Source: Candidatus Nomurabacteria bacterium (GTDB taxonomy: Bacteria; Patescibacteriota; Minisyncoccia; Phycocordibacterales; UBA9973). Taken from it: a stretch of 64,000 bases of DNA. Under the pieces are notes generated by a model. That model had not been told where the DNA came from. It did not search any database and saw nothing but the letters and a program-made list of their open reading frames with translations. Shown one piece after another: positions 1-64,000 of this stretch. Position numbers and translations under genes: made by a program. The stretch is taken from NCBI GenBank assembly GCA_037139835.1, contig JBAXFQ010000002.1:10659-74658 (forward strand). The letters are read 5' to 3'. Each line of letters opens with the position of its first letter. Within the stretch, counting starts at the first letter, position 1.

Positions 1-582
1 TTTGAATAGATAGTGGTCTATTCTATATATTTGTTCTTCTTTAAAATATTGTGAAAGTAATGCCTGTAGTTTTTGGGCACTATCTAGGTCGGTGCCAAAT
101 GGCTTTTCTATGAGGATACGGCTCCATCCTAGTTCATCACCACATGGAATGTTTAATTTAACTTCCGCTAAATTTTTAAATATTTGTTCATAAAAAGTAG
201 GTGGGACTGCTAAATAGTAAAGCTTGTTTGCACATACACTCCAGCTATTTTCTATTTCAGTTATGCGTTCGGATAGATTCTTGAATGCTTCTAGGTCTTC
301 GAAGGTTCCAGCCTTGTAAGAAAATAGTTTGAAAAATGATTCGAAATCTTTTTCTGCTATTTCTCCCTCTGAATTCTTCCTGACAGAATTCATTATCAAG
401 TCTTTTAATTCATCATTTGATAATTCTTGTCTCGAGAAGCCTATGATAGCTAGATTGGTCGGTAGCCTTCCATGAGTAAATAAATGCCAAAGAGAGGGGA
501 TTATCTTTTTTGTTGCCAAGTCTCCGGTTATACCAAACAATGTAAATATCGAAGGTATGTTGTTTATTTTTGTTTTAACCAT
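1..582 (-). CDS. zwf: glucose-6-phosphate 1-dehydrogenase, N-terminal part (gene runs off the window start)
   Basis: Reverse-strand translation from ATG (complement of 580-582) gives MVKTKINNIPSIFTLFGITGDLATKKIIPSLWHLF, the G6PD NADP-binding motif (GxxGDLAxKK); further in, ...RILIEKPFGT matches the G6PD EKPFG active-site motif. Not in the ORF track because it is truncated. Confidence 0.8.
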   Translation of the reverse strand, partial: MVKTKINNIPSIFTLFGITGDLATKKIIPSLWHLFTHGRLPTNLAIIGFSRQELSNDELKDLIMNSVRKNSEGEIAEKDFESFFKLFSYKAGTFEDLEAFKNLSERITEIENSWSVCANKLYYLAVPPTFYEQIFKNLAEVKLNIPCGDELGWSRILIEKPFGTDLDSAQKLQALLSQYFKEEQIYRIDHYLFK

Positions 583-685
583 ATTTGAAAATATTTTAAA
601 CTTTAATATATTAAGACCCTAATTATATCAAAATATTATGAATAAAGCATGAAGGGGAAGTATTGTTATATTAGCCATATATAAA

Positions 686-728
686 AATAAACACCCTGAA
701 CAAATAAATTTGTTCAGGGTGTTTTGAA
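686..728 (-). terminator. rho-independent terminator hairpin (14-bp stem ACACCCTGAACAAA/TTTGTTCAGGGTGT) downstream of minus-strand ORF 768..956
   Basis: Perfect inverted repeat followed by a T-rich run on the minus strand. Confidence 0.6.
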
Positions 729-767
729 AGCCTTTTAAAGCCTATTTTGTTTACTTATGCCTTTAAA

Positions 768-956
768 TTAATCTTTTTTGAAGCCTGTAATCTTAGTTCT
801 ACTTTTTCTTAGTTCAATTTTTCTGATTAGAAATTCTATGTTCTTTTCTAATTGATTAATTTTATTGCCCCGTTTAATTATTTTTAGGTAATTAAAAAGA
901 AGAGCTAAGTTTAAAACTGAAATAATGATAATTGAATAAATTAAAAATGTGTTCAT
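768..956 (-). CDS. small hydrophobic hypothetical protein (62 aa)
   Basis: ORF track; single predicted TM segment; has its own terminator. Confidence 0.3.
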   Translation of the reverse strand: MNTFLIYSIIIISVLNLALLFNYLKIIKRGNKINQLEKNIEFLIRKIELRKSRTKITGFKKD

Positions 957-1101
957 TTTATTTTATTTTTTTTGTGTATCTTTGAGACTTCTTTTTTAAA
1001 AGGGAAGTATCATTGATTAATTCTCAACATAAGCATGCTAAAGAACAAGTGTATTATATTTCTATAATACATCAAGACTTTAGTATGAATAGCACTTATT
1101 G

Positions 1102-1677
1102 TCAAGAAATAGATTTTAATTTATCCAACAATTCCTTTAAATCAGCGGCTAGGGGACTAAGGGGCCATTTATTTAAAATGGCGTTTATCATCTTTATATG
1201 TGAATCTATTATCTTTTCCTTCGGAGCGTGGAATTTTTTAAATATTTCTTCACCTTCTTTTTTATAGTCAACAAGTGTCTCAGATACATTGGCTATGATA
1301 TCTGCTGACTTTAATAAGAGGGAATCATGGGAGAAAGTTTTTACATGTTCTAATGCTTCAGCTTTTCTTTCTTTCCAAGACAAAGACTTATCTTGTTCTG
1401 TGACACTAAGGACAAGATTATATACATTCTCTCCGAATCTTTCGACAATCATCTCTTTTGAGACTTTCTTTTCATCAATACTGTCTTCAATAGTATCATG
1501 GAGTATTCCAGCCACTATTACATCCTCTTTTGAACCTGCTGCCGCAAGGATAAGGCCGACTGTGAGTGGGTGGGTGATATAAGGCACATCTTTACCTTTC
1601 CTTTTCTGCTTCTGGTAAATTTCATGAGTTTTAATCGCGAATCTAATCGCATGTTGTATTTTTTGAGTGTATATCAT
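1102..1677 (-). CDS. HD-domain phosphohydrolase, RelA/SpoT-like (p)ppGpp hydrolase (small alarmone hydrolase type)
   Basis: YITHPLTVGLILAAAG...VAGILHDTIEDS matches the HD motifs of the RelA/SpoT N-terminal hydrolase domain. Confidence 0.6.
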   Translation of the reverse strand: MIYTQKIQHAIRFAIKTHEIYQKQKRKGKDVPYITHPLTVGLILAAAGSKEDVIVAGILHDTIEDSIDEKKVSKEMIVERFGENVYNLVLSVTEQDKSLSWKERKAEALEHVKTFSHDSLLLKSADIIANVSETLVDYKKEGEEIFKKFHAPKEKIIDSHIKMINAILNKWPLSPLAADLKELLDKLKSIS

Positions 1678-2053
1678 ATGTATTATTATACTAATTTTTA
1701 ATTTAATAATACTCTTTGAGCTTTAATTGCTGACTAGGCAAAATAAAAAGCGACTAAGAGTTTTAATCAAGCATCGACTTGCTTAATGAAATCTCCCAAT
1801 CGCCTTTGGCAATCAGTCATGATAAGGTATTTGGTTCACCGCAGATTTCCCAGTTTATCTACCTGATTTTACTCAGGAACCTCACATGGTCTACAACTGG
1901 TAGACTACAGTATTGTTTTGAAGAACAACACACATATTATAGCATGGGTATCTATATGTGACAAATTTAGAATTACTATTTAAATTAAGCCTTAAGTGGT
2001 ATAATTTTGTTAGTTTATACTTATCAAGAGAATAGTTAAAATTCAATAGAACT

Positions 2054-3121
2054 ATGAAAAAAGAAATTGAAATAAAAAGTAAATCTTCAAATAGTAATTT
2101 ACATAAGGCAAATAAGGATAAAAAGGATGAGTTTTACACTCAGCTTATTGATATTGAAAAGGAGCTCAAAAACTATAAAGAACAATTTCGTAATAAAGTA
2201 GTATATTGCAATTGTGATGATCCTTTTGAGAGCAATTTCTTTAAATACTTTGCAAATAATTTTAATGCTCTTGGTTTAAAAAGACTTATTGCTACAAGTT
2301 ATAAGCCTTCACCTATTGCTAATACCCAACTAGAACTATTTGGAGATGATAAAACTTTAAAACCAATAAAAGGACGTCCTAAAACAAATGCTAATAAATT
2401 AATTATAAATGAAGTCAAAGATCTTGATGGTGACGGTGCGTTTGATTTGCGTGATGTTGCTGAACAACTTAAGATAAATAAAAATAATGAATGGTCACCA
2501 ATGGAAGGAGATGGAGATTTTAGAAGTGAAGAAAGTATAGAACTGTTAAAACAAGCAGATATTATAGTAACTAACCCTCCTTTTTCATTATTTAGAGAAT
2601 ATATCACACAACTTACAGAATATAATAAAAAATTTTTGATTATTGGAAATACAAATGCTCTAACTTATAAAGAAATTTTTAAATTAGTTAAAGATGACAA
2701 CCTTCGAACTGGTTATACAAATTTTAATGTCGGGATGTTTTTTGAAGTTCCTGATGATTGGCAAAAGTATCATCACATAGATGAGCACGGGAAAAAAATT
2801 GCTCGGGTTTCTACTTCATGTTGGTTTACAAATCTTGAAGTAGAAAAACATAAACAAGATATTATTCTTTATAAAAAATATGATCAAAATATTTATCTTA
2901 AGTATGATAATTATAATGGTATAGAAGTTCCAAAAGTTCAGGAGATACCAATGGATTATAAAGGTATTATGGGAGTACCAATTACTTTTGTTGACAAGTA
3001 TAACCCAGATCAATTTGAGATAATAAAATTTAGAAAAGGAGATGATGAAAAAGATTTATCTATAAATGGAGGGTATCCATATTTTAGAATTTTAATTAAA
3101 AATAAAAAACCACAAAAATAA
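2054..3121 (+). CDS. N6-adenine DNA methyltransferase, EcoRI-methylase family
   Basis: N-terminus LHKANKDKKDEFYTQLIDIEKEL...VVYCNCDDPFESNFFKYFA closely resembles the M.EcoRI N-terminus as I recall it; catalytic NPPF motif (IIVTNPPFSLF); extended -10 TGgTATAAT at ~1994-2002. Confidence 0.8.
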   Translation: MKKEIEIKSKSSNSNLHKANKDKKDEFYTQLIDIEKELKNYKEQFRNKVVYCNCDDPFESNFFKYFANNFNALGLKRLIATSYKPSPIANTQLELFGDDKTLKPIKGRPKTNANKLIINEVKDLDGDGAFDLRDVAEQLKINKNNEWSPMEGDGDFRSEESIELLKQADIIVTNPPFSLFREYITQLTEYNKKFLIIGNTNALTYKEIFKLVKDDNLRTGYTNFNVGMFFEVPDDWQKYHHIDEHGKKIARVSTSCWFTNLEVEKHKQDIILYKKYDQNIYLKYDNYNGIEVPKVQEIPMDYKGIMGVPITFVDKYNPDQFEIIKFRKGDDEKDLSINGGYPYFRILIKNKKPQK

Positions 3122-3122
3122 T

Positions 3123-4226
3123 ATGAAAATAGATTTAAATAAAATAAAAATTGTTGATGTTGTAAAAGATTATAAAGATAGTGCTGAAGAAGGAATATCT
3201 GCTTTTGGTGGTAAGTTAGATATTCGTCCTAAATATCAAAGAGAGTTTGTATATAGTGGAAAGCAAAGAGATGAAGTAATAAAAACTATTAAAAATGGTT
3301 TTCCTCTAAATGTTATGTATTGGGTTAAGAAAGAAGACGGTAATTTCGAAGTACTTGATGGGCAGCAAAGAACCATAAGTATTGCTCAATATGTCAATGG
3401 AGATTTCTCTATCGAATTCAATGGTAGAACTGCAATGTTTCATAATTTAACCAAAGAAGAGCAAAATCAGATTATGAATTATGAACTTATGATTTATCAC
3501 TGCGAAGGAACTGAAAAGGAAAAACTTGATTGGTTCAAAATAATTAATATAGCAGGAGAAAAATTAACAGATCAGGAGCTTAGAAATGCTGTTTATACTG
3601 GACCATGGCTTTCTGATGCAAAATTAAAGTTTAGTAAAACAAATTGTGCTGCATATTTACTATCAAATGATGGTGGACAACTAATAACTGGTTCACCAAT
3701 AAGACAGGAATATTTGGAAACTGCACTATTGTGGATAAATAATGAGGAAATAGAAGATTATATGTCTAAACATCAGCATGATAAAAATGCAGACAAACTA
3801 TGGCAATATTTTCAAAATGTAATTCATTGGATACGAGAAGTTTTTCCTAATTATCGTAAAGAGATGTCGAGTGTTAGTTGGGGTGAGCTTTATAATGCAC
3901 TTAAGGATAAAAAACTTGATTCAAAAAAAATAGAAAAAGAAATTAAAGAATTAATGCAAGAAGAAGATGTAACAAAAAAATCTGGCATTTATCCGTATGT
4001 GCTTACTCGAAAAGAGAGATATCTTTCTATTCGAGCATTTACACCAAACATGAAAAGAGAAGCATACGAAAGACAAGGTGGCATTTGTGTTGCCTGTAAA
4101 AAAGAATTTTCAATTGGAGATATGGAAGCTGATCATATAAAACCATGGCACGAAGGAGGTAGGACTATTGCCGAAAATTGTCAGATGCTTTGCAAAGAAG
4201 ATAATAGAACTAAATCTGGAAAATAG
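3123..4226 (+). CDS. ParB-like DUF262 domain + C-terminal HNH endonuclease (GmrSD-like two-domain nuclease)
   Basis: DUF262 signature DGQQRT (FEVLDGQQRTISIAQY); C-terminal His-Me/HNH motif CVACKKEF...ADHIKPWHEGG...NCQMLCKEDN; start 1 nt after the MTase stop (operon). Confidence 0.75.
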   Translation: MKIDLNKIKIVDVVKDYKDSAEEGISAFGGKLDIRPKYQREFVYSGKQRDEVIKTIKNGFPLNVMYWVKKEDGNFEVLDGQQRTISIAQYVNGDFSIEFNGRTAMFHNLTKEEQNQIMNYELMIYHCEGTEKEKLDWFKIINIAGEKLTDQELRNAVYTGPWLSDAKLKFSKTNCAAYLLSNDGGQLITGSPIRQEYLETALLWINNEEIEDYMSKHQHDKNADKLWQYFQNVIHWIREVFPNYRKEMSSVSWGELYNALKDKKLDSKKIEKEIKELMQEEDVTKKSGIYPYVLTRKERYLSIRAFTPNMKREAYERQGGICVACKKEFSIGDMEADHIKPWHEGGRTIAENCQMLCKEDNRTKSGK

Positions 4227-4260
4227 TATTTATATAAAGATGAATGTTGAATAATAAATT

Positions 4261-4310
4261 CAAAAAATGCCTCATAAGTGAATTATCACTTATGAGGCAT
4301 TTGATATTTA
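4261..4310. terminator. bidirectional rho-independent terminator (14-bp perfect stem ATGCCTCATAAGTG / CACTTATGAGGCAT)
   Basis: Perfect hairpin flanked by an A-run on the left and a T-run on the right, between convergent genes. Confidence 0.75.
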
Positions 4311-4318
4311 AAATTAAA

Positions 4319-4720
4319 TTAATTTTTGCGTTTATCTATTTTTATTGATAATTGCATTTCTTTTACTATAGAGTCCATACTTCTATTTATTTTTTTGATA
4401 TCATAGAGTATTTGATCCTTAGTTTCTACTGTATCCCTTTTTAGGAATTTTGATGTAAATTGCTTTACATCAGGATAAAATGTGGGAATTAAGGAATCGA
4501 CTTTGGTCAATTTAGAATTTTCTAGTGAATATAGACGAGCATCAATTCTCTTGAATTTTTCAACATAGATAACCATTATAATAGATTGGCTAATAGTTAA
4601 AATCAATAATGATAAATAAATTACATCAATAAAAGAAATTTTCATAATTTTTTGGATTATTTTTTGAGCATTATTCGCTATCTTTAATCTAAAACATAAA
4701 AACAGACGAATGCCTTTCAC
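4319..4720 (-). CDS. hypothetical membrane protein (133 aa)
   Basis: ORF track; one hydrophobic segment; no recognisable motif. Confidence 0.3.
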   Translation of the reverse strand: MKGIRLFLCFRLKIANNAQKIIQKIMKISFIDVIYLSLLILTISQSIIMVIYVEKFKRIDARLYSLENSKLTKVDSLIPTFYPDVKQFTSKFLKRDTVETKDQILYDIKKINRSMDSIVKEMQLSIKIDKRKN

Positions 4721-4771
4721 ATAAATGTGAGAGGACTTGATTCGAAGGTAGTCTAAATTATTCGATATCTT

Positions 4772-4800
4772 TTGTCAACAATCAGTTTATGTGTTATACT
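4772..4800 (+). promoter_or_regulatory. near-consensus sigma70-type promoter TTGTCA-N17-TATACT driving the ORF-free island
   Basis: -35 TTGTCA at 4772-4777, 17-nt spacer, -10 TATACT at 4795-4800. Confidence 0.5.
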
Positions 4801-5215
4801 GCGCTCAAGTTGATCTTTCGAGAGAGACCCATAAACCTTAAGGGAATTTAAATTCTTTTAAGAATAAAAATCAATTAACTAACATGGGAAACTATGGAAA
4901 AGCTAAAGTTAAACTAACTCCTCTAACCTTATTGGTTATATACAGGGGTTCAGTCATTACTTGGGCTGAATATGTTGAAATACGAGATTCTTTCTAGAAA
5001 GAATCTTATGTTTTATTTGACTCTACGATAGTAGACGAGACAGCGAGGCGCAAAAAAGCTGACATATAGGAAAGCAAAATCTAGATAACGGTAAGATCAC
5101 ACTACTAGGATTTTGCGGGTCGTGATTAAATAAATTAATTACATTCATATTTTTTTAAAATATAATTATTAATTAATTTTAAAGGCTGCAAAAATGATTT
5201 TTCTTTTTGCAGCAC

Positions 5216-5264
5216 CCGTAACAAAATGTGTATTTTGTCTGACGAGTCGGAAACGACGAAACGG
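5216..5264 (+). ncRNA. hammerhead ribozyme motif (type III topology; predicted cleavage after GUA between 5220 and 5221)
   Basis: Stem III CCGU(5216-5219)/ACGG(5261-5264); H17 = A5220; stem I hairpin ACAAAAU-GUGU-AUUUUGU (5221-5238); core CUGACGA (5239-5245, fits CUGANGA); stem II GUCG-GAAA-CGAC (5246-5257); GAA (5258-5260). Confidence 0.6.
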
Positions 5265-5317
5265 AGGAGGTGAGGCTACCAAAAGATTCTCTTTAAAAAA
5301 GAGATAATAAATTTTTA

Positions 5318-5758
5318 ATGAAAACATATAAAATATTAATATTAGAAGATGACTTTGAGGCTGTGAGTAAAATCATGGCTAAATTGTATGCATTGGAAGG
5401 TAGCTTTCCATCGATGGATTTTGATGTAACGGTTCTTTCTAGTTCAGAGTCTGTAGTGAAGCTCATCAATCCTCAAGATGCAGGTGCCTATGATGTGATA
5501 CTCCTAGATAGAGAGTGCAAGCTAGGTGGCTCTTTCCACGTCCTTGATATTGAAAAGTTTGGTGCCAATAAGATAATATCTATATCTACTACGCAGGCTT
5601 GGAATGAAGAAGCCAGAGCAAGGGGAGTCACAAGAGTCGTACCGAAAGTTTTCAATGATATGGACGCATTTGCTAGAAAATTAATGATAGAGATAAGAGA
5701 AGTCCTAACTGGAAATAATCCTTCACAATATCAAACCCGACGTTCTAGTAGTTTATAA
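5318..5758 (+). CDS. stand-alone response-regulator receiver (CheY-like) domain protein
   Basis: KILILEDDFE... acidic pocket and ...YDVILLDRE (phospho-acceptor Asp context); no output domain; no adjacent histidine kinase. Confidence 0.6.
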   Translation: MKTYKILILEDDFEAVSKIMAKLYALEGSFPSMDFDVTVLSSSESVVKLINPQDAGAYDVILLDRECKLGGSFHVLDIEKFGANKIISISTTQAWNEEARARGVTRVVPKVFNDMDAFARKLMIEIREVLTGNNPSQYQTRRSSSL

Positions 5759-5866
5759 TTATAGTTTTCTCTTTTTTACTGTGAAAATTCTCCCTATGCA
5801 AAAAGGGTTGTACCATTTTTTTTATGAATTAGAATAGCTAGCAGGATTTTTAAATAATGGTCTATT

Positions 5867-6619
5867 ATGTATAATAAACGAATGCATAGCAAAAAAATAA
5901 TTATAATTTTATACTGTATTTTTATTTTGTGTGGCGCCTTGTCTTTGGTTTATATTCCAGATGCATCAAAATATTCTTATGGCTCAATTTTTGCATTGTT
6001 CATAATATCTCTACCTTTGTTTTATACACTTTATTTTAGATTTGGAATAAATACATTCATTAAATTAATTTTTTCTCTATCTTTATTTGCATTGCTCATA
6101 GAATATGTAGGGCTTGTCACAGGTTGGCCGTATGGAGAATTCTTATATACTGGGAATCTCGGTTATAAATTGTTTGGAATACTGCCATGGACTGTCGGAC
6201 TTTCCTGGACACCGCTTGTCGTCGGGTCTGTTGCTATGGTCTATCCTGTCACACAAAGAAAAGTATTACGAATCATATTGCCTGTAATAGTGTTGGTTGT
6301 TTTTGATCTGCTTCTTGATCCAGTAGCTGTTAATTTGGGTATGTGGTCATATTTACATGGTGGGGCATATTACAGCGTGCCTATTCAAAACTTTTTTGGT
6401 TGGATATTTTCTGGTTTGATTGGATCATTAATATGTTTTTATATTTTAAATAAATCTGATAATAAAATTTTTAATTTAGGATATAGTCTTCTTATTAATA
6501 TTATTTTTTGGTCTATCGTAGCTTGGGGTTTAGGATTGTATATACCTTTAATTTTCGGAATTTTTCTTATTATGTGTTTTACTGTGATATACTTTAAAAA
6601 TAATGAAAGATTTTCTTAA
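5867..6619 (+). CDS. polytopic membrane protein, carotenoid-cluster associated (candidate lycopene-cyclase-domain / carotenoid hydratase-like protein)
   Basis: About 7 hydrophobic segments; 3' end overlaps the start of the UbiA-family gene (translational coupling); function inferred from context only. Alternative start ATG 5882 (the 5867 ATG sits inside a TGTATAAT-like -10). Confidence 0.35.
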   Translation: MYNKRMHSKKIIIILYCIFILCGALSLVYIPDASKYSYGSIFALFIISLPLFYTLYFRFGINTFIKLIFSLSLFALLIEYVGLVTGWPYGEFLYTGNLGYKLFGILPWTVGLSWTPLVVGSVAMVYPVTQRKVLRIILPVIVLVVFDLLLDPVAVNLGMWSYLHGGAYYSVPIQNFFGWIFSGLIGSLICFYILNKSDNKIFNLGYSLLINIIFWSIVAWGLGLYIPLIFGIFLIMCFTVIYFKNNERFS

Positions 6620-7433
6620 GATAAGTCGCCCAAGGTTTTGGGTTTATGTAGCGGGACCCTTTTGGCTTTGTGGAGCTATATTTTACCCGTTGGGTGTAAA
6701 TATTACCCCGATGCTCATTTTTTTACTTTACTTTACCTTTCCGGCGAATATTTTAATATATGGAATCAATGATTTATATGATCGTGCAACCGACACTCTC
6801 AATACTAAAAAGACTTCATATGAGCAGGTTTTAGATAAAAAGTATGATAAAAAATTGATCTGGATTATCATACTTACAAATATACCTTTTTTGATTTATG
6901 GTTTTTTTGTTTTGCCAACAGCGTCATTTATATGCCTATTATTATTTGTAGTTTTATCTTGGCAGTATTCTGCAACTCCATTAAGAGCCAAAGCTGTCCC
7001 ATTTTTAGATAGCTTTGTCAGTGGTCTTTTATATATAGTGCCAGCCGGTGTTTCTTGGGCCCTTATTACAAATTCTTATCCACCATTCTTGCCAATGTTG
7101 GCTGGCTTTTTATGGTCTTACTCTATGCATTTGTATTCTGCTGTGCCTGATATCAATGCAGATAAAATGGCAGGTATCCAAACGGGAGCGACACTCTTAG
7201 GTAAAAATACCACGCTTATTTTATGTGGTGTTTTATATGCAGTGTCTTCCTTGATAGCTTATTTTTATATTGGGTTTTTTGCAATTATTGCTGGGTTGGG
7301 ATATTTGTATTTAATATTTATTTCCATCAAAAAAAGTAAACCAGAAGAAGTTCTCGTTATATATAAAATATTTCCATTTTTAAATACATTAGTTGGTGGA
7401 ATTCTTTTCGCGATTCTATTTTTTCTGCATTAA
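6603..7433 (+). CDS. UbiA-family aromatic/isoprenoid prenyltransferase (candidate lycopene elongase-like)
   Basis: UbiA superfamily Asp-rich motif NDLYDRATD and second motif DINAD; polytopic membrane protein; adjacent to crtI/crtB/polyprenyl synthase. Confidence 0.6.
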   Translation: MKDFLKISRPRFWVYVAGPFWLCGAIFYPLGVNITPMLIFLLYFTFPANILIYGINDLYDRATDTLNTKKTSYEQVLDKKYDKKLIWIIILTNIPFLIYGFFVLPTASFICLLLFVVLSWQYSATPLRAKAVPFLDSFVSGLLYIVPAGVSWALITNSYPPFLPMLAGFLWSYSMHLYSAVPDINADKMAGIQTGATLLGKNTTLILCGVLYAVSSLIAYFYIGFFAIIAGLGYLYLIFISIKKSKPEEVLVIYKIFPFLNTLVGGILFAILFFLH

Positions 7434-8945
7434 TTATAGACTCTTTAGAGGATGAACATCTTCATTTTTTGTAATACGTTTATAGACTAATTCTGCTGAG
7501 ATTATGCATATAGGCATACCTATACCTGGGTTTGTACCTGCTCCGACATAAAATAAATTTTTTATTGTTTTATGAATATTGTTTGGTCTAAATAGTGCAG
7601 TTTGATTTATCGTATGAGCAAGACCTAGGGCTGTGCCTTTATAAGCATTGTAGTCTATTTCAAAATTTTTAATAGAATAAGTCTTTTTAAAAATTATTCT
7701 ATCTCTAATATTATTTACACCTGCATAATTTTCAATTTCTGATAATACTTTTTCTGTGTATTCCTTTTCGAAATTATCATCATATGTAAGGCCTGGGGCT
7801 ATAGGTACTAAGACGAACAAATTTTCACAGTCAGCAGGCGCAATATTCTTATCGCTTTTTGATGGAGCACTTATATAAATAGATGGATCATCGGGCCATT
7901 TAGGATTATGAAATATCTGATCAAAGCCTTTACTCCAGTCTTTTGAAAAAATTAAATTATGATGTTCTAAGCTAGGTATTTTATCTTTTATACCTAGATA
8001 AAGTATAAATGCACTAGGGGCAAGCATTCGACTATCCCAATATTTTTCGCTGTGCTCTTGGTATGGTGCTTTTAATAAATGTTGATCAGTGTATGTAATA
8101 TCTGCATTTGAAATAACAATATCAGCGAAAATTTTTTCATCATTGTTTGTCAATCTTATGCCTTTGGCGATGTTATCTTCTACGATAATCTCACTTACTG
8201 GCGAATTTTTCATTATTTTTACGCCATTTTTAATTGCAATTTTTTCCATTGCCTCTGGTAGTTTCCAGACACCTCCATCGGGGTACCATACTCCTAGTCC
8301 AAAATCTACATAATTCATCATGCTATATATACCAGGGCAGTCGCCAGGAGCAGTCCCTAGTAACACCATTTGATATTGCAAGACTTTTTGCAATATCTCA
8401 CTTTTGAAGCGAGACTCGATTATTTGCTTTTGCTTTTTTAGAAGTGGTAATTTCCATCCAACTTTAGCGACACTCCAAGTTAGAAAATCAAAAATAGAAT
8501 TATAATTTTTAAACATGAATTCATTATATGCAATACTGTATTGTAATTTTAATTTATCTAAAAATTTTACCAATACCTGTCCGCTACCTGGTTCTATTTT
8601 TTCAAATGTTTCTTTATTTTTATCTATATCACCAAAAAAATCATAATGTGATTTGTCACTTTTTAGGAAAACACGGTATGAAGGGGACAGCTTTTTTAAA
8701 GTATAATAATCACTGATTTTTTCACCCATAAGTTCAAAGAAATGTTCGAATACTTCAGGCATCATATACCAGCTTGGGCCCATGTCGAAGATAAAACCAT
8801 TTTGTTCAAATACTCTGGCCCGACCACCGACTGATTCATTCTTTTCAACAATCGTTACATCGTAGCCCTTTTTTGCAAGCATACAAGCCGAGGCCAAGCC
8901 TCCGATACCCGCACCAATAATGATTATAGATTCTTTTTTATTCAT
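7434..8945 (-). CDS. crtI: phytoene desaturase family FAD-dependent oxidoreductase (CrtI/CrtN-like)
   Basis: N-terminal FAD fold IIIGAGIGGLASACMLAKKGYDVTIVEKNESVGGRA; ~500 aa, typical of the CrtI family. Confidence 0.8.
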   Translation of the reverse strand: MNKKESIIIIGAGIGGLASACMLAKKGYDVTIVEKNESVGGRARVFEQNGFIFDMGPSWYMMPEVFEHFFELMGEKISDYYTLKKLSPSYRVFLKSDKSHYDFFGDIDKNKETFEKIEPGSGQVLVKFLDKLKLQYSIAYNEFMFKNYNSIFDFLTWSVAKVGWKLPLLKKQKQIIESRFKSEILQKVLQYQMVLLGTAPGDCPGIYSMMNYVDFGLGVWYPDGGVWKLPEAMEKIAIKNGVKIMKNSPVSEIIVEDNIAKGIRLTNNDEKIFADIVISNADITYTDQHLLKAPYQEHSEKYWDSRMLAPSAFILYLGIKDKIPSLEHHNLIFSKDWSKGFDQIFHNPKWPDDPSIYISAPSKSDKNIAPADCENLFVLVPIAPGLTYDDNFEKEYTEKVLSEIENYAGVNNIRDRIIFKKTYSIKNFEIDYNAYKGTALGLAHTINQTALFRPNNIHKTIKNLFYVGAGTNPGIGMPICIISAELVYKRITKNEDVHPLKSL

Positions 8946-8949
8946 AAGA

Positions 8950-9792
8950 TTAAAAATATTTAATTATAATATAGATCTTTCTAAGTATTGAAACTCGCAC
9001 TCTTTCCTTGAATATTCTTTCGGGCTTCTTCTTTATTTTTTCCATTATTTCTTTATACAAATAAAGGGCTATACGTACCGCCCGCCTCCCTGATTTATTT
9101 AACATTGGTATACCTTTTAGTGCTTCATTGTATAAAATTTCGTTTCTTTCAATTTCATACAGTACTAGTTTTTTCATTTGTTCGCTCATTACTTCATTAT
9201 GAAAATCAGCTTCTGTCATGTTGTATCTTTTTATATCATCTTGAGGTATGTATATGCGCCCACGAGCTAGGTCTTCCTTTATGTCACGTAAAAAGTTTGT
9301 AAGCTGAAATGCTTCCGCTAATGCTTTTGCATAGATTAAAGCCCCATCATTAAAGCCGATTATACAGGACATCATATAACCCACAACAGTAGCTGAACCG
9401 TACATGTATTTCTCAAGTTCACTGTAATTTGCATAACGATTTTTATTCGTATCTTGAAGCATTGAGTCTAGAAATATATCACTGTACTCAAAAGGTATCT
9501 TGCAGTCATTCCAGAGTACTGCATTGGCTCTAAGTACTGGGTTCACATCAGTTGATCCATTATATGCCTTTTCCCATTCATTCTTCCACGCTAAAATTTT
9601 TTGTCTTGCTATATTTGAATCTTTCTCTTCGGTATCAACTATTTCATCAGGATAGCGCACAAATGCATATAATACCCAAGTCCGTTCTCTCAAATTTTTT
9701 GGGAAAAAATATGTAGAAATAAAATACGATGTACCATATGAACGAGTCATATTTTTGCAAATTTGTATATCATTTGATTGGATTTTTTCCAT
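8950..9792 (-). CDS. crtB: phytoene/squalene (dehydrosqualene) synthase family
   Basis: YAFVRYPDEIVD (first Asp-rich motif) and DLARGRIYIP (second motif) of trans-isoprenyl diphosphate synthase head-to-head enzymes. Confidence 0.8.
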   Translation of the reverse strand: MEKIQSNDIQICKNMTRSYGTSYFISTYFFPKNLRERTWVLYAFVRYPDEIVDTEEKDSNIARQKILAWKNEWEKAYNGSTDVNPVLRANAVLWNDCKIPFEYSDIFLDSMLQDTNKNRYANYSELEKYMYGSATVVGYMMSCIIGFNDGALIYAKALAEAFQLTNFLRDIKEDLARGRIYIPQDDIKRYNMTEADFHNEVMSEQMKKLVLYEIERNEILYNEALKGIPMLNKSGRRAVRIALYLYKEIMEKIKKKPERIFKERVRVSILRKIYIIIKYF

Positions 9793-10833
9793 TTAGTATT
9801 TTCTTTTTGTTACTATTGAAAGTAAGTTTATAATTTTTTCTAAGTATTCCTTTTTTAAATTAGATTTTGAGATAGCGTCCAGAGCAATACTTTCTTTCTG
9901 TTTAATAAAATTTTCCGCAAAATTAAAAGCTCCAGTATGCTTTAGAAATAAATTTATTTCCTCTTGGTTATTTATGTTTTTGTTTCCAAACCATTTAGCC
10001 CAAGTCTCATTTTCTTCCATTGTTGCATTTTCATCAATGTATATACTTATCATAGTATGTACTCCGTTTTTCATATCACCCAAGGGGTTCTTTTTAAGTG
10101 TCACTACATCTTTTGTGAAATCAAAAATATCATCTTGCATTTGAAATAGTAAGCCTACAGAATCACCGAAATCCGTAATCCATGAAAAATCTTTAATTTC
10201 ACCTTTGGCTAGTATCGCTCCCAACATTAAAGGGTGGGTGAAAGTATACCTAGCAGTTTTTAAGAGCATCTTATTCTCGGCATTAATCATAGTTACTGAT
10301 TTATCAATAGGATCATATACATCAATCATTTGGCCAATTATTACCTCTTCTGTAAGTAAATGAATAATATTCCAAGATTCCTGCGTTTGATTGCATTTAC
10401 TGAATTCTTTGTATGCCCAAGAAAAAACAAGGTCACCTAATAGTATCGCTATCGACTGACTTATTTGTTTTGCTGTTTCTTTATTTGTTTTAGAATCTAG
10501 GTCCTGTTCTATGTATTTATGTACAGAGGTGGCTCCATGTCGTGTATCTGATGCATCCATGATATCGTCATGAATCAGTGCCATTAAGTGAATTAGCTCT
10601 ATACCTATTAAAGTATTTTTTATGTCATGCCAGTTTTTACCAGAATATATACTATATGTCAGCGCAGTATTGTATGGTCGTATTCTCTTGCCGTTCGAGC
10701 CAATTGTAAGTAAATATTTTAAATAATCTGTACTTGGGTGTAATTTAAGTCTAGAATTTGAATCTGATATTAGCATTTTTAGCTCATTTTCAAATATAAT
10801 ATCAAATTCTACTTTAAAATCATTTATATTCAT
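9793..10833 (-). CDS. polyprenyl diphosphate synthase (GGPP/FPP synthase type)
   Basis: FARM LIHDDIMDASDTRHG and SARM FQMQDDIFDF. Confidence 0.8.
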   Translation of the reverse strand: MNINDFKVEFDIIFENELKMLISDSNSRLKLHPSTDYLKYLLTIGSNGKRIRPYNTALTYSIYSGKNWHDIKNTLIGIELIHLMALIHDDIMDASDTRHGATSVHKYIEQDLDSKTNKETAKQISQSIAILLGDLVFSWAYKEFSKCNQTQESWNIIHLLTEEVIIGQMIDVYDPIDKSVTMINAENKMLLKTARYTFTHPLMLGAILAKGEIKDFSWITDFGDSVGLLFQMQDDIFDFTKDVVTLKKNPLGDMKNGVHTMISIYIDENATMEENETWAKWFGNKNINNQEEINLFLKHTGAFNFAENFIKQKESIALDAISKSNLKKEYLEKIINLLSIVTKRKY

Positions 10834-11000
10834 ATATAGTTTGATAATAACACAATTTTACACAATTAAAAAAGCAGAATCTTCACTCACAAGGCTGCAT
10901 GATTACTCATTCGACTTTATATGAATTTAAAGTCTTATTCATAATTAATAAAATTTATCATGAATATGACATTTAGCTATATTTCTGTTATATTCTATCT

Positions 11001-12113
11001 ATGTCACTATCAATCGGAATCGTAGGTCTACCAAACGTCGGGAAGTCGACACTTTTTAACGCTCTTACAAAGAAGGGTGTGCCTTGCGAGAACTACCCAT
11101 TTTGTACGATAGATCCTTCTGTAGGTGTCGTGGCTGTTCCTGACGATCGTATATGGAAGCTCTCAGAATTCTCGAAATCTGCCAAGACTATTCCTGCCGC
11201 TATTGAATTCGTAGATATTGCCGGACTCGTAAAAGGAGCATCGGAGGGTGAAGGACTTGGAAATAAATTCTTGGCCAACATTCGTGAAGTGGATGCAATC
11301 CTTGAAATGGTCAGAATCTTTCCACTCAAGAATGATAAAGGCGATGAGATATTACATGTCATGGGCGATATTGATCCACTTCGTGATATAGAAATAATTA
11401 ATTTAGAATTAATCCTTGCCGACTTAGAAACAGCTGTAAAAAGGAAGAACAATATCGCTCGAGAAATCAGACGTGGAGATAAAGAATTTATCCTAGAAGA
11501 AGAAGCTTTAAATAAAATTATTCCGACACTTGAAGCTGGCAAGCTTGCCAACACTATAGACTTCAATGAAAAAGAATTAGAGAAAGTAAAACAACTTGGT
11601 CTTTTGACTATGAAGCCATTTATATATGGACTCAATAAAAGAGCTGGAGCTGAAAATCTAGATACTTCAAATCCAGAAATTTTTAAAGAGCTCACAGACT
11701 ATATTGAAAGCATGGGTTCAAGATATGTGGTGATAGATGCAAAGATTGAACATGAACTTATGGACTTTGAAGGAGAAGAGAAGGAAATGTTCCGAAAAGA
11801 ACTTGGAGGGGATGATGATGGTATAAATAGTCTTATAACCGAAGGGTATAAGCTCCTAGGTCTAGATACTTACTTTACGACCGGAGAGGATGAGACGAGA
11901 GCTTGGACAATAAAAAAGGGAAGTACTGCACCTGTCGCTGGTATGGCTATACATACAGACTTCAAAGATAAATTTATAAGAGCTGAAGTAGTTTTCTGGA
12001 AAGATTTACTAGACTCAGGTAGCTATGCTGAAGCTCGCTCAAAAGGAAAAGTCCGAACAGAAGGAAAGGAATATATAGTGAAGAATGGAGATGTCGTAGA
12101 ATTCAAAATTTAA
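11001..12113 (+). CDS. ychF: ribosome-binding ATPase YchF (Obg-family)
   Basis: GIVGLPNVGKSTLFNALT P-loop; C-terminal TGS-like region; length 370 aa. Confidence 0.9.
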   Translation: MSLSIGIVGLPNVGKSTLFNALTKKGVPCENYPFCTIDPSVGVVAVPDDRIWKLSEFSKSAKTIPAAIEFVDIAGLVKGASEGEGLGNKFLANIREVDAILEMVRIFPLKNDKGDEILHVMGDIDPLRDIEIINLELILADLETAVKRKNNIAREIRRGDKEFILEEEALNKIIPTLEAGKLANTIDFNEKELEKVKQLGLLTMKPFIYGLNKRAGAENLDTSNPEIFKELTDYIESMGSRYVVIDAKIEHELMDFEGEEKEMFRKELGGDDDGINSLITEGYKLLGLDTYFTTGEDETRAWTIKKGSTAPVAGMAIHTDFKDKFIRAEVVFWKDLLDSGSYAEARSKGKVRTEGKEYIVKNGDVVEFKI

Positions 12114-12205
12114 TAATTTTGAATTCGGAGATCCTGAGTACTCGAAGGGTCAGTAGATTCCAAAATTTAATAATTTTGAATTCGGAGATCCTGAGTACTA
12201 GAAGG
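12096..12205 (+). repeat. tandem duplication (2 x 53 nt, period 57) of a terminator-like hairpin GAATTCAAAATT-TAAT-AATTTTGAATTC spanning the ychF stop codon
   Basis: Copies at 12096-12148 and 12153-12205 differ at about 2 positions; each holds a 12-bp perfect stem. Confidence 0.8.
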
Positions 12206-12226
12206 ATTAAATAAGATTTAATTTGT

Positions 12227-12670
12227 ATGATTGATCAAAATATTTTTAATAGAAATTTGGATTTCATCGGAGTAAAAGGAATGGTATTTATTGATGGTAA
12301 AATCATAGTTATCCGAAGAGATAATAATACTAAAATCTTTCCTCTTCGCATTGACTTGCCTGGTGGAGGAAGAGAAAAAGGAGAGTCCCCATTTGAGACT
12401 TTCAAAAGAGAGTTAAAAGAAGAATTAAGTATAGATATAAATGAAGAAGACATTCTCTTTGCTTATTTATATGGCGATGAAACATATAAAGAGCATCTAG
12501 CTTATTTCATGGTTACAAAAAATTTAAATATTAAAAAAGAATATGTTGTTTTGGGTAATGAAGGGCTCGAATTTAAATTTATTAGTCCAGAAGAATTTAT
12601 TGATTTAGATGATAGTATAATACACTTACAATCGGAGGTGAAAAAATATTTAAACAGTATTAAAAAATGA
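12227..12670 (+). CDS. NUDIX hydrolase
   Basis: Nudix box GGGREKGESPFETFKRELKEELS (GX5EX7REUXEEXGU). Confidence 0.75.
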   Translation: MIDQNIFNRNLDFIGVKGMVFIDGKIIVIRRDNNTKIFPLRIDLPGGGREKGESPFETFKRELKEELSIDINEEDILFAYLYGDETYKEHLAYFMVTKNLNIKKEYVVLGNEGLEFKFISPEEFIDLDDSIIHLQSEVKKYLNSIKK

Positions 12671-12710
12671 AAACCGACTGCATGGGAGCAATCGGTTTTT
12701 AATTTTTTAC
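12670..12710 (+). terminator. rho-independent terminator after the NUDIX gene
   Basis: AAAACCGACTG...CAATCGGTTTTTAATTTTTT hairpin plus T-run. Confidence 0.55.
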
Positions 12711-12720
12711 GTCACAATAT

Positions 12721-13125
12721 TTAAACTGTTTGACTTTCAAATGAATATTCTTCAACTCTCCAGTTTAAAACATCATCGACGTTTACTTTGAAAACAAACA
12801 AGTTTTCAGAGTCTTTGTCATGTATGCATATATGACAAAACTCACAGATGTCTGTAGTGTCAGGAGTAATATATTTGTTGCTCCTAATCTTTTCCTTAAA
12901 TGGTGCTATTAAAATGGCATCACCTAGGGTTGTTTCTTTTCTGGGGTGTTTTAGCTTCACCCTTGTCCCGTCCCAGTACCAAAGGTATACATCTTGGTTT
13001 TGAGAAAAAATTTGGTCAAAATTAATGATTGATTTTCTTTCAAACCTAAATTTTACTTTAAGTTTTTTAGCCAATTCAGCTAGGTCCAATGGACCTGATA
13101 GAAGATTTACTGCTCCAGAAGACAT
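12721..13125 (-). CDS. hypothetical protein (134 aa)
   Basis: ORF track; several Cys/His (CEFCHICIH) suggest possible metal binding; no family recognised. Confidence 0.35.
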   Translation of the reverse strand: MSSGAVNLLSGPLDLAELAKKLKVKFRFERKSIINFDQIFSQNQDVYLWYWDGTRVKLKHPRKETTLGDAILIAPFKEKIRSNKYITPDTTDICEFCHICIHDKDSENLFVFKVNVDDVLNWRVEEYSFESQTV

Positions 13126-13234
13126 AATTTAATATTTTAAATGAATAATCAATTTTTTGTATTATAACATAATTTATTAAAAAATCAAATTTAATCTATT
13201 TGTCATATATTTATCTTATGGTATAAATTAGTTT

Positions 13235-13810
13235 ATGCACGATAGTTATCAAAAAGCAGAAAATATTTTAAAAAATGATGGAGTTGTGGTATTACCGACG
13301 GATACTTTGTATGGCTTGATGGCAAGTGTATATTCTAAAAAAGCCGTAGAAAAAATTTTTAAAATAAAAGAAAGGGATAAGAGCAAGGCCTTGATAGTGC
13401 TCATATCTTCATTAAAAGATTTGGCTGTTTTTGGAATAAAGATAGAAAAAGAACAGGCCAAAATTTTGGAAAAATTTTGGCCTGGAAAAGTAAGCGTCTT
13501 ATTATCTTGTAAAAGTTCTAAATATAAATATATACACAGAGGAACTGGCGAAATTGCTTTTAGGATGATAGGCTCTAGAAATAAAAATTTATACAATTTA
13601 TTGGAAAAAGTAGGTCCAATTGTTGCTCCAAGCGCCAATAAAGAAGGAGGAAAGCCATCCGAGGCAGTTATGGATGCCAGAGAATATTTTGGTGATTTAG
13701 TCGATCTATATATAAATGGTGGTAAAAAAATAGGGGAACCTTCAACTATTATTAGGCTCAAAAATGATGGGTTCGAGGTATTGCGACAAGGTAAAGTTTT
13801 TTTGGTATAA
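13235..13810 (+). CDS. tsaC: L-threonylcarbamoyladenylate synthase (YrdC/Sua5 family, TsaC)
   Basis: GVVVLPTDTLYGLMASV...SKALIVLI matches the YrdC-domain N-terminal signature; ~190 aa single domain. Confidence 0.8.
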   Translation: MHDSYQKAENILKNDGVVVLPTDTLYGLMASVYSKKAVEKIFKIKERDKSKALIVLISSLKDLAVFGIKIEKEQAKILEKFWPGKVSVLLSCKSSKYKYIHRGTGEIAFRMIGSRNKNLYNLLEKVGPIVAPSANKEGGKPSEAVMDAREYFGDLVDLYINGGKKIGEPSTIIRLKNDGFEVLRQGKVFLV

Positions 13811-13820
13811 TACACCCATT

Positions 13821-14369
13821 ATGGAACCAAATATAAATAATCCAAAACAATCAAATTTTGTGAAGATATCTATTATTATTGCTATTGTTATTGTTATGAA
13901 TATGTTTTTTAATTATGCGGTTTCTCTTGTCTATAAAGAGCCTGTTTTTGATGCATATGTAAAGCCTACACAGGTTGTAGAAACAATAAAGACAAAAGAT
14001 CAATGTATCTCTGTCGGAGGACAATGGAGTGAAAATGCATATCCAAGTCCTGATATAAAAGGAAAGACAGAAGTTCAAGGTTATTGTGATCAGAATTATA
14101 CTAAACAATTAAATTATGATGCTGCTCGAAAAGTATACGAGAAGAAAGTATTCATCACTCTTATCGTTCTCGGTATTATATCTCTTATCGCTGGTGGATT
14201 CATCACTATATCTATCCTATCTATTGCTTTTGCTTGGGGAGGAGTACTCTCACTTATAATCGCTTCTATGCGTTACTGGTCTCAGGCTGACAATTTAGCA
14301 AAAGTCGTAATACTTGCTCTGGCATTAGGAATTCTGATCTGGCTAGCAATAAAGAAATTTAATAAATAG
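13821..14369 (+). CDS. hypothetical membrane protein
   Basis: Start moved to ATG 13821 (MEPNINN...) to avoid overlap with tsaC; two predicted TM segments. Confidence 0.4.
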   Translation: MEPNINNPKQSNFVKISIIIAIVIVMNMFFNYAVSLVYKEPVFDAYVKPTQVVETIKTKDQCISVGGQWSENAYPSPDIKGKTEVQGYCDQNYTKQLNYDAARKVYEKKVFITLIVLGIISLIAGGFITISILSIAFAWGGVLSLIIASMRYWSQADNLAKVVILALALGILIWLAIKKFNK

Positions 14370-14383
14370 ACAAAAGAATACTA

Positions 14384-16963
14384 ATGAAAAACTATGATCA
14401 TAAGAAAATAGAAAAGAAATGGCAAAAAGAATGGGAAAAGAATGATGTTTATAAAACATTAAATCCTGGTAAGACTAAGAAGATGTACGTACTAGATATG
14501 TTTCCATATCCTTCTGGTGTGGGGCTTCATGTCGGACATCCACGTGGATACATAGGAAGTGATATCTATGCTCGTATGAAAAAGATGGAAGGCTACAATG
14601 TACTTCATCCTATGGGTTATGATGCTTTCGGTCTACCAGCTGAGCAGTACGCACTCCAACATAAGATTCATCCAAGAAAAGCTGTAGAAGAAAATGTTAA
14701 AACTTTTAAACATCAACTTTCTATTATAGGTATGTCGTATGATTGGTCTAAAGAAGTAAATACTACAGACCCTAAATATTATAAGTGGACACAGTGGATC
14801 TTTTTAGAGATATACAATTCTTGGTATGACAAGACAAAGAATAAAGCTCGTAAGATAGATGAGCTAATATCCATTTTTGAAAAAAGCGGTAATGGCAAAG
14901 TTCACGCAGCTTGTAATATGAATACAGAAATTTTTACTGCTAAAGAATGGAAGATTTTTTCAAAACTAGAAAAGCAGTCAGTCTTAATGAAATACAGACT
15001 TGCATATGAAGGACATAGTGAAGTGAATTGGTGTAAAGAGTTGGGCACTGTCTTGGCCAATGATGAGATAGTCACAGATGATAAAGGAAATATTGTTTCT
15101 GAGAGAGGTGGCTATCCTGTAGAGAAGAAGTCAATGCGTCAGTGGTTCATGCGTATTACAGCCTATGCTGATAGGCTTCTTTCTGGTTTAGATACTCTTT
15201 CATGGAGTGATTCTATTAAAGAAATTCAAAAGAATTGGATTGGCAAAAGTGAGGGATCATTGGTTAAATTTTCCGTAAAAGATAATTTTGAAAAAATAGA
15301 AGTTTTCACAACTCGTATCGACACTATCTTCTCTGGAACATTTTTAGTTATTGCTCCTGAACATATTTTTATACAAAAAAATAAAAGTATTATTACTAAT
15401 TATTCAGAAGTTGAAAAATATCTAGAAGAAGTAAAAAATAAAACAGACGAGGATAGAATGAATAAGGATAATAAAACAGGAGTAGAATTAAAAGGTATAA
15501 GTGTAATTAATCCAGCCACAAATAAAGAAATGCCAGTATGGGTAGCTGACTTCGTATTGGGATCTTATGGTACAGGAGCTGTGTTTGCAGATGCCCATGA
15601 CAAAAGAGACTTCGATATGGCCAAAAAATATAATATACCATTGTCTGTATCTATTAAGCCTGATAACGACGCTCTATTTGAAAGAGTTAAAAATCTAGAA
15701 GAATGTTTTGAAGGAAAGGGTATTTTATTTAATTCTGGTGAATTCGATGGTATGACTTCAGATGAAGCAAGATCAAAAATTACAGAATGGCTTTCTACTA
15801 AAAATTTAGCATCTAAAACTATTAAATACAAAATGCGAGATGCCATCTTTGCTCGTCAGAGATACTGGGGTGAACCGATACCACTTAAGCATGATAAAGA
15901 TGGATTGATCACAGATTTAAAATTAAAAAATCTTCCTTTAGAATTACCAAATGTTAAATCATACGAGCCTATAGGTACAGGTGAGTCACCACTTGCTGGA
16001 GTTAAATCATGGATAAAGGAGGGATACGAGACAAATACAATGCCGGGTTGGGCAGGTAGTTCTTGGTATTTCTTGCGCTACATGGATCCAACAAATGGAA
16101 AAGTTTTTGCCGCAAAGAAAAATATAGATTATTGGAATACCGTAGATATGTATGTAGGAGGAGCTGAGCATGCAACTGGCCATCTACTCTATTCACGCTT
16201 TTGGAATAATTTTTTGTATGACATGGATTATGTACCCTTTAGAGAACCTTTTAAGAGACTAAAGAATCAGGGTATGATTTTAGCTACAGATGGACGCAAG
16301 ATGAGTAAGAGATGGAATAATGTTATCAATCCAGATGATATCGTAGATAATTATGGAGCAGATACTCTCCGAGTCTATGAGATGTTTATGGGTCCATTTG
16401 ATCAGAGTTTACCTTGGTCTACTGAAAGTATTATCGGTTCTAGAAGATTTATCGATAAAGTTTGTAGACTTAAAGAAAAAACCGTTGAAATAAAAAGTGA
16501 CTTAGAACTCGAAAAAGTTCTCCACAAAACGATAAAAAAGGTTACAGAAGATATAGAGTCTATGAGTTTCAATACTGCTATTTCTTCTATGATGATCTTA
16601 GTAAATGAGATGGAAAAAGCAGGGAATATACCAGTAAAAGATTTTAAAATGTTTCTCCAAATTCTTGCTCCATTTGCACCTCATATAACAGAAGAACTTT
16701 GGTGTAATCTTGGAGAGAAGAAGTCGATACATAGAAGTCTATGGCCAAAGTGGGATAAAAAGAAGGTAGTAGACGATACTATCAAGATAGCAGTTCAAGT
16801 AGGGGGTAAAGTTCGAGGTGAAATCATAGTGGATAAGGATATTACAGAAGACCAGATAAAAGAGTTGGTTTTGAAGGAAAAATTTGTAATTCCTTGGGTT
16901 GAAAATAAAATTATTAAAAGAATTATTTATGTGAAGGGTAGGATTGTGAATATCGTTATCTAG
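14384..16963 (+). CDS. leuS: leucyl-tRNA synthetase
   Basis: Class I motifs HVGHPRGY (HIGH) and RKMSKRWNN (KMSKS); 859 aa. Confidence 0.95.
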   Translation: MKNYDHKKIEKKWQKEWEKNDVYKTLNPGKTKKMYVLDMFPYPSGVGLHVGHPRGYIGSDIYARMKKMEGYNVLHPMGYDAFGLPAEQYALQHKIHPRKAVEENVKTFKHQLSIIGMSYDWSKEVNTTDPKYYKWTQWIFLEIYNSWYDKTKNKARKIDELISIFEKSGNGKVHAACNMNTEIFTAKEWKIFSKLEKQSVLMKYRLAYEGHSEVNWCKELGTVLANDEIVTDDKGNIVSERGGYPVEKKSMRQWFMRITAYADRLLSGLDTLSWSDSIKEIQKNWIGKSEGSLVKFSVKDNFEKIEVFTTRIDTIFSGTFLVIAPEHIFIQKNKSIITNYSEVEKYLEEVKNKTDEDRMNKDNKTGVELKGISVINPATNKEMPVWVADFVLGSYGTGAVFADAHDKRDFDMAKKYNIPLSVSIKPDNDALFERVKNLEECFEGKGILFNSGEFDGMTSDEARSKITEWLSTKNLASKTIKYKMRDAIFARQRYWGEPIPLKHDKDGLITDLKLKNLPLELPNVKSYEPIGTGESPLAGVKSWIKEGYETNTMPGWAGSSWYFLRYMDPTNGKVFAAKKNIDYWNTVDMYVGGAEHATGHLLYSRFWNNFLYDMDYVPFREPFKRLKNQGMILATDGRKMSKRWNNVINPDDIVDNYGADTLRVYEMFMGPFDQSLPWSTESIIGSRRFIDKVCRLKEKTVEIKSDLELEKVLHKTIKKVTEDIESMSFNTAISSMMILVNEMEKAGNIPVKDFKMFLQILAPFAPHITEELWCNLGEKKSIHRSLWPKWDKKKVVDDTIKIAVQVGGKVRGEIIVDKDITEDQIKELVLKEKFVIPWVENKIIKRIIYVKGRIVNIVI

Positions 16964-17016
16964 TTATATTTGATTATATCGTGTATAATAAATTAATATT
17001 AATATATTACAAAAAT

Positions 17017-19389
17017 ATGGAAACAAAAAGAATAGAATTTTTTAATAAGTTGTCGTTTATCACATTACTAGCCACAATATTTCTCTCATTATTTTTCTTC
17101 ATACCTTATGTCCCTGTGACCCTTGAAGCAAGTAAGGGGTTCCTGCTTTCTATAGGAACTACACTTTCTGTCTTCTTCTGGCTGATAGCAAGACTTGGAG
17201 AAGGAAAATTTGTCTTTCCAAAAGATAGATTGATATTGGCTGCAGCTGTGATACCGCTAGTATTTTTGATATCCTCATTCTTTTCTTCTTCTATGTATGT
17301 CTCTTTGTTTGGTAATGGTTTTGAGATGGGGACATTTGGATCGATGCTCATATTGTTCATTCTCTTCTTTTTGTCGACTATGTATTTCAATACGGAGAAG
17401 CGTTTGTGGTACTTTTTTGGAGTTTTATTCTTGGGTGGTTTAATTCTTTCTGTATTTGAATTATTCAATATTTTCGTAGGATTCGATAGATTCTTTCCAG
17501 GATTTTTACAAGGTCTTTCATCTGGAAACCTTGTAGGTAGTTGGAACAATTTCGCATTAATTTTTGGACTTATTATATTGTTATCTCTATTTACTTTAGA
17601 TTTCTTGAAGTCAAAAGGGATTTTTCTTATCGTTCAATATTTCTTGTTGGTTACTGGTTTATTTTTCCTAATAATTATAAATATACCTTTAGTATGGCTT
17701 TTAGTAGGTGTATTTTCAATTATAATTTTCGTTTACAGTGTTTCTATTCAGCATGCTGGAGTTAGGGTAGTTCACGGAGGAGGAGAAGAAAAAAGATTCC
17801 CTTTCGCTTCACTTATTGTTGTTTTTGTCTGCTTAACGTTCTTACTTGGAAGTAATTCTTTGAATGTTTTGATTTCTAAATATGTAAATCTTTCTGCACC
17901 AGAAGTCAGACCTTCATTGTTGGCAACAGGACAAATCGCAGTTAAATCAATCAAGCACAATCCTTTCTTTGGAACTGGTCCTAATACTTTTTCAATAGCC
18001 TGGGCACAATGGCAACCAAAAGAAATTGCGAATACTATGTTCTGGAATTCTGATTTTACCAATGGATTTAGTACATTCTTCACATTTATCGTCACTACTG
18101 GTATTTTAGGTTTCCTTGCTTGGGTCGCATTCTTTTCTATTCTAGTAATCAGAGGTACTCAGTCTCTACGAGTTGCCCTTAAAGATCCTCTTTCAAATTA
18201 CTTTATTTTGTCGACGTTCATGATTTCACTTTATTGTTGGATAACCTTCATTATATATACACCAAATATATTAATGCTGATGTTAGCATTTGCTTCGAGT
18301 GGTATACTTATCGGTATCTTAGTATATAGACATGTAATACCAGTAAAAGAAATTTCATTCTTAAATGATCCTAGAAATAGTTTCTTTGCAATTCTTTCTT
18401 TAATGGTATTAATGATAGTTACTTTGTCAGTATCATATTTGTATGTAGAAAAGTTTACTTCAGTTATATACTTCTCAAAGGGATTAAATGTCAGTAGTAA
18501 TATGGATTCATTGGTTCATTCTGAGAAAATGCTTAATAATGCGATTTCTTTAGATAAGAATGATATTTACTATCGTACTTTGTCTCAGGTTTATGTAGCA
18601 GAGATAGGTCTTATGGTAAATGATGACAAAATATCACAAGATACTTTAAAATCAAATCTTCAGCAATTGATAAATTATGCTCAGAATTCAGCATCTTTAG
18701 CTGTCAGTCAAAATCCTAAGCAATATCTTAACTACTTCAATTTAGGGAATGTTTATGCCTCTTTAGTTCCTCTTTCTGTTGATGGAAGTTACGAAAGTGC
18801 AAATGTTTCTTATAATCACGCAAAGGATCTATCTCCAAATAATCCTTCTATAATTCTAGCTAAAGCACAATTAGAATTCTCAAAAAAGAATAATGATGCT
18901 GCTAGAAAATTAATACAACAATCTTTAGACCTTAAGTTAAATTATACAGATGCGTTATTCTTGTTAGCTCAGATTGAGACAAATGAAGGTAATCCTTCAG
19001 CTGCTATTAAACAAATGGAGAAAGCAGCACAATTGGCTCCAAATGATTCAAATATATTCTTTAGATTAGGTTTATTGCGTTACAATAATAACGATTATAC
19101 AAATGCAGTTGGTGCTTTTGAGCAGGCAGTTATGATAAATAATAATTATCTAGATGCTCATTATTTACTAGGATTAGCTTATCAAAAAGCAGGAAGAAAT
19201 TCAGATGCATTAATCCAATTTAAGATGTTAAATAAAGTTCTACCAGGTAACCCAGACATTAAAAAAGCGATAGACTCTATTTCAAGTGGAGCTAGTGATA
19301 CAGTTCCTGAGGTTGTTCCTTCAACAGGAACAGATGTTAGTAAAACAGCTTTAGAAAAAAATACTAAACTACCAACTCCAAAACAATAG
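17017..19389 (+). CDS. O-antigen ligase-like polytopic membrane protein with C-terminal TPR repeats
   Basis: About 12 TM segments followed by soluble TPR-like repeats (...YYLGLAYQKAGRNSDALIQF...); start placed at ATG 17017 (track shows an upstream GTG). Confidence 0.55.
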   Translation: METKRIEFFNKLSFITLLATIFLSLFFFIPYVPVTLEASKGFLLSIGTTLSVFFWLIARLGEGKFVFPKDRLILAAAVIPLVFLISSFFSSSMYVSLFGNGFEMGTFGSMLILFILFFLSTMYFNTEKRLWYFFGVLFLGGLILSVFELFNIFVGFDRFFPGFLQGLSSGNLVGSWNNFALIFGLIILLSLFTLDFLKSKGIFLIVQYFLLVTGLFFLIIINIPLVWLLVGVFSIIIFVYSVSIQHAGVRVVHGGGEEKRFPFASLIVVFVCLTFLLGSNSLNVLISKYVNLSAPEVRPSLLATGQIAVKSIKHNPFFGTGPNTFSIAWAQWQPKEIANTMFWNSDFTNGFSTFFTFIVTTGILGFLAWVAFFSILVIRGTQSLRVALKDPLSNYFILSTFMISLYCWITFIIYTPNILMLMLAFASSGILIGILVYRHVIPVKEISFLNDPRNSFFAILSLMVLMIVTLSVSYLYVEKFTSVIYFSKGLNVSSNMDSLVHSEKMLNNAISLDKNDIYYRTLSQVYVAEIGLMVNDDKISQDTLKSNLQQLINYAQNSASLAVSQNPKQYLNYFNLGNVYASLVPLSVDGSYESANVSYNHAKDLSPNNPSIILAKAQLEFSKKNNDAARKLIQQSLDLKLNYTDALFLLAQIETNEGNPSAAIKQMEKAAQLAPNDSNIFFRLGLLRYNNNDYTNAVGAFEQAVMINNNYLDAHYLLGLAYQKAGRNSDALIQFKMLNKVLPGNPDIKKAIDSISSGASDTVPEVVPSTGTDVSKTALEKNTKLPTPKQ

Positions 19390-19398
19390 AATTTAATA

Positions 19399-21084
19399 AT
19401 GCCAAAGAAGATTCTTACATTCTTTAATAGAGAATTTAACGGAATAAACGAAGCCGCCTTATTACTTGGCGGTTTCGCTTTTTTGTCTCAATTACTTGGT
19501 TTAATAAGAGATAGAATGCTGGCAAGTGCCATCGGTCCAGGAAGGGTTTTGGATATATACTATGCTGCTTTTCGAGTTCCAGATTTCCTTTATATATCTA
19601 TTGCGTCACTGGCTTCCGTTACTGTTCTTTTGCCATTTTTAATGGATAGAATAAAGAGAGATAATGATAATACAAGTGCTCGTCATTTTTTAAATAATGT
19701 ATTTAGTGCTTATATGGTTTTTATGGTAGTGATAAGTTTTTTGGTTGCAGTATTGATGCCATATCTAGCTCACTATATAGCACCTGGTTTTAATAATGCT
19801 GAGATTGCTTCTCTTGTCATGACTAGTCGTATAATGTTGCTTTCTCCTATATTTATAGGGTTATCAAATCTTATAGGTTCTGTCACTCAATTGTTCAGAA
19901 ATTTCTTTATATTTTCTCTCTCTCCAATTTTTTATAATATAGGTATTTTGACCGGTATCATTTATTTTTATCCTATTTTTGGAGTGTATGGTTTAGCTAT
20001 GGGGGTTATATTGGGAGCTATTATGCACCTCATGGTTCAAGTTCCTATTGTAGTAAAACATAAGCTTTTTCCTAAATTTATTCCAAAAATAAACTGGAAA
20101 GAAATCTTTCAAGTTATGAAGTTATCCTTGCCTAGAACTTTAGCTCTTTCTTGTAATAGCCTTGCTCTGCTGGTAATAATAGCTATGGCTTCTACTTTAA
20201 AAGCAGGATCTATATCGCTTTTTACTTTTTCATTTAACTTACAGTCTGTTCCAGTTGGTATTATCGGTATTTCTTATTCAGTCGCAGCTTTTCCAGTTCT
20301 CGCTCGGTCATTCTCTTTGAATGAGATGGATAAATTTGTCGGACACATCATAGGTGCAGCTAAACAAATTATTTTCTGGTCTTTGCCAATTATAGTTTTG
20401 ATTATAGTTTTGCGTGCCCAGATAGTCCGAGTTATTTTAGGTTCCGGTACTTTTTCATGGGCAGATACAAGATTGACCGCTGCTGCTAGTGCACTATTTA
20501 TAATCTCTCTAGTTACTCAGAGTTTAGTTTTATTGTTTGTCAGAGGATACTATGCCGCAGCTAAAACAAAAACACCTCTTGCTGTAAACATGCTATCTTC
20601 TTTTCTGGTCATTTTTTTCACTTATATTTTATTGTATGTTTTCAGATGTTATCCTCAAATCTTAAATGTATTAGAGTCTGTCTTAAGAGTAAGGGACGTA
20701 CCAGGTACTATAATGCTTGCTTTGCCTGTCGCTTATACATTGGGTTCTCTTGTTAATTTCTTTTTAATTTGGATTTTATTTAAAAAAGACTTTTTGATGA
20801 AAGGTCAGTCTATGCTTTATAAGACTTTCTATCAAAGTTTATTTGGTTCGGTTACTATGGGTCTTTTTGCTTATATTTCTTTAAATTTTCTAAGTAAAAT
20901 TTTTAATTTAGATACATTTTTAGGTGTCTTTTTACAGGGTTTTGTTTCTGGAATTATCGGAATATTCTTTGGTGTTCTTGTATTAATCTTATTTAAGAAT
21001 GAAGAGTTCATCAGTATAATTAGAACATTGAGTCATAAATTGTCTGATAAGAATATTACTGTTCCTGAGCAAGGAGAACTATAA
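19399..21084 (+). CDS. murJ: lipid II flippase MurJ (MviN)
   Basis: N-terminal LLGLIRDRMLASAIGPGRVLDIYYAAFRVPDFL typical of MurJ; 14-TM architecture. Confidence 0.85.
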   Translation: MPKKILTFFNREFNGINEAALLLGGFAFLSQLLGLIRDRMLASAIGPGRVLDIYYAAFRVPDFLYISIASLASVTVLLPFLMDRIKRDNDNTSARHFLNNVFSAYMVFMVVISFLVAVLMPYLAHYIAPGFNNAEIASLVMTSRIMLLSPIFIGLSNLIGSVTQLFRNFFIFSLSPIFYNIGILTGIIYFYPIFGVYGLAMGVILGAIMHLMVQVPIVVKHKLFPKFIPKINWKEIFQVMKLSLPRTLALSCNSLALLVIIAMASTLKAGSISLFTFSFNLQSVPVGIIGISYSVAAFPVLARSFSLNEMDKFVGHIIGAAKQIIFWSLPIIVLIIVLRAQIVRVILGSGTFSWADTRLTAAASALFIISLVTQSLVLLFVRGYYAAAKTKTPLAVNMLSSFLVIFFTYILLYVFRCYPQILNVLESVLRVRDVPGTIMLALPVAYTLGSLVNFFLIWILFKKDFLMKGQSMLYKTFYQSLFGSVTMGLFAYISLNFLSKIFNLDTFLGVFLQGFVSGIIGIFFGVLVLILFKNEEFISIIRTLSHKLSDKNITVPEQGEL

Positions 21085-21151
21085 TTTTTTATATTTAATA
21101 TAACCAAAATGCCTCCTTTGAAATTAAGGCTTTTTTTGTTAGTATAGACTC

Positions 21152-22975
21152 ATGGATATTAAATCTATAAGAAATTTCTCAATAATTGCACATATAGATC
21201 ACGGTAAAAGTACTCTGGCTGACCGTATGCTTGAAGTGACGGGTACTATAGAAAAACGAAAAATGAAGGATCAAGTTCTAGACTCAATGGAGCTTGAGAG
21301 AGAAAGAGGTATCACTATCAAAATGCAGCCTGTTCGAATGGAATATGCTTTAAATAATGAAAAGTATATTTTAAACCTGATTGATACACCTGGGCACATA
21401 GACTTCTCTTATGAGGTATCTCGTGCATTAAAAGCCGTAGAAGGCTCTATATTGCTCGTAGATGCGACTCAAGGTGTTCAGGCTCAGACACTTACAACTC
21501 TACAGATGGCTCGTGATTCAGGCCTTGTAATAATACCAGTTCTTTCTAAGGTAGATTCTCCTTTAGCTATGGTGGATGAAGTAAAAATGGAAGTAGCTGT
21601 ACTCTTAGATATTGACCCGGATTCGATACTTTTGGTTTCTGGGAAAACAGGTCAGGGTGTCTCTTTTTTGTTAGATGAAATAATTAAGAGAATTCCTTCT
21701 CCTAAAGAGCCATCCCTCGAGATTGCTAAAAATGATGGAGCTCGTGCTCTAGTTTTTGATTTCAAATATGATAATCATAGGGGAGTCATAGTTTATGTTC
21801 GAGTAGTTGAAGGAGAATTCAAAAAAGGTGAATCCTTATTATTCGCAGTATCTTCAGAGAAATTTATATGTTTAGAAGTTGGAACATTCTCACCAGAAGA
21901 AGAGCCTAAAGAGAAAATAGGAACAGGAGAGATTGGCTATATCGTTACAGGTATTAAGAAGCCCGGTATTGCTTCAGTGGGAGATACTATCACTTATACA
22001 AAGAAACCTGCACATGCTCTACCAGGATATATGAATCCAAAGCCAGTGGTTTGGGCTTCTGTTTATCCGGAAAGCCAGGATGATTTTCCAAACCTGAAAC
22101 AGGCTTTAAGTCGCCTAAGATTGTCCGATTCTTCATTTTCTTACGAAGAGGAGTCTTCTGGATCTCTCGGAAGAGGTTATAGATGTGGATTCTTGGGAAT
22201 GCTACACTTAGAGATAATAGCAGAGAGATTAAACAGAGAATTTGATCTAGAACTTATCGTTACTATGCCTTCTATAACCTATAAAGTAGAGCTAAGGAAT
22301 GGTAAATCAGAAACTATATATTCTCCACATCTTTTCCCAGATGATGGTAATGTTTTAAAAATTTTCGAACCATGGGTAAATGTAAAGATTATCACTCCTT
22401 CTCTTTACACTAGTTATTTGATGCCTTTCTTGTATGAACATGAGGCTACAATAAAAAGTACTGATAATTTTGGAGACAATAGATCTTCTATTGATTTAGA
22501 GATGCCATTACGAGAATTGATGCGCAACTTTTTTGATGATATGAAAAGTCTTACTTCGGGGTATGCATCTATATCATATGAGATAGGAGAGTACAAAGAG
22601 GCTGATGTAGTGCGTATGGATATAATAGTTGCCAACGAGGTCATGCCAGCTTTTTCTCGTGTAGTCTCCAGGAGAAGAGTTGAAGACGAAGCAAAGTATC
22701 AAGTTGAAAAATTACAAAAGATTATTCCAAGACAACAATTTGCTTTTAAGATTCAAGCTAAGGCACTAGGTAGGATCATCTCATCTGAAGCGGTTTCTGC
22801 TTTCCGAAAAGATGTTCTAATGCATGGAAGTAAAGTAGTTGGAGGAGGGGATGTGAGTCGTAAAAAGAAGTTACTCGAGAAACAAAAGAAAGGTAAAAAG
22901 AGAATGCAATCAAGTGCAAAAATAAACATCTCTCACGAGGTGTTCCTAAAGATGATGCGTAGTAGTAATGATTAA
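21152..22975 (+). CDS. lepA: elongation factor 4 (LepA)
   Basis: IRNFSIIAHIDHGKSTLADRML GTP-binding motif; ~600 aa; LepA-specific C-terminal region. Confidence 0.95.
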   Translation: MDIKSIRNFSIIAHIDHGKSTLADRMLEVTGTIEKRKMKDQVLDSMELERERGITIKMQPVRMEYALNNEKYILNLIDTPGHIDFSYEVSRALKAVEGSILLVDATQGVQAQTLTTLQMARDSGLVIIPVLSKVDSPLAMVDEVKMEVAVLLDIDPDSILLVSGKTGQGVSFLLDEIIKRIPSPKEPSLEIAKNDGARALVFDFKYDNHRGVIVYVRVVEGEFKKGESLLFAVSSEKFICLEVGTFSPEEEPKEKIGTGEIGYIVTGIKKPGIASVGDTITYTKKPAHALPGYMNPKPVVWASVYPESQDDFPNLKQALSRLRLSDSSFSYEEESSGSLGRGYRCGFLGMLHLEIIAERLNREFDLELIVTMPSITYKVELRNGKSETIYSPHLFPDDGNVLKIFEPWVNVKIITPSLYTSYLMPFLYEHEATIKSTDNFGDNRSSIDLEMPLRELMRNFFDDMKSLTSGYASISYEIGEYKEADVVRMDIIVANEVMPAFSRVVSRRRVEDEAKYQVEKLQKIIPRQQFAFKIQAKALGRIISSEAVSAFRKDVLMHGSKVVGGGDVSRKKKLLEKQKKGKKRMQSSAKINISHEVFLKMMRSSND

Positions 22976-23120
22976 TCTAAAGCTTTCTATTTAAATAAAA
23001 TAGGCATATAAAGCAATATCATACTAACGATGACTAGTATTGAGATTATAGCAAAAACTCTTTCTATTTTTTTCTTATTTTTTTGACCGAAAAACATGAT
23101 ATAATAATAGCACTAAATAT

Positions 23121-23499
23121 GGCCGAATTCAATAAGAAAAATAAGTATAATTTTTGGCACTCACCTTTGGTGTTGTTATTGCTTTTTTGTGTTTTAGTCT
23201 TATTTGCATATAATATGATTGGTCTATCTACAAAAGAAAGAGAGACAGCAAAGAAAAAGGATTTAATTTTATCAAATATTGAGACTCTTAGAACTAGGGA
23301 AAAAAGCCTCAATTCAGATATTGAGAAGCTGAAGACTGATGAAGGTGTTGAGGAAACAATTAGAGATAAATATCAGGTAGTAAGACCAGATGAGAAGATG
23401 GTTACTATTGTAGATGAAGAAAAAAATGAAGCACCAGCTGTCGAAGTGGAAAGTAAGCATGGTTTTTTTGAGTGGTTAAAGGATATGTTTAATAAATAA
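23121..23499 (+). CDS. septum formation initiator family protein (FtsB/DivIC-like)
   Basis: Single TM + coiled coil + C-terminal IRDKYQVVRPDEKMV resembling the FtsB/DivIC motif; start chosen at MAEFNKK (23121). Confidence 0.5.
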
Positions 23500-23503
23500 A
23501 AAA

Positions 23504-23574
23504 GCGGTCGTAGTTTAGTGGTAGAACTGGTGCTTCCCAAGCATCGGGTGCGGGTTCGATTCCCGCCGACCGCA
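23504..23574 (+). tRNA. tRNA-Gly (anticodon CCC), 71 nt, CCA not encoded
   Basis: Cloverleaf: acceptor GCGGTCG/CGACCGC, anticodon arm GGTGC-TTCCCAA-GCATC, T-arm GCGGG-TTCGATT-CCCGC, 4-nt variable loop. Confidence 0.85.
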
Positions 23575-23740
23575 CATACAAAAATATCTTATATAAGATA
23601 TTTTTGTATGTGCGGGAGAGCAAGAGAACTGCTTCTCTTGCGTGCGGAAATCGAAAGACTTTTCTGTAATTTGTTTACAAATTCAGAAAAGTACCTGGCT
23701 ATGTAATAGCCGATAAGCGTACTCGCGGTCCCGACCACAC
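23570..23740 (+). repeat. tRNA-Gly-associated downstream module: perfect 46-bp palindrome (23570-23615) overlapping the last 5 nt of the tRNA, GC hairpin, antisense T-arm copy, long hairpin, GTAA-loop hairpin, conserved box CGATAAGCGTACTCGCGGTC, acceptor-3'-end copy
   Basis: Arms CCGCACATACAAAAATATCTTAT / ATAAGATATTTTTGTATGTGCGG; GCGGAAATCGAAAG is the inverse complement of the T-arm; CCGACCACACA mimics the tRNA 3' end CCGACCGCACA; homologous to the module after tRNA-Arg. Confidence 0.7.
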
Positions 23741-23856
23741 ATTGACTTAAATCTAGTTTTATTGACTTGTAAATATTTCATGTCAAGATGTTGCTTATTT
23801 TTTTAATATGATATACTAAAAATAGTTTTGAATTATTAATTAATTAAAAAATATTT

Positions 23857-24096
23857 ATGAGTAAAGTAACAGTTTATAGCACACCTACATGTCATTTTTG
23901 TCATATGGCAAAAGATTTTTTTAAAGAGAAAAATGTAGAGTTTGTTGATTATAATGTTTCAACTGATCTAGAAAAAAGAAAAGAAATGATGGATAAAAGT
24001 GGTCAGATGGGAGTACCAGTTATAGTTATAGATGATAAGATAATTGTTGGTTTTAATAAACCTCAAATTGTTGAAAAGCTAGGTATTAAAGAGTAG
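23857..24096 (+). CDS. glutaredoxin-like protein (NrdH/Grx family)
   Basis: CxxC active site YSTPTCHFCHMAK; 79 aa thioredoxin fold. Confidence 0.75.
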   Translation: MSKVTVYSTPTCHFCHMAKDFFKEKNVEFVDYNVSTDLEKRKEMMDKSGQMGVPVIVIDDKIIVGFNKPQIVEKLGIKE

Positions 24097-24123
24097 TTTT
24101 TTGTAAGATAATAGGTTATTATA

Positions 24124-24150
24124 AAAGCACCTTCATTGGTGCTTTTATTT
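24124..24150 (+). terminator. rho-independent terminator AAAAGCACC-ttcatt-GGTGCTTTTATTTT
   Basis: Perfect 7-bp GC-containing stem plus T-tract, directly before tRNA-Arg. Confidence 0.7.
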
Positions 24151-24151
24151 T

Positions 24152-24223
24152 GCCCTCGTAGTTCAATGGATAGAACAGTCCCGTCCTAAGGGATAGATGT
24201 CAGTTCGATTCTGGCCGGGGGCA
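24152..24223 (+). tRNA. tRNA-Arg (anticodon CCU), 72 nt, CCA not encoded
   Basis: Acceptor GCCCTCG/CGGGGGC, D-arm GTTC-AATGGATA-GAAC, anticodon arm GTCCC-GTCCTAA-GGGAT, T-arm GTCAG-TTCGATT-CTGGC. Confidence 0.8.
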
Positions 24224-24440
24224 CACACTCAAAAATATCTTTTTAAAGATATTTTTGAGTGTGTGCCCCGAACAAGCAAACTTCTTTGCTTGTGTGCCAG
24301 AATCGAAGACCTTGAGCTTGGATTTTAAAATTATTATTTTAAAATACGCGAAAGGTGTACTGAACCTGTAAGGTTCGATAAGCGTAACCGTGGTCGGCCG
24401 GGGGCACCAATTATATACTCGCGGTCTGGCCGGGGGCACC
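24218..24440 (+). repeat. tRNA-Arg-associated downstream module: near-perfect palindrome (arms ~24218-24243 / 24246-24269) overlapping the tRNA 3' end, GC hairpin, antisense T-arm copy (GCCAGAATCGAA), GTAA-loop hairpin, box CGATAAGCGTAACCGTGGTC, two acceptor-3'-end copies (GGCCGGGGGCACC at ~24396-24408 and 24428-24440)
   Basis: Same architecture and shared boxes (AAAAATATCTT...AAGATATTTTT centre; GAATCGAAGAC; CGATAAGCGTA; TACTCGCGGTC) as the tRNA-Gly module. Confidence 0.7.
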
Positions 24441-24477
24441 TTTTATTTTTCATTTAAATATGATAAAGTATACCCAA

Positions 24478-24782
24478 TGGATGAAGATATAAAAAAGCTT
24501 TTAAGTGATGATTTGGCTGTAAATAAGGCTAATAATGAGATGCTTAAGAAGCTTGTTCTTTACCAGAAATGGAATCAGATTTATAAAATTGTTTATTGGT
24601 CTATTATAATTCTTTCAGTCTTAGGTGCATTTTATTTTGTTCAACCTTATTTAGGAAGTATATTTGGTATATACAATGGAGGAGTAGGTGCGACAGATAT
24701 AAATAAAATTAGTAATGTAAATAAAAGCTTAGGAGAGAAGAGTCAAATACAGAAATTAATAGATGCATATCAAGGAAATTAA
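24478..24782 (+). CDS. hypothetical small membrane protein (101 aa)
   Basis: Start placed at ATG 24478 (MDEDIKK...), downstream of the tRNA-associated repeats that the track ORF overlaps; one TM segment. Confidence 0.4.
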
Positions 24783-24788
24783 ATGTCT

Positions 24789-24861
24789 GCCTAGATAGCT
24801 CAGTTGGTAGAGCGCTCCCCTGAAGAGGGATAGGTCCCCAGTTCAAATCTGGGTCTAGGCA
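24789..24861 (+). tRNA. tRNA-Phe (anticodon GAA), 73 nt, CCA not encoded
   Basis: Acceptor GCCTAGA/TCTAGGC and T-arm CCCAG-TTCAAAT-CTGGG perfect; anticodon loop CTGAAGA (U33-GAA-G37); one C-T mismatch at the top of the anticodon stem. Confidence 0.7.
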
Positions 24862-24871
24862 CAAAAAATAA

Positions 24872-24900
24872 AAAACCCGCAATTGCGGGTTTTTTATTTA
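24872..24900. terminator. bidirectional terminator AAAACCCGC-aatt-GCGGGTTTTTTATTT
   Basis: Perfect GC stem plus T-run; serves tRNA-Phe (+) and the Hsp20 gene (-). Confidence 0.75.
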
Positions 24901-24904
24901 TTTT

Positions 24905-25405
24905 TTATATTGATTTAACTTTCAATTTTGTCTCTCTATTTTTATCTATCTTTGGAAGTTTTATTATTAGAAGACCGTGTTTTTCTATAGCTTCAGCTTC
25001 TTCTAAGTTCACTTCTTCAGGTAATGATATTGATCTTGAGAATGTTCCCCAGTAAAGTTCTTGAACAAAATAATTTTCTTTATCTATTGACTGATTCTCT
25101 TCTCTTTTTCCTTTTATTGAAATGGAATCTCTTGTTATGTTTATTGATAGGTTGTCTGGGTGTACACCTGCTATCATCGTCTGAACAATAATCTCATTTT
25201 CTGTTTGGTACACATCTAGACTTAATTCTGCTTCTTGTTCTTCTTCCCATTTAGACTCAGATTCTCCATCTGATAATCCTTCTATATCTCTACCTTGTAA
25301 ATTTAACTTATTTACTGTATTGACAGCTATGTCTGTAGCTTCCTCCTCGTCTTCTAATCTAATACTTCCTGTAAGGCGCTCTAAAAACGATCTCTTTTTA
25401 ATCAT
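24905..25405 (-). CDS. Hsp20/alpha-crystallin family small heat-shock protein
   Basis: C-terminal alpha-crystallin domain ...WGTFSRSISLPEEVNLEEAEAIEKHGLLIIKLPK. Confidence 0.85.
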   Translation of the reverse strand: MIKKRSFLERLTGSIRLEDEEEATDIAVNTVNKLNLQGRDIEGLSDGESESKWEEEQEAELSLDVYQTENEIIVQTMIAGVHPDNLSINITRDSISIKGKREENQSIDKENYFVQELYWGTFSRSISLPEEVNLEEAEAIEKHGLLIIKLPKIDKNRETKLKVKSI

Positions 25406-25412
25406 ATATAAT

Positions 25413-26123
25413 TTATGAGACAGGTTCTACTTGTCCCATACGTTTTAATTTCTCAAATATAAGTATATTAATAATCGCGACGACCCAAAGGAATCCAAAC
25501 ACAGAAAGAAAATTTTCACCGCTTCCTTTCATTATAAAAAAATTAAAGACACTATGCAAGACAATTGCAAAAGAAATTCCAATTATAAGATAGAATGTTC
25601 TGTTTTGTCTCAAATAAAAAGATAGACCAAGGGCACTACCGATCATCGAACTCGCTATAGCATGCAGTAGGGTAGAGCCAAGGAAACGAAGATTTCCAGT
25701 AAGCATACCAACTATTGTATTGTTTGCACTCATAGGCTTTATAAGATAGAGTACATTTTCAAAAGCAGCGAATCCTAATGCTGTCGCTATAAAATACATA
25801 GGGTAGTCTATAGGTTTTCTTATTATATTATTACCGAAAATAATGAATGAAACCCCTATCATTTTTAATACTTCTTCGATTCCTGCCCATACTATTATTT
25901 GAGTTGTATTGCCACTTATGAATCCCATCGTGAACTTTTCTAGCCACATCGCTATTAGTACTATTATTCCTCCTAATATGAAAGATATCACTATTAGACC
26001 TATCGGTTCTGGTTCATCTCTATCTTCTTCGTACATCCAAAACCATAACCACAAGATAGCAGGTAATGCTCCTCCTAATAATGCATAAATGATTGTTTTT
26101 GGATTATTGACTAGTTGATTCAT
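25413..26123 (-). CDS. PrsW-family intramembrane metalloprotease-like protein
   Basis: Polytopic; motifs AGIEEVLKMIG, GFAAFENVLYL and HSVFNF resemble the conserved PrsW EExxK / FxxxEN / HxxxN motifs. Confidence 0.5.
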   Translation of the reverse strand: MNQLVNNPKTIIYALLGGALPAILWLWFWMYEEDRDEPEPIGLIVISFILGGIIVLIAMWLEKFTMGFISGNTTQIIVWAGIEEVLKMIGVSFIIFGNNIIRKPIDYPMYFIATALGFAAFENVLYLIKPMSANNTIVGMLTGNLRFLGSTLLHAIASSMIGSALGLSFYLRQNRTFYLIIGISFAIVLHSVFNFFIMKGSGENFLSVFGFLWVVAIINILIFEKLKRMGQVEPVS

Positions 26124-26138
26124 TATATATATTTTTGT

Positions 26139-28322
26139 TTATGCTGGCCATTTTTCTACTATTAATAATTTCTTATTTTCTATAGGAATTATACCCCAAA
26201 TCTCTTCAGTTACGAAAGGCATAAATGGGTGAAGGATTTTGAGTATTTTAGTTAAAGTATCAAGTAAGAATTGAGCTCTTGAATTTTTGTCAGCATCAGT
26301 TCCATTTAGGAATATTTCTTTACTTTCTTCTATAATAACATCTGCAAAGCGAGACCATGTGTATTGATATATTTTTTCACCAACTAGATAGAATTTATAT
26401 TCTTCCATTTCTTTTGTTATGTCTTTGATTAATTCATCTCTTTCTTTTATTAATATATCTTCTCTTTCAGTATAAGAAGGGAAATTCTCTTCGTATTTAA
26501 AGTTTTCGGTGCTACTTAATACAAAGCGAGTTATATTCCAAAGTTTATTGGCGTAGTTTTTGTAAGCTCTTATTTTATCTTCCGACATTTTACTGTCATT
26601 ACCTGGTCCTGTTCCTATGATAAGTGACATACGTACTGAGTCTGTTCCATACTTTGAAGTTAGTTCTAGGGGGTCAAGAGAGTTACCAAGTGACTTACTC
26701 ATTTTTCGCCCCTGTGGGTCTCTGACAAGTCCATGAAGATAAACATTTTTGAATGGTACAACTCCTAGTATATAAGTACTCATGAGTATCATTCTGGCAA
26801 CCCAGAAGAATATGATATCGTAAGCTGTCTCAAGCATATTTGTAGGATGGTATGTTTGAAAGTCTGCTGCATTCAAGTCTGGCCAGCCTAGAGTAGAGAA
26901 AGTCCAAAGACCTGAAGAGAACCAAGTATCTAGAGTATCTTCGTCTTGAGACCATCCTGCTTCTGTCGGTGCTTCAAGTCCACAAAATATTTCTTCTCCT
27001 TTATACCAAACAGGGATTCGATGCCCGTACCATATTTGTCTAGAAATACACCAGTCACGAAGATTTAAAATCCAATTGTAATATACCTTCTCGAATCGGT
27101 CGGGAATTATATTTATATTTTTGCTTTGTACTGCTTCTAGCATTAATTCTTTAAGACTTTTATTTCCTCTCTCTGAAATGGGTTTATTTACATTTATAAA
27201 CCATTGAAGTTTAGGAAGAGGCTCTATTATTCCACCAGTACGCTCAGCAGTAGAGATATTCTGGGTAACTTCTTCTTCTTTTTCTAATAAACCTTCACTG
27301 CTTAACCATTCTACTATTGCAAGCCTTGCGTCTGTTGTTTTCTTGCCTAGAATTCTTTCATCTCCGACTGTCATTTTTGCAAATTCATTTATAACCTGCT
27401 TTGTAGGAAGGTTGTGTCTCATGGCAATTTCTGCATCTATCTGACTATGTGCAGGAGTAACTCCTAAGGCTCCAGTCCCGAATTCTTTTTCGACAGCTTC
27501 GTCAGCAATTATTTTAATCTCTAATTTTACTCCACAGAAATTTTCTATTATATATGTTTTCCCGACATAATCTTTATATCTTTCATCTGTAGGGTTTACG
27601 GCTACTGCGACGTCTCCGACTTTAGTTTCTGGTCTAGTCGTCGAAATAGATATAGGGAAGTCAGAGCTATATTTAAAAGTATAGAATTTAGCTTTTCTTT
27701 CTTCGTAAACTATTTCATCGTCTGATATAACTGTTTGTCCCTTTGGATCCCAGTTTACTATGCGATGACCTCTATATATAATCCCATCATCATACATTTT
27801 CTTGAATGCAGTTCTTACAGCAAAATTTCTTTTTGCATCTAGAGTATAAGCTTCTCTGGACCAATCCAAAGATGCACCCATCTTTTTAGATTGACTTACG
27901 ATAGTGTCATGACTTTCTTGGGCGAACTTTTCAACTCTCTTAAGAAATTCTTCTCTTCCTAAATCTGTTTTTCTTTTACCTTCTTCTTTTTCTAGTATTT
28001 TTTCAACTTTAGATTGAGTTGCTATTGCTGCATGATCTGTACCTGGGAGCCAAAGAGTTCTTTTTCCTTGCATACGAGCAAAACGAATCATAATATCTTC
28101 TATTGTTAGAGTCGCCGCATGGCCTAAGTGTAGAGTCCCTGTGACATTTGGAGGGGGAAGAACCATAGAGAAAGTTTCTGCATTTTTATCAGCTATGCCT
28201 TTTTCTATACAGACATCAGGATTAAAGAATCCACTTTCTTCCCATAGTTTATAAATGCGATCCTCTGTTTCCTTTGGATCGTATGGTTTCAATAATTTAG
28301 GGTCTATATTCGGTTCAATCAT
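26139..28322 (-). CDS. valS: valyl-tRNA synthetase (short form lacking the C-terminal coiled coil)
   Basis: PPPNVTGTLHLGHAAT (HIGH region) and RKMSKSLGNSLDP (KMSKS). Confidence 0.9.
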   Translation of the reverse strand: MIEPNIDPKLLKPYDPKETEDRIYKLWEESGFFNPDVCIEKGIADKNAETFSMVLPPPNVTGTLHLGHAATLTIEDIMIRFARMQGKRTLWLPGTDHAAIATQSKVEKILEKEEGKRKTDLGREEFLKRVEKFAQESHDTIVSQSKKMGASLDWSREAYTLDAKRNFAVRTAFKKMYDDGIIYRGHRIVNWDPKGQTVISDDEIVYEERKAKFYTFKYSSDFPISISTTRPETKVGDVAVAVNPTDERYKDYVGKTYIIENFCGVKLEIKIIADEAVEKEFGTGALGVTPAHSQIDAEIAMRHNLPTKQVINEFAKMTVGDERILGKKTTDARLAIVEWLSSEGLLEKEEEVTQNISTAERTGGIIEPLPKLQWFINVNKPISERGNKSLKELMLEAVQSKNINIIPDRFEKVYYNWILNLRDWCISRQIWYGHRIPVWYKGEEIFCGLEAPTEAGWSQDEDTLDTWFSSGLWTFSTLGWPDLNAADFQTYHPTNMLETAYDIIFFWVARMILMSTYILGVVPFKNVYLHGLVRDPQGRKMSKSLGNSLDPLELTSKYGTDSVRMSLIIGTGPGNDSKMSEDKIRAYKNYANKLWNITRFVLSSTENFKYEENFPSYTEREDILIKERDELIKDITKEMEEYKFYLVGEKIYQYTWSRFADVIIEESKEIFLNGTDADKNSRAQFLLDTLTKILKILHPFMPFVTEEIWGIIPIENKKLLIVEKWPA

Positions 28323-28484
28323 GTATAAAATATAGCACTTTTTAAATAATTATTCAAAAATTGGTAAAATAAAAATAGTCTCTGAAAAATGCCTTGGGAG
28401 GCTGTCGAGCCGAGCACGAGGAATTTTTCAGCAGAAAAATATCCGTGGATTTTGAAGAGAACTATTTTTATGAAGCCTATTTTA

Positions 28485-29777
28485 TTAGAGCGATAAATTT
28501 CCCTGAGCTTTTATGGAATTTATATTTTTTGCAAACTTTTTGTTTTTGGCTTGGAAGTATCCAGCGATGGCTATCATGAGTGCATTGTCGCCAGTGAGAG
28601 TTTTGGAAGGGAAGTGAATTTTAACTTTGAGTTTATTTTCTTTTATTTTTTCAGTCATAGTTTTTTGTAAGTATGAATTCGCTGAGACTCCACCTCCGAC
28701 AATTAAGGTTTGTATTTTGTATTCTTTTATAGCTTTGATAGTTTTATGAACTAGAGTTTCTACAACTGCATCTTCGAATTCTCTAGCAATTTTTTGTTTG
28801 ATATTTATATCTTCTAAAACATTTGAATTTTGAATTTTTAAGTCACGTATCAAGTAAAGTACTGCTGTCTTTAATCCAGAGAATGAAAAATCATAATCCT
28901 TAGAATGAATCATAGGACGGGGGAGAGTGATATCAAGAATCTCACTCGATATATTATTTCCGTCAGCACGCAATAAAACCTTGCTAGATTTTTTGCTAGT
29001 GCTCGGCTCGACAGCCTGTGCAATGCTTCCTGGAACAATATATTCTCGCTCTATTTTTGCTAGCCTTGATATTTCTGGTCCGCCAGGGTAAGGAAGACCC
29101 ATCATGCGAGCCACTTTGTCGAAAGCCTCGCCTGCAGCATCGTCACGAGTTTGTCCTATATTTTTATATTTCATCCAATCTTTGACTAAGACTAGCTCAG
29201 TATGTCCACCTGAGACGAGGAGTGAAAGCATCGGGAACATTTTATCTTCTATCTCAATTGTGAAGTTTTTTGTTTTCTTTGGAAATATAGAAAAGACATG
29301 ACCTTCCATATGATTTACGGGAACTATAGGTATATCCCAATAAATACTTAGTGCTTTTGCAAAGCTGATACCTACCCAAAGTGCTGGCTCAAGTCCTGGT
29401 CCAGTCGTTACGGCTATAGCATCTATGTTTGGCTTTTTAATAAAAGGCATTATACTCATCCATCTGTCTTGTATTTCATTTTCTCTGTCTAGTAATTTAT
29501 TTATTTTATTTTCTAGCTTTGCGTCTGACTGAGCAGTTTTATTTACTTTATACATCTTTGCTTCCTTGAATGTTTTTTCTAGGACTCCTATTATATTTTT
29601 TCCATGTTCTCTTTTAGCCATCATTGGGAAAACTCCTCCATATTGTATATGAAGAGCTATCTGAGAAGAGACTTCATTACCTAGAATTTTGAATTTTATT
29701 TTTTTGCCTTCGTTTTTAACCTCGATTATTGAGATAGCTGTCTCATCACAAGAGGTTTCAATTGCTAAAATTTTCAT
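28485..29777 (-). CDS. tsaD: tRNA N6-adenosine threonylcarbamoyltransferase TsaD (Kae1/YgjD family), with ~35-aa internal insertion
   Basis: MKILAIETSCDETAISII N-terminus; ...GLPYPGGPEI...PRPM...DFSFSGLKTAV conserved blocks; extra segment EREYIVPGSIAQAVEPSTSKKSSKVLLRADGNNISSEILDITL between them; 430 aa vs ~340 usual. Confidence 0.9.
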   Translation of the reverse strand: MKILAIETSCDETAISIIEVKNEGKKIKFKILGNEVSSQIALHIQYGGVFPMMAKREHGKNIIGVLEKTFKEAKMYKVNKTAQSDAKLENKINKLLDRENEIQDRWMSIMPFIKKPNIDAIAVTTGPGLEPALWVGISFAKALSIYWDIPIVPVNHMEGHVFSIFPKKTKNFTIEIEDKMFPMLSLLVSGGHTELVLVKDWMKYKNIGQTRDDAAGEAFDKVARMMGLPYPGGPEISRLAKIEREYIVPGSIAQAVEPSTSKKSSKVLLRADGNNISSEILDITLPRPMIHSKDYDFSFSGLKTAVLYLIRDLKIQNSNVLEDINIKQKIAREFEDAVVETLVHKTIKAIKEYKIQTLIVGGGVSANSYLQKTMTEKIKENKLKVKIHFPSKTLTGDNALMIAIAGYFQAKNKKFAKNINSIKAQGNLSL

Positions 29778-29834
29778 ATTTGCACTATAACATAAGGGTT
29801 TTTATTTGACTACCATTTATGTTAGAATGAATTT

Positions 29835-30413
29835 ATGAACAAAAAGCATATTATAACTATTGCAGGTTCGCTTGGAAGTGGTAAATCTTCCACCGCTAAA
29901 AGAGTCGCAGAAATACTATGTTACACTCACTATTCTACAGGAGACTTTATGCGTTCTATTGCAGATAAAAGAGGCGTCTCTCTTGGAGAATTAAATGTCA
30001 TAGGAGAGATAGATACTTCTATAGATAAAGAACTTGATGATATAAATATAGAAATAGGTAATATGGAAAATGTCGTTCTTGATTCTCGCTTAGGTTTTCA
30101 TTTTATACCAAATGCTTTTAAAGTTTTTCTTGAACTTGATCCTGAAACTGCCTCAGAAAGAATTTTAAAAGATAAAGAAAATAATCCAAATCGAAGTAAG
30201 GAAGCCTCTGGTTCTTTTGATACAAAAGAAAGTATTTTAGAGAAGACTGCTAATCGTCTGTCGAGTGAGCGAAAACGCTATAGGGATTTATATGGTATAG
30301 AAGACCATACTTCACCGGATAACTTCGATATAGTTATAAGCACAAAAGAAATACTACTTGAAGAAGTTTCTAAAAAGGTCGTCCTAGAATACAATAATTG
30401 GCTTAATAAATAA
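29835..30413 (+). CDS. cmk: cytidylate kinase-like nucleoside monophosphate kinase
   Basis: P-loop ITIAGSLGSGKSSTAKRVAE; size and LID-like region consistent with CMP kinase. Confidence 0.65.
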   Translation: MNKKHIITIAGSLGSGKSSTAKRVAEILCYTHYSTGDFMRSIADKRGVSLGELNVIGEIDTSIDKELDDINIEIGNMENVVLDSRLGFHFIPNAFKVFLELDPETASERILKDKENNPNRSKEASGSFDTKESILEKTANRLSSERKRYRDLYGIEDHTSPDNFDIVISTKEILLEEVSKKVVLEYNNWLNK

Positions 30414-30419
30414 AATAAT

Positions 30420-31817
30420 ATGAAAATATTAAACGACATACTCAATGATATAGTGATCCTAGAAACTCATGGCAATATCGATGCTGGAGTTTCTTCTGTT
30501 TCGTTAAATTCTAAAATGATAGAGCCACATTCATTATTTGTAGCTCTTTCTGGTAATGTAGTAGACGGTCATATTTTTATAGATGAAGTAATCGAAAAAG
30601 GGGCTACGACGATAGTATACGAGCATGAACCTAAAGAATTTAAACATGGCATTAATTATATAAAAGTTGCAGATTCTCATAGTGCTATCGGTATTATCGC
30701 AAGTAATTTCTATGACAATCCTTCTCATAAGATGAAGTTAGTCGGCGTGACTGGTACAAGTGGTAAGACGACTACTGCGACTCTACTTCATCAATTATTT
30801 AGAGATTTAGGTCATAAAGTAGGAATGATAGGAACTGTTGTAAATAAAGTAAACGACAAGTCTTATGAAGCTCACCGTACTACCCCAGATGCTGTAACCT
30901 TGAATGAACTTTTAGCAGAGATGGTAGATGATGGATGTGAATATTGTTTTATGGAAGTTTCTTCTCATTCCGTCTCAGAGAAAAGAATTGCAGGTCTTCA
31001 TTTTGTGGGAGGAATATTTACCAATCTAACACTAGATCATTTAGATTACCATAAGACAATGGATGACTATTGTGATGCCAAGAAAGGCTTTTTTGATATT
31101 ATACCTGCAGCAGGTTTCGCTATTTCAAATATAGACGATGAGAGGGGTCAGTATATGCTCTCTACTACCAAGGCGCATACTTATACTTTTAGTTTGAAGA
31201 AAGATGCTGATTTCAATGAACGATTTGAGTCAAAGTTGATAGGAGAATTCAATGCTTATAATTTACTTGGTATCTATGCAGCAGCAGTTTTACTTGGAGA
31301 AGATAAAGGAAAAATTAAAGAAGCATTTAAAAATCTAGAAGCAGTACCTGGCAGGTTCCAGTATTATAAATCTGAAAATGGAGTTACTGGTATCGTTGAC
31401 TATGCTCACAAGCCAGATGCACTTTTGAATGTTTTAAAAACAGCAAATGAAATGAAGGGTAGTGGCAGAGTGATAGCAGTAGTCGGTTGTGGTGGTGATA
31501 GAGATAGAAGTAAGAGACCTATAATGGCCAAAATTGGTTATGATATGAGTGATATTCTTATACTTACATCGGACAATCCTCGCACAGAAAAACCTGAAGA
31601 CATAATAGAAGAAATGATGAAAGGAATAGAAGGGCTACCAAATGAAAAGGTTTACATTCTTCTTGATCGCCGTGAAGCTATATCACAAGCGTGCCTGGAA
31701 GCATTACCAGGAGATATCATTCTGATCGCAGGTAAGGGTCATGAGACTTACCAGGAAGTAAATGGTGTTCAAACTCACTTTGATGATTTAGAAGAATTGC
31801 AAAAATATTTGAAGTAG
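30420..31817 (+). CDS. murE: UDP-N-acetylmuramoyl-L-alanyl-D-glutamate--2,6-diaminopimelate (or L-Lys) ligase MurE
   Basis: VGVTGTSGKTTTATLL ATP-binding motif; MurE-specific DNPR motif (TSDNPRTEKPEDI). Confidence 0.9.
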   Translation: MKILNDILNDIVILETHGNIDAGVSSVSLNSKMIEPHSLFVALSGNVVDGHIFIDEVIEKGATTIVYEHEPKEFKHGINYIKVADSHSAIGIIASNFYDNPSHKMKLVGVTGTSGKTTTATLLHQLFRDLGHKVGMIGTVVNKVNDKSYEAHRTTPDAVTLNELLAEMVDDGCEYCFMEVSSHSVSEKRIAGLHFVGGIFTNLTLDHLDYHKTMDDYCDAKKGFFDIIPAAGFAISNIDDERGQYMLSTTKAHTYTFSLKKDADFNERFESKLIGEFNAYNLLGIYAAAVLLGEDKGKIKEAFKNLEAVPGRFQYYKSENGVTGIVDYAHKPDALLNVLKTANEMKGSGRVIAVVGCGGDRDRSKRPIMAKIGYDMSDILILTSDNPRTEKPEDIIEEMMKGIEGLPNEKVYILLDRREAISQACLEALPGDIILIAGKGHETYQEVNGVQTHFDDLEELQKYLK

Positions 31818-31843
31818 AATAATTTACTTTGTAATAAAATAAA

Positions 31844-33181
31844 ATGACAAATTATAAAAAATTTTTTAAAGATAAGAAGATTACTATAATGGGGTTAGGC
31901 CTTTTGGGAAGAGGAATCGGCTACACTAAATTCTTTGCAGAATGTGGTGCAGATTTGATAGTGACTGACTTAAAGACAGAAGAGCAACTCGCAACATCGG
32001 TAAAAGTTCTGGAAAAATTTTCTAATATCAAATTTGTTTTAGGCGAGCATAGACTGGAAGATTTTAAGGGTAGAGATATGGTTATGAAGGCTGCAGGTGT
32101 GCCACTCGATTCTATTTATATAGAAGAGGCAAGAAAGAATAATATTCCTATTGAGATGGATGTCTCACTTTTTGCCAAGTGTGCTCCTGAGGTTATGATA
32201 ATAGGGGTGACAGGTACAAGAGGTAAGTCTATGACCACAACGCTAATATACGAGATATTGAAAGCCAATGATAAATTTCTTAAGAAGAATGTTTATGTCG
32301 GAGGTAATCTTCGCGGAGTAGCAACATTGCCTTTACTTAAAAAAGTCAAAGCAGGAGACATTTTAGTCTGTGAGCTAGATTCTTGGCAGTTGCAAGGGTT
32401 CGGTGAAGCAAGTATTTCTCCTCATATATCAGTATTTACAACATTTATGCCTGATCATATGAATTACTATAAAGATAGTATGGAAAGATATTTTGAAGAT
32501 AAGGCTAATATTTTTAAATATCAAAACAAGGAGGATATTCTAGTCGTTCGTCCGGGAATGAAGAACTTTATAAATAAAAAAGATTTGAAAAGTAAGTTAT
32601 TGGTAGTTAACCCGAAGATTGTTTCTGATTGGAAGTTTAGTACTCCAGGTAGTCACCAGAGAGAGAATCTAGCTTGTGCTGTAAAAGTTGCTGAAGTTCT
32701 AGGTATTCCAGAAACAAAAATAAAGAAAGCTGTATCTTCTTTTAAAGATCTAGAAGGTCGTCTTCAGCTTTTGAGAGTCTATAAAGGTATCAAAATTTAT
32801 AATGACAATAACGCTACTACTCCAGAAGCTACTATATCTGGCATAGAAGCCTTGAAAGGTACCAAAAAGAATATTATTTTAATATGTGGAGGTGCAGACA
32901 AAAAACTTTCTTTAGATGATTTTGTCAAAGTTGTAAACAAGAATTGTAAGGCCATTGTGATGATACCTGGTACTGGAACTACAAATCTAATTACAAATTA
33001 CAAATTACAAATGAATAATGAAGTTGGTAAGGATTTAAATGATATTATAAAGACTGCACTGAGTCTAGCTTCACGCGGAGATACAGTACTTTTTTCTCCA
33101 GCTTTTGCATCATTTGGAATGTTTAATAATGAATACGAAAGAAATGATTTATTCATGAAGATAATTAAAAGATTGAAATAA
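31844..33181 (+). CDS. murD: UDP-N-acetylmuramoylalanine--D-glutamate ligase MurD
   Basis: IIGVTGTRGKSMTTTLIYEIL; Mur ligase central and C-terminal domains. Confidence 0.9.
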   Translation: MTNYKKFFKDKKITIMGLGLLGRGIGYTKFFAECGADLIVTDLKTEEQLATSVKVLEKFSNIKFVLGEHRLEDFKGRDMVMKAAGVPLDSIYIEEARKNNIPIEMDVSLFAKCAPEVMIIGVTGTRGKSMTTTLIYEILKANDKFLKKNVYVGGNLRGVATLPLLKKVKAGDILVCELDSWQLQGFGEASISPHISVFTTFMPDHMNYYKDSMERYFEDKANIFKYQNKEDILVVRPGMKNFINKKDLKSKLLVVNPKIVSDWKFSTPGSHQRENLACAVKVAEVLGIPETKIKKAVSSFKDLEGRLQLLRVYKGIKIYNDNNATTPEATISGIEALKGTKKNIILICGGADKKLSLDDFVKVVNKNCKAIVMIPGTGTTNLITNYKLQMNNEVGKDLNDIIKTALSLASRGDTVLFSPAFASFGMFNNEYERNDLFMKIIKRLK

Positions 33182-33184
33182 TAT

Positions 33185-33793
33185 ATGAATAAAAAACAAA
33201 TTATTTTTATAGGAGGTGGTAATTCATTTGAGAAAAAAGGAGATTTTTATGAGTATCTTAGGTCCTATCAGATAGATTTGAATAGTAAAGATGAAAAATG
33301 GAATGATTTATTGGCAAAAGAATTAGGAGATGGATATGAATTAATTAAGCCAGTGATGCCATCAAAAGACGAAGCTGATTATAATGCTTGGAAAATATGG
33401 TTCGAAAAGCATTTTAGTTTTATTTATGATGAGAATCCTATTCTAATAGGGTATTCTCTTGGAGGGACTTTTCTTTTAAAATATTTATCTGAAAATAAAT
33501 TTATTAAAAATATTTCACAGCTTCATCTTATCGGACCTTTTGTTGAAAACGACGAATCTCTTTCAAAGTTAATGAGTTTTGAATTTGATATTAGTAAGAT
33601 TAATACTATTTCTAATTTGTGTGATGAAATGCATCTCTGGTATTCAGAGGATGATTATATTGTCCCATACAGAAATTCAGAACTTGTGAAGAGAAATTTA
33701 CCAGAGATTGAGTCTCATGTTTTTAATAATAGAGGCCATTTCTTCCAGTCATCATTTCCTGAATTGTTAGAAGTTATAAATAACGCAAAGTAA
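33185..33793 (+). CDS. serine hydrolase, YdeN/RBBP9-like alpha/beta hydrolase
   Basis: Nucleophile elbow GYSLGG; ~200 aa; resembles the Ser_hydrolase family. Confidence 0.5.
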   Translation: MNKKQIIFIGGGNSFEKKGDFYEYLRSYQIDLNSKDEKWNDLLAKELGDGYELIKPVMPSKDEADYNAWKIWFEKHFSFIYDENPILIGYSLGGTFLLKYLSENKFIKNISQLHLIGPFVENDESLSKLMSFEFDISKINTISNLCDEMHLWYSEDDYIVPYRNSELVKRNLPEIESHVFNNRGHFFQSSFPELLEVINNAK

Positions 33794-33794
33794 T

Positions 33795-34580
33795 ATGGAA
33801 AAGTTTTCATTTAAAAATAAAAAAGATTTAGAAATAGTGGGAGAATTACATATTCCTAAATATCCAATCGGACTTGTTTATATTGAACATGGATCTGGTG
33901 GGCACAAAGGTCAAGTGTCTATAGTTGCTACTGTTGATACTTTTTACAAGAATAATTATATAGTTATTAATTTTGATGCTACAAATTCTATCGGAGAAAG
34001 TGGGGGTAAGTATGAAGATGCAACAATGCAACTTCATTATGAAGATTTAGTCGATGTTATTGAATGGTCAAAAAGCCAATCCTGGTATCAGGAACCGTTT
34101 ACGTTATCTGGATCAAGCTTAGGTGGATACTCTGTAATAAGATATGCAGAAGAATATCCTGATTTGGTTAGAGCCGTAGTTGCTAAAGCCCCTGTAGTGT
34201 CTGGAAAATTGTTTATTGAAACTTATGAAAAGTTTAATCCAGAAATTTTAAAAAATTGGAAAGAAACAGGTTGGTTAGAAAGAGAAAGTGTGTCTAAACC
34301 TGGTTTAGTAAAAAGATTACCATGGTCATATATGGAAGAACAGTTAAGTCATGACCTCATACCAGGTGTTTCAAAATTAATTATGCCAGTACTTATAGTT
34401 GTTGGTGAAAATGATATAACTTGCCCATTGAATGTCCAAAAAATATTTTTTAATTTATTACCTAAAAATAAAGATAATGAATTAATGATTATAAAAGGAG
34501 CACCACATACTTTCAAAGACGAGAATCATATTATTGAATTTAAAAATATATTAGATAAATGGTTAAAGAAATTAAAATAA
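33795..34580 (+). CDS. alpha/beta-fold hydrolase
   Basis: GxSxG motif LSGSSLGGYSV; downstream Asp/His candidates (GENDITCP...APHTF). Confidence 0.6.
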   Translation: MEKFSFKNKKDLEIVGELHIPKYPIGLVYIEHGSGGHKGQVSIVATVDTFYKNNYIVINFDATNSIGESGGKYEDATMQLHYEDLVDVIEWSKSQSWYQEPFTLSGSSLGGYSVIRYAEEYPDLVRAVVAKAPVVSGKLFIETYEKFNPEILKNWKETGWLERESVSKPGLVKRLPWSYMEEQLSHDLIPGVSKLIMPVLIVVGENDITCPLNVQKIFFNLLPKNKDNELMIIKGAPHTFKDENHIIEFKNILDKWLKKLK

Positions 34581-34584
34581 ATTT

Positions 34585-34824
34585 ATGAAAAAATTAGAAA
34601 TAGGAGCAATATATAAGCATTATAAGGGGACTAAGGTAAAAGTTCTAGGTGAAGCTATACATAGTGAGACAATTGAGCCTATGGTTATTTATATGCATTT
34701 AGAGGATAGTGCAACTTGGGTCCGTCCAAAGAAAATGTTTCTAGAAAATATCCTTATAAAAGGTAAGAAGGTTGAAAGATTTCAGAAAATTAAACAAGGT
34801 ATTTTAATAAAGCCTAAGAAATAA
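34585..34824 (+). CDS. DUF1653-like small protein
   Basis: IYKHYKGTKVKVLGEAIHSETIEPMVIYMHLED resembles the DUF1653 signature (YRHYKG...H.ET). Confidence 0.45.
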   Translation: MKKLEIGAIYKHYKGTKVKVLGEAIHSETIEPMVIYMHLEDSATWVRPKKMFLENILIKGKKVERFQKIKQGILIKPKK

Positions 34825-34828
34825 ACAT

Positions 34829-36157
34829 ATGGATATAGATTTATCAAAAATAAAAAATGTTCACTTTATAGGTATTGGGGGTATAGGGGTTTCAGCTGTG
34901 GCTCGGATGATGGTTTTTGCCGATGCAAATGTGACCGGCCAAGATATGCAAGAGGGTGAAATAGTCAATGAACTCAAGAAACTTGGGGTTTCTATAACGA
35001 TAGGGCAGTCTTTTGAGAATATTCCAGATGATACAGAATTAGTTGTTTATACTGTTGCTATCGAGACTTATGATAAAGAACTTTTTGATAAACTAAAGAA
35101 TGAAAAAAGATTTGCAATCCGTTCTTATCCAGAGATGTTAGGCATAATAAGTAGTGACAAGTATACGATTGCTGTATGTGGAACTCACGGTAAGACAACG
35201 ACGACAGGTATGATAGCGGAGATTTTGAGAGGTGCTGATTATGACCCGACAGTTATAGTTGGTAGCTTACTAAAAGATACTGATGGGTCCCGAACAAATT
35301 TTATCGGAGGGAAGAGCAATTATTTTGTAGTTGAAGCTTGTGAGTATCGTAGATCTTTTTTAAAGATTAATCCAAATATTTTAGTGATTACAAATATAGA
35401 TGAGGATCATTTAGATTATTATAGAGATATTGAAGATATAAAAAATGCCTTCCGTGCTATGGCTATGAAAGTTCCAGAGGATGGATTTGTAATTTGTAAT
35501 CCTTCAGATAAAAATATAGCAGATGTTATTAAAGATATAAAAGCAAAAGTAATTAATTGGCATGAATATTATAATAATGAATTAAAATTAAAAATTCCAG
35601 GAATTCACAACAAGAAAGATGCAGCAGCGGCTATATCAGCAGGAGTTTCAGTAGGAATTTCTAAAGAAAAAGTAGAAGCAAATGTTTGTAATTTCCCTGG
35701 CACTTGGAGAAGGTTTGAATTTAAAGGACAACTTCCAAATGGTGTTTTAGTCTATGATGATTATGCTCATCATCCTTTGGAGATTACCTCTACTTTGCAA
35801 GGTTTTAGAGAATTATATTCTAAGGAAGACGGCTGGAATATTACGGTAGTTTTTCAACCTCATTTATTTTCAAGAACTAAGTTGCTGTTGAATGATTTTG
35901 CTCAAAGTTTTAAAGATGCAGATCAGGTTATGCTTTTACCTATATATTATGCTCGAGAGGTGGACGACGGTACTATATCTTCAGAAATTCTAGAATTTGA
36001 GATCAATAAATATAGTGATAATGCAGAATCTTTTAAGGATTTCAGTAAATTAGAGAAAAATATACTTATAAGACTTGAGAAAATGGGAGGCAAGGATGTT
36101 GTTGTTACTATGGGTGCGGGAGAAGCCTTTAAAATAGGTGATTTTATATTGAAATAA
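34829..36157 (+). CDS. murC: UDP-N-acetylmuramate--L-alanine ligase MurC
   Basis: HFIGIGGIGVSAVARMM and IAVCGTHGKTTTTGMIAEIL. Confidence 0.9.
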   Translation: MDIDLSKIKNVHFIGIGGIGVSAVARMMVFADANVTGQDMQEGEIVNELKKLGVSITIGQSFENIPDDTELVVYTVAIETYDKELFDKLKNEKRFAIRSYPEMLGIISSDKYTIAVCGTHGKTTTTGMIAEILRGADYDPTVIVGSLLKDTDGSRTNFIGGKSNYFVVEACEYRRSFLKINPNILVITNIDEDHLDYYRDIEDIKNAFRAMAMKVPEDGFVICNPSDKNIADVIKDIKAKVINWHEYYNNELKLKIPGIHNKKDAAAAISAGVSVGISKEKVEANVCNFPGTWRRFEFKGQLPNGVLVYDDYAHHPLEITSTLQGFRELYSKEDGWNITVVFQPHLFSRTKLLLNDFAQSFKDADQVMLLPIYYAREVDDGTISSEILEFEINKYSDNAESFKDFSKLEKNILIRLEKMGGKDVVVTMGAGEAFKIGDFILK

Positions 36158-36187
36158 AATATCATAATTATGATATAATATTAGTAT

Positions 36188-36919
36188 ATGGAAAAACAAA
36201 ATAAATTTTTAATATTTTTGAATTCAAGAATTTTTGTAGGCTTAGGTATAATAGCTGCGGCATTTATCGGTGCTTATACTTTTTATCAAATTCGTTCTCT
36301 GGATAATACCTTAACAGTGACAGGAAGTACGACAAAGCAAGTCACATCGGACCATGTTAAATGGGTTGGTGCTCTAAATAGAGTAGTAAAGGCAAGTACA
36401 CTTAAAACTGGTTATTCCGATCTAGCTCGTGATCTTGTTTTTGTAAAAGAATTTTTGAAAGAGAAGAATATTCCGGACAATCAGATCGTCGTTTCTCCTA
36501 TTTTCATGGATCAGAACTATGATCAGCCTCAAGGTTCAGAGAGAAGCTATACTCTTCGTCAAACAATAGATATAAATTCAAGTGATGTAAATGCAATTGC
36601 TGACGTTGCTAAAAATATACAACCTTTAATTGAGAAAGGAGTTATCTTCTCTACTCAGTCTCTAGAGTTTACATATACAAAACTTCCACAAGAGAGAGTT
36701 GCTATGCTTGCTGATGCAGTAAAGGATGCCAAGTCTCGTGCAGCTAGTTTAGCTGAGTCGAGCGGAAAGACCGTTGGACAGCTGAAGAATGCTTCTTCTG
36801 GTGTCGTGCAGGTTATGTCTGCAAACTCAAACGAAGTTTCAGACTATGGCTCTTATGACACATCAAAAGTAGAGAAAAACATAATGATGACAGTCAAAGC
36901 TACATTCACTCTCAAATAA
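36188..36919 (+). CDS. SIMPL-domain (DUF541) protein
   Basis: N-terminal TM anchor; overall composition and ~240-aa length resemble SIMPL/26-kDa periplasmic immunogenic protein family. Confidence 0.6.
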   Translation: MEKQNKFLIFLNSRIFVGLGIIAAAFIGAYTFYQIRSLDNTLTVTGSTTKQVTSDHVKWVGALNRVVKASTLKTGYSDLARDLVFVKEFLKEKNIPDNQIVVSPIFMDQNYDQPQGSERSYTLRQTIDINSSDVNAIADVAKNIQPLIEKGVIFSTQSLEFTYTKLPQERVAMLADAVKDAKSRAASLAESSGKTVGQLKNASSGVVQVMSANSNEVSDYGSYDTSKVEKNIMMTVKATFTLK

Positions 36920-36930
36920 ATAAATACGAT

Positions 36931-37794
36931 ATGAAAAAATATTTTGTACTTTTTATTTTATTTTACATAGCATTTATTCCATCAGCTGGTGCCACAGTTA
37001 TAACTACTACTGGTTTTATACCAGGTCAGATTTGGTATAGCAAGGACACTATAGCTGAGGGTGATACAGTAAAAATATATACAGCTATTTGGAATAATAG
37101 TACATCTCCTTTGTCTGCAAAGGTTGAATTTTATGATCAAAATGTAATTTTAGGGACAAGAGACGTAGTATTACCTTCACAACAATTGATGGATGCATCT
37201 GTGACTTGGAAAGTAACAGCAGGAGATCATTCTATCTCTGCCAAGATTATTTCTCCTAGTGTGACAGTCAGTGGAAAGAAAGAAATAGTTACAGTCAATA
37301 ATGTTTTGACCTCAGTTGATCGTAAATTCGTACCAGTCGTTTTAAATACGATAGAGGGTCAACCTGCTACTTCTACTGATATTTTAAAAAGTCAGATCGA
37401 TAAAGCTACTGCATCTATAGATGGTATAATACCTAATTCTATAAGTGAGCCTGTTTCTAAAAATGTTAATTCAATAGACAGTTTTAGAATAGATACACTG
37501 GCAAGTATTGCAAATACAAAATCAGAAGCAGAAAAGACAATTACAGAATTAAATAAATCTGATTCAAACAATAAAAGTGCTTCTGCTGGAGGAAAAGTTC
37601 TAGCAGTTAAAAATGTTGCAGAAAAAGGTAAAAGTATAGATAGTGCGACAGAAAAACCGATAGCTTATATAAAATTATTTTTATTTTCAGTTTTATCTTT
37701 CATTTTTAGTAGTAAGATAGTCTTCTATTTTTTAATTATTTTGATAATGTTCTTTATAATTAGAGGTATATACCGTAAAGTAAAGAATAGATAA
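36931..37794 (+). CDS. hypothetical secreted protein with C-terminal TM anchor
   Basis: Signal peptide (…AFIPSAGA/TV), Ser/Thr-rich body, C-terminal hydrophobic helix followed by basic RKVKNR. Confidence 0.4.
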   Translation: MKKYFVLFILFYIAFIPSAGATVITTTGFIPGQIWYSKDTIAEGDTVKIYTAIWNNSTSPLSAKVEFYDQNVILGTRDVVLPSQQLMDASVTWKVTAGDHSISAKIISPSVTVSGKKEIVTVNNVLTSVDRKFVPVVLNTIEGQPATSTDILKSQIDKATASIDGIIPNSISEPVSKNVNSIDSFRIDTLASIANTKSEAEKTITELNKSDSNNKSASAGGKVLAVKNVAEKGKSIDSATEKPIAYIKLFLFSVLSFIFSSKIVFYFLIILIMFFIIRGIYRKVKNR

Positions 37795-37838
37795 TAATGT
37801 TTGTCAAATTAGGCTCTTATCTAGTATACTAAACGAGT

Positions 37839-38120
37839 ATGAAGAGGGTCATTTTTGATATATTTTTGTTTATATTTGTTTTTGTTTTGCCCTGGTGGAT
37901 ATCACTTTTATGGGCTATTATTGGACTTTTTGTCTTTAAAAATTACTATGAGTTTTTGATTTCAAGTATTATTTTTTATGTCATATCCACAACGAGAGAA
38001 TATACTTTTTTTAACAGCTCATTATTATTTTATTTTGGTGTAATAATTTTTTACTTAATATCTCAATATATCCGTTGTCATATTATTTTATATAAAAATG
38101 AAATTTCATATAAATCATAA
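37839..38120 (+). CDS. small hydrophobic hypothetical protein
   Basis: ORF track; 3 predicted TM segments. Confidence 0.3.
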   Translation: MKRVIFDIFLFIFVFVLPWWISLLWAIIGLFVFKNYYEFLISSIIFYVISTTREYTFFNSSLLFYFGVIIFYLISQYIRCHIILYKNEISYKS

Positions 38121-39795
38121 ATACATAAAAAGAGACATTGCTCCGGATGAGATATTTCTGGATTCAAAGAATTTGCCGTGCTTCAATACACAGCAATTTG
38201 AAGGGCGTCTCGAAAAAGCTATACCTAAAAGATCGATTTTCTTTTTAGGTGTATTTTTCTTTGCTTGTACTAGTCTATTTATTTACAAGCTTGGTTACCT
38301 TCAAATAGTTAAAGGAGAAGCTTATTTTAAAAAAAGTGAAAACAATACTCTTATGAAGCAGCCTATCTTTGCGGATAGGGGTCTTATTTATGATCGTAAT
38401 GATGTATTACTTGCTTGGAATAATTGGAATAAAGAAGATTTAAATAAATTTTCATCCCCAACTAGGTCTTATTTTTCTGATCCAGGTTTTAGTTTACTTT
38501 TGGGTTATGTTAGTTCTCCAGCTAAAGATTCTCAGGGAAACTATTGGCAGGATACTTTTATAGGTAAGGATGGTATTGAAAAGTCTTATAATAAAAATCT
38601 TACAGGTATAAATGGTGTCCGAATAACAGAAACTGATGTTAAGGGTGTTGTTCAGTCTGAAAATGTTGTAACACCTCCTAAGGCAGGTGAAAATATAAAA
38701 TTATCTATCGATAGTAGAATACAAAAAAAGATGTATGACTCCATAGTTTCTATGGCACAGAATGCTTCGTTTTCAGGTGGTGCAGGAGTTTTGATGGATA
38801 TTAAAACAGGTGAGATTCTTTCTATGACCAGTTATCCTGAGTATAATTCAAACACAATATCAAAAGGAGAAGATAAGGCTACTATAAATGGGTACTTTAC
38901 AGACAAAAGAAAAGTTTTCTTGAATCGTCCTGTTTCAGGTCTGTATGCTCCGGGTTCTATCGTTAAGCCTTTTTTGGGATATGGAGCCTTGGCAGAAAAT
39001 GTGATAACACCTTTTAAACAAATATTAGCAAATGGTTCTATCTCTATACCGAATCCATATTTCCCAGATAAAAAAACAATATTTAAAGATCATGGTTCTT
39101 TTGGATATGTAGATATTAAAAAGGCAATCGCAATTTCTTCTGACGTTTATTTTTATGAAGTAGGGGGAGGTTTTGAAAGTCAAAAAGGTTTAGGTATATT
39201 AAACATAGATAAATATGCAAAGATGTTCGGTATAGCAGATAAAACAAATATAGATGTAGGTGGAGAAAAAAGTGGTGTTGTTCCAACTCCAGACTGGAAG
39301 TCTAAAACCTTTAAGGGTGAAATATGGAGAATAGGAGATACTTATAACACAGCTATAGGACAGTATGGTTTTCATGTTACACCTTTATCGATGGCAAGAG
39401 CAGTATCAGGTATTGCATCAATGGGAATTATACCTACTCCTCATCTAAGGTTTAATGATAAAATTATAGAATCTAAAGTAACTACATTTCCAGTAAATAA
39501 AGATTTAATGAAAGTTATACAAGACGGTATGCGTATGGCTGTGACAGAGGGGACAGCGACGGCCCTTAATCTACCACTAGTTAAAGTTGCTGCAAAATCA
39601 GGTACAGCTCAGATTGGACTCGGAAATACAAATACAAACTCATGGATAGTTGGATTTTTCCCTTATGATAATCCAAGATATTCTTTTGCTATTTTGATGG
39701 AAAGGGGGCCAAAGGCGGCATCAGGAAATGCTACGAGAGTTATGAGCGAAGTAGTAGACTACATGAGTGTATATACACCAGAATATTTTAAATAA
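38098..39795 (+). CDS. mrdA: penicillin-binding protein 2-type peptidoglycan D,D-transpeptidase
   Basis: Transpeptidase motifs SIVKPF (SxxK), SSD (SxN-like), KSGTA (KTG-type); located away from the dcw cluster, which carries its own ftsI. Confidence 0.8.
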   Translation: MKFHINHKYIKRDIAPDEIFLDSKNLPCFNTQQFEGRLEKAIPKRSIFFLGVFFFACTSLFIYKLGYLQIVKGEAYFKKSENNTLMKQPIFADRGLIYDRNDVLLAWNNWNKEDLNKFSSPTRSYFSDPGFSLLLGYVSSPAKDSQGNYWQDTFIGKDGIEKSYNKNLTGINGVRITETDVKGVVQSENVVTPPKAGENIKLSIDSRIQKKMYDSIVSMAQNASFSGGAGVLMDIKTGEILSMTSYPEYNSNTISKGEDKATINGYFTDKRKVFLNRPVSGLYAPGSIVKPFLGYGALAENVITPFKQILANGSISIPNPYFPDKKTIFKDHGSFGYVDIKKAIAISSDVYFYEVGGGFESQKGLGILNIDKYAKMFGIADKTNIDVGGEKSGVVPTPDWKSKTFKGEIWRIGDTYNTAIGQYGFHVTPLSMARAVSGIASMGIIPTPHLRFNDKIIESKVTTFPVNKDLMKVIQDGMRMAVTEGTATALNLPLVKVAAKSGTAQIGLGNTNTNSWIVGFFPYDNPRYSFAILMERGPKAASGNATRVMSEVVDYMSVYTPEYFK

Positions 39796-39800
39796 ATTCT

Positions 39801-39829
39801 TTGACTTATTACCTTAAAATTGCTACAAT
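39801..39829 (+). promoter_or_regulatory. sigma70-type promoter TTGACT-N17-TACAAT upstream of greA
   Basis: Consensus-like hexamers with 17-nt spacer. Confidence 0.45.
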
Positions 39830-39959
39830 CTGTCGATTATAGAATCAAAATTGTGAGACATTGATCCTTTGGTTTATTAATAAAAAAGCTTTAAAAATAA
39901 GGATAAATTATTAGAAATTAATAAAAAATAGAATTAATAAACTATTTTTCAATACAGAT

Positions 39960-40424
39960 ATGGAAGAAAAAAATTATATAACAGAAGAGAAGAAACAAGC
40001 TCTAATAGAAGAGCAGAAATTTCTCAAAACTGTCAAAAGAAAGGAAATATTAGAAGCTTTAGAATCTGCAAAAGCTTTGGGTGATTTGTCTGAAAATGCA
40101 GAATATCATCAAGCTCGTGAGGATCAAGGTAAGACAGAAGATCGCATAAATCAGATTGAATATATGCTTCAGTCTTCGGTAGTTGTCAAAAAGCATCAAA
40201 GTTCAAAAGTTGAAATTGGTACTTGTGTAGTAGTTAAGAAAGATGGAGCTAAAGAAACAACTACATACAGTATCGTAGGAGCAGAAGAAGCAGATATGAC
40301 TCAAAATAAAATTTCAAATAAGTCACCCCTTGGTGAAGCTCTCTTTGGAAAGAAGAAAGGTGATGTTGTTTCTATAAACACTCCTAAAGGACTAGCCAAA
40401 TACACTCTAGTTGATATACAATAG
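39960..40424 (+). CDS. greA: transcription elongation factor GreA
   Basis: GDLSENAEYHQAREDQG and C-terminal FKBP-like domain. Confidence 0.9.
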   Translation: MEEKNYITEEKKQALIEEQKFLKTVKRKEILEALESAKALGDLSENAEYHQAREDQGKTEDRINQIEYMLQSSVVVKKHQSSKVEIGTCVVVKKDGAKETTTYSIVGAEEADMTQNKISNKSPLGEALFGKKKGDVVSINTPKGLAKYTLVDIQ

Positions 40425-41916
40425 AGCTATGGCATCTATAGAAGAATTGCGCACTGCGCGACTATCAAAAATTAATAAATTAAAAGAAGTGGGTATGAAT
40501 CCATATCCTGCTTTTGTTCCACGTGATTATTCAATAAAAGAAGTAAAAGATTCTTTTGAAAAATTAGTTCAATTATCAGAAGAGAAAAATATTTCTATTG
40601 CAGGTAGAGTTATGATTGTTCGAGGGCAAGGCTCGATATTGTTTATTGTATTGCAAGATGGAGAATCTAAGCTTCAAGCGGTGTTAAAAAAGGATGAATT
40701 AAAAGAAGAAGTTTTTAACTTATTTGTAGACACTATAGATAATGGTGATTTTATATCTGTGACTGGATCACTTTTTACAACTCAAAGAGGGGAACAAAGT
40801 ATTTTAATAAAAGATTGGACTATGGCTACAAAGGCACTACTTCCTCTTCCTGATAAATGGCATGGTTTACAAGATGTAGAAGAAACTTATAGAAAAAGAT
40901 ATTTAGATATATTGATGGACAAAGAAGTATATGATAGGTTTGTATTGCGTTCTAAAATAGTTAAATTTATCAGAAATTATTTTGATAATAAAAACTTTTT
41001 AGAAATAGAAACTCCAATACTTCAAAATGAAGCTGGAGGTGCTATGGCTAAAACTTTCAACACTCACCACGATGATTATGATATGGATATGGTCCTTCGT
41101 ATTGCATTGGAATTAGAGCATAAAATGCTTATGGTAGGTGGATATGAGAGAGTATATGAGATAGGTAAGAATTTTAGGAATGAAGGAACTGATCCGACTC
41201 ATCTACAGGAATTTACTATGCTTGAGTGGTACGCTGCTTATCAAACACTAGAGACAAATATGAAATGGACTGAGGATTTGATTAAGTCCATTGCCACTGA
41301 TTTATTAAATAAAAATATATTTAAAGTTTACGACAATGAAGGTAACGGTGTAGATGTAGATTTGAGTGTAGATTGGCCTCGGATTAGTTTTGGGGAATTA
41401 TTACAAAAAGACGCAAATATAAATATTGAAACTATTACTTTAGAAGAAGCAAGAATAGAAGCCTTGAAATGGGGAGTTAAAGAGGATGATGTTAAAAAAC
41501 TTGGAAGAGGAAATTTACTTGATAAAATATATAAAAAATCTTCCAGAGGAAAGATTATTAATCCTACTTTTGTGACAGATTTTCCTGGTGATTTGAAACC
41601 ATTGGCGCAACAAAACGAGAATAGTACCGCTAAGGTGTGCCAGCTAATCATAGCAGGGGCTGAGATAACGAATCAATACGCTGAACTTGTAAATCCTATA
41701 ATACAAAGAGAATTATTAGTATCTCAATCTAAAGCAAAGGAGGGTGGTGATGAAGAAGCTATGGATGTCAGTGAAGGATTTTTGACCGCTATGGAGCATG
41801 GAATGCCTCCTATGACAGGCTTTGGTATGGGTATCGATCGTTTGGTTGCTATATTTACAGAACAGAAGAATCTTCGTGATATTGTATTTTTCCCTATAAT
41901 GAAACCAAAAGAGTAA
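40411..41916 (+). CDS. lysS: lysyl-tRNA synthetase, class II
   Basis: FRNEGTDPTHLQEFTMLEWY (motif 2) and GFGMGIDRLVAIF (motif 3); alternative non-overlapping start ATG 40429 (MASIEEL). Confidence 0.95.
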   Translation: MIYNRAMASIEELRTARLSKINKLKEVGMNPYPAFVPRDYSIKEVKDSFEKLVQLSEEKNISIAGRVMIVRGQGSILFIVLQDGESKLQAVLKKDELKEEVFNLFVDTIDNGDFISVTGSLFTTQRGEQSILIKDWTMATKALLPLPDKWHGLQDVEETYRKRYLDILMDKEVYDRFVLRSKIVKFIRNYFDNKNFLEIETPILQNEAGGAMAKTFNTHHDDYDMDMVLRIALELEHKMLMVGGYERVYEIGKNFRNEGTDPTHLQEFTMLEWYAAYQTLETNMKWTEDLIKSIATDLLNKNIFKVYDNEGNGVDVDLSVDWPRISFGELLQKDANINIETITLEEARIEALKWGVKEDDVKKLGRGNLLDKIYKKSSRGKIINPTFVTDFPGDLKPLAQQNENSTAKVCQLIIAGAEITNQYAELVNPIIQRELLVSQSKAKEGGDEEAMDVSEGFLTAMEHGMPPMTGFGMGIDRLVAIFTEQKNLRDIVFFPIMKPKE

Positions 41917-41937
41917 TTACATAATTATAACTGGTAT

Positions 41938-41978
41938 ACAAAACCCCGAAGCTTCGCTTCGGGTTTTGTATTTTTAAT
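41938..41978 (+). terminator. rho-independent terminator AAAACCCCGAAGC-ttc-GCTTCGGGTTTTGTATTTTT
   Basis: GC-rich stem-loop with T-tract after lysS. Confidence 0.75.
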
Positions 41979-42059
41979 ATTTGGTTTGACTATAAATATA
42001 TATAATGGTAATTTACTGTTAAATAACGATATTTTAAATGTTTAACTAAAACTATATAT

Positions 42060-42500
42060 GTGATGAAAAAAATCTTATTTTTTCCTTTTATTTTTATGAC
42101 TTTTGTCGCTGTGGCTCAGAAAGTAAAAAAAATTGAGCTAATCCATGAAGATCAAGCATTTAAGAATGCTAAGATTTTTTATGGGACAAATAATATTAAA
42201 ATCAATGATTTCCATCTAAATGATGTTTATGTTGGACAGTATTATGTAACGCATGAAAAGGTAAAAGAGGGATTTGCATTGGCAGACAAATTGATTACTA
42301 CATCCATTAACAAACTGTCTAAGGATAAACCAAATGTGATTTATACTGACCGGGGACAGATTGTAATAAATTGGTATCAAAAGAAATGGAATATCACATT
42401 TGATAAATACGATGATCCAAACTCTGTATCAAGTAGTTTTAATGGAGTTAGAATTTTTTCTTTAAAGTTAAATTCATTAATTAAATCTAACAAAAGATGA
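42060..42500 (+). CDS. hypothetical secreted protein
   Basis: Signal peptide MMKKILFFPFIFMTFVAVAQ; overlaps next ORF by ATGA. Confidence 0.35.
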   Translation: MMKKILFFPFIFMTFVAVAQKVKKIELIHEDQAFKNAKIFYGTNNIKINDFHLNDVYVGQYYVTHEKVKEGFALADKLITTSINKLSKDKPNVIYTDRGQIVINWYQKKWNITFDKYDDPNSVSSSFNGVRIFSLKLNSLIKSNKR

Positions 42501-42790
42501 GAACATATCAGCCGTTGTACCTTAAGGTCGTGTTATCGATTTTGAAAAAGATCGAATTTAAATTAGCTAAAAAAGGGGATTACTATTTTATTGATTCAAT
42601 TCCTTTCGATGAGATTGTTGAAGAAGATGAAGTGTGTAATTCTTTGATGTTGGAAAGTTTTGATGCATTTTTTGAAATCGATAATTTATTTTTGATCAAT
42701 TGTGGCTTTTACATACGAGATCATGATCTTCCAATATTTATTTTTCGTATGGGGTTAGGAAAATGCGATATAATTTTCACTGGGGGATGA
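42497..42790 (+). pseudogene. hypothetical protein, possibly interrupted by a frameshift at a G5 tract (42782-42786); reading frame appears to continue to ~42957
   Basis: After the stop at 42788-42790 the next frame encodes a further 52 non-low-complexity residues (DDLISEDLLKFKNVLPEDIEDESWIDILSVFIKSINYIIDNNLRIEYTPRVN) up to TAA at ~42955-42957. Confidence 0.3.
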
Positions 42791-42948
42791 TTTAATATCT
42801 GAAGACCTTCTGAAATTTAAAAATGTTTTACCAGAAGACATAGAGGATGAGTCTTGGATTGATATACTTTCAGTTTTTATCAAAAGCATAAATTATATTA
42901 TTGATAATAACCTAAGAATTGAGTATACACCAAGAGTAAACTAATTTA

Positions 42949-42992
42949 AAAAAGGCTTAAGTTTCTTAACTTAAGCCTTTTTTTATATGCCT
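42949..42992 (+). terminator. rho-independent terminator (10-bp stem GGCTTAAGTT/AACTTAAGCC) with T-run
   Basis: AAAAAGGCTTAAGTT-tctt-AACTTAAGCCTTTTTTT. Confidence 0.75.
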
Positions 42993-43022
42993 AAAATTTC
43001 ATTTAGTTATCCACAGTTTTGA

Positions 43023-43089
43023 GTGGGAAGGCTTGTTTGTTTTGTGGGATGAAGTGGTGTATAATATAACCAAGTGGGATACGGTGGGA
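43023..43089 (+). promoter_or_regulatory. mraZ promoter with MraZ-box direct repeats (GTGGGA at 43023, 43044, 43074, 43084; degenerate GTGGTG at 43054) in 10-bp phasing around a TATAAT -10 (43060-43065)
   Basis: E. coli MraZ is reported to bind a series of TGGGN direct repeats with 10-bp spacing in its own promoter; the same pattern is seen here directly. Confidence 0.6.
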
Positions 43090-43132
43090 TAAAATATATT
43101 TATCAATTATAACCTTATTTCATAATATTATT

Positions 43133-43567
43133 ATGTTGATTGGAGAATACACACATACATTAGATGATAAGAATCGAATGTCATTACCTGTTAAATTCCG
43201 AAAGGAGATGGGGAAGAGTGTTGTTGTTGCTCCTGGACTAGATAATTGTCTTTCAATTTTCACAACAAAAGAGTGGCAAAAAGTTTCAGAAAAGTTATCA
43301 GATTCTTCAATGCTAGCAAGTGATAATAGAAGTTTTTCGAGATTTATGTTTGGTCAGGCTGTGGTTGCCGATGTGGATGCAAACGGCCGAATACTGATCC
43401 CGGAAAATTTAAAAATAAGATCCAATCTTTCTACAAAAGTAGTTGTTATTGGAGTTCAAAATCGCGCAGAAATCTGGAATGAAAAAGCCTGGAATGATTA
43501 CAAGAAGTTGGTTGAAACACAGGCTGACGCCCTTGCTGATAAATTAGGGCAGATAGGAGTTCTTTAA
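43133..43567 (+). CDS. mraZ: transcriptional regulator MraZ
   Basis: Tandem MraZ half-domains; N-terminus LIGEYTHTLDDKNRMSLPVKFR with DxxxR motif. Confidence 0.9.
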   Translation: MLIGEYTHTLDDKNRMSLPVKFRKEMGKSVVVAPGLDNCLSIFTTKEWQKVSEKLSDSSMLASDNRSFSRFMFGQAVVADVDANGRILIPENLKIRSNLSTKVVVIGVQNRAEIWNEKAWNDYKKLVETQADALADKLGQIGVL

Positions 43568-43568
43568 T

Positions 43569-44462
43569 ATGAAACATATACCTGTATTAAAAGCTGAATC
43601 TATAGATGGTCTTTCTATTAAAAAAGGAGACATCATAATAGATGGCACGCTAGGTGGTGGAGGACATACTTTTGAGATGATAAAGCGTTACGGTTCTAGT
43701 ATAAAGATTATTGGTTTGGACCTTGATTTTGATGCTAAGGAACGGGCAGAGAAGCTAATCGGCAAGACCCCTTCTGACTTTATTTTTATCAATTCTGGTT
43801 TTCAGGATATTGATAAGGTTTTAAAGGGTTTAGGAATAGACCAAGTAGATGGAATTTTGCTTGATTTAGGGATAAGTTCATTTCAGCTTGAAGTTGCTGG
43901 CAGAGGATTCTCTTTCTTGAAAGATGAACCACTACTAATGACTATGAAGAAAGAACCTACAGATGAAGACCTAACAGCAAAAGAAATAGTTAATACATGG
44001 GAAGAAGAAAGTATTGCTGATATTATTTATGGTTTTGGAGAAGAGAAATATTCAAGAAAGATTGCAAAGAAAATAGTAGAAAGCCGAAAAGAAAAAGATA
44101 TAGAAACAACATTTGATTTAGTAAAGATTATCGATCAAGCAGTTGGAAAGAATTATAAAGGCATGAGGATACATCCTTCAACTAGAACTTTCCAAGCTTT
44201 GAGAATTGCTACCAATAGTGAACTATCAAATTTAGAGCAGGTAATAGAAAAAGGTTTTAATTGTTTAAAAATAGGAGGTCATATGTCAGTTATCACTTTC
44301 CACAGTTTAGAGGACAGAATAGTCAAAAGAGCATTTGTAAGCTTAAAACAAGAAGGAAAAGCTCTGATGGTAAATAAGAAACCGATAATACCAACCGACG
44401 ATGAGCTCATGAATAATCCTCGCTCTCGTAGTGCAAAGTTAAGGTTATTAGAAAAAATTTAA
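43569..44462 (+). CDS. rsmH: 16S rRNA (cytosine1402-N4)-methyltransferase RsmH
   Basis: HIPVL..., DGTLGGGGH SAM-binding motif; conserved position after mraZ. Confidence 0.9.
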   Translation: MKHIPVLKAESIDGLSIKKGDIIIDGTLGGGGHTFEMIKRYGSSIKIIGLDLDFDAKERAEKLIGKTPSDFIFINSGFQDIDKVLKGLGIDQVDGILLDLGISSFQLEVAGRGFSFLKDEPLLMTMKKEPTDEDLTAKEIVNTWEEESIADIIYGFGEEKYSRKIAKKIVESRKEKDIETTFDLVKIIDQAVGKNYKGMRIHPSTRTFQALRIATNSELSNLEQVIEKGFNCLKIGGHMSVITFHSLEDRIVKRAFVSLKQEGKALMVNKKPIIPTDDELMNNPRSRSAKLRLLEKI

Positions 44463-44486
44463 TTATTAATAATAAGAATCAAATAT

Positions 44487-44810
44487 ATGAGCAAAACAAA
44501 AGCAATAACAAAAGATATAGTAGACAATACTAATACACAAAGAATTATATTTAAAATCCTTGTTGGTTCTTTGTTATTACTTTCTGCTGCTTATATTTAT
44601 ATTATTGGATCTATCACTTTCAATGTAGTTGCTCGTAAGTCTCTAGAAAATACAGCTAAAGGATTAGGTAATAATATAAGTCAATTAGAATTAACCTATT
44701 TAAATAATTTAAATGATGTAAATAAAGCCAAGGCTACATCTTTAGGATTTGTAGAAACAAAGTCAAATATTTTCGCTTCTCGTAATATTACTCATGTTGC
44801 TATTCGCTAA
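44487..44810 (+). CDS. ftsL: small bitopic membrane protein, positional FtsL candidate
   Basis: Single TM plus short coiled region, between rsmH and ftsI as in dcw clusters; assignment by position only. Confidence 0.4.
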   Translation: MSKTKAITKDIVDNTNTQRIIFKILVGSLLLLSAAYIYIIGSITFNVVARKSLENTAKGLGNNISQLELTYLNNLNDVNKAKATSLGFVETKSNIFASRNITHVAIR

Positions 44811-46519
44811 TGAACCTAACATCGTTTCAATCTAGAATAAGGATAGTTTCCGTGCTAATTTTTGCATTTGCTATAATTTTAATTTCTAAATTATTTTTTC
44901 TCCAAATACTTCATAAAAATTTATATACAGGAAAGGCTGATAGACAATACGCTACTCCAGCAAGTAATATCTTTGAACGGGGTTCTATATTCTTTACTAA
45001 AAAGGATAGTACACTTGTAGCAGCAGGTACTGTCTCTTCTGGATTTAAAGTTGCAATAAAAGCAAAAGATATAAAAGATGTAGATAGTACTTATGCAGCA
45101 TTAAAACCTTATATAGAAATGGATTATGATACTTTTGTGTCTAAAGCAAATAAGAAAAATGATCCATATGAAGAGATAGCAACTCATCTCACGAAAGAAC
45201 AAATCACAGAGATAGATAATTTAAAACTTCCTGGAGTTTCTATTTTTAAAGACAATTGGAGATTTTATCCAGGGGGAAGTTTGGCTTCACATACTCTTGG
45301 TTTTCTTGCTTACAAAGGAGATGATAGAGTAGGACAATATGGCCTAGAACGTTACTACAATGATGTATTATCTAAACCAAAAGATGAAGCTTATGTTAAC
45401 TTTTTTGCAGAAGTATTTTCAGGAATAAAAGATTCTGTAACAAATAGTCAAAAACAGGGTGATATAGTAACAACTATTGAACCGTCTGTGGAGTCTACAT
45501 TAGAGACAGAACTAAGGTCTGCCTTTGAAAAGTGGGGAGCGGATGAAGCAGGAGGAATAATAATGAACCCTCAGACAGGAGAGATATATGCTATTACGGG
45601 ATCTCCAAATTTTGATTTAAATAAGTTTGGAGAGGTACATGATTCGAGTGTGTACAGAAATATAATGGTAGAAGATGTTTTAGAATTTGGTTCTGTTATC
45701 AAGCCTTTGGTTATGTCTGCAGCAATAGATGCTGGGGCAGTAACACCAGAAACTACATATTTAGATAAAGGAATGGTTACTGTTAATAAAAAAAATATAT
45801 TTAATTTTGATAAAAAAGGACGAGGAGTTGTAAATATGCAGACAGTTCTAGATCAGTCGTTAAATACCGGAATGGTTTTTGCAGAGAGTAAATTGGGTAA
45901 TGATAAATTCCGTACTTATATGAAGTCATATGGTATTGGACAGAAAACAGGTATAGATCTTCCAAATGAGACTTCTGGTCTTATTAAAAATCTAGAAAGT
46001 CCTCGTGATATTGAATACGCAAATGCTTCTTTTGGACAGGGAATAGCTCTGACTCCTGTAGAAGCGGTACGATCCTTCTCTGTGATAGCAAATGGAGGAA
46101 ATATGATAACACCCCATCTTGTAAAGCAAATAAGGTATGATGATGGGAGTTCTAGTCTCAAAGACTATCCAGTAGTAAGTTCTGGTATAATAAAGAAAGA
46201 GACCTCCGTTACAATCAGTAGAATGCTCACGCATGTATTTGAGGCTTATGACGCAGGAACTTTAAAATTTGATCATTATAGTGTAGCGGCAAAGACTGGA
46301 ACAGCTCAGGTTGCTATGGAAAATGGAAAAGGTTATTATGCAGATCGACATACACACTCATTTTTCGGATATTTTCCAGCGTATGATCCTCAGTTTATCG
46401 TGTTTATGTTCCTAAAAAATCCTAAAAATGTTAACTATGCTTCACAGACACTTATTCCACCATTCGTAAATATAACAAAATTTTTATTAAATTATTATAA
46501 TGTTCCTCCAGATAGATAA
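44810..46519 (+). CDS. ftsI: peptidoglycan D,D-transpeptidase FtsI (PBP3-type)
   Basis: SVIKP (SxxK), SLNTG (SxN), KTGTA (KTG) motifs; dcw position. Confidence 0.85.
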   Translation: MNLTSFQSRIRIVSVLIFAFAIILISKLFFLQILHKNLYTGKADRQYATPASNIFERGSIFFTKKDSTLVAAGTVSSGFKVAIKAKDIKDVDSTYAALKPYIEMDYDTFVSKANKKNDPYEEIATHLTKEQITEIDNLKLPGVSIFKDNWRFYPGGSLASHTLGFLAYKGDDRVGQYGLERYYNDVLSKPKDEAYVNFFAEVFSGIKDSVTNSQKQGDIVTTIEPSVESTLETELRSAFEKWGADEAGGIIMNPQTGEIYAITGSPNFDLNKFGEVHDSSVYRNIMVEDVLEFGSVIKPLVMSAAIDAGAVTPETTYLDKGMVTVNKKNIFNFDKKGRGVVNMQTVLDQSLNTGMVFAESKLGNDKFRTYMKSYGIGQKTGIDLPNETSGLIKNLESPRDIEYANASFGQGIALTPVEAVRSFSVIANGGNMITPHLVKQIRYDDGSSSLKDYPVVSSGIIKKETSVTISRMLTHVFEAYDAGTLKFDHYSVAAKTGTAQVAMENGKGYYADRHTHSFFGYFPAYDPQFIVFMFLKNPKNVNYASQTLIPPFVNITKFLLNYYNVPPDR

Positions 46520-46524
46520 AAAAT

Positions 46525-47826
46525 ATGAAAGATATATTCAAAAAAATAATAGTAACGATAGTCACATGGCAAGCAAGACTCGTCATTAAAAAATACAAAC
46601 CCAAGATTATAGCCATTACTGGTTCTGTGGGTAAAACTTCTACTAAGGATGCTATATTTACGATTCTCTCTAAATTTAAAAAAGTTAGAAAAAGTGAGAA
46701 GAGTTTCAATAGTGAGATAGGTCTACCTTTAACTATATTAGGATGTCCAAATGGATGGAGTAATCCCATCACCTGGCTTGAAAATATCATAAAAGGATTT
46801 GGTTTGATTTTATTTAAAAATTCTTATCCTGAATATTTAGTGCTTGAAGTTGGAGTAGGTAAGCCTGGTGATATTAAAAATAATGTAGCACCTTGGCTTT
46901 CTCCTGATATTGTAGTTATAACTCGTTTTCCTGATAAACCAGTACATGTTGAATTCTTTGGTAGTGTTGAAAGTATTATAGAGGAGAAAAGTGCATTAGC
47001 TTATGCATTGAAACCAGATGGAGTTTTGATATTAAATCATGATGATGATAAAGTCTATGCTGTTCACAATAAGGCAAACCGTCGAACAGTTTCTTATGGT
47101 ATGAATAATAATGCTACTTATAGAGCAACTTACCCAGTTTATATAAATACAGATGTAAACGGTGTAGAGACAACTAGAGGTATCAGTTTTAAGTTAGAGC
47201 ATGATGGACATACATTTCCGGTTATTTTGCCAAATATTGTAGGGATGCATTATGTCGGTTCAGCGTTAGCAGCACTTGCTTGTGCTTTAGAAGTGGGCTG
47301 TGATCTTTTGATGTCTTTGAATTATATAAGTGAATATAACACACCACCAGGAAGACTTTCAGTACTAAACGGAATCAATGGGTCAAATATAATTGATGAT
47401 ACTTATAACTCTTCTCCTGTTGCTGCAGCTGCAGCTATTGAAGTCTTAAAAGAGATGAAAGGAAAGAGGAAGATTGCGGTTCTAGGTGACATGCTTGAAT
47501 TAGGTAAATATACAGAGGAAGAACATCACAACTTGGGGAAAGAAGTTTCCAAAATTGCAAATATTTTAGTTGTAGTAGGCTTGAGATCTAAATTTATAGC
47601 TGAAGGTGCTTTAGAGGATGGATTTAAACAGAAAAATCTTTATATTTTTGACTCTTCAGAAACGGCAGCAAAATTTTTAGAAGGTATAATAGAGAAGGGG
47701 GATCTGATATTAGTGAAGGGATCACAGGGTGTTCGCTTAGAGAAAGTAGTGGCTAGTATCATGGAAGATAAAGACAATAGATATAAGCTTCTTTGTAGAC
47801 AGGAAAAAGAGTGGCAGAGCAGATAA
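46525..47826 (+). CDS. murF: UDP-N-acetylmuramoyl-tripeptide--D-alanyl-D-alanine ligase MurF
   Basis: IIAITGSVGKTSTKD; Mur ligase domains; follows ftsI. Confidence 0.85.
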   Translation: MKDIFKKIIVTIVTWQARLVIKKYKPKIIAITGSVGKTSTKDAIFTILSKFKKVRKSEKSFNSEIGLPLTILGCPNGWSNPITWLENIIKGFGLILFKNSYPEYLVLEVGVGKPGDIKNNVAPWLSPDIVVITRFPDKPVHVEFFGSVESIIEEKSALAYALKPDGVLILNHDDDKVYAVHNKANRRTVSYGMNNNATYRATYPVYINTDVNGVETTRGISFKLEHDGHTFPVILPNIVGMHYVGSALAALACALEVGCDLLMSLNYISEYNTPPGRLSVLNGINGSNIIDDTYNSSPVAAAAAIEVLKEMKGKRKIAVLGDMLELGKYTEEEHHNLGKEVSKIANILVVVGLRSKFIAEGALEDGFKQKNLYIFDSSETAAKFLEGIIEKGDLILVKGSQGVRLEKVVASIMEDKDNRYKLLCRQEKEWQSR

Positions 47827-47991
47827 AATTACGTATTTGACTTTGATTCCTAAAAATGTAAATATATAAATATGTTAGATATTAACAAAAATCAAAATTT
47901 AAATAAAAGCTTCTGGGGAAGTTTCTATTTCTATACTTTCAATTTGAAGGTTGATTTTTGTTAATAAAACTACTCCCATTAATTTATTACT

Positions 47992-48024
47992 AAAAACCAG
48001 CTTTCAAAAAAAGCTGGTTTTTAG
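47992..48024 (+). terminator. rho-independent terminator AACCAGCTTT-caaaa-AAAGCTGGTTTTT
   Basis: 10-bp perfect stem plus T-run ~170 nt after murF. Confidence 0.7.
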
Positions 48025-48083
48025 TTCTTTGTGCTAAAAGTTCTTTCAAAAATAAAATAAAAATAAATTTAAATCTATTAATT

Positions 48084-48248
48084 ATGAAAACTACGAAAAG
48101 AATTAATGGTTACCTTTATAGTGTAGATTCAGACGTTAAGTCAGAATCAGAGATTGTGGATCAAGAAGAGTTAACTGCTGAAGAACTCTTAGTTTCAGAA
48201 GGTCTTTCTTCTGAAGAGATAAGAAGGAAAATTATAGAAGCAGAATAA
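48084..48248 (+). CDS. small acidic hypothetical protein (54 aa)
   Basis: ATG...TAA ORF (MKTTKRINGYLYSVDSDVKSESEIVDQEELTAEELLVSEGLSSEEIRRKIIEAE) bracketed by two terminators; below the ORF-track size cut-off. Confidence 0.3.
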   Translation: MKTTKRINGYLYSVDSDVKSESEIVDQEELTAEELLVSEGLSSEEIRRKIIEAE

Positions 48249-48278
48249 TCTTCTTTAAAATGCCTAATAGGCGCAAAC

Positions 48279-48308
48279 AAAAAGCCGTACGACTAGTACG
48301 GCTTTTTA
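48279..48308. terminator. bidirectional terminator AAAAAGCCGTAC-gacta-GTACGGCTTTTT
   Basis: Perfect stem flanked by A-run and T-run; between the 54-aa ORF (+) and the YceI gene (-). Confidence 0.75.
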
Positions 48309-48318
48309 TTATTTTGTA

Positions 48319-48840
48319 TTAAGCTTCCTTTATTTCTAAGAATGCCTCGATGACTACTTGATCTCCTATGAGAACACCTCCAGTCTCAAGTGCTACATTC
48401 CAGACTAGTCCGAAGTCGCTACGATTTATCTTTCCAAATAATTCAACTCCTATAACTTTCTCGCTCTCCATGCCTTTAGCTAGGTCACTTAGAGAAGCTT
48501 TCAATTCAACTTCTTTAGTTATATCTTTTATCGTTAAATTACCTTTTATACTTAGTTCATTCTTTACTCTTTTAACAGAAGTAGAAACGAAGGACATAGT
48601 AGGAAACTTTGCTGAGTCAAAAAAATCAGCACTCATAAGATGTTCATTCCTATCTTTGTTGTTCGTACTGATACTATTTGTATTAGTTGTAAAATTGATA
48701 GTCCCTCCGTCTAATGTGTCATCTTTTGCTGATATATTACCTTCAAAATCAGTAAATATACCTCGTATTGTTGATATCATTAAATGTCTAACCTTGAACG
48801 CTACTTCTGCATGAGCAGTATCTATTTTCCATGTATTCAT
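48319..48840 (-). CDS. YceI-family (polyisoprenoid-binding) protein
   Basis: MNTWKIDTAHAEVAFKVRHLMISTIRGIFTDFEG matches the YceI-like domain N-terminal signature. Confidence 0.75.
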   Translation of the reverse strand: MNTWKIDTAHAEVAFKVRHLMISTIRGIFTDFEGNISAKDDTLDGGTINFTTNTNSISTNNKDRNEHLMSADFFDSAKFPTMSFVSTSVKRVKNELSIKGNLTIKDITKEVELKASLSDLAKGMESEKVIGVELFGKINRSDFGLVWNVALETGGVLIGDQVVIEAFLEIKEA

Positions 48841-48936
48841 GTTTTTTTTATTACAATCAACTTACTGACATTGCATGCTTGTAGTCAATATATTGATTAT
48901 TTTTAATTATCTTTAATATTCTTAATATACACTAGT

Positions 48937-48961
48937 TACTTTACAAAGTAAAGTACTTTAC
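48937..48961 (+). promoter_or_regulatory. candidate operator: TACTTTAC-aaa-GTAAAGTACTTTAC (three half-sites; 14-nt perfect palindrome 48948-48961) overlapping the -35 of the HxlR-family regulator promoter, divergent from the YceI gene
   Basis: Inverted-repeat half-sites seen directly; -35 TTTACA (48958-48963) and extended -10 TGATACTAT (~48977-48985). Confidence 0.5.
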
Positions 48962-48993
48962 ATTATACAGCACAAATGATACTATCTGTCTAT

Positions 48994-49281
48994 ATGAATA
49001 AAACAATACATACAAATTGCCCTATAGCTAAAACAGCCCAGCTACTATCTGACTCTTGGACTATGCTTATTATTCGTGATTTATTGGGCAATAGTATGCG
49101 TTTTTGTGAAATAGAGACTTCTCTTGATGGTATTAGTAGCCGCACCTTGGCTTTAAAGTTGAAACGTTTAGAAGAGGAGAAGATAATAAAAAAATCAGAA
49201 TTATACTATTCACTTACAGCTCAGGGGAAAAAATTAAAAAAAGTTATAGATGCTATGGAATCTTGGGGTAAGACATTATAA
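48994..49281 (+). CDS. HxlR-family winged-helix transcriptional regulator
   Basis: CPIAKTAQLLSDSWTMLIIRDLLGNSMRFCEIETSLDGISSRTLALKLKRLEEEKII; start moved to ATG 48994 (track start 48976 lies inside the predicted -10). Confidence 0.75.
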   Translation: MNKTIHTNCPIAKTAQLLSDSWTMLIIRDLLGNSMRFCEIETSLDGISSRTLALKLKRLEEEKIIKKSELYYSLTAQGKKLKKVIDAMESWGKTL

Positions 49282-49298
49282 TTTTAAATATAAAATAT

Positions 49299-50096
49299 AT
49301 GAATAAATATAAAATGCCAGTTATCTTTGTTGGGCACGGTAGTCCTATGAATGCAATAGAAGATAACGAATTTACAAAGAATTTTAAAAAAGTAGCTAAG
49401 GGTATACCAAAGCCGAAGGCTATCATTTGCATATCAGCACATTGGGTTACAGAGGGTACTAAAGTAACAGCTATGGAAAAGCCTAAAACCATTCATGACT
49501 TTTATGGATTTCCTGAAGAGTTATATAATATAGAATATCCTGCTGTTGGAAGCTTGAAATTAGCTGAAGAGATAAAGAGCTTGCTTTCAGATACTACAGT
49601 TGAGTCAGATTATAGCTGGGGTCTTGATCATGGTACTTGGTCTGTACTTAGACACATGTATCCTGATGCGGATGTACCTGTAGTTCAGATAAGTCTAGAT
49701 TATAATAAATCATCTAAAGAACATTTTGATTTAGCCAAAAATCTTTCAAAACTTCGTGAAGAAGGAATTTTGATAATAGGGAGTGGGGATATAGTTCACA
49801 ACTTGAGAGAAATAGACTTTAAAAATATTGAAACTCATGATTATGGATATGATTGGGCAAAAAGGATACAGAAAGATATAAATAAGGATATACTCGAAGA
49901 CCATTTTGAGAATATATATAATTATGATGATAAGAATAGTGATTATAATCTAGCTATACCTACGCCAGAACATTTTTGGCCGCTTCTGTATGTACTAGGC
50001 TTAAAAGAAGAGTCAGATAATATAGAAATATGGAATGATATACTTGTTGGAGGATCTCTAAGTATGACCTCTATAACTGCTTCAAATTCCAAATAA
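49299..50096 (+). CDS. class III extradiol ring-cleavage dioxygenase (YgiD/DOPA 4,5-dioxygenase-like)
   Basis: PVIFVGHGSPMNA...ISAHW...LDHGTWSVL conserved His ligand context. Confidence 0.75.
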   Translation: MNKYKMPVIFVGHGSPMNAIEDNEFTKNFKKVAKGIPKPKAIICISAHWVTEGTKVTAMEKPKTIHDFYGFPEELYNIEYPAVGSLKLAEEIKSLLSDTTVESDYSWGLDHGTWSVLRHMYPDADVPVVQISLDYNKSSKEHFDLAKNLSKLREEGILIIGSGDIVHNLREIDFKNIETHDYGYDWAKRIQKDINKDILEDHFENIYNYDDKNSDYNLAIPTPEHFWPLLYVLGLKEESDNIEIWNDILVGGSLSMTSITASNSK

Positions 50097-50217
50097 TTTT
50101 TTGGTATTTTTACGATATATGACCAAATAGATGAATATTGACACTACTATGCAATAGTTGTATATTTCATCTATATTTGTCCTTTATATACTTAAATATT
50201 CTTAAAAAAAATTAATT

Positions 50218-50976
50218 ATGAAAAAAATCAATTTAATTTTATTGTTTGTTTTTGGGTTGTTCTTAGTTATTCTTAATGGATGTAAAAAAGATAAGGAAAC
50301 AAGAGTTTTTGTTGCTTCGGGACATCCAGCCTGGGCACCTATTATGTATCAAGAGGGTAATCAGATTATTGGAGCTGGCCCTGAGATTGCAGATATGATC
50401 TTTAAAGAGCTTGATTTAAAAGTTTTATTTCCGTATGAAGGCCTCTGGGATGTTGTTCAAGCAAAAACTAAGAGTGGAGAAATTGACATGATTGTAGCTG
50501 CGTATAAGACAGCTGAAAGGGAGACTTATATGGATTATTCTGTGATCTATACAGTTGATCCAGTATCTATCTTTGTTAAAAAAGGAAAAACTTTCCCGTT
50601 TGTTAACTGGAATGAACTTTTGAGTAAAAAGGGAGTTGTAACTACTGGTGATAGCTATGGTCAGGCTTTTGATCAATATATCAAAAATAGTCTATCTGTT
50701 GCCTCTGTAACTACTCCTGATGAAGCCTTCAATCTTCTCCTTACTGACCAGGCAGATTATTTTGTTTATGCATACTATTCTGGAACTAATTACTTAACAA
50801 GTAAGAATTTGAATAGTCAAATAGAAGTTTTATCGAACTACGTTAGTTCTGAAAACTTTTATATGTGTATTTCAAAAAAATCACCACTTTTAGTATATCT
50901 TCCAAAAATTAATTCAATTCTTGAAAGATACAAGAATGATGGGACTATCGATCGAGTGATCCAAAAGTATAAATAA
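50218..50976 (+). CDS. lipoprotein, ABC-transporter substrate-binding protein family 3 (amino-acid type)
   Basis: Lipobox LNGC; periplasmic-binding fold length; no cognate permease/ATPase adjacent. Confidence 0.55.
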   Translation: MKKINLILLFVFGLFLVILNGCKKDKETRVFVASGHPAWAPIMYQEGNQIIGAGPEIADMIFKELDLKVLFPYEGLWDVVQAKTKSGEIDMIVAAYKTAERETYMDYSVIYTVDPVSIFVKKGKTFPFVNWNELLSKKGVVTTGDSYGQAFDQYIKNSLSVASVTTPDEAFNLLLTDQADYFVYAYYSGTNYLTSKNLNSQIEVLSNYVSSENFYMCISKKSPLLVYLPKINSILERYKNDGTIDRVIQKYK

Positions 50977-50994
50977 ATTTAAAGTTTATTTATT

Positions 50995-51027
50995 AAAAAA
51001 CGGCAGAAGTTCTGTCGTTTTTTTATT
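50995..51027 (+). terminator. rho-independent terminator AAAAACGGCAGA-agt-TCTGTCGTTTTTTT
   Basis: Stem with one G-T pair plus 7-T run. Confidence 0.65.
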
Positions 51028-51069
51028 TATATTAATTTTGTTTAACTTAAATATTAATTCTGATACAAT

Positions 51070-51507
51070 GTGTATATGATAAAAGAAGGAACAAAAATAA
51101 TAGATTTTAGTCTTGTTGATCAAGACAAAGTAGTACACAAATTATCAGATTATTCTACAGGTCGCGTGCTTTTGTATTTTTACCCCAAAGATGATACTCC
51201 TGGATGTACAAAAGAAGCATGTATGATAACAGAAGTTTATGATGATTTTATAAAGGCAGGAATCACTGTTCTAGGTGTATCCTCTGATTCACCAGAGAGT
51301 CATAAGAAATTTAAAGAAAAATATAATTTACCTTTTACTCTTTTGTCAGATACAGACAAAAAGGTTATTAAGGATTATGGAGCTTCTTCTTTATTATTCA
51401 CCAAAAGAATTTCATATCTTATAGATAAAGGGGTAATAATCAAAGTTTATCCGAAAGTTGACCCTGCAACTCATGCGATAGAAATATTAAAAGAAATAGG
51501 AATATAA
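51070..51507 (+). CDS. bcp: thiol peroxidase / peroxiredoxin Bcp
   Basis: FYPKDDTPGCTKEAC peroxidatic Cys motif. Confidence 0.8.
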   Translation: MYMIKEGTKIIDFSLVDQDKVVHKLSDYSTGRVLLYFYPKDDTPGCTKEACMITEVYDDFIKAGITVLGVSSDSPESHKKFKEKYNLPFTLLSDTDKKVIKDYGASSLLFTKRISYLIDKGVIIKVYPKVDPATHAIEILKEIGI

Positions 51508-51565
51508 TACCAAATAAAAACTCCCGAACGGGAATTTTAATTATATTTTATAATCAAGTTCGATA

Positions 51566-51650
51566 AAATTAGAATTAGATTGTAAGGGGCATAAGGGGAT
51601 TTTGATGAAAAAAATAATCACTTGACAAAATATTTCTATGTGATATGATA
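51566..51650 (+). repeat. copy 1 of repeated promoter module (AAATTAGAATTAGATTGTAAGGGGCATAAGGGGATTT + TTGACA-N17-TATGAT at 51622-51650)
   Basis: Homologous to copies at 52550, 53424, 54310 and 55231. Confidence 0.7.
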
Positions 51651-51962
51651 TTAACCGAGTAGTCTAGTATGTTTCAAACTTTCATTTTGAAATTAGCCCG
51701 AGACAAAAGGCTGGTATTCGTTTCAAAAAACTCATGGCGATGAGAAAAGCAGAGATCGCCATCTCTGAGAGAAACATGAATACAGAACGATAAAATATCT
51801 TTTAATAAATTTTGTAATAAAAAAATTCTAATTTAAAGCACCGTCATAATTTTGGCGGTGTATTTATTTTTATTTAAAATATATAAGTATTTTAAAAATT
51901 AACTAGACAAAACGAGATATTTGGGGTAATGTGGAGAAAATTCACAATTAAAAATTAACACG

Positions 51963-52469
51963 ATGAAAAAGGTTTATTTTTTTAGTCTATTGATTACTGG
52001 AATTCTATACGGGAATGTTGGTAGGGCTCAGTGTATAGAGAAGTTGATTTTATCTACAACATTAGATGAAATTTCTGATGTTATTGATAATAATGTCTCT
52101 TGTATAAAAGAGACATTAAATAATCAAAAATATGAAAAGTTTAAATTTAAGATAAATTATTTATATAAAACTTCTTATATTTGGGTTTATCATAAAAATC
52201 CGGAGAAAGAAAGATTGTTTAATAAATTTTATCAAACCTATGGATATTTATATCCTAGTCTGTTATCCATTAAACCAACTTCTGGCATCTTTTATGATGC
52301 TCTAAATGAAATGATTGCTAGCGACCCTAAGTACTTTTCTCAAATTCAGAAAACAAATATTCCACTCAAATATATACAGTGGATGAGAGTCAAAGGTTTG
52401 AAAGAAAAATTTGGTGAAGCAAGCGTCATCCGGTTAATGCAATCTGCTTCTAAAATTATTGATATGTAG
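51963..52469 (+). CDS. hypothetical secreted protein (168 aa)
   Basis: Signal peptide MKKVYFFSLLITGILYGNVGRAQC; ~300-nt leader after module copy 1. Confidence 0.35.
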   Translation: MKKVYFFSLLITGILYGNVGRAQCIEKLILSTTLDEISDVIDNNVSCIKETLNNQKYEKFKFKINYLYKTSYIWVYHKNPEKERLFNKFYQTYGYLYPSLLSIKPTSGIFYDALNEMIASDPKYFSQIQKTNIPLKYIQWMRVKGLKEKFGEASVIRLMQSASKIIDM

Positions 52470-52507
52470 TTTAGACAATAAATTTTTTAAAAAGAAAGGA
52501 GAATAGG

Positions 52508-52662
52508 ATACTCTGCAGACATAATCTGTGGAGTATTTTTTTAATCTATGACCCTAGGGGGCAAAATTAGAACTAAATTGTAGGGAAGATAAGGAGGATT
52601 TGGGATTTTGAGATTAAACAATAATTTTAACTATTGACATGAAATATTAGCAGTTGTATAAA
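52508..52662 (+). repeat. copy 2 of repeated module: terminator hairpin ATACTCTGCAGACATAATCTGTGGAGTA + T7 (52508-52542), GACCCTAGGGGG box, AAATTGTAGGGAAGATAAGGAGGATTT, TTGACA-N17-TATAAA (52634-52662)
   Basis: Near-identical to copy 5 at 55187-55283. Confidence 0.75.
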
Positions 52663-52809
52663 TACAATATATATAGCTCTTTGAAAACGAATATTTTTTT
52701 CGTCGTCAGACATAAGGTTTTGATACTTTATGCCTGGCGATGATGAACATTTCCAGGTCTGTGCTAATGTTGGCATAGAAATCGACGGTGATCGTCGAAA
52801 GGAGACAAT

Positions 52810-53352
52810 ATGTTACTTAATTTTTTTGATGGTGATTATGATTTTACGGGTGAAGGTATCTTTTTAATGGCTATTATTATGTTGGTTTTTTTTCTAAATT
52901 ATTTTTATTTTAAACCCAAAAAAATAATTGAAGAAATCGCTTTGAAAAAAAGTAAAGAAGAATGGAAACTAAAAAATGATGAATTGAACAGAATTAATAT
53001 TGAAAATGAAAAGAATCAATTTGCACTTTATAAGTTTGGTGTAAAATTGGGTACAAATTTACAAAGTAATAATTATGCTTACGACGAAATTATTCGCATT
53101 GTAAATTTAATAGCCATAAATGTATCACAGTTGTGCGTAGAACAAGACAAAATAAATAGAAGTGATTCTAAGATTTGGGAAAAAAAATGCATCGACGAAC
53201 AATTGAAAGAAATAAAAACTAAATGGGCTGAGATGAGAGAATCTGCTGTTTATATTAAATCTGATTTAATTAATCATTTGCCACATTTCAGTGAATATGA
53301 ACCATTGAAGAGTTACAATGCAGAGAATAATCTCAGAAAAAAATCTATATAA
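52810..53352 (+). CDS. hypothetical membrane-anchored protein (180 aa)
   Basis: N-terminal TM, charged coiled-coil-like remainder. Confidence 0.35.
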   Translation: MLLNFFDGDYDFTGEGIFLMAIIMLVFFLNYFYFKPKKIIEEIALKKSKEEWKLKNDELNRINIENEKNQFALYKFGVKLGTNLQSNNYAYDEIIRIVNLIAINVSQLCVEQDKINRSDSKIWEKKCIDEQLKEIKTKWAEMRESAVYIKSDLINHLPHFSEYEPLKSYNAENNLRKKSI

Positions 53353-53423
53353 TTTTAAAAATTATATTAACTGAAAGTTAAATTAAAGAGGTCATTTGAA
53401 TTTTATTCAATGACCTTTTTTAT

Positions 53424-53518
53424 GGCCCAGTGGGTTGGAGTCGGAACCAGATTGTAGGGAATATGATATATTTTTTAAATTAATAGTTATTGACAAAATA
53501 ATATAAATATGTTATTTT
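53424..53518 (+). repeat. copy 3 of repeated module (GGCCCAGTGGG box, GGAACCAGATTGTAGGGAATATGATATATTTT, TTGACA at 53490-53495)
   Basis: Second AGGGGAT half-site degenerate in this copy. Confidence 0.6.
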
Positions 53519-53621
53519 AGAAGGTAATTATGGATCTTTAAATATTCTGTTTTTTAATATTTGGTGGATGATCTCTGTCTCTTGATTGGAGGTTGAGATA
53601 ATTCACTAAAAATAAAAAAAC

Positions 53622-54248
53622 ATGAAAAAAATTTTAGTTGTTGGTGGAACAGGCTTTATTGGTGTAGCTATTACCAATAAATTGAAAGCTAAATATTTTA
53701 GTTTTAATGTTATCAGTGTGGGGCATTCAGAACTTGATGTCACAAATTTAGATAGCATATCTAAATTTTATATTAATAATGTTAATAATGAAATATTCGA
53801 TGGAATTATATATTCTGTTGGTAATTGCCCTCCATATGGATTTATAGAGGAAGTAAAAAATCCATTATTAAATCTTGATCCTAGTAAGTTAAATGATGAT
53901 TTCGATCTTCATGTAACTGGACTCTTAAGGGTAATTCAAATGATGAAAAATAATCTTAGCTCAAGTGCGAAGATAGTCGTCATTAGTTCCGGTATTACAA
54001 TGGTTACGGATGAGACTTGCCCTCCAACTCTTTTTGCTGGTCATTATGCTACTGTTAAGTCTGCTCAAGACGAACTTGTAAAATGGCTTAATCGAGATCA
54101 ATTTTTTCTAAAAAAAGGAATTTCGGTTAAAAGCTTAAAGTTGAGGTCTATAGATACACCATTCCACTGGAAAGAACCAGTTGAACTTAAATCGCCATTT
54201 ATGATGTCTCTGGATGATGCATCGGAAATGATTCTAAAAGAATTATAA
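53622..54248 (+). CDS. NAD(P)-binding Rossmann-fold protein (short-chain dehydrogenase / NmrA-like)
   Basis: KILVVGGTGFIGVAI dinucleotide-binding motif. Confidence 0.55.
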   Translation: MKKILVVGGTGFIGVAITNKLKAKYFSFNVISVGHSELDVTNLDSISKFYINNVNNEIFDGIIYSVGNCPPYGFIEEVKNPLLNLDPSKLNDDFDLHVTGLLRVIQMMKNNLSSSAKIVVISSGITMVTDETCPPTLFAGHYATVKSAQDELVKWLNRDQFFLKKGISVKSLKLRSIDTPFHWKEPVELKSPFMMSLDDASEMILKEL

Positions 54249-54309
54249 AATTATTAAGGAAGCCAATACAAATTCGTATTGGTTTTTTTATTTGTATGCT
54301 GATTTAGAA

Positions 54310-54391
54310 AAATTGGAACCAGGTACTAGGAATATAAGGGGATTTAAGTTATTTAAATATTATTGACAAAGTAGCGTAAATATGCTATTAT
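54310..54391 (+). repeat. copy 4 of repeated module (AATTGGAACCAGGTACTAGGAATATAAGGGGATTT + TTGACA-N17-TATTAT at 54363-54391)
   Basis: Promoter hexamers and spacing seen directly. Confidence 0.7.
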
Positions 54392-54436
54392 TTGAAAGTA
54401 AAATTGTTATTCGAAATCATTTTAATTTAATATGTT

Positions 54437-55150
54437 ATGAAAAACCTGTTTCTGTTGTTTGTTTTATCGTTCTCATTTATTAGTAGTATTTATTCTCAAA
54501 CAGTGACTTTGGTCACTACCACAAACGGTATTGCTCCCATCCCAGCTTTTACTTTGGGTGAGCCGGCAACACTTGTGTTTTTAAACACAAACCTGAGTAA
54601 GCATTTTAGCTTTTCTCCGGATATTGCTTTTTCAACAAAAGATGGCAGCTTTTGGTTTTCAGATTTGTGGTTGAGATATCACACAGAACTGGATTCAGCA
54701 AATAAGTGGAATATGATTGTGGGAGTGGATTACCCCTCATTCATCGGAGGATCCTCAAAAAATGCTAGTGGAAAAAAGATTTCTACGACTTCTATCTATC
54801 CTACTGGCCAATTTTGTTTAGAAAGAAAAATAGGAGTGAATAATTTATTGGTTTTAGACTATTGGTATTTAAAAGCTACTGATATGTCTACCGGTATAAA
54901 GGGAAGTTATCTTAGTTTGTCTTTTTACTACAATAAACCTTTAAAAGATTTTTCTTTTGGATTACATCCAAATCTTTTCTATCTGAATTATTCAGACGGC
55001 ACCAAGGGATTTGTAGGAGCCTTGGATGTAAGGTTTTCTCATAACAAATCCGGATTATTTATTGCTAGTCAGGGGATGTCTCCCTTGGGAGCAGAAAGAG
55101 TAAAATCTGGTTGGAACTTGTCTGTGGGAATTACCAGAAAAATGTTTTAA
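54437..55150 (+). CDS. hypothetical secreted protein (237 aa)
   Basis: Signal peptide; C-terminal ...WNLSVGITRKMF ends with Phe after alternating hydrophobic residues (beta-barrel-like terminal signature; weak). Confidence 0.35.
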   Translation: MKNLFLLFVLSFSFISSIYSQTVTLVTTTNGIAPIPAFTLGEPATLVFLNTNLSKHFSFSPDIAFSTKDGSFWFSDLWLRYHTELDSANKWNMIVGVDYPSFIGGSSKNASGKKISTTSIYPTGQFCLERKIGVNNLLVLDYWYLKATDMSTGIKGSYLSLSFYYNKPLKDFSFGLHPNLFYLNYSDGTKGFVGALDVRFSHNKSGLFIASQGMSPLGAERVKSGWNLSVGITRKMF

Positions 55151-55186
55151 CTGTATTAATTAAAATTTTAAAATGAAAGAAAAATA

Positions 55187-55283
55187 ATACTCTGCAGATA
55201 TAAAATCTGTGGAGTATTTTTTTTGTCTGTGACCCAAGTGGGACAAAATTGGAACCAGATTGTAGGGGATATAAGGGAATTTA
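55187..55283 (+). repeat. copy 5 of repeated module: terminator hairpin ATACTCTGCAGATATAAAATCTGTGGAGTA + T run (55187-55224), GACCCAAGTGGG box, AAAATTGGAACCAGATTGTAGGGGATATAAGGGAATTT (55245-55283); no promoter hexamers follow
   Basis: Best consensus copy: tandem AGGGGAT...AGGGAAT half-sites 10 bp apart. Confidence 0.75.
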
Positions 55284-55298
55284 GTTTATAAACTAAAG

Positions 55299-55616
55299 TT
55301 AATTAAAACTGTTACCGAATGCTATTCCAGAAATAATAAAAACTAAAATGACGGATATTATTAAAATATAATTAATTGTATTATATATTTTTTTATTTTC
55401 TGAAAATATGGAAATTATTGATATTATTATTATAAATGATAAAAATGGAAAAACTATTGGTCCGTCTCCTTTATTAAATGTAAATCCATGGCTTATATAA
55501 GCCATAGTTTGCAGCCCTGAAATAATTATAAAAATAGAAGGTATGATCATTTTCCCAAAACTTTTCTTACTAACGGTTGTTTGTTGTTTAATATCTTTAT
55601 TTTGTAAATTTTCCAT
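55299..55616 (-). CDS. small polytopic membrane hypothetical protein (105 aa)
   Basis: ORF track; 3 hydrophobic segments. Confidence 0.3.
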   Translation of the reverse strand: MENLQNKDIKQQTTVSKKSFGKMIIPSIFIIISGLQTMAYISHGFTFNKGDGPIVFPFLSFIIIISIISIFSENKKIYNTINYILIISVILVFIISGIAFGNSFN

Positions 55617-55700
55617 ATAAACATTGTATCAGATTTCAAATCATAAATATATCCCGTGGGTTACAAAAAAGATACTTATAAAATAAGCTCAAAAAATTTG

Positions 55701-55772
55701 TGACCTTACGGGGAATCGGACCCCGATTACCGCCTTGAGAAGGCGATGTCCTAACCGTTAGACGATAAGGCC
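55701..55772 (-). tRNA. tRNA-Glu (anticodon CUC), CCA not encoded
   Basis: Reverse complement GGCCTTA-TC-GTCT-AACGGTTA-GGAC-A-TCGCC-TTCTCAA-GGCGG-TAAT-CGGGG-TCCGATT-CCCCG-TAAGGTC-A; closely parallels E. coli tRNA-Glu (GGCGGUAAC-AGGGG-UUCGAAU-CCCCU); T-loop has C at position 55. Confidence 0.75.
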
Positions 55773-55824
55773 AAACTTAAATACTATTACAAAATACCAG
55801 AAAATAAGCTTTTTTACAAGAAAA

Positions 55825-55853
55825 TAGCCCGCTAATTTCTAAGCGGGCTATCG
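55825..55853 (-). terminator. terminator hairpin ATAGCCCGC-taatttctaa-GCGGGCTAT downstream of minus-strand ORF 55858..56112
   Basis: 9-bp GC-rich stem; T-rich on the minus strand after the hairpin. Confidence 0.5.
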
Positions 55854-55857
55854 GTCT

Positions 55858-56112
55858 TTAGTGTACATCACAGCCGACATAAAAGTCTTCCATTGTTAGT
55901 CTTGATTTGATCTTTTTCATGTGATCATAAACCCATTGATCTAAATCATCAATTGAATTAAAAACATCGATGTCAGTTGGTATTTTTTCGATTTCCTGTT
56001 TAATTTTATTTGAAGACAAAAAAGCGTCTTTGTATTGCTCTTCTGTTATTTCTTCTTCAAATAAAAAAAACTCTTCTTGCAAAGATAAATTTTTTATAAA
56101 TTTATTTTCCAT
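55858..56112 (-). CDS. hypothetical acidic protein (84 aa)
   Basis: ORF track; followed by terminator. Confidence 0.3.
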   Translation of the reverse strand: MENKFIKNLSLQEEFFLFEEEITEEQYKDAFLSSNKIKQEIEKIPTDIDVFNSIDDLDQWVYDHMKKIKSRLTMEDFYVGCDVH

Positions 56113-56317
56113 ATCGTGATAAATTTAAGTTTGAAATTATAATACCATTTTTATTTATAAAGTCAAAACTATTTATCATAGATAATTAATCTATGTGTAT
56201 AAGTATTTGACAATATTTTGTATTATTATATAATTTTATCGAATTGATCTAGTCGGTTTTTGGTGGATTTAAGGAGATATCATATGTCTTTTTAAACTCA
56301 CCAAAAACTAACATGCC

Positions 56318-56509
56318 ATGAAAAATTTCTTTAAAATGATTATTTCCTTCCTTCCAGCAATTTGTTTTATAATGGTATATTCTTCGATAGGATCTATCGC
56401 TATAAACATAGTGAACCACAATCATTCAGGTATAATTAACTCCTTTATTCTCGGAGTTGTATTTATTGCTATTATGAAAATAGCTTCAAGAAGTTTAAAT
56501 GCAAATTGA
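56318..56509 (+). CDS. small membrane hypothetical protein (63 aa)
   Basis: ORF track; preceded by TTGACA-N18-TATAAT at ~56207-56236. Confidence 0.25.
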   Translation: MKNFFKMIISFLPAICFIMVYSSIGSIAINIVNHNHSGIINSFILGVVFIAIMKIASRSLNAN

Positions 56510-56582
56510 TTTATAATTAACAGCCAGATAATTTATTTTATATAAATTTATCTGGCTGTTTTTTTTGTGCTATAATCGAAAA

Positions 56583-57275
56583 ATGGAATCAAAAATAGGG
56601 ACTTTGTATATAATTGCTACGCCGATAGGGAACTTGGAGGATATTACTTTACGGGCGCTACGTATACTAAAAGAAGTAGATACTATTTTATGCGAAGATA
56701 CGAGGACTACTAGAGTCTTACTAAATAAATATGAAATAAAGACTAAAACTATGAGCTATAACGCACATGCAACAGAAGGGAAAGAATCAGTCATTATCAA
56801 AATGCTAGGAGAAGGGAAGGATTTGGCCTTAGTTTCTGATGCAGGAACTCCTACTATCTCTGATCCAGGAGTGATGCTAGTTGCAAATGTAAAGAAGGAA
56901 TTTGGTGAAGATATAAAAGTCGTTCCTATACCAGGACCAAGTGCGCTCATAGCAGCACTTTCAGCTAGTGGTGTTTCTTCTGCAGAGTTTACTTTCCTAG
57001 GTTTCTTACCACACAAGAAAGGAAGAGAAACTTTGTTTAAAGAAATTTCTAATAGTAAAAGAGTTGTAGTTTTCTATGAATCTACTCATCGTATAATGAA
57101 GACTCTCTCGTCTCTCGTAGAATATGCTCCGACATTTAAGGTAGTAATAGGAAGAGAGATCACAAAGCAATTTGAAGAATTCGTAGAAGGTACTCCAGAA
57201 GAAGTTTTGTCATATTTTACAGTAAATGATGATAAACATAGAGGAGAATTTGTCGTCATTGTGGAGCCTAAATAA
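56583..57275 (+). CDS. rsmI: 16S rRNA (cytidine1402-2'-O)-methyltransferase RsmI
   Basis: GTLYIIATPIGNLEDITLRALRILKEVDTILCEDTRTT (tetrapyrrole-methylase-fold RsmI N-terminus); start moved to ATG 56583 (track start sits in a TATAAT). Confidence 0.85.
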   Translation: MESKIGTLYIIATPIGNLEDITLRALRILKEVDTILCEDTRTTRVLLNKYEIKTKTMSYNAHATEGKESVIIKMLGEGKDLALVSDAGTPTISDPGVMLVANVKKEFGEDIKVVPIPGPSALIAALSASGVSSAEFTFLGFLPHKKGRETLFKEISNSKRVVVFYESTHRIMKTLSSLVEYAPTFKVVIGREITKQFEEFVEGTPEEVLSYFTVNDDKHRGEFVVIVEPK

Positions 57276-57293
57276 ATACGCTATAATAAAAGG

Positions 57294-57509
57294 ATGAGAA
57301 AAGAAAGAACATTACTTATACTTGGTATTTTTGTGGCTCTTTTGCCATATATGGGTTTCTATGAGAGCTGGAGAAAGATATTGTTTATGATATTAGGATT
57401 GAGTATTGTTTATATATCTTACTTATTTTATATAGAAGCTAAAGCTCGTTTAGATAAAGAAGACAACAAGATAAAATCATTTATAGATAATATAAAAAGC
57501 GGAGAATAA
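57294..57509 (+). CDS. small membrane hypothetical protein (71 aa)
   Basis: Two TM segments; translationally coupled to next gene. Confidence 0.3.
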   Translation: MRKERTLLILGIFVALLPYMGFYESWRKILFMILGLSIVYISYLFYIEAKARLDKEDNKIKSFIDNIKSGE

Positions 57510-57510
57510 T

Positions 57511-58743
57511 ATGCAGAACAAAAAATCAGTCAAGTTATCTATTTTTATAGTACTCGCATTGTCCATATGCGGGTTATTTGTTTATTTTGCATTACCATTT
57601 TTTAAGAACCAGATTGAATATAATAGTGATATAAAAGTAGTTGCTTCCGATGGTACGACACCAGTCCCAGCACATGAAGTAAATGATATTTTGCCATTAA
57701 CTGCTCCTACGGAAGTTCCTGTCGTGAGTCCTATCATAGTTACACATATACAAACACCTTCAAAAGTTAAAGCTGCCTATATATCTGCTTGGGTGGCAGG
57801 AGCTCCTAAGTATCGTGATCCTGTAGTCAAAATGATAGATGAGACAGAGTTGAATTCTATTGTTATAGATGTGAAGGATTCAACAGGTAGAGTCAGTTTT
57901 GATATGCCAGTTCCTGAAATTCAAAAAGAAGGAAGTATCGAAAAAAGAATTAAAAATATTCGCGAACTAACAGATATGCTACACAAGAAGAATATCTATA
58001 TCATAGGTCGTGTCGCTGTGTTCCAAGATCCTTACATGACAAAGAAGCATCCTGAATGGTCTATAACCAAGAAAAGTGATGGAGGAGTATGGAAAGACCG
58101 CAAAGGTTTATCATTCCTAGATCCAGCTAAAAAAGAAGTTCAGGACTATGTGGTGAGTGTGGCAAAGGGAGCATATGAAGAAGGCTTCGATGAGATAAAC
58201 TTTGATTACATTCGTTATCCATCAGATGGTAATATGAAAGATATCAATTATCATTTGAAGACTGGTGAGACTAGATCAGATAATATAGAAAAGTTTTTTA
58301 AATATTTATCGACAGAAGTCAAAAAAGAAAAGAATATCCCTATGTCAGCAGATCTGTTTGGTCTAACTACAGAAGCGACGGATGATATGGGAATAGGGCA
58401 AGTCTGGGAAAAGGCATTACCTTATTTTGATTTCCTTTGTCCCATGGTTTATCCATCTCATTATCCTCCTGGTCAAATGGGATTTAAAAATCCAGCAGAC
58501 CACCCTTATGAGATAATAAATCAAGCGATGCTGAGTGCCATAGCAAAGACTGATAAAGTTGCTGGAGATAAGAACAAGATCCGACCATGGTTGCAAGACT
58601 TTGATATGGGGGCCACTTATACAAAAGAATTAATACAAAAAGAATTTAAGGCAGTTTATGATAATAGTCTAAATTCTTGGATGTTGTGGGACCCAGCCAA
58701 TAAATATACTCCTTCTGCTTTAGAACTTGAAACAAATCAATAA
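57511..58743 (+). CDS. membrane-anchored putative glycoside-hydrolase-like (TIM-barrel, DUF4015-like) protein
   Basis: N-terminal TM; weak resemblance to GH-like families; low certainty. Confidence 0.35.
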   Translation: MQNKKSVKLSIFIVLALSICGLFVYFALPFFKNQIEYNSDIKVVASDGTTPVPAHEVNDILPLTAPTEVPVVSPIIVTHIQTPSKVKAAYISAWVAGAPKYRDPVVKMIDETELNSIVIDVKDSTGRVSFDMPVPEIQKEGSIEKRIKNIRELTDMLHKKNIYIIGRVAVFQDPYMTKKHPEWSITKKSDGGVWKDRKGLSFLDPAKKEVQDYVVSVAKGAYEEGFDEINFDYIRYPSDGNMKDINYHLKTGETRSDNIEKFFKYLSTEVKKEKNIPMSADLFGLTTEATDDMGIGQVWEKALPYFDFLCPMVYPSHYPPGQMGFKNPADHPYEIINQAMLSAIAKTDKVAGDKNKIRPWLQDFDMGATYTKELIQKEFKAVYDNSLNSWMLWDPANKYTPSALELETNQ

Positions 58744-58764
58744 TTCTGTAATAATAAAAAAACA

Positions 58765-59985
58765 ATGAAAATAAACTATAAGAAAACCGGGTATGTTTTA
58801 GCATCAATAATTTTATCGTTAGTTATACTTGCTGTAGGAGTATATATAGGATATTCTCATCGTCCTGAGATAGATAAGATAACTTCTGTAACCAATAAAA
58901 CTCCTAATTTTGAGACTACGGCTGATTTTACTCCATTTTGGAAAGCATGGAATTTATTGAAAGAAAAGTCTATATATTCAGATAAATTGACTGATCAGAA
59001 CCTTGTTTGGGGTGCTATAAAAGGTCTTGCAGGCACTACAGGAGACCCATATACGACTTTCTTCAGCCCAGACGACAATAAGCTCTTCAAGGATGAGATA
59101 AAGGGCTCTTTTGGTGGTATAGGAGCTGAAGTTGGAATTAAAGATAATGTTTTGACTATAATTGCTCCATTGAAGAATACTCCAGCTTGGAAGGCTGGAA
59201 TAAAAAGTGGTGATAAGATTCTAAAGATAGATAAGACTGCTACCAATGACTTATCTGTAGATGAAGCTATAAATATAATGCGCGGAGAGAAAGGTACAAC
59301 TGTAGTTCTTACTATTCTAAGAGAAGGCGAAAGTGCCACAAGAGAAATAAAAATAGTTAGAGATACAATTGATATACCGACGATAGATACAGAAAATTTA
59401 CCAGGAGGTATATCAGTAATTAAGTTTTATAGTTTCTCTGAAAATTCTGATAATTTATTTGCCAAAGCTTTAAATGAATTTATAAAGTCTGGAAATCATA
59501 AACTTATTCTTGACCTTAGAGGTAATCCAGGAGGTTATCTAGAAGTTGCAGTCAATATAGCATCTTGGTTTGTAGACGAAGGAAAAGTGATAGTTAGTGA
59601 AGATTTTGGTGGTACTCACAAAGCTCAAGATTACCGAAGTCATGGTCCAAGATTATTTAATGATAAATTACAGTTTGTTGTTCTTGTGGACGGAGGTTCA
59701 GCTTCCGCCTCAGAGATCCTAGCTGGTGCATTAAGAGAGCATAAGATAGCAACACTTATAGGAGAGACTACTTTTGGAAAGGGGTCGGTTCAAGAACTTG
59801 TAGACGTTACTCCTGCTACATCATTAAAGGTTACAGTAGCTAGGTGGCTCACTCCAAATGGTATATCAATATCAAAAGCTGGTCTTGAACCAGATATAAA
59901 GGTTCCATTCACAGTAAAAGATTTTGAATCTAAAAAGGATCCACAAATGGATAAAGCAGTAGAAGTATTGAAAGCTAAAGAATAA
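58765..59985 (+). CDS. carboxyl-terminal processing protease (S41 family, CtpA-like)
   Basis: PDZ region GGIGAEVG...; catalytic Ser context LVDGGSASASEILAGAL; Lys in TTFGKGSVQ. Confidence 0.85.
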   Translation: MKINYKKTGYVLASIILSLVILAVGVYIGYSHRPEIDKITSVTNKTPNFETTADFTPFWKAWNLLKEKSIYSDKLTDQNLVWGAIKGLAGTTGDPYTTFFSPDDNKLFKDEIKGSFGGIGAEVGIKDNVLTIIAPLKNTPAWKAGIKSGDKILKIDKTATNDLSVDEAINIMRGEKGTTVVLTILREGESATREIKIVRDTIDIPTIDTENLPGGISVIKFYSFSENSDNLFAKALNEFIKSGNHKLILDLRGNPGGYLEVAVNIASWFVDEGKVIVSEDFGGTHKAQDYRSHGPRLFNDKLQFVVLVDGGSASASEILAGALREHKIATLIGETTFGKGSVQELVDVTPATSLKVTVARWLTPNGISISKAGLEPDIKVPFTVKDFESKKDPQMDKAVEVLKAKE

Positions 59986-60060
59986 GATTAAATTTGCATA
60001 GGTCTGACCTATGCAAATTTTGTAATTGCAGGTAATAAATTAAAATGATATATTAAAAAT

Positions 60061-60498
60061 ATGAAGATAATACTAACAACAGATGTCCCTAAATTGGGTA
60101 ATAGATATGAGATTAAAGATTTAAAAGACGGATATGCCAACGTGCTCATATCAAAAGGTGTGGCATTGCTTGCAAGTCCTCAGGCTCTTTCTAGCTTGGC
60201 AGCAAAGAAAGCTCAATCAGAAAAGAAAAAGGAAGAAGAGATGAAGATTTTTGAGTCTATGATTTCTACTATAGACAACAAGAAGATTGAAGTAAAAGTT
60301 AAAGCAAATGAAAAAGGTCATTTATTCAAATCTGTGTCTGCTCGAGACATAGTCTCTGCTATCAAAGATATGACAGGCGTAGAGATAGAAGAGTCTGCTG
60401 TAGTAATGAATCATATAAAAGAAGTAGGAACTCATATGGTGGAGATAAAAAAGGGTAATAGAAAAGGGAAGTGTGAAGTGATAGTAAAAGCAAATTAG
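60061..60498 (+). CDS. rplI: 50S ribosomal protein L9
   Basis: MKIILTTDVPKLGNRYEIKDLKDGYANVLISKGVAL. Confidence 0.9.
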   Translation: MKIILTTDVPKLGNRYEIKDLKDGYANVLISKGVALLASPQALSSLAAKKAQSEKKKEEEMKIFESMISTIDNKKIEVKVKANEKGHLFKSVSARDIVSAIKDMTGVEIEESAVVMNHIKEVGTHMVEIKKGNRKGKCEVIVKAN

Positions 60499-60503
60499 AA
60501 ATT

Positions 60504-60532
60504 AAAAAATCCTCATTGCTGAGGATTTTTTA
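60504..60532. terminator. bidirectional terminator AAAAAATCCTC-attgct-GAGGATTTTTT between rplI (+) and rpmA (-)
   Basis: Perfect 7-bp stem flanked by A6 and T6. Confidence 0.75.
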
Positions 60533-60534
60533 AT

Positions 60535-60813
60535 TTACTTTTCTATTACGTGAACTATTTTCTTGACTGATGATGTTCTGTTGAAGTTTGTCTTTCTTTT
60601 AGTTCCAAATTTGATTGTTCCAGGTTTTAGAGCAAAAAGAGTATGGTCTTTACCTAGTCCTACATTGTTACCAGCAAGTATCTTTGTACCTCTTTGGCGA
60701 ATGATTATAGATCCTGCTTTTGCAGTTTCTCCAGCATAAAGCTTAGTACCTAGATACTTTGGATTTGAGTCTGTTAAATTTTTAGCCGATCCGCCGGCTT
60801 TTCTATGTGCCAT
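60535..60813 (-). CDS. rpmA: 50S ribosomal protein L27
   Basis: [29 protein letters not shown]...IIIRQRGTK. Confidence 0.9.
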
Positions 60814-60918
60814 ATAATAAGTTAATAGTTAAAAGTTTATAGTTTAAAGTAGGATAATGGCCTAAAATTACTATATAATCTAGTAAACTAACGAAAATTG
60901 ATTTATAATTAAACTCAT

Positions 60919-61320
60919 ATGAGTATAAATGATTTTATGGATAAAATCAAGGGTAAAATAGGCCTTGACGTTTATACACTTATATGTCTTTGTATAATAG
61001 TTATAGTGAGTGTTGCTTCCTTTGGTTTAGGTAGGCTTTCGGTTTTAAATACTATCGATAAATCGAATTCAAAATTAGGAAACGATAATACGAGTCTTGT
61101 CAAAGGGGAGATAGGGAATAGTAATATAGTAGAGAATGATACAGTAGTAGACTCATCTTTATCTAAGAAAAGAATGTATGTCGCTTCAAAAAATGGTAAA
61201 CTATATTATAGTTTAGGATGTAGCGGAGCAAAAAGAATATCAGCCAAGAATGAAATATGGTTTGCTACAACGAGTGAAGCAGAGAAGGCAGGATTTACAT
61301 TATCAGCATCATGTAAATAA
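60919..61320 (+). CDS. hypothetical membrane-anchored protein with C-terminal Cys-pair domain
   Basis: N-terminal TM; C-terminal ...YYSLGCSGAKRISAKNEIWFATTSEAEKAGFTLSASCK; family not recognised with confidence. Confidence 0.35.
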   Translation: MSINDFMDKIKGKIGLDVYTLICLCIIVIVSVASFGLGRLSVLNTIDKSNSKLGNDNTSLVKGEIGNSNIVENDTVVDSSLSKKRMYVASKNGKLYYSLGCSGAKRISAKNEIWFATTSEAEKAGFTLSASCK

Positions 61321-61328
61321 TTTTTTTA

Positions 61329-62267
61329 ATGAAATATACAAATCAAGTAATTTTTATAATAATACTTATAGCCTTAGTCTATGTTATCGGTACAGACTAT
61401 AAGTCGATATATTCTAAAACTCTTTCTTTTATTCAAGGTAAGTCAGGTATTACTAGTATACAAAGCAAGATGAATGATGCCATCAATTCTGTTAATGGTA
61501 CAAATAATAGTAGTAATATTGATACTACAAAAAATGCAGTTGTACCTGGAGCTCTTGTTGTTTCTGATAATTATCTAACTTCTAATACAAAGAATATAAA
61601 ACTAACTAAAGAAAAAGTAATAGAAATAACAAACAAAGAAAGATCTCTCAATGGGAATCTTCCTCCATTAAAAGAAAATTCAAAACTAGATTTTTCAGCC
61701 GAGAAAAAATTACAAGATATGTTTACTAAAGGGTACTTCGAACATGTCTCACCAGATGGCGTAGGAGTAGCAGATCTTGGGACTCAGGTTGGCTATGAAT
61801 ATATCATAATAGGTGAAAATCTAGCATTGGGAAATTTTAAGGATGATCAGTCTCTCGTCGATGCTTGGATGGCTAGTCCAGGACATAGAGCAAATATATT
61901 AAATAATAAATATTCTGATATAGGTGTCTCTATTGGTAAAGGTACATACAAGGGAGAAAGTGTTTGGATGGCTGTACAGCATTTTGCATTACCAAAATCA
62001 GCTTGCCCTAAAATTGATGAAGTCTTAAGAGGTATGATAGATATAGAACAAAAGAATATGAAGCAAATGGAAGTAGAATTAGGGTCTAGAAAAGTGATGA
62101 TAGATAGTGGAGCCATATCAGGAGGGGCTACAACAATGGGTCAAATAAATGATTACAATGTATTAGTTTCTGAATATAATAAATTAATTTTAGATATTAA
62201 AAATAAAACAAATATTTACAATGCAGAAGTTAGAGATTTCAATAATTGTATAGCAAGTGTAAACTAG
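61329..62267 (+). CDS. CAP/SCP-domain secreted protein (YkwD-like)
   Basis: GYFEHVSPDG...AWMASPGHRANIL matches CAP superfamily motifs. Confidence 0.7.
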   Translation: MKYTNQVIFIIILIALVYVIGTDYKSIYSKTLSFIQGKSGITSIQSKMNDAINSVNGTNNSSNIDTTKNAVVPGALVVSDNYLTSNTKNIKLTKEKVIEITNKERSLNGNLPPLKENSKLDFSAEKKLQDMFTKGYFEHVSPDGVGVADLGTQVGYEYIIIGENLALGNFKDDQSLVDAWMASPGHRANILNNKYSDIGVSIGKGTYKGESVWMAVQHFALPKSACPKIDEVLRGMIDIEQKNMKQMEVELGSRKVMIDSGAISGGATTMGQINDYNVLVSEYNKLILDIKNKTNIYNAEVRDFNNCIASVN

Positions 62268-62635
62268 TATATAAAATATATAGGGAAGTAGTATTAGGGG
62301 GCCTTAAAGGGCCCTTTATTAGTAGGGCTTATTTTATATAAGAGTGTCGTACAATATATCTTTTACGACACTATATCCTAAAACTTAAGCTGGAGTATAA
62401 TACTCCAGCTCCCGTAAACCGGTGGTTAGTTTCTTTTCTTTTGATGTTTCTTTTGCTTTTTCATTCCCTCGCAGTTTCGTCCATGTTTTGGATTGCCTTT
62501 TTGCTCTTCTTTCGCTTGCATAAGAAAATTTTTAGTTATTAAAAAAAGAAAAATTTACACTCTAGAAAACTCCAAAAAAGAAGTAATCTATTTGTTGAAT
62601 ATATTACTCCTTTTTATTTATTTTGCAATATTATT

Positions 62636-63910
62636 TTATCCTACGAATGTGAGTGCGACACCCTTACTACTTGCACGTCCTGTTCTACCGATTCTGTGAA
62701 TATATGTATCGTAAGTTTGTGGAATCTCGTAGTTGATGACGTGAGTCACTTCAGGTATATCTAGACCTCTAGCTGCTACGTCTGTAGCGACCATTATATT
62801 GATCTCATCGTTTCTAAAACGTAGTAAAGTACGCTGACGGTCATTGTGACGTTTATCACCATGAATTGACCCTGCCTTGTACCCTCTTTTGTTTAATTCA
62901 ACAGAAAGTTTTTCTACTGAATGCTTCATTTCAGAAAAAATTAAAACTTTTTTAAATTCATTTTCTTTATCAAGAAGCTGACATAGTACATCGATTTTAT
63001 CTGTTCCTTTAGCTATCCTTATGACATCTTGTTCGACATTTTTTGAAGTCTCACGAGTTTTTACCATAACTTTTACAGGATCATTTGCAAATCTTTCTAT
63101 CAATTTCTCGATTGGTTTTGGTAATGTTGCAGAGAAGAAAAATCCTTGTCTGTCTGGAGAAGTTTTCTCTAATAAGAATGTTATATCATCTATGAATCCC
63201 ATATCAAGCATTCTGTCTGCTTCATCTAATACGACAGATCGTGTTCCTGGTAGATTGATCTCTCCACGTTTTACTAAGTCTAGAAGTCTTCCTGGTGTAC
63301 CTATGACAACATTACATTCACGACGTAGATTTCTTATCTGAGCTTGTATAGGAGCTCCTCCTACGCAGACTACTCCAAATATTTTCATTCCACGAACAAA
63401 GTCATTGAATTCAGTTTCTATTTGGATAGCTAATTCTCGTGTTGGGGCTATTATGATGGCTGTCTCATCCCTATTATTGATTATTTTATTTATTATAGGT
63501 ATGAGAAATGCTGCAGTTTTGCCTGTTCCAGTATCTGCTATTCCTAGGATGTCCCTTCCTTCAAGTGCATGAGAGATCGACTTGTCTTGAATAGGACTTG
63601 GGTAAATATAATTCTTATTTGCGATAGCAAGTTTAAGTTTTGCGTCTATTTTAAAATCAGCAAAAGTATGATTTGGAATATATATTTCTTCCTTTTCTAC
63701 TACTGTTGATTTACTTATGAATCTAGAAACGTCAATCCTCTCAAAAGATGACTTTCTTTTATTTCTACCTCCACTATTTCTACTTCCTCCACCTCTACTG
63801 AAGTTACTTCGACCTGAAGAAAAACCTCCTCGGATAGGACCTGCAGATCTACCTCCACTCGAATAATTAGGGGCTCTATTTGAGCCTCTTTGTTTTGTAT
63901 TATTATACAT
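62636..63910 (-). CDS. DEAD-box ATP-dependent RNA helicase with Gly/Arg/Ser-rich N-terminal extension
   Basis: Motifs ADTGTGKTAAF (I), PTRELA (Ia), VLDEADRMLD (II, DEAD), SAT (III), HRIGRTGRA (VI); N-terminal ~70 aa RGG/SR-rich; start at 63910 (MYNNTKQ) preferred over 63958. Confidence 0.85.
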   Translation of the reverse strand: MYNNTKQRGSNRAPNYSSGGRSAGPIRGGFSSGRSNFSRGGGSRNSGGRNKRKSSFERIDVSRFISKSTVVEKEEIYIPNHTFADFKIDAKLKLAIANKNYIYPSPIQDKSISHALEGRDILGIADTGTGKTAAFLIPIINKIINNRDETAIIIAPTRELAIQIETEFNDFVRGMKIFGVVCVGGAPIQAQIRNLRRECNVVIGTPGRLLDLVKRGEINLPGTRSVVLDEADRMLDMGFIDDITFLLEKTSPDRQGFFFSATLPKPIEKLIERFANDPVKVMVKTRETSKNVEQDVIRIAKGTDKIDVLCQLLDKENEFKKVLIFSEMKHSVEKLSVELNKRGYKAGSIHGDKRHNDRQRTLLRFRNDEINIMVATDVAARGLDIPEVTHVINYEIPQTYDTYIHRIGRTGRASSKGVALTFVG

Positions 63911-64000
63911 ATTTATTTCTTTGCGTGTTTCAAAATTAAAATTGAAACACTCATACACACAAGGAGTTTTTCAATATAGTATGATATTATCACCTATATA

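What the first reader, a model, noticed from the sequence alone, without database searches (positions are those of the whole stretch)
2054..4226. EcoRI-family adenine methyltransferase coupled to a short DUF262(ParB-like)+HNH nuclease: atypical two-gene restriction/defence module
The MTase is strongly EcoRI-methylase-like (DEFYTQ...YCNCDDP N-terminus, NPPF). Its partner is not a PD-(D/E)xK EcoRI-type endonuclease. It is a 367-aa fusion of a DUF262 ParB/Srx-like domain (DGQQRT) with a classical C-terminal HNH motif, starting 1 nt after the MTase stop. DUF262+His-Me architecture is typical of GmrSD-type (Type IV) modification-dependent enzymes, which are normally stand-alone. An operonic pairing with an m6A MTase suggests either a Type II-like R-M system with an unusual nuclease, or a composite MTase/Type IV defence pair.
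Basis: partly seen in the sequence, partly recalled or inferred. Interest (0 to 1): 0.6.

Follow-up and report, generated by a model that had tools for sequence, protein, structure and literature searches.

The report
MTase-dependent ParB-HNH restriction module
This is a very widespread but uncharacterised two-gene restriction-modification cassette in which an EcoRI-type methyltransferase with swappable DNA-reading modules appears to supply the target specificity for a conserved NTPase-like HNH nuclease, which would differ from the textbook Type II arrangement.

Summary
An EcoRI-family m6A methyltransferase gene (2054-3121) is followed one base later by a 367-aa DUF262(ParB/Srx)+HNH nuclease gene (3123-4226).

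The pair is not a local oddity. An EcoRI-family MTase lies next to the nuclease in every informative locus: 77/77 genome loci and 80/80 viral contigs, plus plasmids and a cultured phage. PADLOC already holds a full-length 'Type II REase' model for the nuclease.

It does not behave like an orthodox Type II system:
- The MTase C-terminal half consists of two hypervariable modules whose discrete types recombine freely.
- The nuclease is indifferent to the MTase type, but co-diverges with the MTase catalytic half.
- Intact nucleases persist beside broken MTases, including on an isolate plasmid.
- One viral contig has two MTases with different modules and one nuclease.
- One Mollicutes-like genome fuses a catalytically degenerate MTase to the nuclease.

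Best reading: an R-M system with Type I/III-like logic, in which the MTase supplies specificity and the nuclease is an MTase-dependent, probably NTP-gated effector. This is inferred, not demonstrated.

The 'MTase + Type IV' reading is not supported. Novelty: a new variant of a known kind.

The parts
2054..3121 (+). EcoRI-family (gamma-class) N6-adenine DNA methyltransferase gene, 355 aa
2573..2584 (+). Catalytic motif IV, NPPF (aa 174-177)
   Evidence: Invariant N174 P175 P176 F177 in 121 homologues.
2705..2827 (+). Variable module A of the MTase (aa ~218-258), type 'NFNVGMFFEVPDDW...KIARVSTSCW'; inferred target-recognition element
   Evidence: Column identity 0.36-0.38 in close relatives, against 0.8-0.95 in the catalytic half. 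17 discrete types in genome loci and 26 in viral loci. The M.EcoRI specificity residue H235 aligns to the adjoining residues 266-267, which co-vary with module A.
3023..3091 (+). Variable module B of the MTase (aa ~324-346), type 'KFRKGDDEKDLSING', the same type as in M.EcoRI
   Evidence: 36 types in genome loci. 14 unrelated types of 23-94 aa on MTases that share the window's module A. Shared with authentic M.EcoRI.
3123..4226 (+). DUF262(ParB/Srx-like)+HNH nuclease gene, 367 aa
3222..3596 (+). DUF262/GmrSD_N ParB-Srx-fold domain (aa 34-158), with the DGQQR NTP-pocket motif at 3357-3371
   Evidence: PF03235 E=4e-19. D79-R83 and R35/P36/Q39/R40/E41 are invariant down to 39% identity. DGQQR is required for NTP hydrolysis and defence in BrxU and HEC-06 according to the literature.
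4086..4217 (+). Zinc-finger HNH nuclease domain (aa 322-365)
   Evidence: PF01844 E=4e-11. C322, C325, D337, H338, N352, C353, C357 and N361 are invariant.
4265..4302 (.). Perfect 17-bp inverted repeat between the nuclease stop and the convergent ORF 4319..4720(-); likely bidirectional terminator closing the cassette
   Evidence: Terminator scan; sequence read. Function is inferred.

Best explanation
A mobile two-gene restriction-modification cassette with Type I/III-like logic, built from different parts.

The EcoRI-family N6-adenine MTase marks host DNA. Through two exchangeable C-terminal modules it also defines the DNA target. The downstream protein is a compact GmrSD/SspE-like enzyme (ParB/Srx NTPase-type domain, helical linker, zinc-finger HNH). 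It has no matching sequence specificity of its own and is active only together with the MTase. Most likely it is recruited or licensed by MTase bound at an unmethylated site, with NTP binding or hydrolysis at the DGQQR pocket acting as the switch that releases HNH cleavage.

Shown here:
- the domain identities and intact catalytic motifs;
- obligate gene linkage;
- combinatorial shuffling of the MTase modules;
- independence of the nuclease sequence from the MTase module type;
- shared history of the nuclease and the MTase catalytic half;
- survival of intact nucleases next to broken MTases;
- one nuclease serving two MTases;
- one natural fusion of a degenerate MTase to the nuclease.

Inferred: that the modules set specificity, that the two proteins interact physically, that unmethylated DNA is the substrate, and the role of NTP.

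Confidence that this is an R-M type defence/addiction module at all is about 0.85. The confidence given below is for the MTase-dependent mechanism.
For: (1) Linkage. An EcoRI-like MTase lies upstream on the same strand in 77/80 genome loci; the other 3 are cut with under 900 nt upstream. It is adjacent in 80/80 viral loci, and also on plasmids and in Flavobacterium phage laban6-1.

(2) Module shuffling. There are 17 A types and 36 B types in 46 combinations among 71 loci; 8 A types occur with more than one B type, and 8 B types with more than one A type. This replicates in viral loci with 26 x 45 types and 56 combinations. In database homologues, 14 B types sit on one A type.

(3) The nuclease ignores the MTase type. 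Nuclease identity is 85.0% when the partner MTases share both modules and 85.5% when they do not. No nuclease column is associated with module type: the best AMI is 0.12 against a permutation 95th percentile of 0.24, while the positive control reaches 0.83. Nucleases 97.6% identical are paired with MTases of different types.

(4) Mantel tests in 35 close loci. MTase catalytic half vs nuclease: r=0.32, p=0.004. MTase C-terminal half vs nuclease: r=-0.01, p=0.55.

(5) Logic. An independent nuclease must be at least as specific as its MTase. An invariant nuclease therefore cannot match MTases with different specificities.

(6) Intact nuclease beside a disrupted MTase. The clearest case is the Chryseobacterium taklimakanense H4753 plasmid, from a cultured isolate: two frameshifts and no annotated CDS. 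Others are L077 (a 106-aa stump plus a 3-kb Mrr insertion), L012, L015, L054 and viral L153. Three of the five nucleases checked match at all 23 invariant positions examined; L054 carries C325G, a zinc-ligand Cys, and L077 carries G145S.

(7) L123 has two tandem MTases, 84% identical in the catalytic half but with different A and B modules, upstream of one nuclease.

(8) P0369/L090 is a genuine in-frame fusion of MTase+DUF262+HNH in a code-4 genome. Its MTase half has lost DEFYTQ, CNCDDP and NPPF but keeps the C-terminal scaffold.

(9) The nuclease fold matches the NTP-dependent BrxU, SspE and DndI. I recognised no separate DNA sequence-reading domain; the helical middle region (aa ~160-300) has no Pfam annotation.

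(10) In S. indolifex DSM 14862, which carries a homologous pair (nuclease 56% identical), GAATTC is not methylated. The strain-specific m6A motif is the asymmetric GGCATC (PMC9025767).
Against: - No biochemical or genetic data exist for any member. Physical M-R interaction was not tested, as no multimer prediction was available.
- That modules A and B determine specificity is inferred. The grounds are their position in the C-terminal half (where gamma-class TRDs lie, from general knowledge), their discrete non-homologous types, and the proximity of M.EcoRI H235. The C-terminal domain has no solved homologue.
- Frameshifted MTases in MAGs may be assembly errors. The isolate plasmid could be protected by another MTase.
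- PADLOC files the nuclease as a Type II REase.
- A controller-like HTH gene precedes the MTase in 7 loci, a feature typical of orthodox Type II systems, although it is also sensible for any system that attacks unmethylated DNA.
- In about a third of CPR loci, unrelated genes separate M and R, so tight translational coupling is not required.
- Only one convincing M-R fusion was found.
- In the more divergent viral set the MTase C-terminal half does correlate with the nuclease (r=0.27), as expected from shared deep phylogeny.
Confidence: 0.55

Rival explanations
1. Orthodox Type II R-M. The DUF262-HNH protein is a free-standing, sequence-specific endonuclease that independently recognises the same site as the MTase, which protects the host by methylating it.
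For: Two separate genes in an operon. PADLOC full-length REase_II hit. The MTase belongs to the family of a classic Type IIP enzyme, M.EcoRI. A controller-like HTH gene lies upstream in 7 relatives. The pair occurs on small plasmids, like addiction modules.
Against: The nuclease shows no co-variation with the MTase's variable modules. Intact nucleases sit next to broken MTases, including on an isolate plasmid. One nuclease serves two MTases with different modules. A degenerate MTase is fused to the nuclease. The ParB/Srx NTPase-type pocket is conserved, and orthodox Type II enzymes do not need one. I recognised no separate sequence-reading domain in the nuclease.
Confidence: 0.15
2. SspE-like sensing. 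The nuclease does not bind the MTase. Instead its DUF262 domain reads m6A marks on host DNA as a licence, which triggers NTPase activity, and the HNH domain then nicks or cuts unmodified invader DNA with little sequence specificity.
For: Structural similarity to SspE and DndI. SspE depends on host phosphorothioate marks made by partner genes, and its DUF262 NTPase triggers the nuclease. This reading also explains the nuclease's indifference to MTase specificity and its harmlessness when the MTase is broken.
Against: It does not explain the natural fusion with a catalytically degenerate MTase that retains its recognition scaffold. It also does not explain the specific co-divergence of the nuclease with the MTase catalytic half. 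Recognition of m6A independent of sequence context by a DUF262 domain has no precedent known to me.
Confidence: 0.15
3. Composite of an MTase with a Type IV (modification-dependent) GmrSD-like enzyme. The nuclease attacks foreign modified DNA, and the MTase is functionally separate.
For: The DUF262 plus His-Me architecture resembles GmrSD and BrxU.
Against: There is no DUF1524 hit. The protein is half the size of BrxU and SspE (580 and 560 aa). The nuclease was never found without an adjacent EcoRI-family MTase gene or its remnant in 157 informative loci. The genes overlap or abut. The nuclease co-diverges with the MTase catalytic half. A fusion protein exists.
Confidence: 0.05
4. Primarily a selfish mobile or addiction cassette, in which the HNH enzyme promotes the spread or maintenance of the pair, with no real defence role.
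For: No conserved flanking synteny. The pair is present on plasmids, phages and jumbo viral contigs and across bacteria and archaea. Nucleases 77-90% identical occur across many CPR lineages, which suggests recent transfer.
Against: Mobility is typical of all R-M systems and does not exclude defence. Defence-type genes (Fic, ThsB-like TIR, T5orf172) are embedded between M and R. Broken-MTase loci that keep the nuclease argue against classic post-segregational killing.
Confidence: 0.05

Closest known systems
EcoRI R-M system (Type IIP; M.EcoRI + R.EcoRI)
   Same: The MTase is a true family member: PF13651 at E=3.9e-130, 54-55% identical to M.EcoRI, and even carrying the same module B type.
   Different: The partner is a DUF262-HNH protein, not the PD-(D/E)xK R.EcoRI. 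Gene order is M then R, rather than R then M. Module A differs. A homologous MTase in S. indolifex does not methylate GAATTC. The nuclease appears to depend on the MTase.
GmrSD / BrxU family Type IV restriction enzymes
   Different: 367 aa against 580 aa for BrxU. The nuclease domain is a zinc-finger PF01844 HNH rather than DUF1524. It is always linked to an MTase gene and is not stand-alone, so it is presumably directed at unmodified rather than modified DNA.
SspABCD-SspE / Dnd-DndI phosphorothioate systems
   Same: A DUF262-nuclease protein works together with host DNA-modification genes. Its activity depends on the modification system, and NTPase gates the nuclease.
   Different: The modification here is m6A made by a single MTase, not phosphorothioation by a multi-gene pathway. 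The nuclease domain family differs. A fusion to an MTase-derived domain suggests direct coupling.
Type III (Mod/Res) and Type I (HsdM/S/R) R-M systems
   Same: The logic is shared. Specificity resides in the modification component, whose recognition domains shuffle, while the nuclease component is conserved and harmless without it, and contains an NTPase (the properties of Types I and III are from general knowledge).
   Different: The parts are unrelated: a monomeric gamma-class EcoRI-type MTase rather than beta-class Mod or HsdM+HsdS, and a ParB/Srx-fold domain plus HNH rather than an SF2 helicase plus PD-(D/E)xK.
Menshen (NsnA), PD-T4-2, Dazbog, HEC-06
   Same: Defence proteins that carry DUF262. 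PADLOC NsnA and PD-T4-2_A match the N-terminal domain only (E=7.5e-28 and 8e-11).
   Different: Those systems have other partners (OLD nuclease, HEPN and so on), and none is described in these sources as coupled to an MTase.

Membership tests
EcoRI_methylase family (PF13651), gamma-class N6A MTase | Significant full-length match to the family profile | tested here: met
   E=3.9e-130, aa 15-332 onto profile positions 1-306 of 345; 54-55% identity to M.EcoRI.
EcoRI_methylase family (PF13651), gamma-class N6A MTase | AdoMet-binding and catalytic motifs (DEFYTQ, CNCDDP, NPPF) intact and in gamma order | tested here: met
   All are present in the window protein and invariant in 121 homologues.
EcoRI_methylase family (PF13651), gamma-class N6A MTase | Methylates GAATTC | not testable with these tools
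   Module A differs from M.EcoRI. A homologue in S. indolifex does not methylate GAATTC. There is no avoidance signal for GAATTC or AATT in the window.
Orthodox Type II (IIP) restriction endonuclease | Separate R gene adjacent to the M gene | tested here: met
   PADLOC REase_II full-length hit.
Orthodox Type II (IIP) restriction endonuclease | R recognises the same sequence independently of M, so R must co-vary with M specificity | tested here: not met
   No association between the nuclease sequence and MTase module type. Nucleases 97.6% identical pair with different MTase types, and two MTases share one nuclease in L123. This test is indirect, because it assumes the modules set specificity.
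Orthodox Type II (IIP) restriction endonuclease | R is toxic without M, so R is not maintained intact beside an inactive M | tested here: not met
   Intact nucleases lie beside disrupted MTases in L086 (isolate plasmid), L077, L012, L015, L054 and L153. Caveats: possible MAG assembly errors, and possible protection by other MTases.
Orthodox Type II (IIP) restriction endonuclease | Needs only Mg2+, with no NTP cofactor | not testable with these tools
   The ParB/Srx DGQQR pocket is invariant, which suggests use of NTP.
GmrSD-family Type IV enzyme | N-terminal DUF262 domain with DGQQR | tested here: met
GmrSD-family Type IV enzyme | C-terminal DUF1524 (PF07510) nuclease domain | tested here: not met
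   No PF07510 hit at E<=0.1; the domain is PF01844 HNH with a CxxC...CxxxC zinc site.
GmrSD-family Type IV enzyme | Stand-alone, modification-dependent enzyme | tested here: not met
   An EcoRI-family MTase gene or its remnant is adjacent in all 157 informative loci. Modification dependence itself is not testable here.
Type III R-M | Res subunit with an SF2 helicase ATPase and PD-(D/E)xK nuclease; beta-class Mod | tested here: not met
   The domains are ParB/Srx plus HNH, and the MTase is gamma-class EcoRI type. Only the logic is similar.
Ssp/Dnd phosphorothioate-sensing systems | Partner sspABCD or dnd modification genes | tested here: not met
   The partner is a single m6A MTase.

The most novel reading that the evidence does not exclude
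This pair would represent a further mechanistic class of restriction-modification. A monomeric EcoRI-type MTase acts as an exchangeable specificity subunit, with two recombining recognition modules that allow asymmetric targets. It guides an NTP-switched ParB-fold HNH nuclease that cannot act alone. That is Type III/I logic reinvented from unrelated parts. It would also be one of the most abundant defence cassettes of CPR/Patescibacteria and would be carried by many phages. Such a nuclease would be naturally reprogrammable by swapping MTase modules.
Probability: 0.4. Interest if true: 0.8.

Novelty: new variant of a known kind. Interest (0 to 1): 0.66.

Why it matters
If the nuclease takes its target from the MTase, this very common cassette is mis-filed as an ordinary Type II system. 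The family has more than 8000 clusters at 90% identity, appears on 293 viral contigs and many plasmids, and occurs in bacteria and archaea.

That reading would define a new R-M architecture in which a ParB/Srx NTPase fold replaces the helicase motor or switch of Types I and III. It would explain how CPR bacteria, reported to be largely devoid of CRISPR-Cas (my recollection, not checked here), diversify restriction specificity cheaply by shuffling two small MTase modules. It would also offer a compact nuclease whose specificity could be reprogrammed through a separate, modular protein.

It further extends the 'embedded defence gene' phenomenon to a two-gene R-M pair. One practical point follows: on an Enterococcus plasmid the antibiotic-resistance gene optrA sits inside such a cassette.

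Tried and rejected
- Palindrome avoidance in the 64-kb window, to guess the target. AATT, GAATTC and CAATTG are not depleted, and only weak signals appear for ACGT, GATC and GGTACC. This was uninformative, and an asymmetric target would not show up anyway.
- Sequence search of the PDB. The nuclease has no significant relatives (best E=0.016, an HNH stretch) and the MTase has none at all.
- NCBIfam. It gave only sub-threshold HNH-region hits to Cas9d and IscB.
- Fold search for the MTase C-terminal domain. Only the Rossmann domain matched, so I could not place modules A and B on a DNA complex.
- Identifying the REBASE prototype behind PADLOC model PDLC03418. This was not possible with the tools. 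Seven literature searches found no characterised member, only the passing remark on S. indolifex.
- P0501 as a second M-R fusion. I rejected it because the junction and C-terminus read like out-of-frame GC-rich translation, most likely a frameshift artefact or pseudogene.
- Flank synteny, to define insertion borders. None of the window's flanking genes occurs in any of the 80 genome loci.
- The gene neighbouring the fusion in L090, as a possible protective MTase. It is a lipoprotein-like gene.
Full report
OBSERVATION. The junction reads AAA-TAA-t-ATG, with one base between the MTase stop and the nuclease start and no separate ribosome-binding site visible.

Pfam gives EcoRI_methylase (PF13651) at E=3.9e-130 for the first protein. 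For the second it gives GmrSD_N/DUF262 (aa 34-158, E=4e-19) plus HNH PF01844 (aa 322-365, E=4e-11), with no DUF1524. PADLOC gives full-length hits to MTase_II (E=7e-121) and to a REase_II model, PDLC03418 (residues 1-367 onto 1-372 of 372, E=4e-135). Only the N-terminal domain matches NsnA and PD-T4-2_A.

HOW COMMON IT IS, AND WHETHER THE PAIRING IS REAL. The nuclease has more than 8000 scored relatives at 90% clustering. The top 120 are 77-90% identical and come from many Patescibacteria/CPR lineages. At 50% clustering there are 480 clusters with E<=1e-30, almost all 360-410 aa long.

In 80 loci from species-representative genomes (CPR, Bacteroidales, Clostridia, Chloroflexi, Acinetobacter, Liberibacter, Woesearchaeota, Nitrosopumilaceae), 77 have an EcoRI-like MTase upstream on the same strand. 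The other three are cut by the contig end with under 900 nt upstream. In an independent set of 80 viral contigs, drawn from 293 hits and including contigs over 200 kb, all 80 have the MTase adjacent: 69 intact upstream, 5 cut by the contig end, 5 partial or multi-HSP (one of these frameshifted), and one in the order R then M.

The pair also occurs on plasmids of cultured bacteria (Macrococcoides, Enterococcus, Sulfitobacter, Lactobacillaceae and others) and in Flavobacterium phage laban6-1 as gp007/gp008. None of the window's flanking genes recurs in any related locus, so the pair moves as a cassette. In the window it is closed by a perfect 17-bp hairpin at 4265-4302.

THE KEY FINDING: A MODULAR MTase AND AN INDIFFERENT NUCLEASE. 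Among 37 close loci the nuclease is uniformly conserved (mean column identity 0.86). The MTase is conserved in its catalytic half (0.8-0.95) but hypervariable at residues ~211-270 and ~316-345 (0.32-0.56).

The alignment shows two modules, A (~218-258) and B (~324-346), each falling into discrete, mutually unalignable types of differing length, and these recombine. Among 71 loci there are 17 A types and 36 B types in 46 combinations. Eight A types occur with several B types, and eight B types with several A types. The viral set replicates this with 26 x 45 types and 56 combinations. Among 120 database homologues, 116 share the window's module A but carry 14 unrelated B modules of 23-94 aa, on catalytic halves that are on average 83% identical.

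The window's module B is the same type as that of M.EcoRI, while its module A differs. The M.EcoRI residue H235, whose mutation changes specificity and intercalation (PMC2396439), aligns to residues 266-267. These lie in the short segment that co-varies with module A at AMI up to 0.59. This supports, but does not prove, that the modules are target-recognition elements.

The nuclease does not follow the MTase type. Its pairwise identity is 85.0% when the partner MTases share both modules and 85.5% when they do not. No nuclease column is associated with the module A or B type: the best AMI is 0.12 against a permutation 95th percentile of 0.24, while the positive control reaches 0.83.

Mantel tests in the close set give r=0.32 (p=0.004) between the MTase catalytic half and the nuclease, and r=-0.01 (p=0.55) between the MTase C-terminal half and the nuclease. 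So the catalytic core of M and the nuclease travel together while the recognition modules are swapped in and out. From general knowledge, this is the pattern of HsdM/HsdR versus HsdS, or of Res versus the Mod TRD.

The logic is as follows. An independently acting endonuclease must be at least as specific as its protecting MTase. An invariant nuclease therefore cannot be matched to MTases of differing specificity. Either the modules do not change specificity, or the nuclease depends on the MTase.

NATURAL EXPERIMENTS.
(i) Broken M, intact R. In the complete plasmid of the cultured isolate Chryseobacterium taklimakanense H4753, the MTase has two frameshifts and is not annotated as a CDS, while the nuclease is intact. 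In L077 the MTase is a 106-aa stump, interrupted by about 3 kb that carries two Mrr genes. L012 and L015 have single-base deletions, L054 has several frameshifts, and viral L153 has one. Three of the five nucleases checked match at all 23 invariant positions examined; L054 carries C325G, a zinc-ligand Cys, and L077 carries G145S. MAG frameshifts may be assembly errors, and another MTase could protect the isolate, so this evidence is supportive rather than conclusive.

(ii) Two MTases, one nuclease. Viral L123 has two tandem MTases that are 84% identical in the catalytic half but differ in both modules (C-terminal halves 52% identical). A single nuclease follows them.

(iii) A fusion. P0369 (688 aa) contains EcoRI_methylase, GmrSD_N and HNH in one polypeptide. 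Its DNA (L090) shows a host that uses genetic code 4. All seven in-frame TGA codons fall on tryptophans that are invariant in the family, and the 23-residue linker has no stop codon of any kind, so the fusion is genuine. Its MTase half is 42% identical to the window MTase but has lost every invariant cofactor and catalytic motif: DEFYTQ to NNLFAS, CNCDDP to CNAGDG, GDGDFRS to ENGSFNG, TNPPF to TFPSF. It retains the C-terminal scaffold. This is what would be expected if the MTase body serves the nuclease as a DNA-recognition module.

(iv) A methylome. In S. indolifex DSM 14862, whose plasmid carries a homologous pair (nuclease 56% identical), PacBio data show that GAATTC is not methylated. [quoted passage not shown] The motif has not been assigned experimentally to this MTase.

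MECHANISM. The best-supported model, at about 0.55 confidence, is an R-M system with Type I/III-like logic. The MTase both marks self DNA and defines the target. The ParB/Srx-HNH protein is an MTase-dependent, probably NTP-gated, effector that attacks unmethylated DNA.

A close rival (0.15) is SspE-like licensing by m6A without a physical complex. It explains the nuclease's indifference and its harmlessness, but not the fusion to a dead MTase or the specific co-divergence with the MTase catalytic half.

The orthodox Type II reading (0.15) is favoured by the PADLOC label and by a controller-like HTH_3 gene directly upstream of the MTase in 7 relatives. There is no such gene in the window.

The reading of a Type IV enzyme plus an unrelated MTase (0.05) is contradicted by the obligate linkage, the absence of DUF1524 and the fusion. 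A purely selfish cassette (0.05) is not excluded, but it is not an alternative mechanism.

COMPARISON AND NOVELTY. The MTase is a bona fide member of the EcoRI_methylase family. The nuclease is a structural relative of GmrSD, BrxU and SspE. It fails two defining features of that family, DUF1524 and stand-alone occurrence, and by indirect tests it fails the independence criteria of orthodox Type II enzymes.

Reviews of DUF262 systems list GmrSD, BrxU, SspE, Menshen, Dazbog, PD-T4-2 and HEC-06. None is MTase-coupled. I found no characterised member in the held literature, and I could not identify the REBASE entries behind the PADLOC model. I therefore rate this as a new variant of a known kind. 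The family is catalogued, but its apparent mode of action has not been described.

CAVEATS. Everything mechanistic here is inferred from comparative sequence data. The equation of modules with specificity rests on position, discreteness and one mapped M.EcoRI residue. No M-R complex prediction could be run. Only one convincing fusion was found. In the more divergent viral set, the MTase C-terminal half correlates with the nuclease (r=0.27), as deep shared phylogeny would produce.

Noticed in passing
Relatives: L010 3836-4999, L027 3836-4999, L009 4388-4993, L035 4045-4884, L053 3828-4989, L005 1238-1762, L031 4295-4990, L082 1164-3131 (not in the window): In about a third of the CPR loci, and on one Enterococcus plasmid, unrelated genes are embedded between the MTase and the nuclease. 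They include Fic, a ThsB-like TIR, T5orf172, Bro-N, several unannotated membrane proteins, and the resistance gene optrA. This resembles the 'embedded defence genes' described for Hma, BREX, DISARM and Type I R-M (bioRxiv 10.1101/2024.01.29.577857), and PrrC in hsd operons.
   Followed up: partly
L090 5001-7067 (protein P0369): A natural in-frame fusion of a catalytically degenerate EcoRI-like MTase with the DUF262-HNH nuclease, in a genome that uses genetic code 4 (TGA=Trp, GC 33%). No other MTase is present in the 8 kb held.
   Followed up: yes
L123 803-3011 and nuclease at 3001-4086: A viral contig with two tandem EcoRI-family MTase genes upstream of a single nuclease. Their catalytic halves are 84% identical, but modules A and B differ.
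   Followed up: partly
L006, L007, L009 (3077-3283), L011, L030, L044, L048: A 65-68 aa HTH_3 (controller-protein-like) gene ends 2-5 nt before the MTase start in 7 of 71 loci. The window has no equivalent: the ORF at 1779-1961 has no Pfam hit.
   Followed up: partly
L077 1955-2866(-) and 3948-4970(+): Two Mrr-type (Type IV) restriction genes are inserted into the MTase gene of the pair, leaving a 106-aa MTase stump and an intact nuclease. This amounts to a small defence island built inside the cassette.
   Followed up: partly
window 2303-2503 (MTase aa ~84-150): Relative to M.EcoRI and the proteobacterial and Bacteroidales homologues, the CPR-type MTases carry an extra ~29 residues in two insertions (a short 'PSPIA' and the 24-residue 'DLDGDGAFDLRDVAEQLKINKNNE') within the catalytic domain. 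The adjacent segment aa 93-110 has pLDDT below 50. Role unknown.
   Followed up: no
window 5867-10833: By eye, the genes downstream of the cassette look like a carotenoid cluster: a phytoene desaturase-like 503-aa ORF, a phytoene synthase-like 280-aa ORF, and prenyltransferase- or cyclase-like membrane proteins. That would be unusual if the window really comes from a CPR/Patescibacteria genome, as the best nuclease hits suggest. I did not check this with HMMs, and the taxon of the window was not established.
   Followed up: no
window 1102-1677 (-): An HD-domain protein (PF13328 HD_4, E=3e-16) lies divergently upstream of the cassette. It does not recur next to the pair in other loci.
   Followed up: partly
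window 3123-4226 versus P0001-P0120: The nuclease is 77-90% identical across many named CPR lineages (Nomurabacteria, Moranbacteria, Uhrbacteria, Vogelbacteria, Magasanikbacteria, Saccharibacteria). That is much more similar than expected for vertical descent and implies recent, frequent horizontal transfer of the cassette.
   Followed up: partly
L012 ~500-520; L015 ~3745-3755: Two independent single-base deletions that disrupt the MTase fall within a few codons of each other, near aa 152-162 (the GDGDFRS motif). This could be coincidence, assembly error or a mutational hotspot.
   Followed up: no

Follow-up and report, generated by a model that had tools for sequence, protein, structure and literature searches.

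A five-gene locus for a putative bacterioruberin-type C50 carotenoid pathway in Candidatus Nomurabacteria

Five adjacent genes in a Candidatus Nomurabacteria MAG appear to make up a self-contained, acyclic bacterioruberin-type C50 carotenoid pathway, a reading to which we give a probability of about 0.7. Their intact, full-length ORFs fill positions 5867 to 10833 of the window, by which we mean the whole 64-kb stretch of DNA that was analyzed. The features of the locus are as follows.

5867..6619, plus strand: cruF-like carotenoid hydratase, 250 aa (PF04240 and the CruF NCBIfam models)
6603..7433, plus strand: lyeJ-like UbiA-family prenyltransferase, putative lycopene C5-elongase/1,2-hydratase, 276 aa (NF009516; MEI7688708.1)
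7434..8945, minus strand: CrtI-family desaturase, putative bifunctional phytoene/3,4-desaturase (CrtI/CrtD), 503 aa (TIGR02734; MEI7688709.1)
8950..9792, minus strand: crtB, putative phytoene synthase, 280 aa (PF00494)
9793..10833, minus strand: idsA/crtE-like short-chain trans-prenyl diphosphate synthase, presumed GGPP synthase, 346 aa (PF00348)
10834..11000: AT-rich intergenic region of 167 nt between idsA (minus) and ychF (plus), presumed from its position to hold the promoter of idsA-crtB-crtI/D

The original prediction, a carotenoid-type cluster in a minimal, CPR-like context, is borne out in both respects. The profile matches lie far beyond chance (1e-43 to 4e-144 for the desaturase and the two synthases; 2e-38 and 2e-22 for the two membrane proteins), and the remaining genes of the window are housekeeping genes. 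All five ORFs are present, on the strands and at the positions first proposed, and their translations contain the motifs quoted at the time: YAFVRYPDEIVD and DLARGRIYIP in CrtB, NDLYDRATD and DINAD in the UbiA-family protein, and DDIMD and DDIFD in the prenyl diphosphate synthase.

The genes form two tightly packed units. The genes cruF and lyeJ, for which translational coupling had been proposed, do share a 17-nt overlap, and overlaps of about 8 to 17 nt are also seen in the closest relatives; an alternative cruF start 15 nt downstream would give a protein of 245 aa. The second unit, idsA-crtB-crtI/D, has idsA as its first gene and gaps of 0 and 4 nt. The two units were originally described as divergent but are convergent, with the lyeJ stop ending at 7433 and the desaturase stop beginning at 7434, leaving 0 intergenic bases; it is from ychF (11001, plus strand) that the minus-strand operon diverges. 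A promoter scan found 33 against 30.2 +/- 6.1 in shuffled controls, that is, no excess.

The steps of the pathway, which we infer from the family assignments, would begin with the conversion of IPP and allylic diphosphates to GGPP by IdsA, the joining of two GGPP into phytoene by CrtB, and the desaturation of phytoene to lycopene by the lone CrtI-family enzyme. LyeJ would add a C5 unit from DMAPP onto C-2 at each lycopene end and hydrate the 1,2 bond, the same desaturase would introduce the 3,4 and 3',4' double bonds in the manner of the bifunctional CrtI/CrtD of Haloarcula japonica, and CruF would hydrate both of the added isoprene units (of BABR) to give a tetra-hydroxy C50 product, probably located in the cytoplasmic membrane. 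Reported effects of C50 carotenoids are stiffer membranes, adjustment of membrane fluidity in the cold, and protection against light and oxidants. Given a desaturase with the dual activity of the Haloarcula japonica enzyme, the five genes could thus suffice to lead from IPP/DMAPP to bacterioruberin. IPP/DMAPP-forming genes and idi were not found in the 64-kb window, and none of the window ORFs scanned encodes a second desaturase, a rhodopsin, a glycosyltransferase, or a protein with a lycopene-cyclase domain.

The desaturase is the only one in the window. It matches TIGR02734 at 480.9 bits (cutoff, 238.1; 4e-144), as well as PF01593 and PF13450, and carries an N-terminal GAGIGG FAD-binding motif. 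On NF058655, the model for "CrtID bifunctional phytoene/3,4-desaturase" (cutoff, 640), it scores 613.4 bits, just below the cutoff, compared with 749.5 for the enzyme of the Halocatena cluster and 453.5 for the plain Arthrobacter CrtI of the decaprenoxanthin cluster. Its top PDB match is the 3',4'-desaturase 4rep (247 bits), followed by Pantoea CrtI 4dgk (216 bits). Bifunctional CrtI/CrtD activity has been shown genetically in Haloarcula japonica (C0507/D1086), and the same authors proposed a bifunctional CrtI for those bacterioruberin bacteria that have one CrtI; the activity of the Ha. japonica CrtI/CrtD enzymes could not be demonstrated in E. coli (PMC11946383).

The cluster might instead make an elongated C45/C50 carotenoid other than bacterioruberin, because the desaturase acts on phytoene only or because elongation takes place at one end. 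A phytoene-only desaturase would lead to 3,4-saturated products resembling tetrahydro-bisanhydrobacterioruberin, which CruF would then hydrate. Ha. japonica mutants without C0507 accumulate TH-BABR and DH-IDR, so intermediates of this kind can be stable end points; crtI and crtD are separate genes in Arthrobacter agilis and A. bussei, and the window enzyme does fall short of the CrtID equivalog cutoff. On that same model, however, it stands 160 bits above plain CrtI, among solved structures it lies nearer to a 3',4'-desaturase than to the CrtI of Pantoea, and about 70 related loci (+/-8 kb looked at) as a rule have just one desaturase gene. We consider such an end product unlikely.

The family assignments were calibrated on two reference clusters, the genuine haloarchaeal crtI/D-lyeJ-cruF-crtB cluster of Halocatena salina (L084) and the decaprenoxanthin-type cluster of Arthrobacter sp. 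StoSoilB13 (L085). The window UbiA-family protein, which has several hydrophobic segments, matches PF01040 at 80 bits (2e-22), and its two Asp-rich motifs, NDxxDxxxD and DxxxD, contain the residues N56, D57, D60, D64, D183, and D187, none of which varies among 49 homologues. It passes NF009516, the NCBIfam model for LyeJ-type lycopene elongase/1,2-hydratases, with 221.1 bits (cutoff, 205; Halocatena LyeJ, 426; Arthrobacter CrtEb, 134); the name of the model is KEGG-style, and JGI applies the same one to homologues. It is 37% identical to Halocatena LyeJ. On the CrtEb-type model NF009608 (cutoff, 217), it scores 133.5, compared with 469 for Arthrobacter CrtEb. The idea of a C50 elongase is supported for the LyeJ type and not for the CrtEb/cyclase type. 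A cyclic C50 pathway of CrtEb with CrtYe/CrtYf was rejected on that NF009608 score together with the lack of a lycopene-cyclase-domain match in the window ORFs scanned; such a match (TIGR03462) is present in the Arthrobacter reference.

The polytopic membrane protein next to the prenyltransferase, for which either a cyclase or a hydratase had been suggested, is by profile searches a putative carotenoid hydratase of the CruF family. It has about seven hydrophobic segments and matches PF04240 (Caroten_synth) over 201 of 209 profile positions at 132.7 bits (cutoff, 25; 2e-38). TIGR03460 (CruF) is its best NCBIfam match at 115.4 bits, below the cutoff of 154.7, and NF041333 (CruF) gives 100.2 bits, below the cutoff of 300, whereas Halocatena CruF, to which it is 35% identical over 172 aa, exceeds both (167 and 356, respectively). 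The model for gamma-carotene 1'-hydroxylase CruF trails well behind with a weak 55 bits.

It is also conceivable that the UbiA-family protein does not act on carotenoids, in which case CruF would hydrate lycopene to a C40 hydroxy-carotenoid and the acceptor of the prenyltransferase would be a quinone or lipid. CruF of cyanobacteria and Deinococcus is a lycopene 1,2-hydratase, and the weak gamma-carotene 1'-hydroxylase match of the window CruF points the same way. Moreover, a LyeJ-like paralogue on a Haloferax larsenii plasmid, with no carotenoid cluster around it and with other UbiA enzymes and a geranylgeranyl reductase as neighbors, also passes NF009516 (223 bits), so the score alone is not proof of lycopene elongase activity. 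Against this, the prenyltransferase gene is linked with the desaturase and crtB genes in almost every one of 80 loci, which span at least five phyla, it overlaps cruF in the clade of the window, and it abuts the desaturase gene, a linkage with cruF and the desaturase that is kept in most of the 80 loci. Nor does the protein group with quinone-type prenyltransferases, among which MenA had been considered at the outset, or with chlorophyll synthases: the UbiA, MenA, MqnP, and ChlG models give at most 29 bits, and no quinone-biosynthesis genes were seen in the window. A prenyltransferase unconnected with carotenoids is improbable.

CPR genomes are reduced, and secondary metabolism of this kind is uncommon there, so the cluster could in principle be foreign, through an assembly chimera or recent transfer, or it could be decaying and nonfunctional, as the apparently split cluster genes of two related loci (crtB in L004 and the desaturase gene in L020) might suggest. 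The evidence makes this very improbable. The cluster lies inside a 116-kb contig with housekeeping genes on both sides; in GC, GC3, and codon usage, its five genes stay inside the range shown by 40 others in the window; the five ORFs are full length with their catalytic motifs intact; and an identical 5.9-kb contig was obtained in an independent assembly from SRR12676973. Related CPR MAGs from many studies carry the same cluster, including the ychF neighbor (82% identity in L009).

IdsA matches PF00348 at 149.6 bits (1e-43), with all of its NCBIfam matches below cutoff, and its best PDB match is the GGPP synthase of Corynebacterium glutamicum (3lk5, 102.9 bits). Just ahead of its first Asp-rich motif stand M and A instead of aromatic residues, and idsA adjoins crtB in 12 of 20 CPR loci; we presume that it is a GGPP synthase with a C20 product. 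CrtB, a putative phytoene synthase assigned mainly by gene context, matches PF00494 at 208.5 bits (2e-61), has the Asp-rich motifs DEIVD and DIKED, and is 33% identical to the CrtB of the Halocatena cluster. Among NCBIfam models, HpnD gives the best match (173 bits) and the CrtB models follow at 150 bits, with all CrtB and Hpn models below cutoff; since the genuine CrtB of the haloarchaeal bacterioruberin cluster shows the same HpnD-first pattern (193 bits), we regard this ranking as a library artefact. The original prediction had named clustering with squalene synthases as an outcome that would speak against it, and the best PDB match of CrtB is the phytoene synthase 5iys (96.5 bits), marginally above HpnC 4hd1 (92 bits). 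An HpnCDE-like or C30 CrtM/CrtN-like pathway built on a squalene/dehydrosqualene-type synthase, which the HpnD ranking might suggest, is extremely improbable given that ranking in the phytoene synthase of a canonical haloarchaeal bacterioruberin cluster, a single SQS_PSY gene without HpnC and HpnE partners (HpnE, 43 bits), and a desaturase that strongly matches C40-type CrtI/CrtD models.

Relatives of the cluster were found in 526 species genomes overall. Among the 80 best-matching of these, about 19 are CPR, and the others include Acidobacteriota, Actinomycetota, and Gammaproteobacteria, with at least five phyla represented. The core of lyeJ, a single desaturase gene, and crtB is kept in nearly all of these 80 loci, with crtB not adjacent in Actinomycetota, and the closest CPR loci (L004 to L009) have the same five-gene order. 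A desaturase clade made up of CPR sequences alone has 100% bootstrap support, and the clade of the window LyeJ has 90%. The architecture recurs in many CPR MAGs; clusters of this type have been reported from the group before and occur widely among other bacteria. All of the gene families are well established, and the occurrence of lyeJ/crtD/cruF in Patescibacteria has already been published from Lake Baikal (Haro-Moreno et al. 2023; PMC9948471). Because of that report and the CPR share among the best-matching genomes, the earlier description of pigment genes as unexpected in CPR was overstated.

A broader interpretation, which we advance tentatively and at slightly less than even odds, is that these loci represent a CPR-specific lineage of a single-desaturase bacterioruberin pathway, inherited largely vertically within Paceibacteria/Parcubacteria-type Patescibacteria, whose self-made, membrane-spanning C50 pigment would stiffen or protect their membranes in fresh water that is cold, oxic, or sunlit. 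Ultra-small CPR cells are generally considered incapable of making their own membrane lipids. If the pathway is active, a bacterium with a reduced genome devotes about 5 kb to complete C50 pigment synthesis, which would imply that it actively controls the properties of its membrane or protects itself against photo-oxidation, and would bear on how free-living or light-exposed the presumed CPR epibionts are. The compact, low-salt, single-desaturase version would be a convenient test bed for the bifunctionality of haloarchaeal CrtI/CrtD; if our reading is right, its non-halophilic lone desaturase would be the first bifunctional CrtI/CrtD enzyme testable in E. coli. For heterologous production of bacterioruberin, the locus would supply a minimal set of genes, and its pigment would give these uncultivated cells a Raman or absorbance signature by which to sort them.

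Among the closest known systems is the haloarchaeal cluster crtI/crtD(c0507)-lyeJ(c0506)-cruF(c0505) found in Haloarcula japonica (Yang et al. 2015, cited in PMC11946383; Yatsunami et al. 2024). As represented by Halocatena salina, it shares with the window a LyeJ-type prenyltransferase, CruF, a CrtID-type desaturase, an adjacent crtB, and the lyeJ/cruF overlap, and in both, one desaturase could serve both activities. The proteins of the window and Halocatena clusters are only 35 to 42% identical, with CrtB at 33%, and the gene order and orientation differ, with cruF before lyeJ and the desaturase gene convergent on the opposite strand. Unlike its haloarchaeal counterpart, the window cluster includes a GGPP synthase, its CruF and desaturase do not reach the NCBIfam equivalog cutoffs, and its host is a non-halophilic, low-GC bacterium with a reduced genome.

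Cyclic C50 clusters, such as crtE-crtB-crtI-crtYe-crtYf-crtEb of Corynebacterium glutamicum (PMC3598387), likewise place a UbiA-family C5 elongase next to crtB/crtI and include a GGPP synthase; the window locus differs in that its UbiA-family protein fails the CrtEb model (133 < 217) and that a CruF hydratase stands in place of CrtYe/Yf. Bacterioruberin producers among bacteria, namely Arthrobacter agilis and A. bussei (PMC9122864, PMC8709818) and Rubrobacter radiotolerans (PMC11946383), have a LyeJ/CruF-based C50 pathway like that proposed here, and the role in fluidity and cold adaptation proposed for them would suit the cold or freshwater habitats suggested by the names of related MAGs. In Arthrobacter, crtI and crtD are separate and the genes lie in two clusters (idi-idsA-crtB-crtI and lye-crtD-cruF), whereas the window has one desaturase gene in one compact five-gene locus without idi. 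The Patescibacteria of Lake Baikal (PMC9948471) belong to the same phylum-level group and led to the same inference of a C50 bacterioruberin with a membrane role from the markers lyeJ/crtD/cruF. Their genes are scattered or on separate reads and give polyphyletic trees, whereas in the window a single uninterrupted locus of 5 kb, conserved within a CPR clade that has good support, carries the whole putative route from prenyl diphosphate to the end product.

The five open reading frames of the putative carotenoid cluster lie where the original prediction had placed them; all are intact, and every peptide motif cited in that prediction is found in their translations.

5867-6619, plus strand: cruF-like gene, 250 aa, intact
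6603-7433, plus strand: lyeJ-like gene of the UbiA family, 276 aa, intact
7434-8945, minus strand: CrtI-family desaturase gene, 503 aa, intact
8950-9792, minus strand: crtB, 280 aa, intact
9793-10833, minus strand: prenyl synthase gene (idsA), 346 aa, intact

Although described earlier as divergent, the two plus-strand genes and the three on the minus strand are convergent, with stops that abut at 7433/7434. A closer view of positions 7420-7450 places the lyeJ stop at 7431-7433 and the desaturase stop at 7434-7436, leaving zero intergenic bases. From its start at 10833, the minus-strand unit runs divergently to ychF (11001, plus strand), with 167 nt between them. Packing is tight throughout: the plus-strand genes overlap by 17 nt, and the gaps in the minus-strand unit are 0 and 4 nt. 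A consensus scan of 5200-11200 gave no terminator-like hairpin at the convergent junction of lyeJ and the desaturase gene; their transcripts would overlap unless terminated within the opposing genes, and could interfere with each other. The scan returned 33 promoter-like sites against 30.2 in shuffled controls and 4 terminator-like sites against 2.7; because these counts show no excess over shuffled sequence, it is uninformative on promoters and terminators.

The five genes are compositionally native to the host: their GC is 0.30-0.33 (0.332 +/- 0.027 in 40 other window genes), their GC3 0.235-0.281 (0.237 +/- 0.038), and their codon-usage deviation 0.083-0.121 (0.093 +/- 0.026). The UbiA-family protein is identical to MEI7688708.1, listed at NCBI as [quoted passage not shown] and encoded on a contig of 116 kb, and the desaturase is MEI7688709.1. 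A 5.9-kb contig of identical sequence was assembled independently from run SRR12676973. Beyond the cluster, the window holds housekeeping genes (YchF, Sua5, TsaD, LeuRS, ValRS, LysRS, LepA, GreA and L9), four tRNA genes, and a large group of genes for peptidoglycan and cell division (MurJ, four Mur ligases, two PBPs and MraZ/MraW).

Several other features of the window are recorded here. Upstream of cruF by 109 nt and on the same strand is a 146-aa ORF (5318-5758) with a CheY-receiver-like N-terminus (MKTYKILILEDD...) and no Pfam or NCBIfam match; it is not kept beside the cluster in related loci, except in the identical Logan contig L001. The plus strand at 2054-4226, shortly before the carotenoid locus, encodes an EcoRI-like adenine methyltransferase (PF13651, 435 bits) and, after a gap of 1 nt, a protein with GmrSD_N and HNH nuclease domains; the pair looks like restriction-modification or modification-dependent defence. 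Three tRNA genes (Gly, Arg and Phe) are mixed with small ORFs at 23.5-24.9 kb, where a 79-aa minus-strand ORF (24200-24439) overlapping the opposite-strand tRNA-Arg (24152-24224) is almost certainly spurious. The region 48319-55150, of lower GC (0.28-0.29), may be an acquired islet; it has a redox and stress flavour, with a YceI-like protein, an HxlR regulator, a LigB-type dioxygenase, an AhpC/TSA peroxiredoxin, an SDR, a solute-binding protein and three ORFs without a Pfam match. The YceI family is known as polyisoprenoid-binding, and this member could conceivably bind isoprenoids or carotenoids.

Profile searches assigned the 250-aa protein to PF04240, "carotenoid biosynthesis protein" (133 bits), the 276-aa protein to the UbiA superfamily, the 503-aa protein to the CrtI family (TIGR02734, 481 bits), the 280-aa protein to SQS_PSY (208 bits) and the 346-aa protein to the polyprenyl synthetases (150 bits). 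Because the NCBIfam "prenyltransferase" names are uninformative, the models were calibrated on annotated reference loci obtained by tblastn against a plasmid collection: the canonical haloarchaeal crtI-prenyltransferase-cruF-crtB cluster of a Halocatena salina megaplasmid, the decaprenoxanthin-type crtE-crtB-crtI-cyclase-crtEb cluster of an Arthrobacter replicon, and a Haloferax larsenii plasmid whose LyeJ-like paralogue is not part of a carotenoid cluster.

Bit scores of reference and window proteins on three NCBIfam models
Model (cutoff); Halocatena; Arthrobacter; window
NF009516, LyeJ type (205); 426; 134; 221
NF009608, CrtEb type (217); 109; 469; 133
NF058655, CrtID (640); 749; 453; 613

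The reference scores identify NF009516 as the LyeJ-type model and NF009608 as the CrtEb-type model. By these profiles the window's putative lycopene elongase, which passes the NF009516 cutoff and does not exceed 29 bits on the models for quinone and chlorophyll prenyltransferases, sides with LyeJ and not with CrtEb. The Haloferax larsenii paralogue also passes NF009516 (223 bits) and is not among carotenoid genes, so this equivalog is not function-specific and its score alone is no proof of a lycopene elongase; the LyeJ assignment therefore also rests on genomic context. The paralogue, whose neighbours are a geranylgeranyl reductase and two further UbiA prenyltransferases (4864-10505 of the locus on plasmid pHl5678-1), may prenylate some other acceptor. 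The Arthrobacter locus, from a 1-Mb "plasmid" of Arthrobacter sp. StoSoilB13 whose record is unannotated in PLSDB, carries, at 1478-6837, crtE-crtB-crtI-crtYe followed by a 399-aa ORF; this ORF matches CrtEb over residues 111-395, and a CrtYf, either fused or mis-started, may account for the 110 residues before them.

The top model for the desaturase is NF058655, "CrtID bifunctional phytoene desaturase/3,4-desaturase", on which it narrowly misses the cutoff and is intermediate between the Halocatena cluster enzyme and plain CrtI. The top curated models for the 250-aa protein are both for CruF bisanhydrobacterioruberin hydratase, TIGR03460 (115 bits, a clear miss of the 154.7 cutoff) and NF041333 (100 bits, also below cutoff). 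Since both proteins score below cutoff, we keep the labels "CrtID-like" and "CruF-like" and do not treat them as certified equivalogs. A squalene or hopanoid reading of the CrtB homologue, named in the original prediction as a possible refutation and suggested by the protein's top NCBIfam match (HpnD, 173 bits, below cutoff), is rejected because the genuine Halocatena cluster CrtB gives the same pattern (HpnD, 193 bits), so that the match is a feature of the model library, not a sign of squalene synthesis.

Searches against the PDB agree with these putative family assignments. The nearest solved structure to CrtB is the phytoene synthase 5iys, marginally above HpnC, and that to the prenyl synthase is the GGPP synthase of Corynebacterium glutamicum (3lk5); the desaturase scores higher on the 3',4'-desaturase 4rep (247 bits) than on Pantoea CrtI (4dgk, 216 bits), and the UbiA-family protein has no PDB match at E <= 0.01. 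By hydropathy, CruF and LyeJ are polytopic membrane proteins, and no hydrophobic segments are found in CrtB and IdsA.

A protein search gave 212 relatives at E <= 1e-5. Among the best 120 of these, the first ~50 are 50-84% identical and nearly all unnamed metagenomic proteins, and the more distant ones are either JGI-named "lycopene elongase/hydratase" or from Acidobacteriota. When each GTDB species was represented by a single genome, 526 species proved to have relatives; the best 80 loci were compared. These include ~19 CPR MAGs (labelled Nomurabacteria, Paceibacterota, Parcubacteria, Vogelbacteria, Peribacteria, Saccharimonadales or "Saccharibacteria"), many Acidobacteriota (Pyrinomonadaceae, Chloracidobacterium and Blastocatellia), Actinomycetota (Microlunatus and Friedmanniella), Gammaproteobacteria MAGs, a Bizionia and an Armatimonas. 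Judging by the names of related MAGs, their habitats may be lakes, rivers and glacier-fed streams.

When the five window proteins were searched against these 80 loci by tblastn, lyeJ, a single desaturase gene and crtB proved to be linked almost everywhere, the exception being the Actinomycetota loci, where crtB is not adjacent; cruF is usually adjacent as well, and none of the 80 has a second desaturase within 8 kb. Exactly the window's order, with cruF and lyeJ on one strand and crtI/D, crtB and idsA on the other, is seen in the CPR loci nearest to it (L004-L009, LyeJ identity 51-80%); these share the cruF/lyeJ overlap, and two have ychF nearby. A second CPR group (L015, L016, L020, L046, L060, L069, L070 and L076) has lyeJ, desaturase, crtB and idsA, with no cruF within 8 kb. 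Its pathway may stop at bisanhydrobacterioruberin-type products, or cruF may lie elsewhere in the genome, as noted for a Baikal Saccharibacteria genome (PMC9948471).

In two related CPR MAGs one gene of the cluster appears to be split into two ORFs, crtB in L004 (4404-5262) and the desaturase in L020 (8838-10374); either frameshifts introduced by assembly error or decay of the gene copies could explain this. All-against-all ORF clustering of 20 CPR loci, in which idi, glycosyltransferase, rhodopsin and cyclase were sought, gave no non-cluster neighbour in more than 3 of the 20. MiaA, a tRNA dimethylallyltransferase that also uses DMAPP, adjoins the cluster in three (L004 1-959, L006 332-1288 and L076 7051-7965); a peroxiredoxin gene lies directly upstream of lyeJ in one (L070, 7492-7992) and a thioredoxin-reductase-like gene follows idsA in another (L015, 12202-13203). 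These are weak hints of a DMAPP and oxidative-stress theme, not a conserved association.

Neighbour-joining trees (numpy implementation, 200 bootstraps), which are distance-based and sample only the best 80 loci, recovered the window's LyeJ clade with 90% support, a second CPR LyeJ clade with 82%, and a CPR-only desaturase clade with 100% (the window, L004-L009, L015, L016, L046 and L070); Saccharimonadales, like a few further CPR sequences, fall elsewhere. This pattern fits one old, probably largely vertically inherited CPR lineage together with some independent acquisitions.

In the general route (PMC11946383, PMC9122864), GGPP synthase, CrtB and a CrtI-type desaturase yield GGPP, phytoene and lycopene in turn, and C5 addition and hydration by LyeJ, 3,4-desaturation and hydration by CruF lead to bacterioruberin. 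Homology and synteny suggest that each step could be assigned within the window cluster: the GGPP synthase would produce GGPP, CrtB phytoene and the CrtI-type desaturase lycopene; LyeJ would then add C5 units from DMAPP and hydrate the 1,2 bond, a 3,4-desaturase would act on the elongated intermediates, and CruF would hydrate the added units. In Haloarcula japonica both desaturase activities reside in C0507 and likewise in D1086, and the authors predicted a bifunctional CrtI for those bacteria whose bacterioruberin synthesis relies on one CrtI (PMC11946383); that paper sets out the concept, and a literature search gave no paper using the name "CrtID". The window cluster, with its one CrtID-like desaturase, fits this bifunctional model by analogy, and because a single desaturase of the CrtID type would cover both reactions, the five putative genes would suffice from IPP/DMAPP onward. 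The 64-kb window contains no IPP/DMAPP-forming genes, idi or second desaturase, and no lycopene cyclase domain or rhodopsin; no glycosyltransferase adjoins the cluster. From MurJ and the Mur genes we infer a need for undecaprenyl phosphate and therefore for isoprenoid precursors. By analogy with haloarchaea and Arthrobacter, the predicted pigment would probably reinforce the membrane, control its fluidity at low temperature and shield the cell from light and oxidants (PMC8709818, PMC9948471).

The locus is of practical value mainly for testing CrtI/CrtD bifunctionality in a non-halophilic setting, and the predicted pigment might serve to mark uncultivated CPR cells optically. Patescibacteria and bacterioruberin are both mentioned in PMC12650772, the latter only for haloarchaeal isolates, and lyeJ, crtD and cruF were already reported in 2023 from Patescibacteria of Lake Baikal (PMC9948471). 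There the genes are unlinked and the trees polyphyletic. To this the window adds a long Nomurabacteria contig on which all five genes, with a single desaturase among them, form one complete and compact locus that a supported CPR clade conserves. The window cluster is not of the cyclic CrtEb/CrtYeYf type, and would work like the bacterioruberin pathway of haloarchaea and actinobacteria.

Follow-up and report, generated by a model that had tools for sequence, protein, structure and literature searches.

Behind two tRNA genes of the window (the whole 64,000-nt stretch of DNA analysed here), tRNA-Gly(CCC) and tRNA-Arg(CCU), lies a structured module of ∼170–220 bases that is a fold-back of the gene's own tail: in it a hairpin scaffold alternates with copies, specific to each locus, of the gene's final ∼21 nt. 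In uncultured bacteria of CPR type >100 tRNA and tmRNA genes are followed by the same design, a recurrence that suggests an insertion element or RNA, as yet uncatalogued, with specificity for tRNA tails. Across this family the module measures ∼110–220 bp and lies directly 3′ of the gene, on the same strand. The family, a CPR/Patescibacteria-type non-coding fold-back behind tRNA and tmRNA genes, is uncatalogued. Among the explanations weighed below we tentatively favour a protein-less DNA-level insertion module, specific for tRNA and tmRNA 3′ ends, that is or formerly was mobilised in trans; its distribution suggests the mobility, past or present.

A first-pass annotation of the window had listed, after both tRNA genes, a palindrome reaching into the acceptor 3′ strand, a GC hairpin, an inverse-complement copy of the T-arm, a hairpin with a GTAA loop, a conserved box and direct copies of the acceptor end. 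All are present at both loci, which have the following parts.

23504–23575 (+): tRNA-Gly(CCC), from ARAGORN and Rfam (tRNA, 68.6 bits); T-loop 23555–23561, T-stem 3′ strand 23562–23566, acceptor 3′ strand 23567–23573, A73 at 23574.
23570–23592/23593–23615 (+): Gly P1, a 23 + 23-nt palindrome, 100% complementary (inverted-repeat search and predicted folds); arm 1 starts inside the acceptor 3′ strand and arm 2 ends in the antisense of positions 70–74 (TGCGG, 23611–23615).
23620–23641 (+): Gly P2, a hairpin with a 9-bp stem and CTGC loop (alignment and fold; compensatory relative to the Arg copy).
23644–23655 (+): Gly antisense arm B, GCGGAAATCGAA, the antisense of positions 65–54 (read from the sequence), 11/12 complementary to 23555–23566 (T-loop plus T-stem 3′ strand).
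23658–23692 (+): Gly P3, a variable hairpin (predicted fold, family alignment).
23697–23711 (+): Gly P4, a 5-bp hairpin with a TGTAA loop (fold and covariation).
23711–23728 (+): Gly 'box', made of CGAT (sense T-loop 56–59), AA, P5 (GCG-TACT-CGC) and GG.
23729–23741 (+): Gly sense copy of positions 60–74, degenerate, TCCCG-ACCACACA compared with TCCCGCCGACCGCAC.
24152–24224 (+): tRNA-Arg(CCU), from ARAGORN and Rfam; T-loop 24204–24210, T-stem 3′ strand 24211–24215, acceptor 3′ strand 24216–24222, A73 at 24223.
24218–24242/24245–24269 (+): Arg P1, a 25 + 25-nt palindrome with a 2-nt centre, 100% complementary (inverted-repeat search and fold).
24262–24269 (+): end of the second P1 arm, TGTGCCCC, the antisense of the acceptor 3′ strand.
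24272–24293 (+): Arg P2, a hairpin with a 9-bp stem and CTTC loop (alignment and fold).
24296–24307 (+): Arg antisense arm B, GCCAGAATCGAA, 12/12 antisense of 24204–24215 (inverted-repeat search).
24310–24355 (+): Arg P3, a variable hairpin (fold).
24362–24376 (+): Arg P4, GAACC-TGTAA-GGTTC (fold and covariation).
24376–24393 (+): Arg 'box', made of CGAT, AA, P5 (GCG-TAAC-CGT, with one G-T pair) and GG.
24394–24409 (+): Arg sense copy 3a of the tRNA 3′ end, TC-GGCCGGGGGCACCA, one base short (direct-repeat search).
24416–24440 (+): partial second Arg unit, made of a P5 3′ half, TACTCGCGG, and sense copy 3b, TCTGGCCGGGGGCACC (positions 60–75).
24425–24440 (+): Arg sense copy 3b itself (direct-repeat search).

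The palindromes are perfect, with 46 nt (Gly) and 50 nt (Arg) paired; the GC hairpin is P2 and the GTAA-loop hairpin is P4; direct acceptor-end copies number two for Arg and one, degenerate, for Gly. The CGATAAGCGTA..CGYGGTC box is indeed there, but it is not an independent motif, consisting of the sense T-loop segment CGAT (positions 56–59), P5 and T60. Hairpin P3, between the T-arm antisense and P4, was absent from the earlier list.

Read in order, the module runs antisense 73–66, P2, antisense 65–54, apical domain, sense 56–59, P5, sense 60–74, where the apical domain comprises P3, a GGTGTACTG junction and P4 with its TGTAA loop. The scaffold shared by the family is accordingly P2, a variable P3, the GGTGTACTG junction, P4 (TGTAA loop) and P5 (GCG-TACT-CGC), the last of which splits the sense strand six positions from P2. 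Segment lengths would also let P4 and the 'box' be read as the decayed 3′ two-thirds of a tRNA, with the would-be T-stem 5′ strand left unpaired; this reading was rejected because covariation backs the split T-loop instead. Also rejected were the antisense arm as a primer-binding site for mature tRNA, since its extension is complementary to the trailer and not to CCA, and a loop-loop pairing between GUAC of the junction and GUAC of P5, which shows no covariation when the P5 loop changes.

The Gly and Arg modules align with 76% column identity and have a near-identical P1 centre despite their different tRNAs. This centre, AAAAATATCTT-N4-AAGATATTTTT, occurs in the window at the two module sites only (0.01 expected by chance), and CGATAAGCGTA occurs exactly twice in the 64 kb. 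The shared centre reported earlier stands for the window, but not for the family, where the centre is not conserved. P2 shows compensatory differences between the two copies, and the P4 stems are fully compensatory. Folded together with its tRNA, each module is far more stable than shuffled sequence (z = −9.3 and −10.4 for the two loci). A covariance-model scan of the window finds these two copies only, in line with the earlier remark that tRNA-Phe and tRNA-Glu are without the module. The window tRNA-Glu does retain a P1-like palindrome, GGTCACAAA..TTTGTAACC. The window P1 centre is A+T-only, and a terminator scan calls no terminator there; in relatives the centre is usually a terminator-like element of A-run, hairpin and T-run, with a T-run of at least four after the first hairpin in 45/54 and an A-run before the hairpin as well in 38/54.

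Scans with an 18-base pattern, whose spacer between TGTAA and CGATAAG was N5 for genome contigs and N{4,5} for metagenomes, found at least 120 metagenome loci and one Candidatus Taylorbacteria genome. A same-strand tRNA lies upstream in 76 of the 126 matches listed, mostly 120–160 nt away, and the types among them are Glu, Arg, Gln, Gly, Lys, Trp, His, Pro and Leu. Modules also stand behind tmRNA genes, and more than 20 different isoacceptors are represented in all. The genomes include a ∼51% G+C contig, recorded as Taylorbacteria, and the AT-rich window; one 13.6-kb contig (L062) has a module behind all six of its tRNAs, and the same P3 subfamilies are found behind different tRNAs. Such recurrence at other tRNA loci of relatives bears out the proposed homology of the two modules and places them in a genuine family associated with tRNA 3′ ends. 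Since >100 independent assemblies show this architecture, the concern that the region might be a misassembly is excluded. About 10 of the 126 matches listed lie inside ORFs and were discarded as chance, as was a single viral-contig match, beside an integrase gene and a tRNA fragment, in which neither the P4 pairing nor the surrounding motifs are present.

Because an exact motif was used to ascertain the loci, conservation estimates are biased in what the family shares: a ∼45-nt right-hand domain and the five-hairpin order throughout; stems that are ∼98% Watson-Crick (401/407 pairs in P2); covariation of P4 pairs 79:91 to 82:88 in 45 family sequences; and conservation of the unpaired motifs GGTGTACTG, TGTAA and TACT and of an asymmetric GA bulge in P3. 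Rfam has no match for the module. An Rfam 15 search of 23300–25000 at E values up to 10 gave only tRNA and spurious miRNA-hairpin matches far below gathering, and ten related loci gave tRNA and tmRNA only at the gathering threshold. We found no description of the module in the literature, searched by topic and by conserved sequence strings; the only related papers to emerge concern group I introns in CPR tRNA genes. In an informal comparison by eye, the order of conserved motifs does not fit hammerhead, pistol, twister or HDV-like cores.

Arms match the gene that they adjoin. The sense copy agrees with the adjacent gene at 10.0/13 positions (control with other tRNAs, 6.95), the antisense T-arm at 10.6/12 (control 8.6) and the antisense acceptor at 7.25/8 (control 5.4). 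Within T-stem positions 61–65 the gene equals the downstream copy at 231/250 sites and the antisense at 217/250. T-loop type is tracked as well, by an antisense heptamer (AATCGAA in 54/59, ATTCGAA in 4/4, ATTTGAA in 4/4, ACTCGAA in 2/3) and by a sense tetramer (CGAT, CGAA with TTCGAAT, CGAC with TTCGACT). The module behind tRNA-Gly stays syntenic, and where the stems of that tRNA have changed, the arms have changed with them; by eye, we estimate ∼55–60% identity for the flanking proteins of these syntenic relatives.

Several features are those expected of insertion. Identity between gene and downstream copy starts at T60, ends at C74 and has its mode at 14–15 nt; it is complete from 60 to C74 in about one-third of loci and elsewhere shortened to 5–12 nt. 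The Arg locus also keeps its history: the ancestral flank TTTTATTTTT, directly after sense copy 3b, is found again behind the 3′ end of the old tRNA-Arg in a syntenic relative (L021). Both observations uphold the first-pass view of the acceptor-end copies as displaced or duplicated 3′ ends. Full or partial units stand in tandem at four related loci (L003, L062, L076, L095) and at the window Arg locus. Occupancy is patchy among syntenic relatives: at Arg, the window and L020 have a module but L021 and L066 do not; at Glu, L081 and L013 have one but the window does not; and at Phe, L020 has a variant where the window is empty. Like tRNA/tmRNA-targeting elements, the module sits at the 3′ part of the gene and is accompanied by a direct repeat of the gene's 3′ end. 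Like MITEs it is multi-copy; its duplication has a mode of 14–15 nt with two-thirds of the copies shorter, and terminal inverted repeats are not evident in the modules.

No protein is encoded in cis. The 110–220-bp modules contain no ORF, and clustering of neighbour genes (≥90 aa; 60–140 aa) shows no enriched recombinase, integrase, reverse transcriptase (RT), transposase or nuclease, the neighbours being housekeeping genes. Nor do the 50 window ORFs scanned contain Pfam domains of recombinases, RTs or transposases (HUH/Y1 included), so that the cognate integrase suggested by the earlier attachment-site reading was found neither near the modules nor in these ORFs. Small GIY-YIG ORFs occur near five loci and YraN-like ORFs near six. 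Among the loci compared we found no empty-site/filled-site pair with exact boundaries, no excised form and no enzyme.

Two further observations bear on the level, DNA or RNA, at which the module acts. G-U and A-C mismatches are symmetric (18 versus 19 in P1, 37 versus 34 in P3, and 0 versus 2 of 407 pairs in P2), so that these counts assign function to neither strand; the lack of a wobble excess is a signature of DNA rather than of RNA. As single-stranded DNA, 24200–24442 is predicted to fold at −70.4 kcal/mol (z = −11.9), with the 3′ 20 nt of the tRNA paired with the antisense arms and P2 protruding. This predicted fold has the two hallmarks of a folded single-strand site, a rebuilt duplex target and extrahelical elements.

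We propose the following route. Module DNA would enter at the 3′ end of the gene and duplicate its last 15 nt (60 to C74), and re-insertion beside either 3′-end copy would yield tandem arrays. An enzyme encoded elsewhere would propagate or maintain the module as DNA. In the single-stranded module, antisense and sense arms would rebuild a duplex replica of the target site, from which P2 and P5 would protrude on opposite strands, six base pairs apart. The arms could be re-written for each tRNA by hairpin-templated correction against the functional gene, or by copying of the target at insertion. As a side effect, any read-through transcript would have the T-arm and acceptor 3′ strand of its tRNA captured by the antisense arms. 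The first-pass annotation had likewise expected the palindromes to compete with acceptor folding, and in minimum-free-energy structures modelled for read-through transcripts acceptor and T-arm folding loses to pairing by the palindrome and the antisense arms.

The main rival, somewhat unlikely in our judgement, is that the module is a functional cis-encoded structured RNA, produced by terminator read-through or released from the 3′ trailer. In one version it would form an acceptor/T-stem minihelix mimicking its own tRNA, which RNase P, RNase Z, the CCA-adding enzyme, a synthetase or a tRNA-directed nuclease would meet as substrate or decoy; in another it would pair with the 3′ 20 nt of the tRNA, giving an RNase III duplex that destroys or insulates read-through transcripts. 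Conservation of P2–P5 with fully compensatory changes, and of loops and junctions, favours an RNA, as do two mutually exclusive folds predicted for it, one with the tRNA and one in which the antisense acceptor and the last sense copy close the module on itself with an A73-CC end. The sense copy is in fact followed by CC or CCA at several loci, window Arg included. The tRNA-strand fold is more stable than that of the opposite strand in 79/90 modules, an asymmetry for which loop bonuses may be the cause, and the orientation of the module is fixed relative to the tRNA; together with the conserved unpaired motifs, these two features count against DNA insertion. A host function would moreover fit the presence of modules at all six tRNAs of L062 and the syntenic Gly module with its co-varying arms.

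Against an RNA stands, besides the wobble counts, the position of the module beyond the T-run of a terminator-like hairpin in 45/54 relatives, and in the window module region a scan found no promoter-like site. The minihelix fares variably: in the predicted RNA fold the Arg module does close on itself, through copy 3b, but its T-loop equivalent is paired and split, and only about one-third of relatives have a full-length acceptor copy. Because the acceptor sense copy is shortened in the other two-thirds, the minihelix often cannot form. Patchy presence among orthologous tRNAs, antisense arms that extend as a palindrome of the gene's trailer and not of the mature CCA end, and the absence of an Rfam family match also weigh against this explanation. 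The first-pass annotation had left a choice between a tRNA-3′-end-targeting element and a processing or regulatory RNA, and the evidence leans to the former.

Four target-derived segments alternate with scaffold, which argues against a single insertion and looks more like a selected guide-plus-scaffold design. A stronger proposal, which we consider doubtful, is a natural, protein-less guide-and-scaffold element whose conserved hairpins carry re-writable copies, for both strands, of one 20-bp target reaching from T-loop to acceptor end, and which a trans-acting enzyme would insert at that gene by means of these copies; alternatively, the design would be a tRNA-specific antisense/mimic RNA attached to as many as all tRNA genes of a genome.

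We think it improbable that the modules are passive scars, with neither mobility nor function of their own, which classical integrase islands or the replacement of tRNA genes left behind and which template switching at the hairpin of the terminator later reshaped by extending quasi-palindromes. In favour of scars, the loci are recombination hot spots: kb-sized islands lie between tRNA and module at five of them (L024, L074, L086, L113, L096), and new tRNA genes have been inserted into old ones at three (L021, L066, L101). Plain 3′-end duplications without scaffold exist (L021 Phe, L078 Gly, L076 Arg), and the palindromes are perfect. Scars would not, however, be expected to share the ∼45-nt domain and five-hairpin order over >20 isoacceptors, tmRNA and genomes of differing G+C, nor to show the T-loop-specific covariation of antisense and sense segments.

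A degenerate or minimal self-splicing intron or other ribozyme in the T-loop is very improbable: the insertion point at T-loop position 59/60, an internal segment that pairs just upstream of it like an internal guide sequence, and the abundance of group I introns in CPR tRNA genes (bioRxiv 10.1101/2025.07.03.662931; PMC13011429) would suit it, but the upstream tRNA is complete with a normal score and splicing therefore unneeded, no group I (RF00028) or ribozyme family matches at E values up to 10, the putative splice-site pair is U-A and not U-G (U59 or U60 with A in AATCGAA), the base that directly precedes the 3′ copy may be G, A or T, and the core is only ∼90 nt.

In practice, the annotation of tRNAs, the calling of att sites and the assembly of CPR genomes can all be led astray by the long palindromes and pseudo 3′ ends that the modules create, and the modules mark tRNA loci as frequent sites of gene replacement. 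CPR/Patescibacteria genomes are tiny and streamlined; some of their contigs, such as L062, nevertheless spend a structured module of ∼150–200 bp on every tRNA gene. If mobile, the module would be a new route to the classic tRNA/tmRNA 3′-end target, with no self-encoded integrase and with arms that copy both strands; re-writing of the target would be directly testable and could interest programmable insertion. If an RNA, it would add a tRNA-specific layer of antisense and mimicry to tRNA expression that is listed in no database.

Known systems each share part of this design. K. P. Williams reportedly catalogued the sublocations (T-loop, 3′ end) that integrative elements use in tRNA and tmRNA genes. 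Such elements, like the module, occupy the 3′ part of the gene, leave it intact and have a direct repeat downstream; their repeated insertion gives arrays, as is proposed for the module. They are, however, kilobases long, whereas the module has 110–220 bp, a repeat of only ∼15 nt and no integrase found in or beside it; it also contains the target in antisense and a scaffold of conserved hairpins.

A T-loop intron has reportedly been seen in a clostridial tmRNA gene. Group I introns occur in tRNA and tmRNA genes of Patescibacteria and Bacillota (bioRxiv 10.1101/2025.07.03.662931). They share with the module the host phylum, the class of target gene and an internal sequence that pairs with the upstream gene; the gene before the module is instead uninterrupted, no catalytic core was detected in the module, and splice-site features are missing.

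REP/REPIN/BIME sequences and MITEs are likewise small, non-coding, multi-copy, intergenic palindromes, often just past terminators, and we count as further likeness that their units alternate in orientation, have conserved linkers and are mobilised in trans. The module differs in arms that are locus-specific, matching the adjacent tRNA and not a genome-wide consensus, and in its strict confinement to tRNA/tmRNA 3′ ends; no RAYT-type HUH/Y1 transposase domain is present in the window ORFs scanned.

The attP(+) site of CTX phage, used by XerCD, and the integron attC site, used by IntI, are folded single-strand recombination sites. In these, as would be the case for the proposed module, inverted segments rebuild a duplex with extrahelical elements, arrays are tandem and the protein acts in trans. 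Neighbours and the 50 window ORFs gave no evidence of Xer or IntI involvement, and the duplex that the module would rebuild copies each target in place of a fixed dif-like or R-box site.

IS200/IS605 elements, whose left-end guide pairs with the target, and IS110 elements, with their bridge RNA, resemble the module in having internal segments complementary to the flanking target, on both strands. The module has no adjacent TnpA, TnpB or DEDD recombinase gene and no Rfam or sequence similarity to them, and its guides are much longer, presenting the same 20 nt on both strands. Were the guide-and-scaffold design true, CPR bacteria would possess a programmable form of insertion, directed by base pairing, that is separate from group II introns, IS110 bridge RNAs and CRISPR-associated transposons.

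Four tRNA genes were called in the window by ARAGORN and Rfam:

tRNA-Gly(CCC), 23504-23575
tRNA-Arg(CCU), 24152-24224
tRNA-Phe, 24789-24862
tRNA-Glu(CUC), 55700-55772, minus strand

The surroundings are chromosomal, with housekeeping genes (MurJ, LepA, a DivIC/FtsB-like protein, a glutaredoxin-like ORF, Hsp20, ValRS, TsaD). The window also holds an EcoRI-like adenine methyltransferase adjoining a GmrSD-N/HNH endonuclease (2054-4223), probably a restriction or modification-dependent defence pair, and a carotenoid-type cluster (5867-10830; carotenoid synthesis protein, UbiA prenyltransferase, flavin amine-oxidase/desaturase, phytoene/squalene synthase and polyprenyl synthase) that is unusual in a genome with an otherwise CPR-like look.

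The tRNA-Gly and tRNA-Arg genes are each followed directly, on the same strand, by a non-coding fold-back unit, here termed the module, and every item that the first-pass annotation listed at these two loci is present. The palindromes start within the acceptor 3′ strand and are perfect (23+23 nt for Gly, 25+25 nt for Arg), with a common centre that has no further occurrence in the 64 kb. A GC hairpin follows in both, then a 12-nt antisense copy of the T-loop and T-stem 3′ strand (matching at 12/12 positions for Arg and 11/12 for Gly), a TGTAA-loop hairpin, and the tRNA 3′ end repeated directly, twice at the Arg locus and once, in degenerate form, at the Gly locus. tRNA-Phe and tRNA-Glu had been described as lacking the module, and indeed the former has none and the latter only a palindrome like that of the module. 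The two modules align with 76% identity, their hairpin differences being compensatory, and the fold of tRNA plus module is far more stable than those of shuffled sequence (z of roughly -9 to -10).

On the tRNA strand the order is as follows, 5′ to 3′, with P1 to P5 denoting the palindrome and hairpins:

tRNA positions 54-74
P1 centre
antisense copy of positions 73-66
P2
antisense copy of positions 65-54 (for example CCGGGAATCGAA)
P3, a variable hairpin with a few recurring subfamilies
junction GGTGTACTG
P4, 5 bp with a TGTAA loop
sense copy of positions 56-59 (CGAT)
P5, AA-GCG-TACT-CGC-GG
sense copy of positions 60-74
often a second terminator

The module amounts to the gene's final ∼20 nt arranged as an inverted repeat, each arm being interrupted by a hairpin: P2 splits the antisense arm at 65/66 and P5 the sense arm at 59/60. 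The two sites are separated by six base pairs and lie on opposite strands. The two folds predicted exclude each other: one pairs the antisense arms with the tRNA's own 3′ end (about 37 bp for Arg, with P2 as a side branch, in RNA or DNA), and the other closes the module on itself through the antisense acceptor and the last sense copy. The P1 centre in relatives is usually a terminator-like A-run, hairpin and T-run (45/54 listed loci).

The conserved box of the first-pass annotation, CGATAAGCGTA, does occur exactly twice in the window, but not as an independent motif. Its sequence identifies it as a sense T-loop copy with the small hairpin P5 between positions 59 and 60, since the tetramer varies in step with T-loop type (CGAT with TTCGATT; CGAA with TTCGAAT in the tRNA-Ser of metagenome locus L095; CGAC with TTCGACT in the tRNA-Gly of L003) and P5 itself covaries (GCG/CGC, GGC/GCC, GTG/CAC, ATG/CAT).

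The box was sought at other loci and in relatives. Scanning metagenomes with the pattern TGTAA-N(4,5)-CGATAAGCGTA-NN-CG gave >120 loci among the matches listed, and one genome scan, using a pattern with a mis-specified spacer, detected a module downstream of a Candidatus Taylorbacteria tRNA-Glu; its P1 contains G-U pairs, so that perfection of the palindrome is not required. A same-strand tRNA lies upstream in 76/126 matches listed, mostly at 120–160 nt, with Glu, Arg, Gln, Gly, Lys, Trp, His, Pro and Leu represented; the exact 18-base motif and the use of listed matches only bias conservation and isoacceptor frequencies. At further listed matches a kb-sized island has integrated between tRNA and module, and its right end precedes the match; ∼10 others, located inside ORFs, were rejected as chance. 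A covariance model from 45 units found several units per 5–14-kb contig. Downstream of Ser, Val, Leu, Phe and further tRNAs there are variants lacking the exact box; in some the antisense arm is contiguous and P2 is missing, and ‘type B’ variants combine another core (..GAGYCGGGGTCGMGAG-hairpin-CTCGTGACC..) with the same P5 and sense-copy ending. In L062 (1-13607) all six tRNA genes (Ser, Arg twice, Val, Leu, His) are followed by a module of type A, type B or the contiguous-antisense variant, some in tandem. The host group is presumably CPR/Patescibacteria, judging from one named genome, an impression of metagenome contig names, and gene content. Modules of the same type, with arms matching the tmRNA T-arm and acceptor end (GCGGGTTCGATTCCCGCCATCTCCAC), follow tmRNA (ssrA) genes:

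L012, 3400-4060
L070, 3849-4411
L097, tmRNA at 2381-2675, minus strand
L108
L111

Covariation within arms copied from one gene is trivial and was left out of the structural evidence. The arms were compared with the adjacent gene and, as a control, paired with other tRNAs. Across listed loci the match to the adjacent gene was 10.0/13 for the sense copy (control 6.95), 10.6/12 for the antisense T-arm (control 8.6) and 7.25/8 for the antisense acceptor (control 5.4). The antisense heptamer also follows T-loop type there (AATCGAA 54/59, ATTCGAA 4/4, ATTTGAA 4/4, ACTCGAA 2/3). The tRNA-Gly module is retained in the window's syntenic relatives L021, L023, L066 and L106, with arms matching that tRNA's altered T-stem and acceptor. 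By sequence, the arms appear to be programmed by the neighbouring gene: the conserved scaffold bears both an antisense and a sense version of the 20-bp end of one particular gene.

Identity between gene and downstream sense copy starts at T60, has a mode of 14–15 nt and ends at C74; in the remaining listed loci the copy is shortened, ending after 5–12 nt. At positions 61–65 the gene agrees with the downstream copy at 231/250 sites and with the antisense copy at 217/250 (listed loci), as expected from target duplication. In the window, the last Arg copy is followed by the flank CACC-TTTTATTTTT..AAATATGATAAAGTAT, which in L021 comes after the 3′ end of the old tRNA-Arg. Units also stand in tandem; L003 and L062 have whole ones, each with a terminator and antisense arms of its own, and partial ones occur in L076, L039, L047 and the window Arg locus, where a P5 half and second 3′ copy are left. 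Orthologous slots are patchily occupied: Arg(CCU) in the window and L020 and not in L021 or L066, Glu in L081 and L013 with the window empty, Phe in L020 (a variant) and not in the window. One P3 subfamily occurs behind different tRNAs, the P1 centres of the window modules are almost identical, and no protein-coding gene is associated with modules among the neighbouring genes of the loci or the 50 window ORFs scanned. The duplication of 60–74, L021-like flank, tandem units, patchiness, sharing of P3 and P1 centres across tRNAs and lack of a cis-encoded enzyme are our reasons for reading the modules as inserted DNA.

Several loci show other rearrangements. After the window tRNA-Glu(CUC) (55620-55700, minus strand) lie a P1-like palindrome, GGTCACAAA..TTTGTAACC, and a flank, GGATATATTTATGATTTGAAATCTGAT, orthologous to that beyond full modules in L081 and L013; the site is either empty or a deletion. 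In L021 (4930-5180, minus strand) and L066 (553-665, plus strand) an older tRNA-Arg has a whole new tRNA-Arg(CCU) within its D-loop; the older gene's 5′ fragment is left upstream and its 3′ part, with module-like P3/P4, lies downstream. In L021 9-bp inverted repeats (TTACCCGCC/GGCGGGTAA) border the newcomer. The arrangement reads as gene replacement. The tRNA-Phe of L020 (4560-4841, minus strand) differs from that of the window in its acceptor stem and is followed by a type B module ending in AAATCTAGTCCTAGGCACC, a remnant resembling the window/L021 tRNA-Phe 3′ end, which suggests that gene and module replaced an older gene as one unit. Plain 3′-end duplications, or decayed 3′ two-thirds of a second copy, occur without scaffold in L021 (4400-4546, minus strand), L078, L076 and L101; 3′-end duplication and gene replacement are frequent at these tRNA loci.

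Islands of kb size lie between tRNA and terminator plus module in L074, L086, L113, L096, L056 and L083, about 130–330 nt upstream of the box, and also in L024 (900-2090; a 271-aa porin-like ORF, no integrase). Six share a conserved right-end motif, CAGGGTAATGAA..GGTTCTATC.CGAGA.CCCTCAC, with CGCACGAGAAGGGTCAAA upstream; by eye, island cargo includes a candidate DUF4160-type ORF and a candidate helicase-C-terminal-type ORF. Small GIY-YIG nuclease-like ORFs (79–87 aa) lie within about 0.1–1.5 kb of module-bearing tRNA/tmRNA genes:

L012, 3062-3326
L024, 2142-2399
L097, 814-1054
L112, 2036-2276
L120, 7393-7633

YraN-like ORFs occur at six loci; for these and the five GIY-YIG-like loci the counts are too low for enrichment.

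Module stems are about 98% Watson–Crick (listed loci), and among the rare mismatches A-C is as common as G-U (G-U vs A-C: P1, 18 vs 19; P3, 37 vs 34; P2, 0 vs 2 of 407 pairs), which fits transitions in a sequence kept perfect at the DNA level and does not fit a wobble-tolerant RNA stem. Modules lie mostly beyond a terminator-like hairpin and T-run, and the antisense arm runs on to complement the trailer of the gene and not a CCA end. These three features favour maintenance as DNA. Our leading reading, tentative and given somewhat less than an even chance, is of a present or former insertion cassette, mobilised in trans and specific for tRNA/tmRNA 3′ ends. RNA or strand-specific recognition is favoured by conserved unpaired motifs and an asymmetric P3 bulge, by the greater stability of the tRNA-strand fold in 79/90 modules (listed loci), by fixed orientation relative to the tRNA, and by modules behind six of six tRNAs in L062. 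The same points speak for a functional read-through RNA, a tRNA mimic or tRNA trap, which we consider rather unlikely. Passive scars from island integration and tRNA-gene replacement are improbable. A minimal intron or ribozyme is hardly credible, since the gene is intact, no catalytic core was detected and splice-site features are absent.

As an insertion cassette, the single-stranded module could use its arms to rebuild a duplex replica of the target, in which P2 and P5 would mark staggered points six base pairs apart. We take this geometry to be that of a tyrosine recombinase crossover region, and the logic that of CTX attP and integron attC; the analogy is a lead. Arms might be re-written for each tRNA by copying of the target at insertion, or through quasi-palindrome correction on a hairpin template, with the functional copy of the gene, which is under selection, as the reference.

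Literature searches turned up only recent studies of group I introns inserted in the anticodon loops of tRNA genes in Patescibacteria (bioRxiv 10.1101/2025.07.03.662931; PMC13011429). The module is not such an intron; no Rfam family matches it and it belongs to none. It differs from integrase-bearing islands in having no integrase and from REP/REPIN elements in its locus-specific arms, and is probably no MITE, as no terminal inverted repeats are evident. It is unlikely to be something more novel, namely an insertion system programmed by base pairing or an antisense and mimic RNA specific to each tRNA. By analogy, the module's closest functional counterparts would be small non-autonomous elements directed at tRNA/tmRNA 3′ ends, a classic target.
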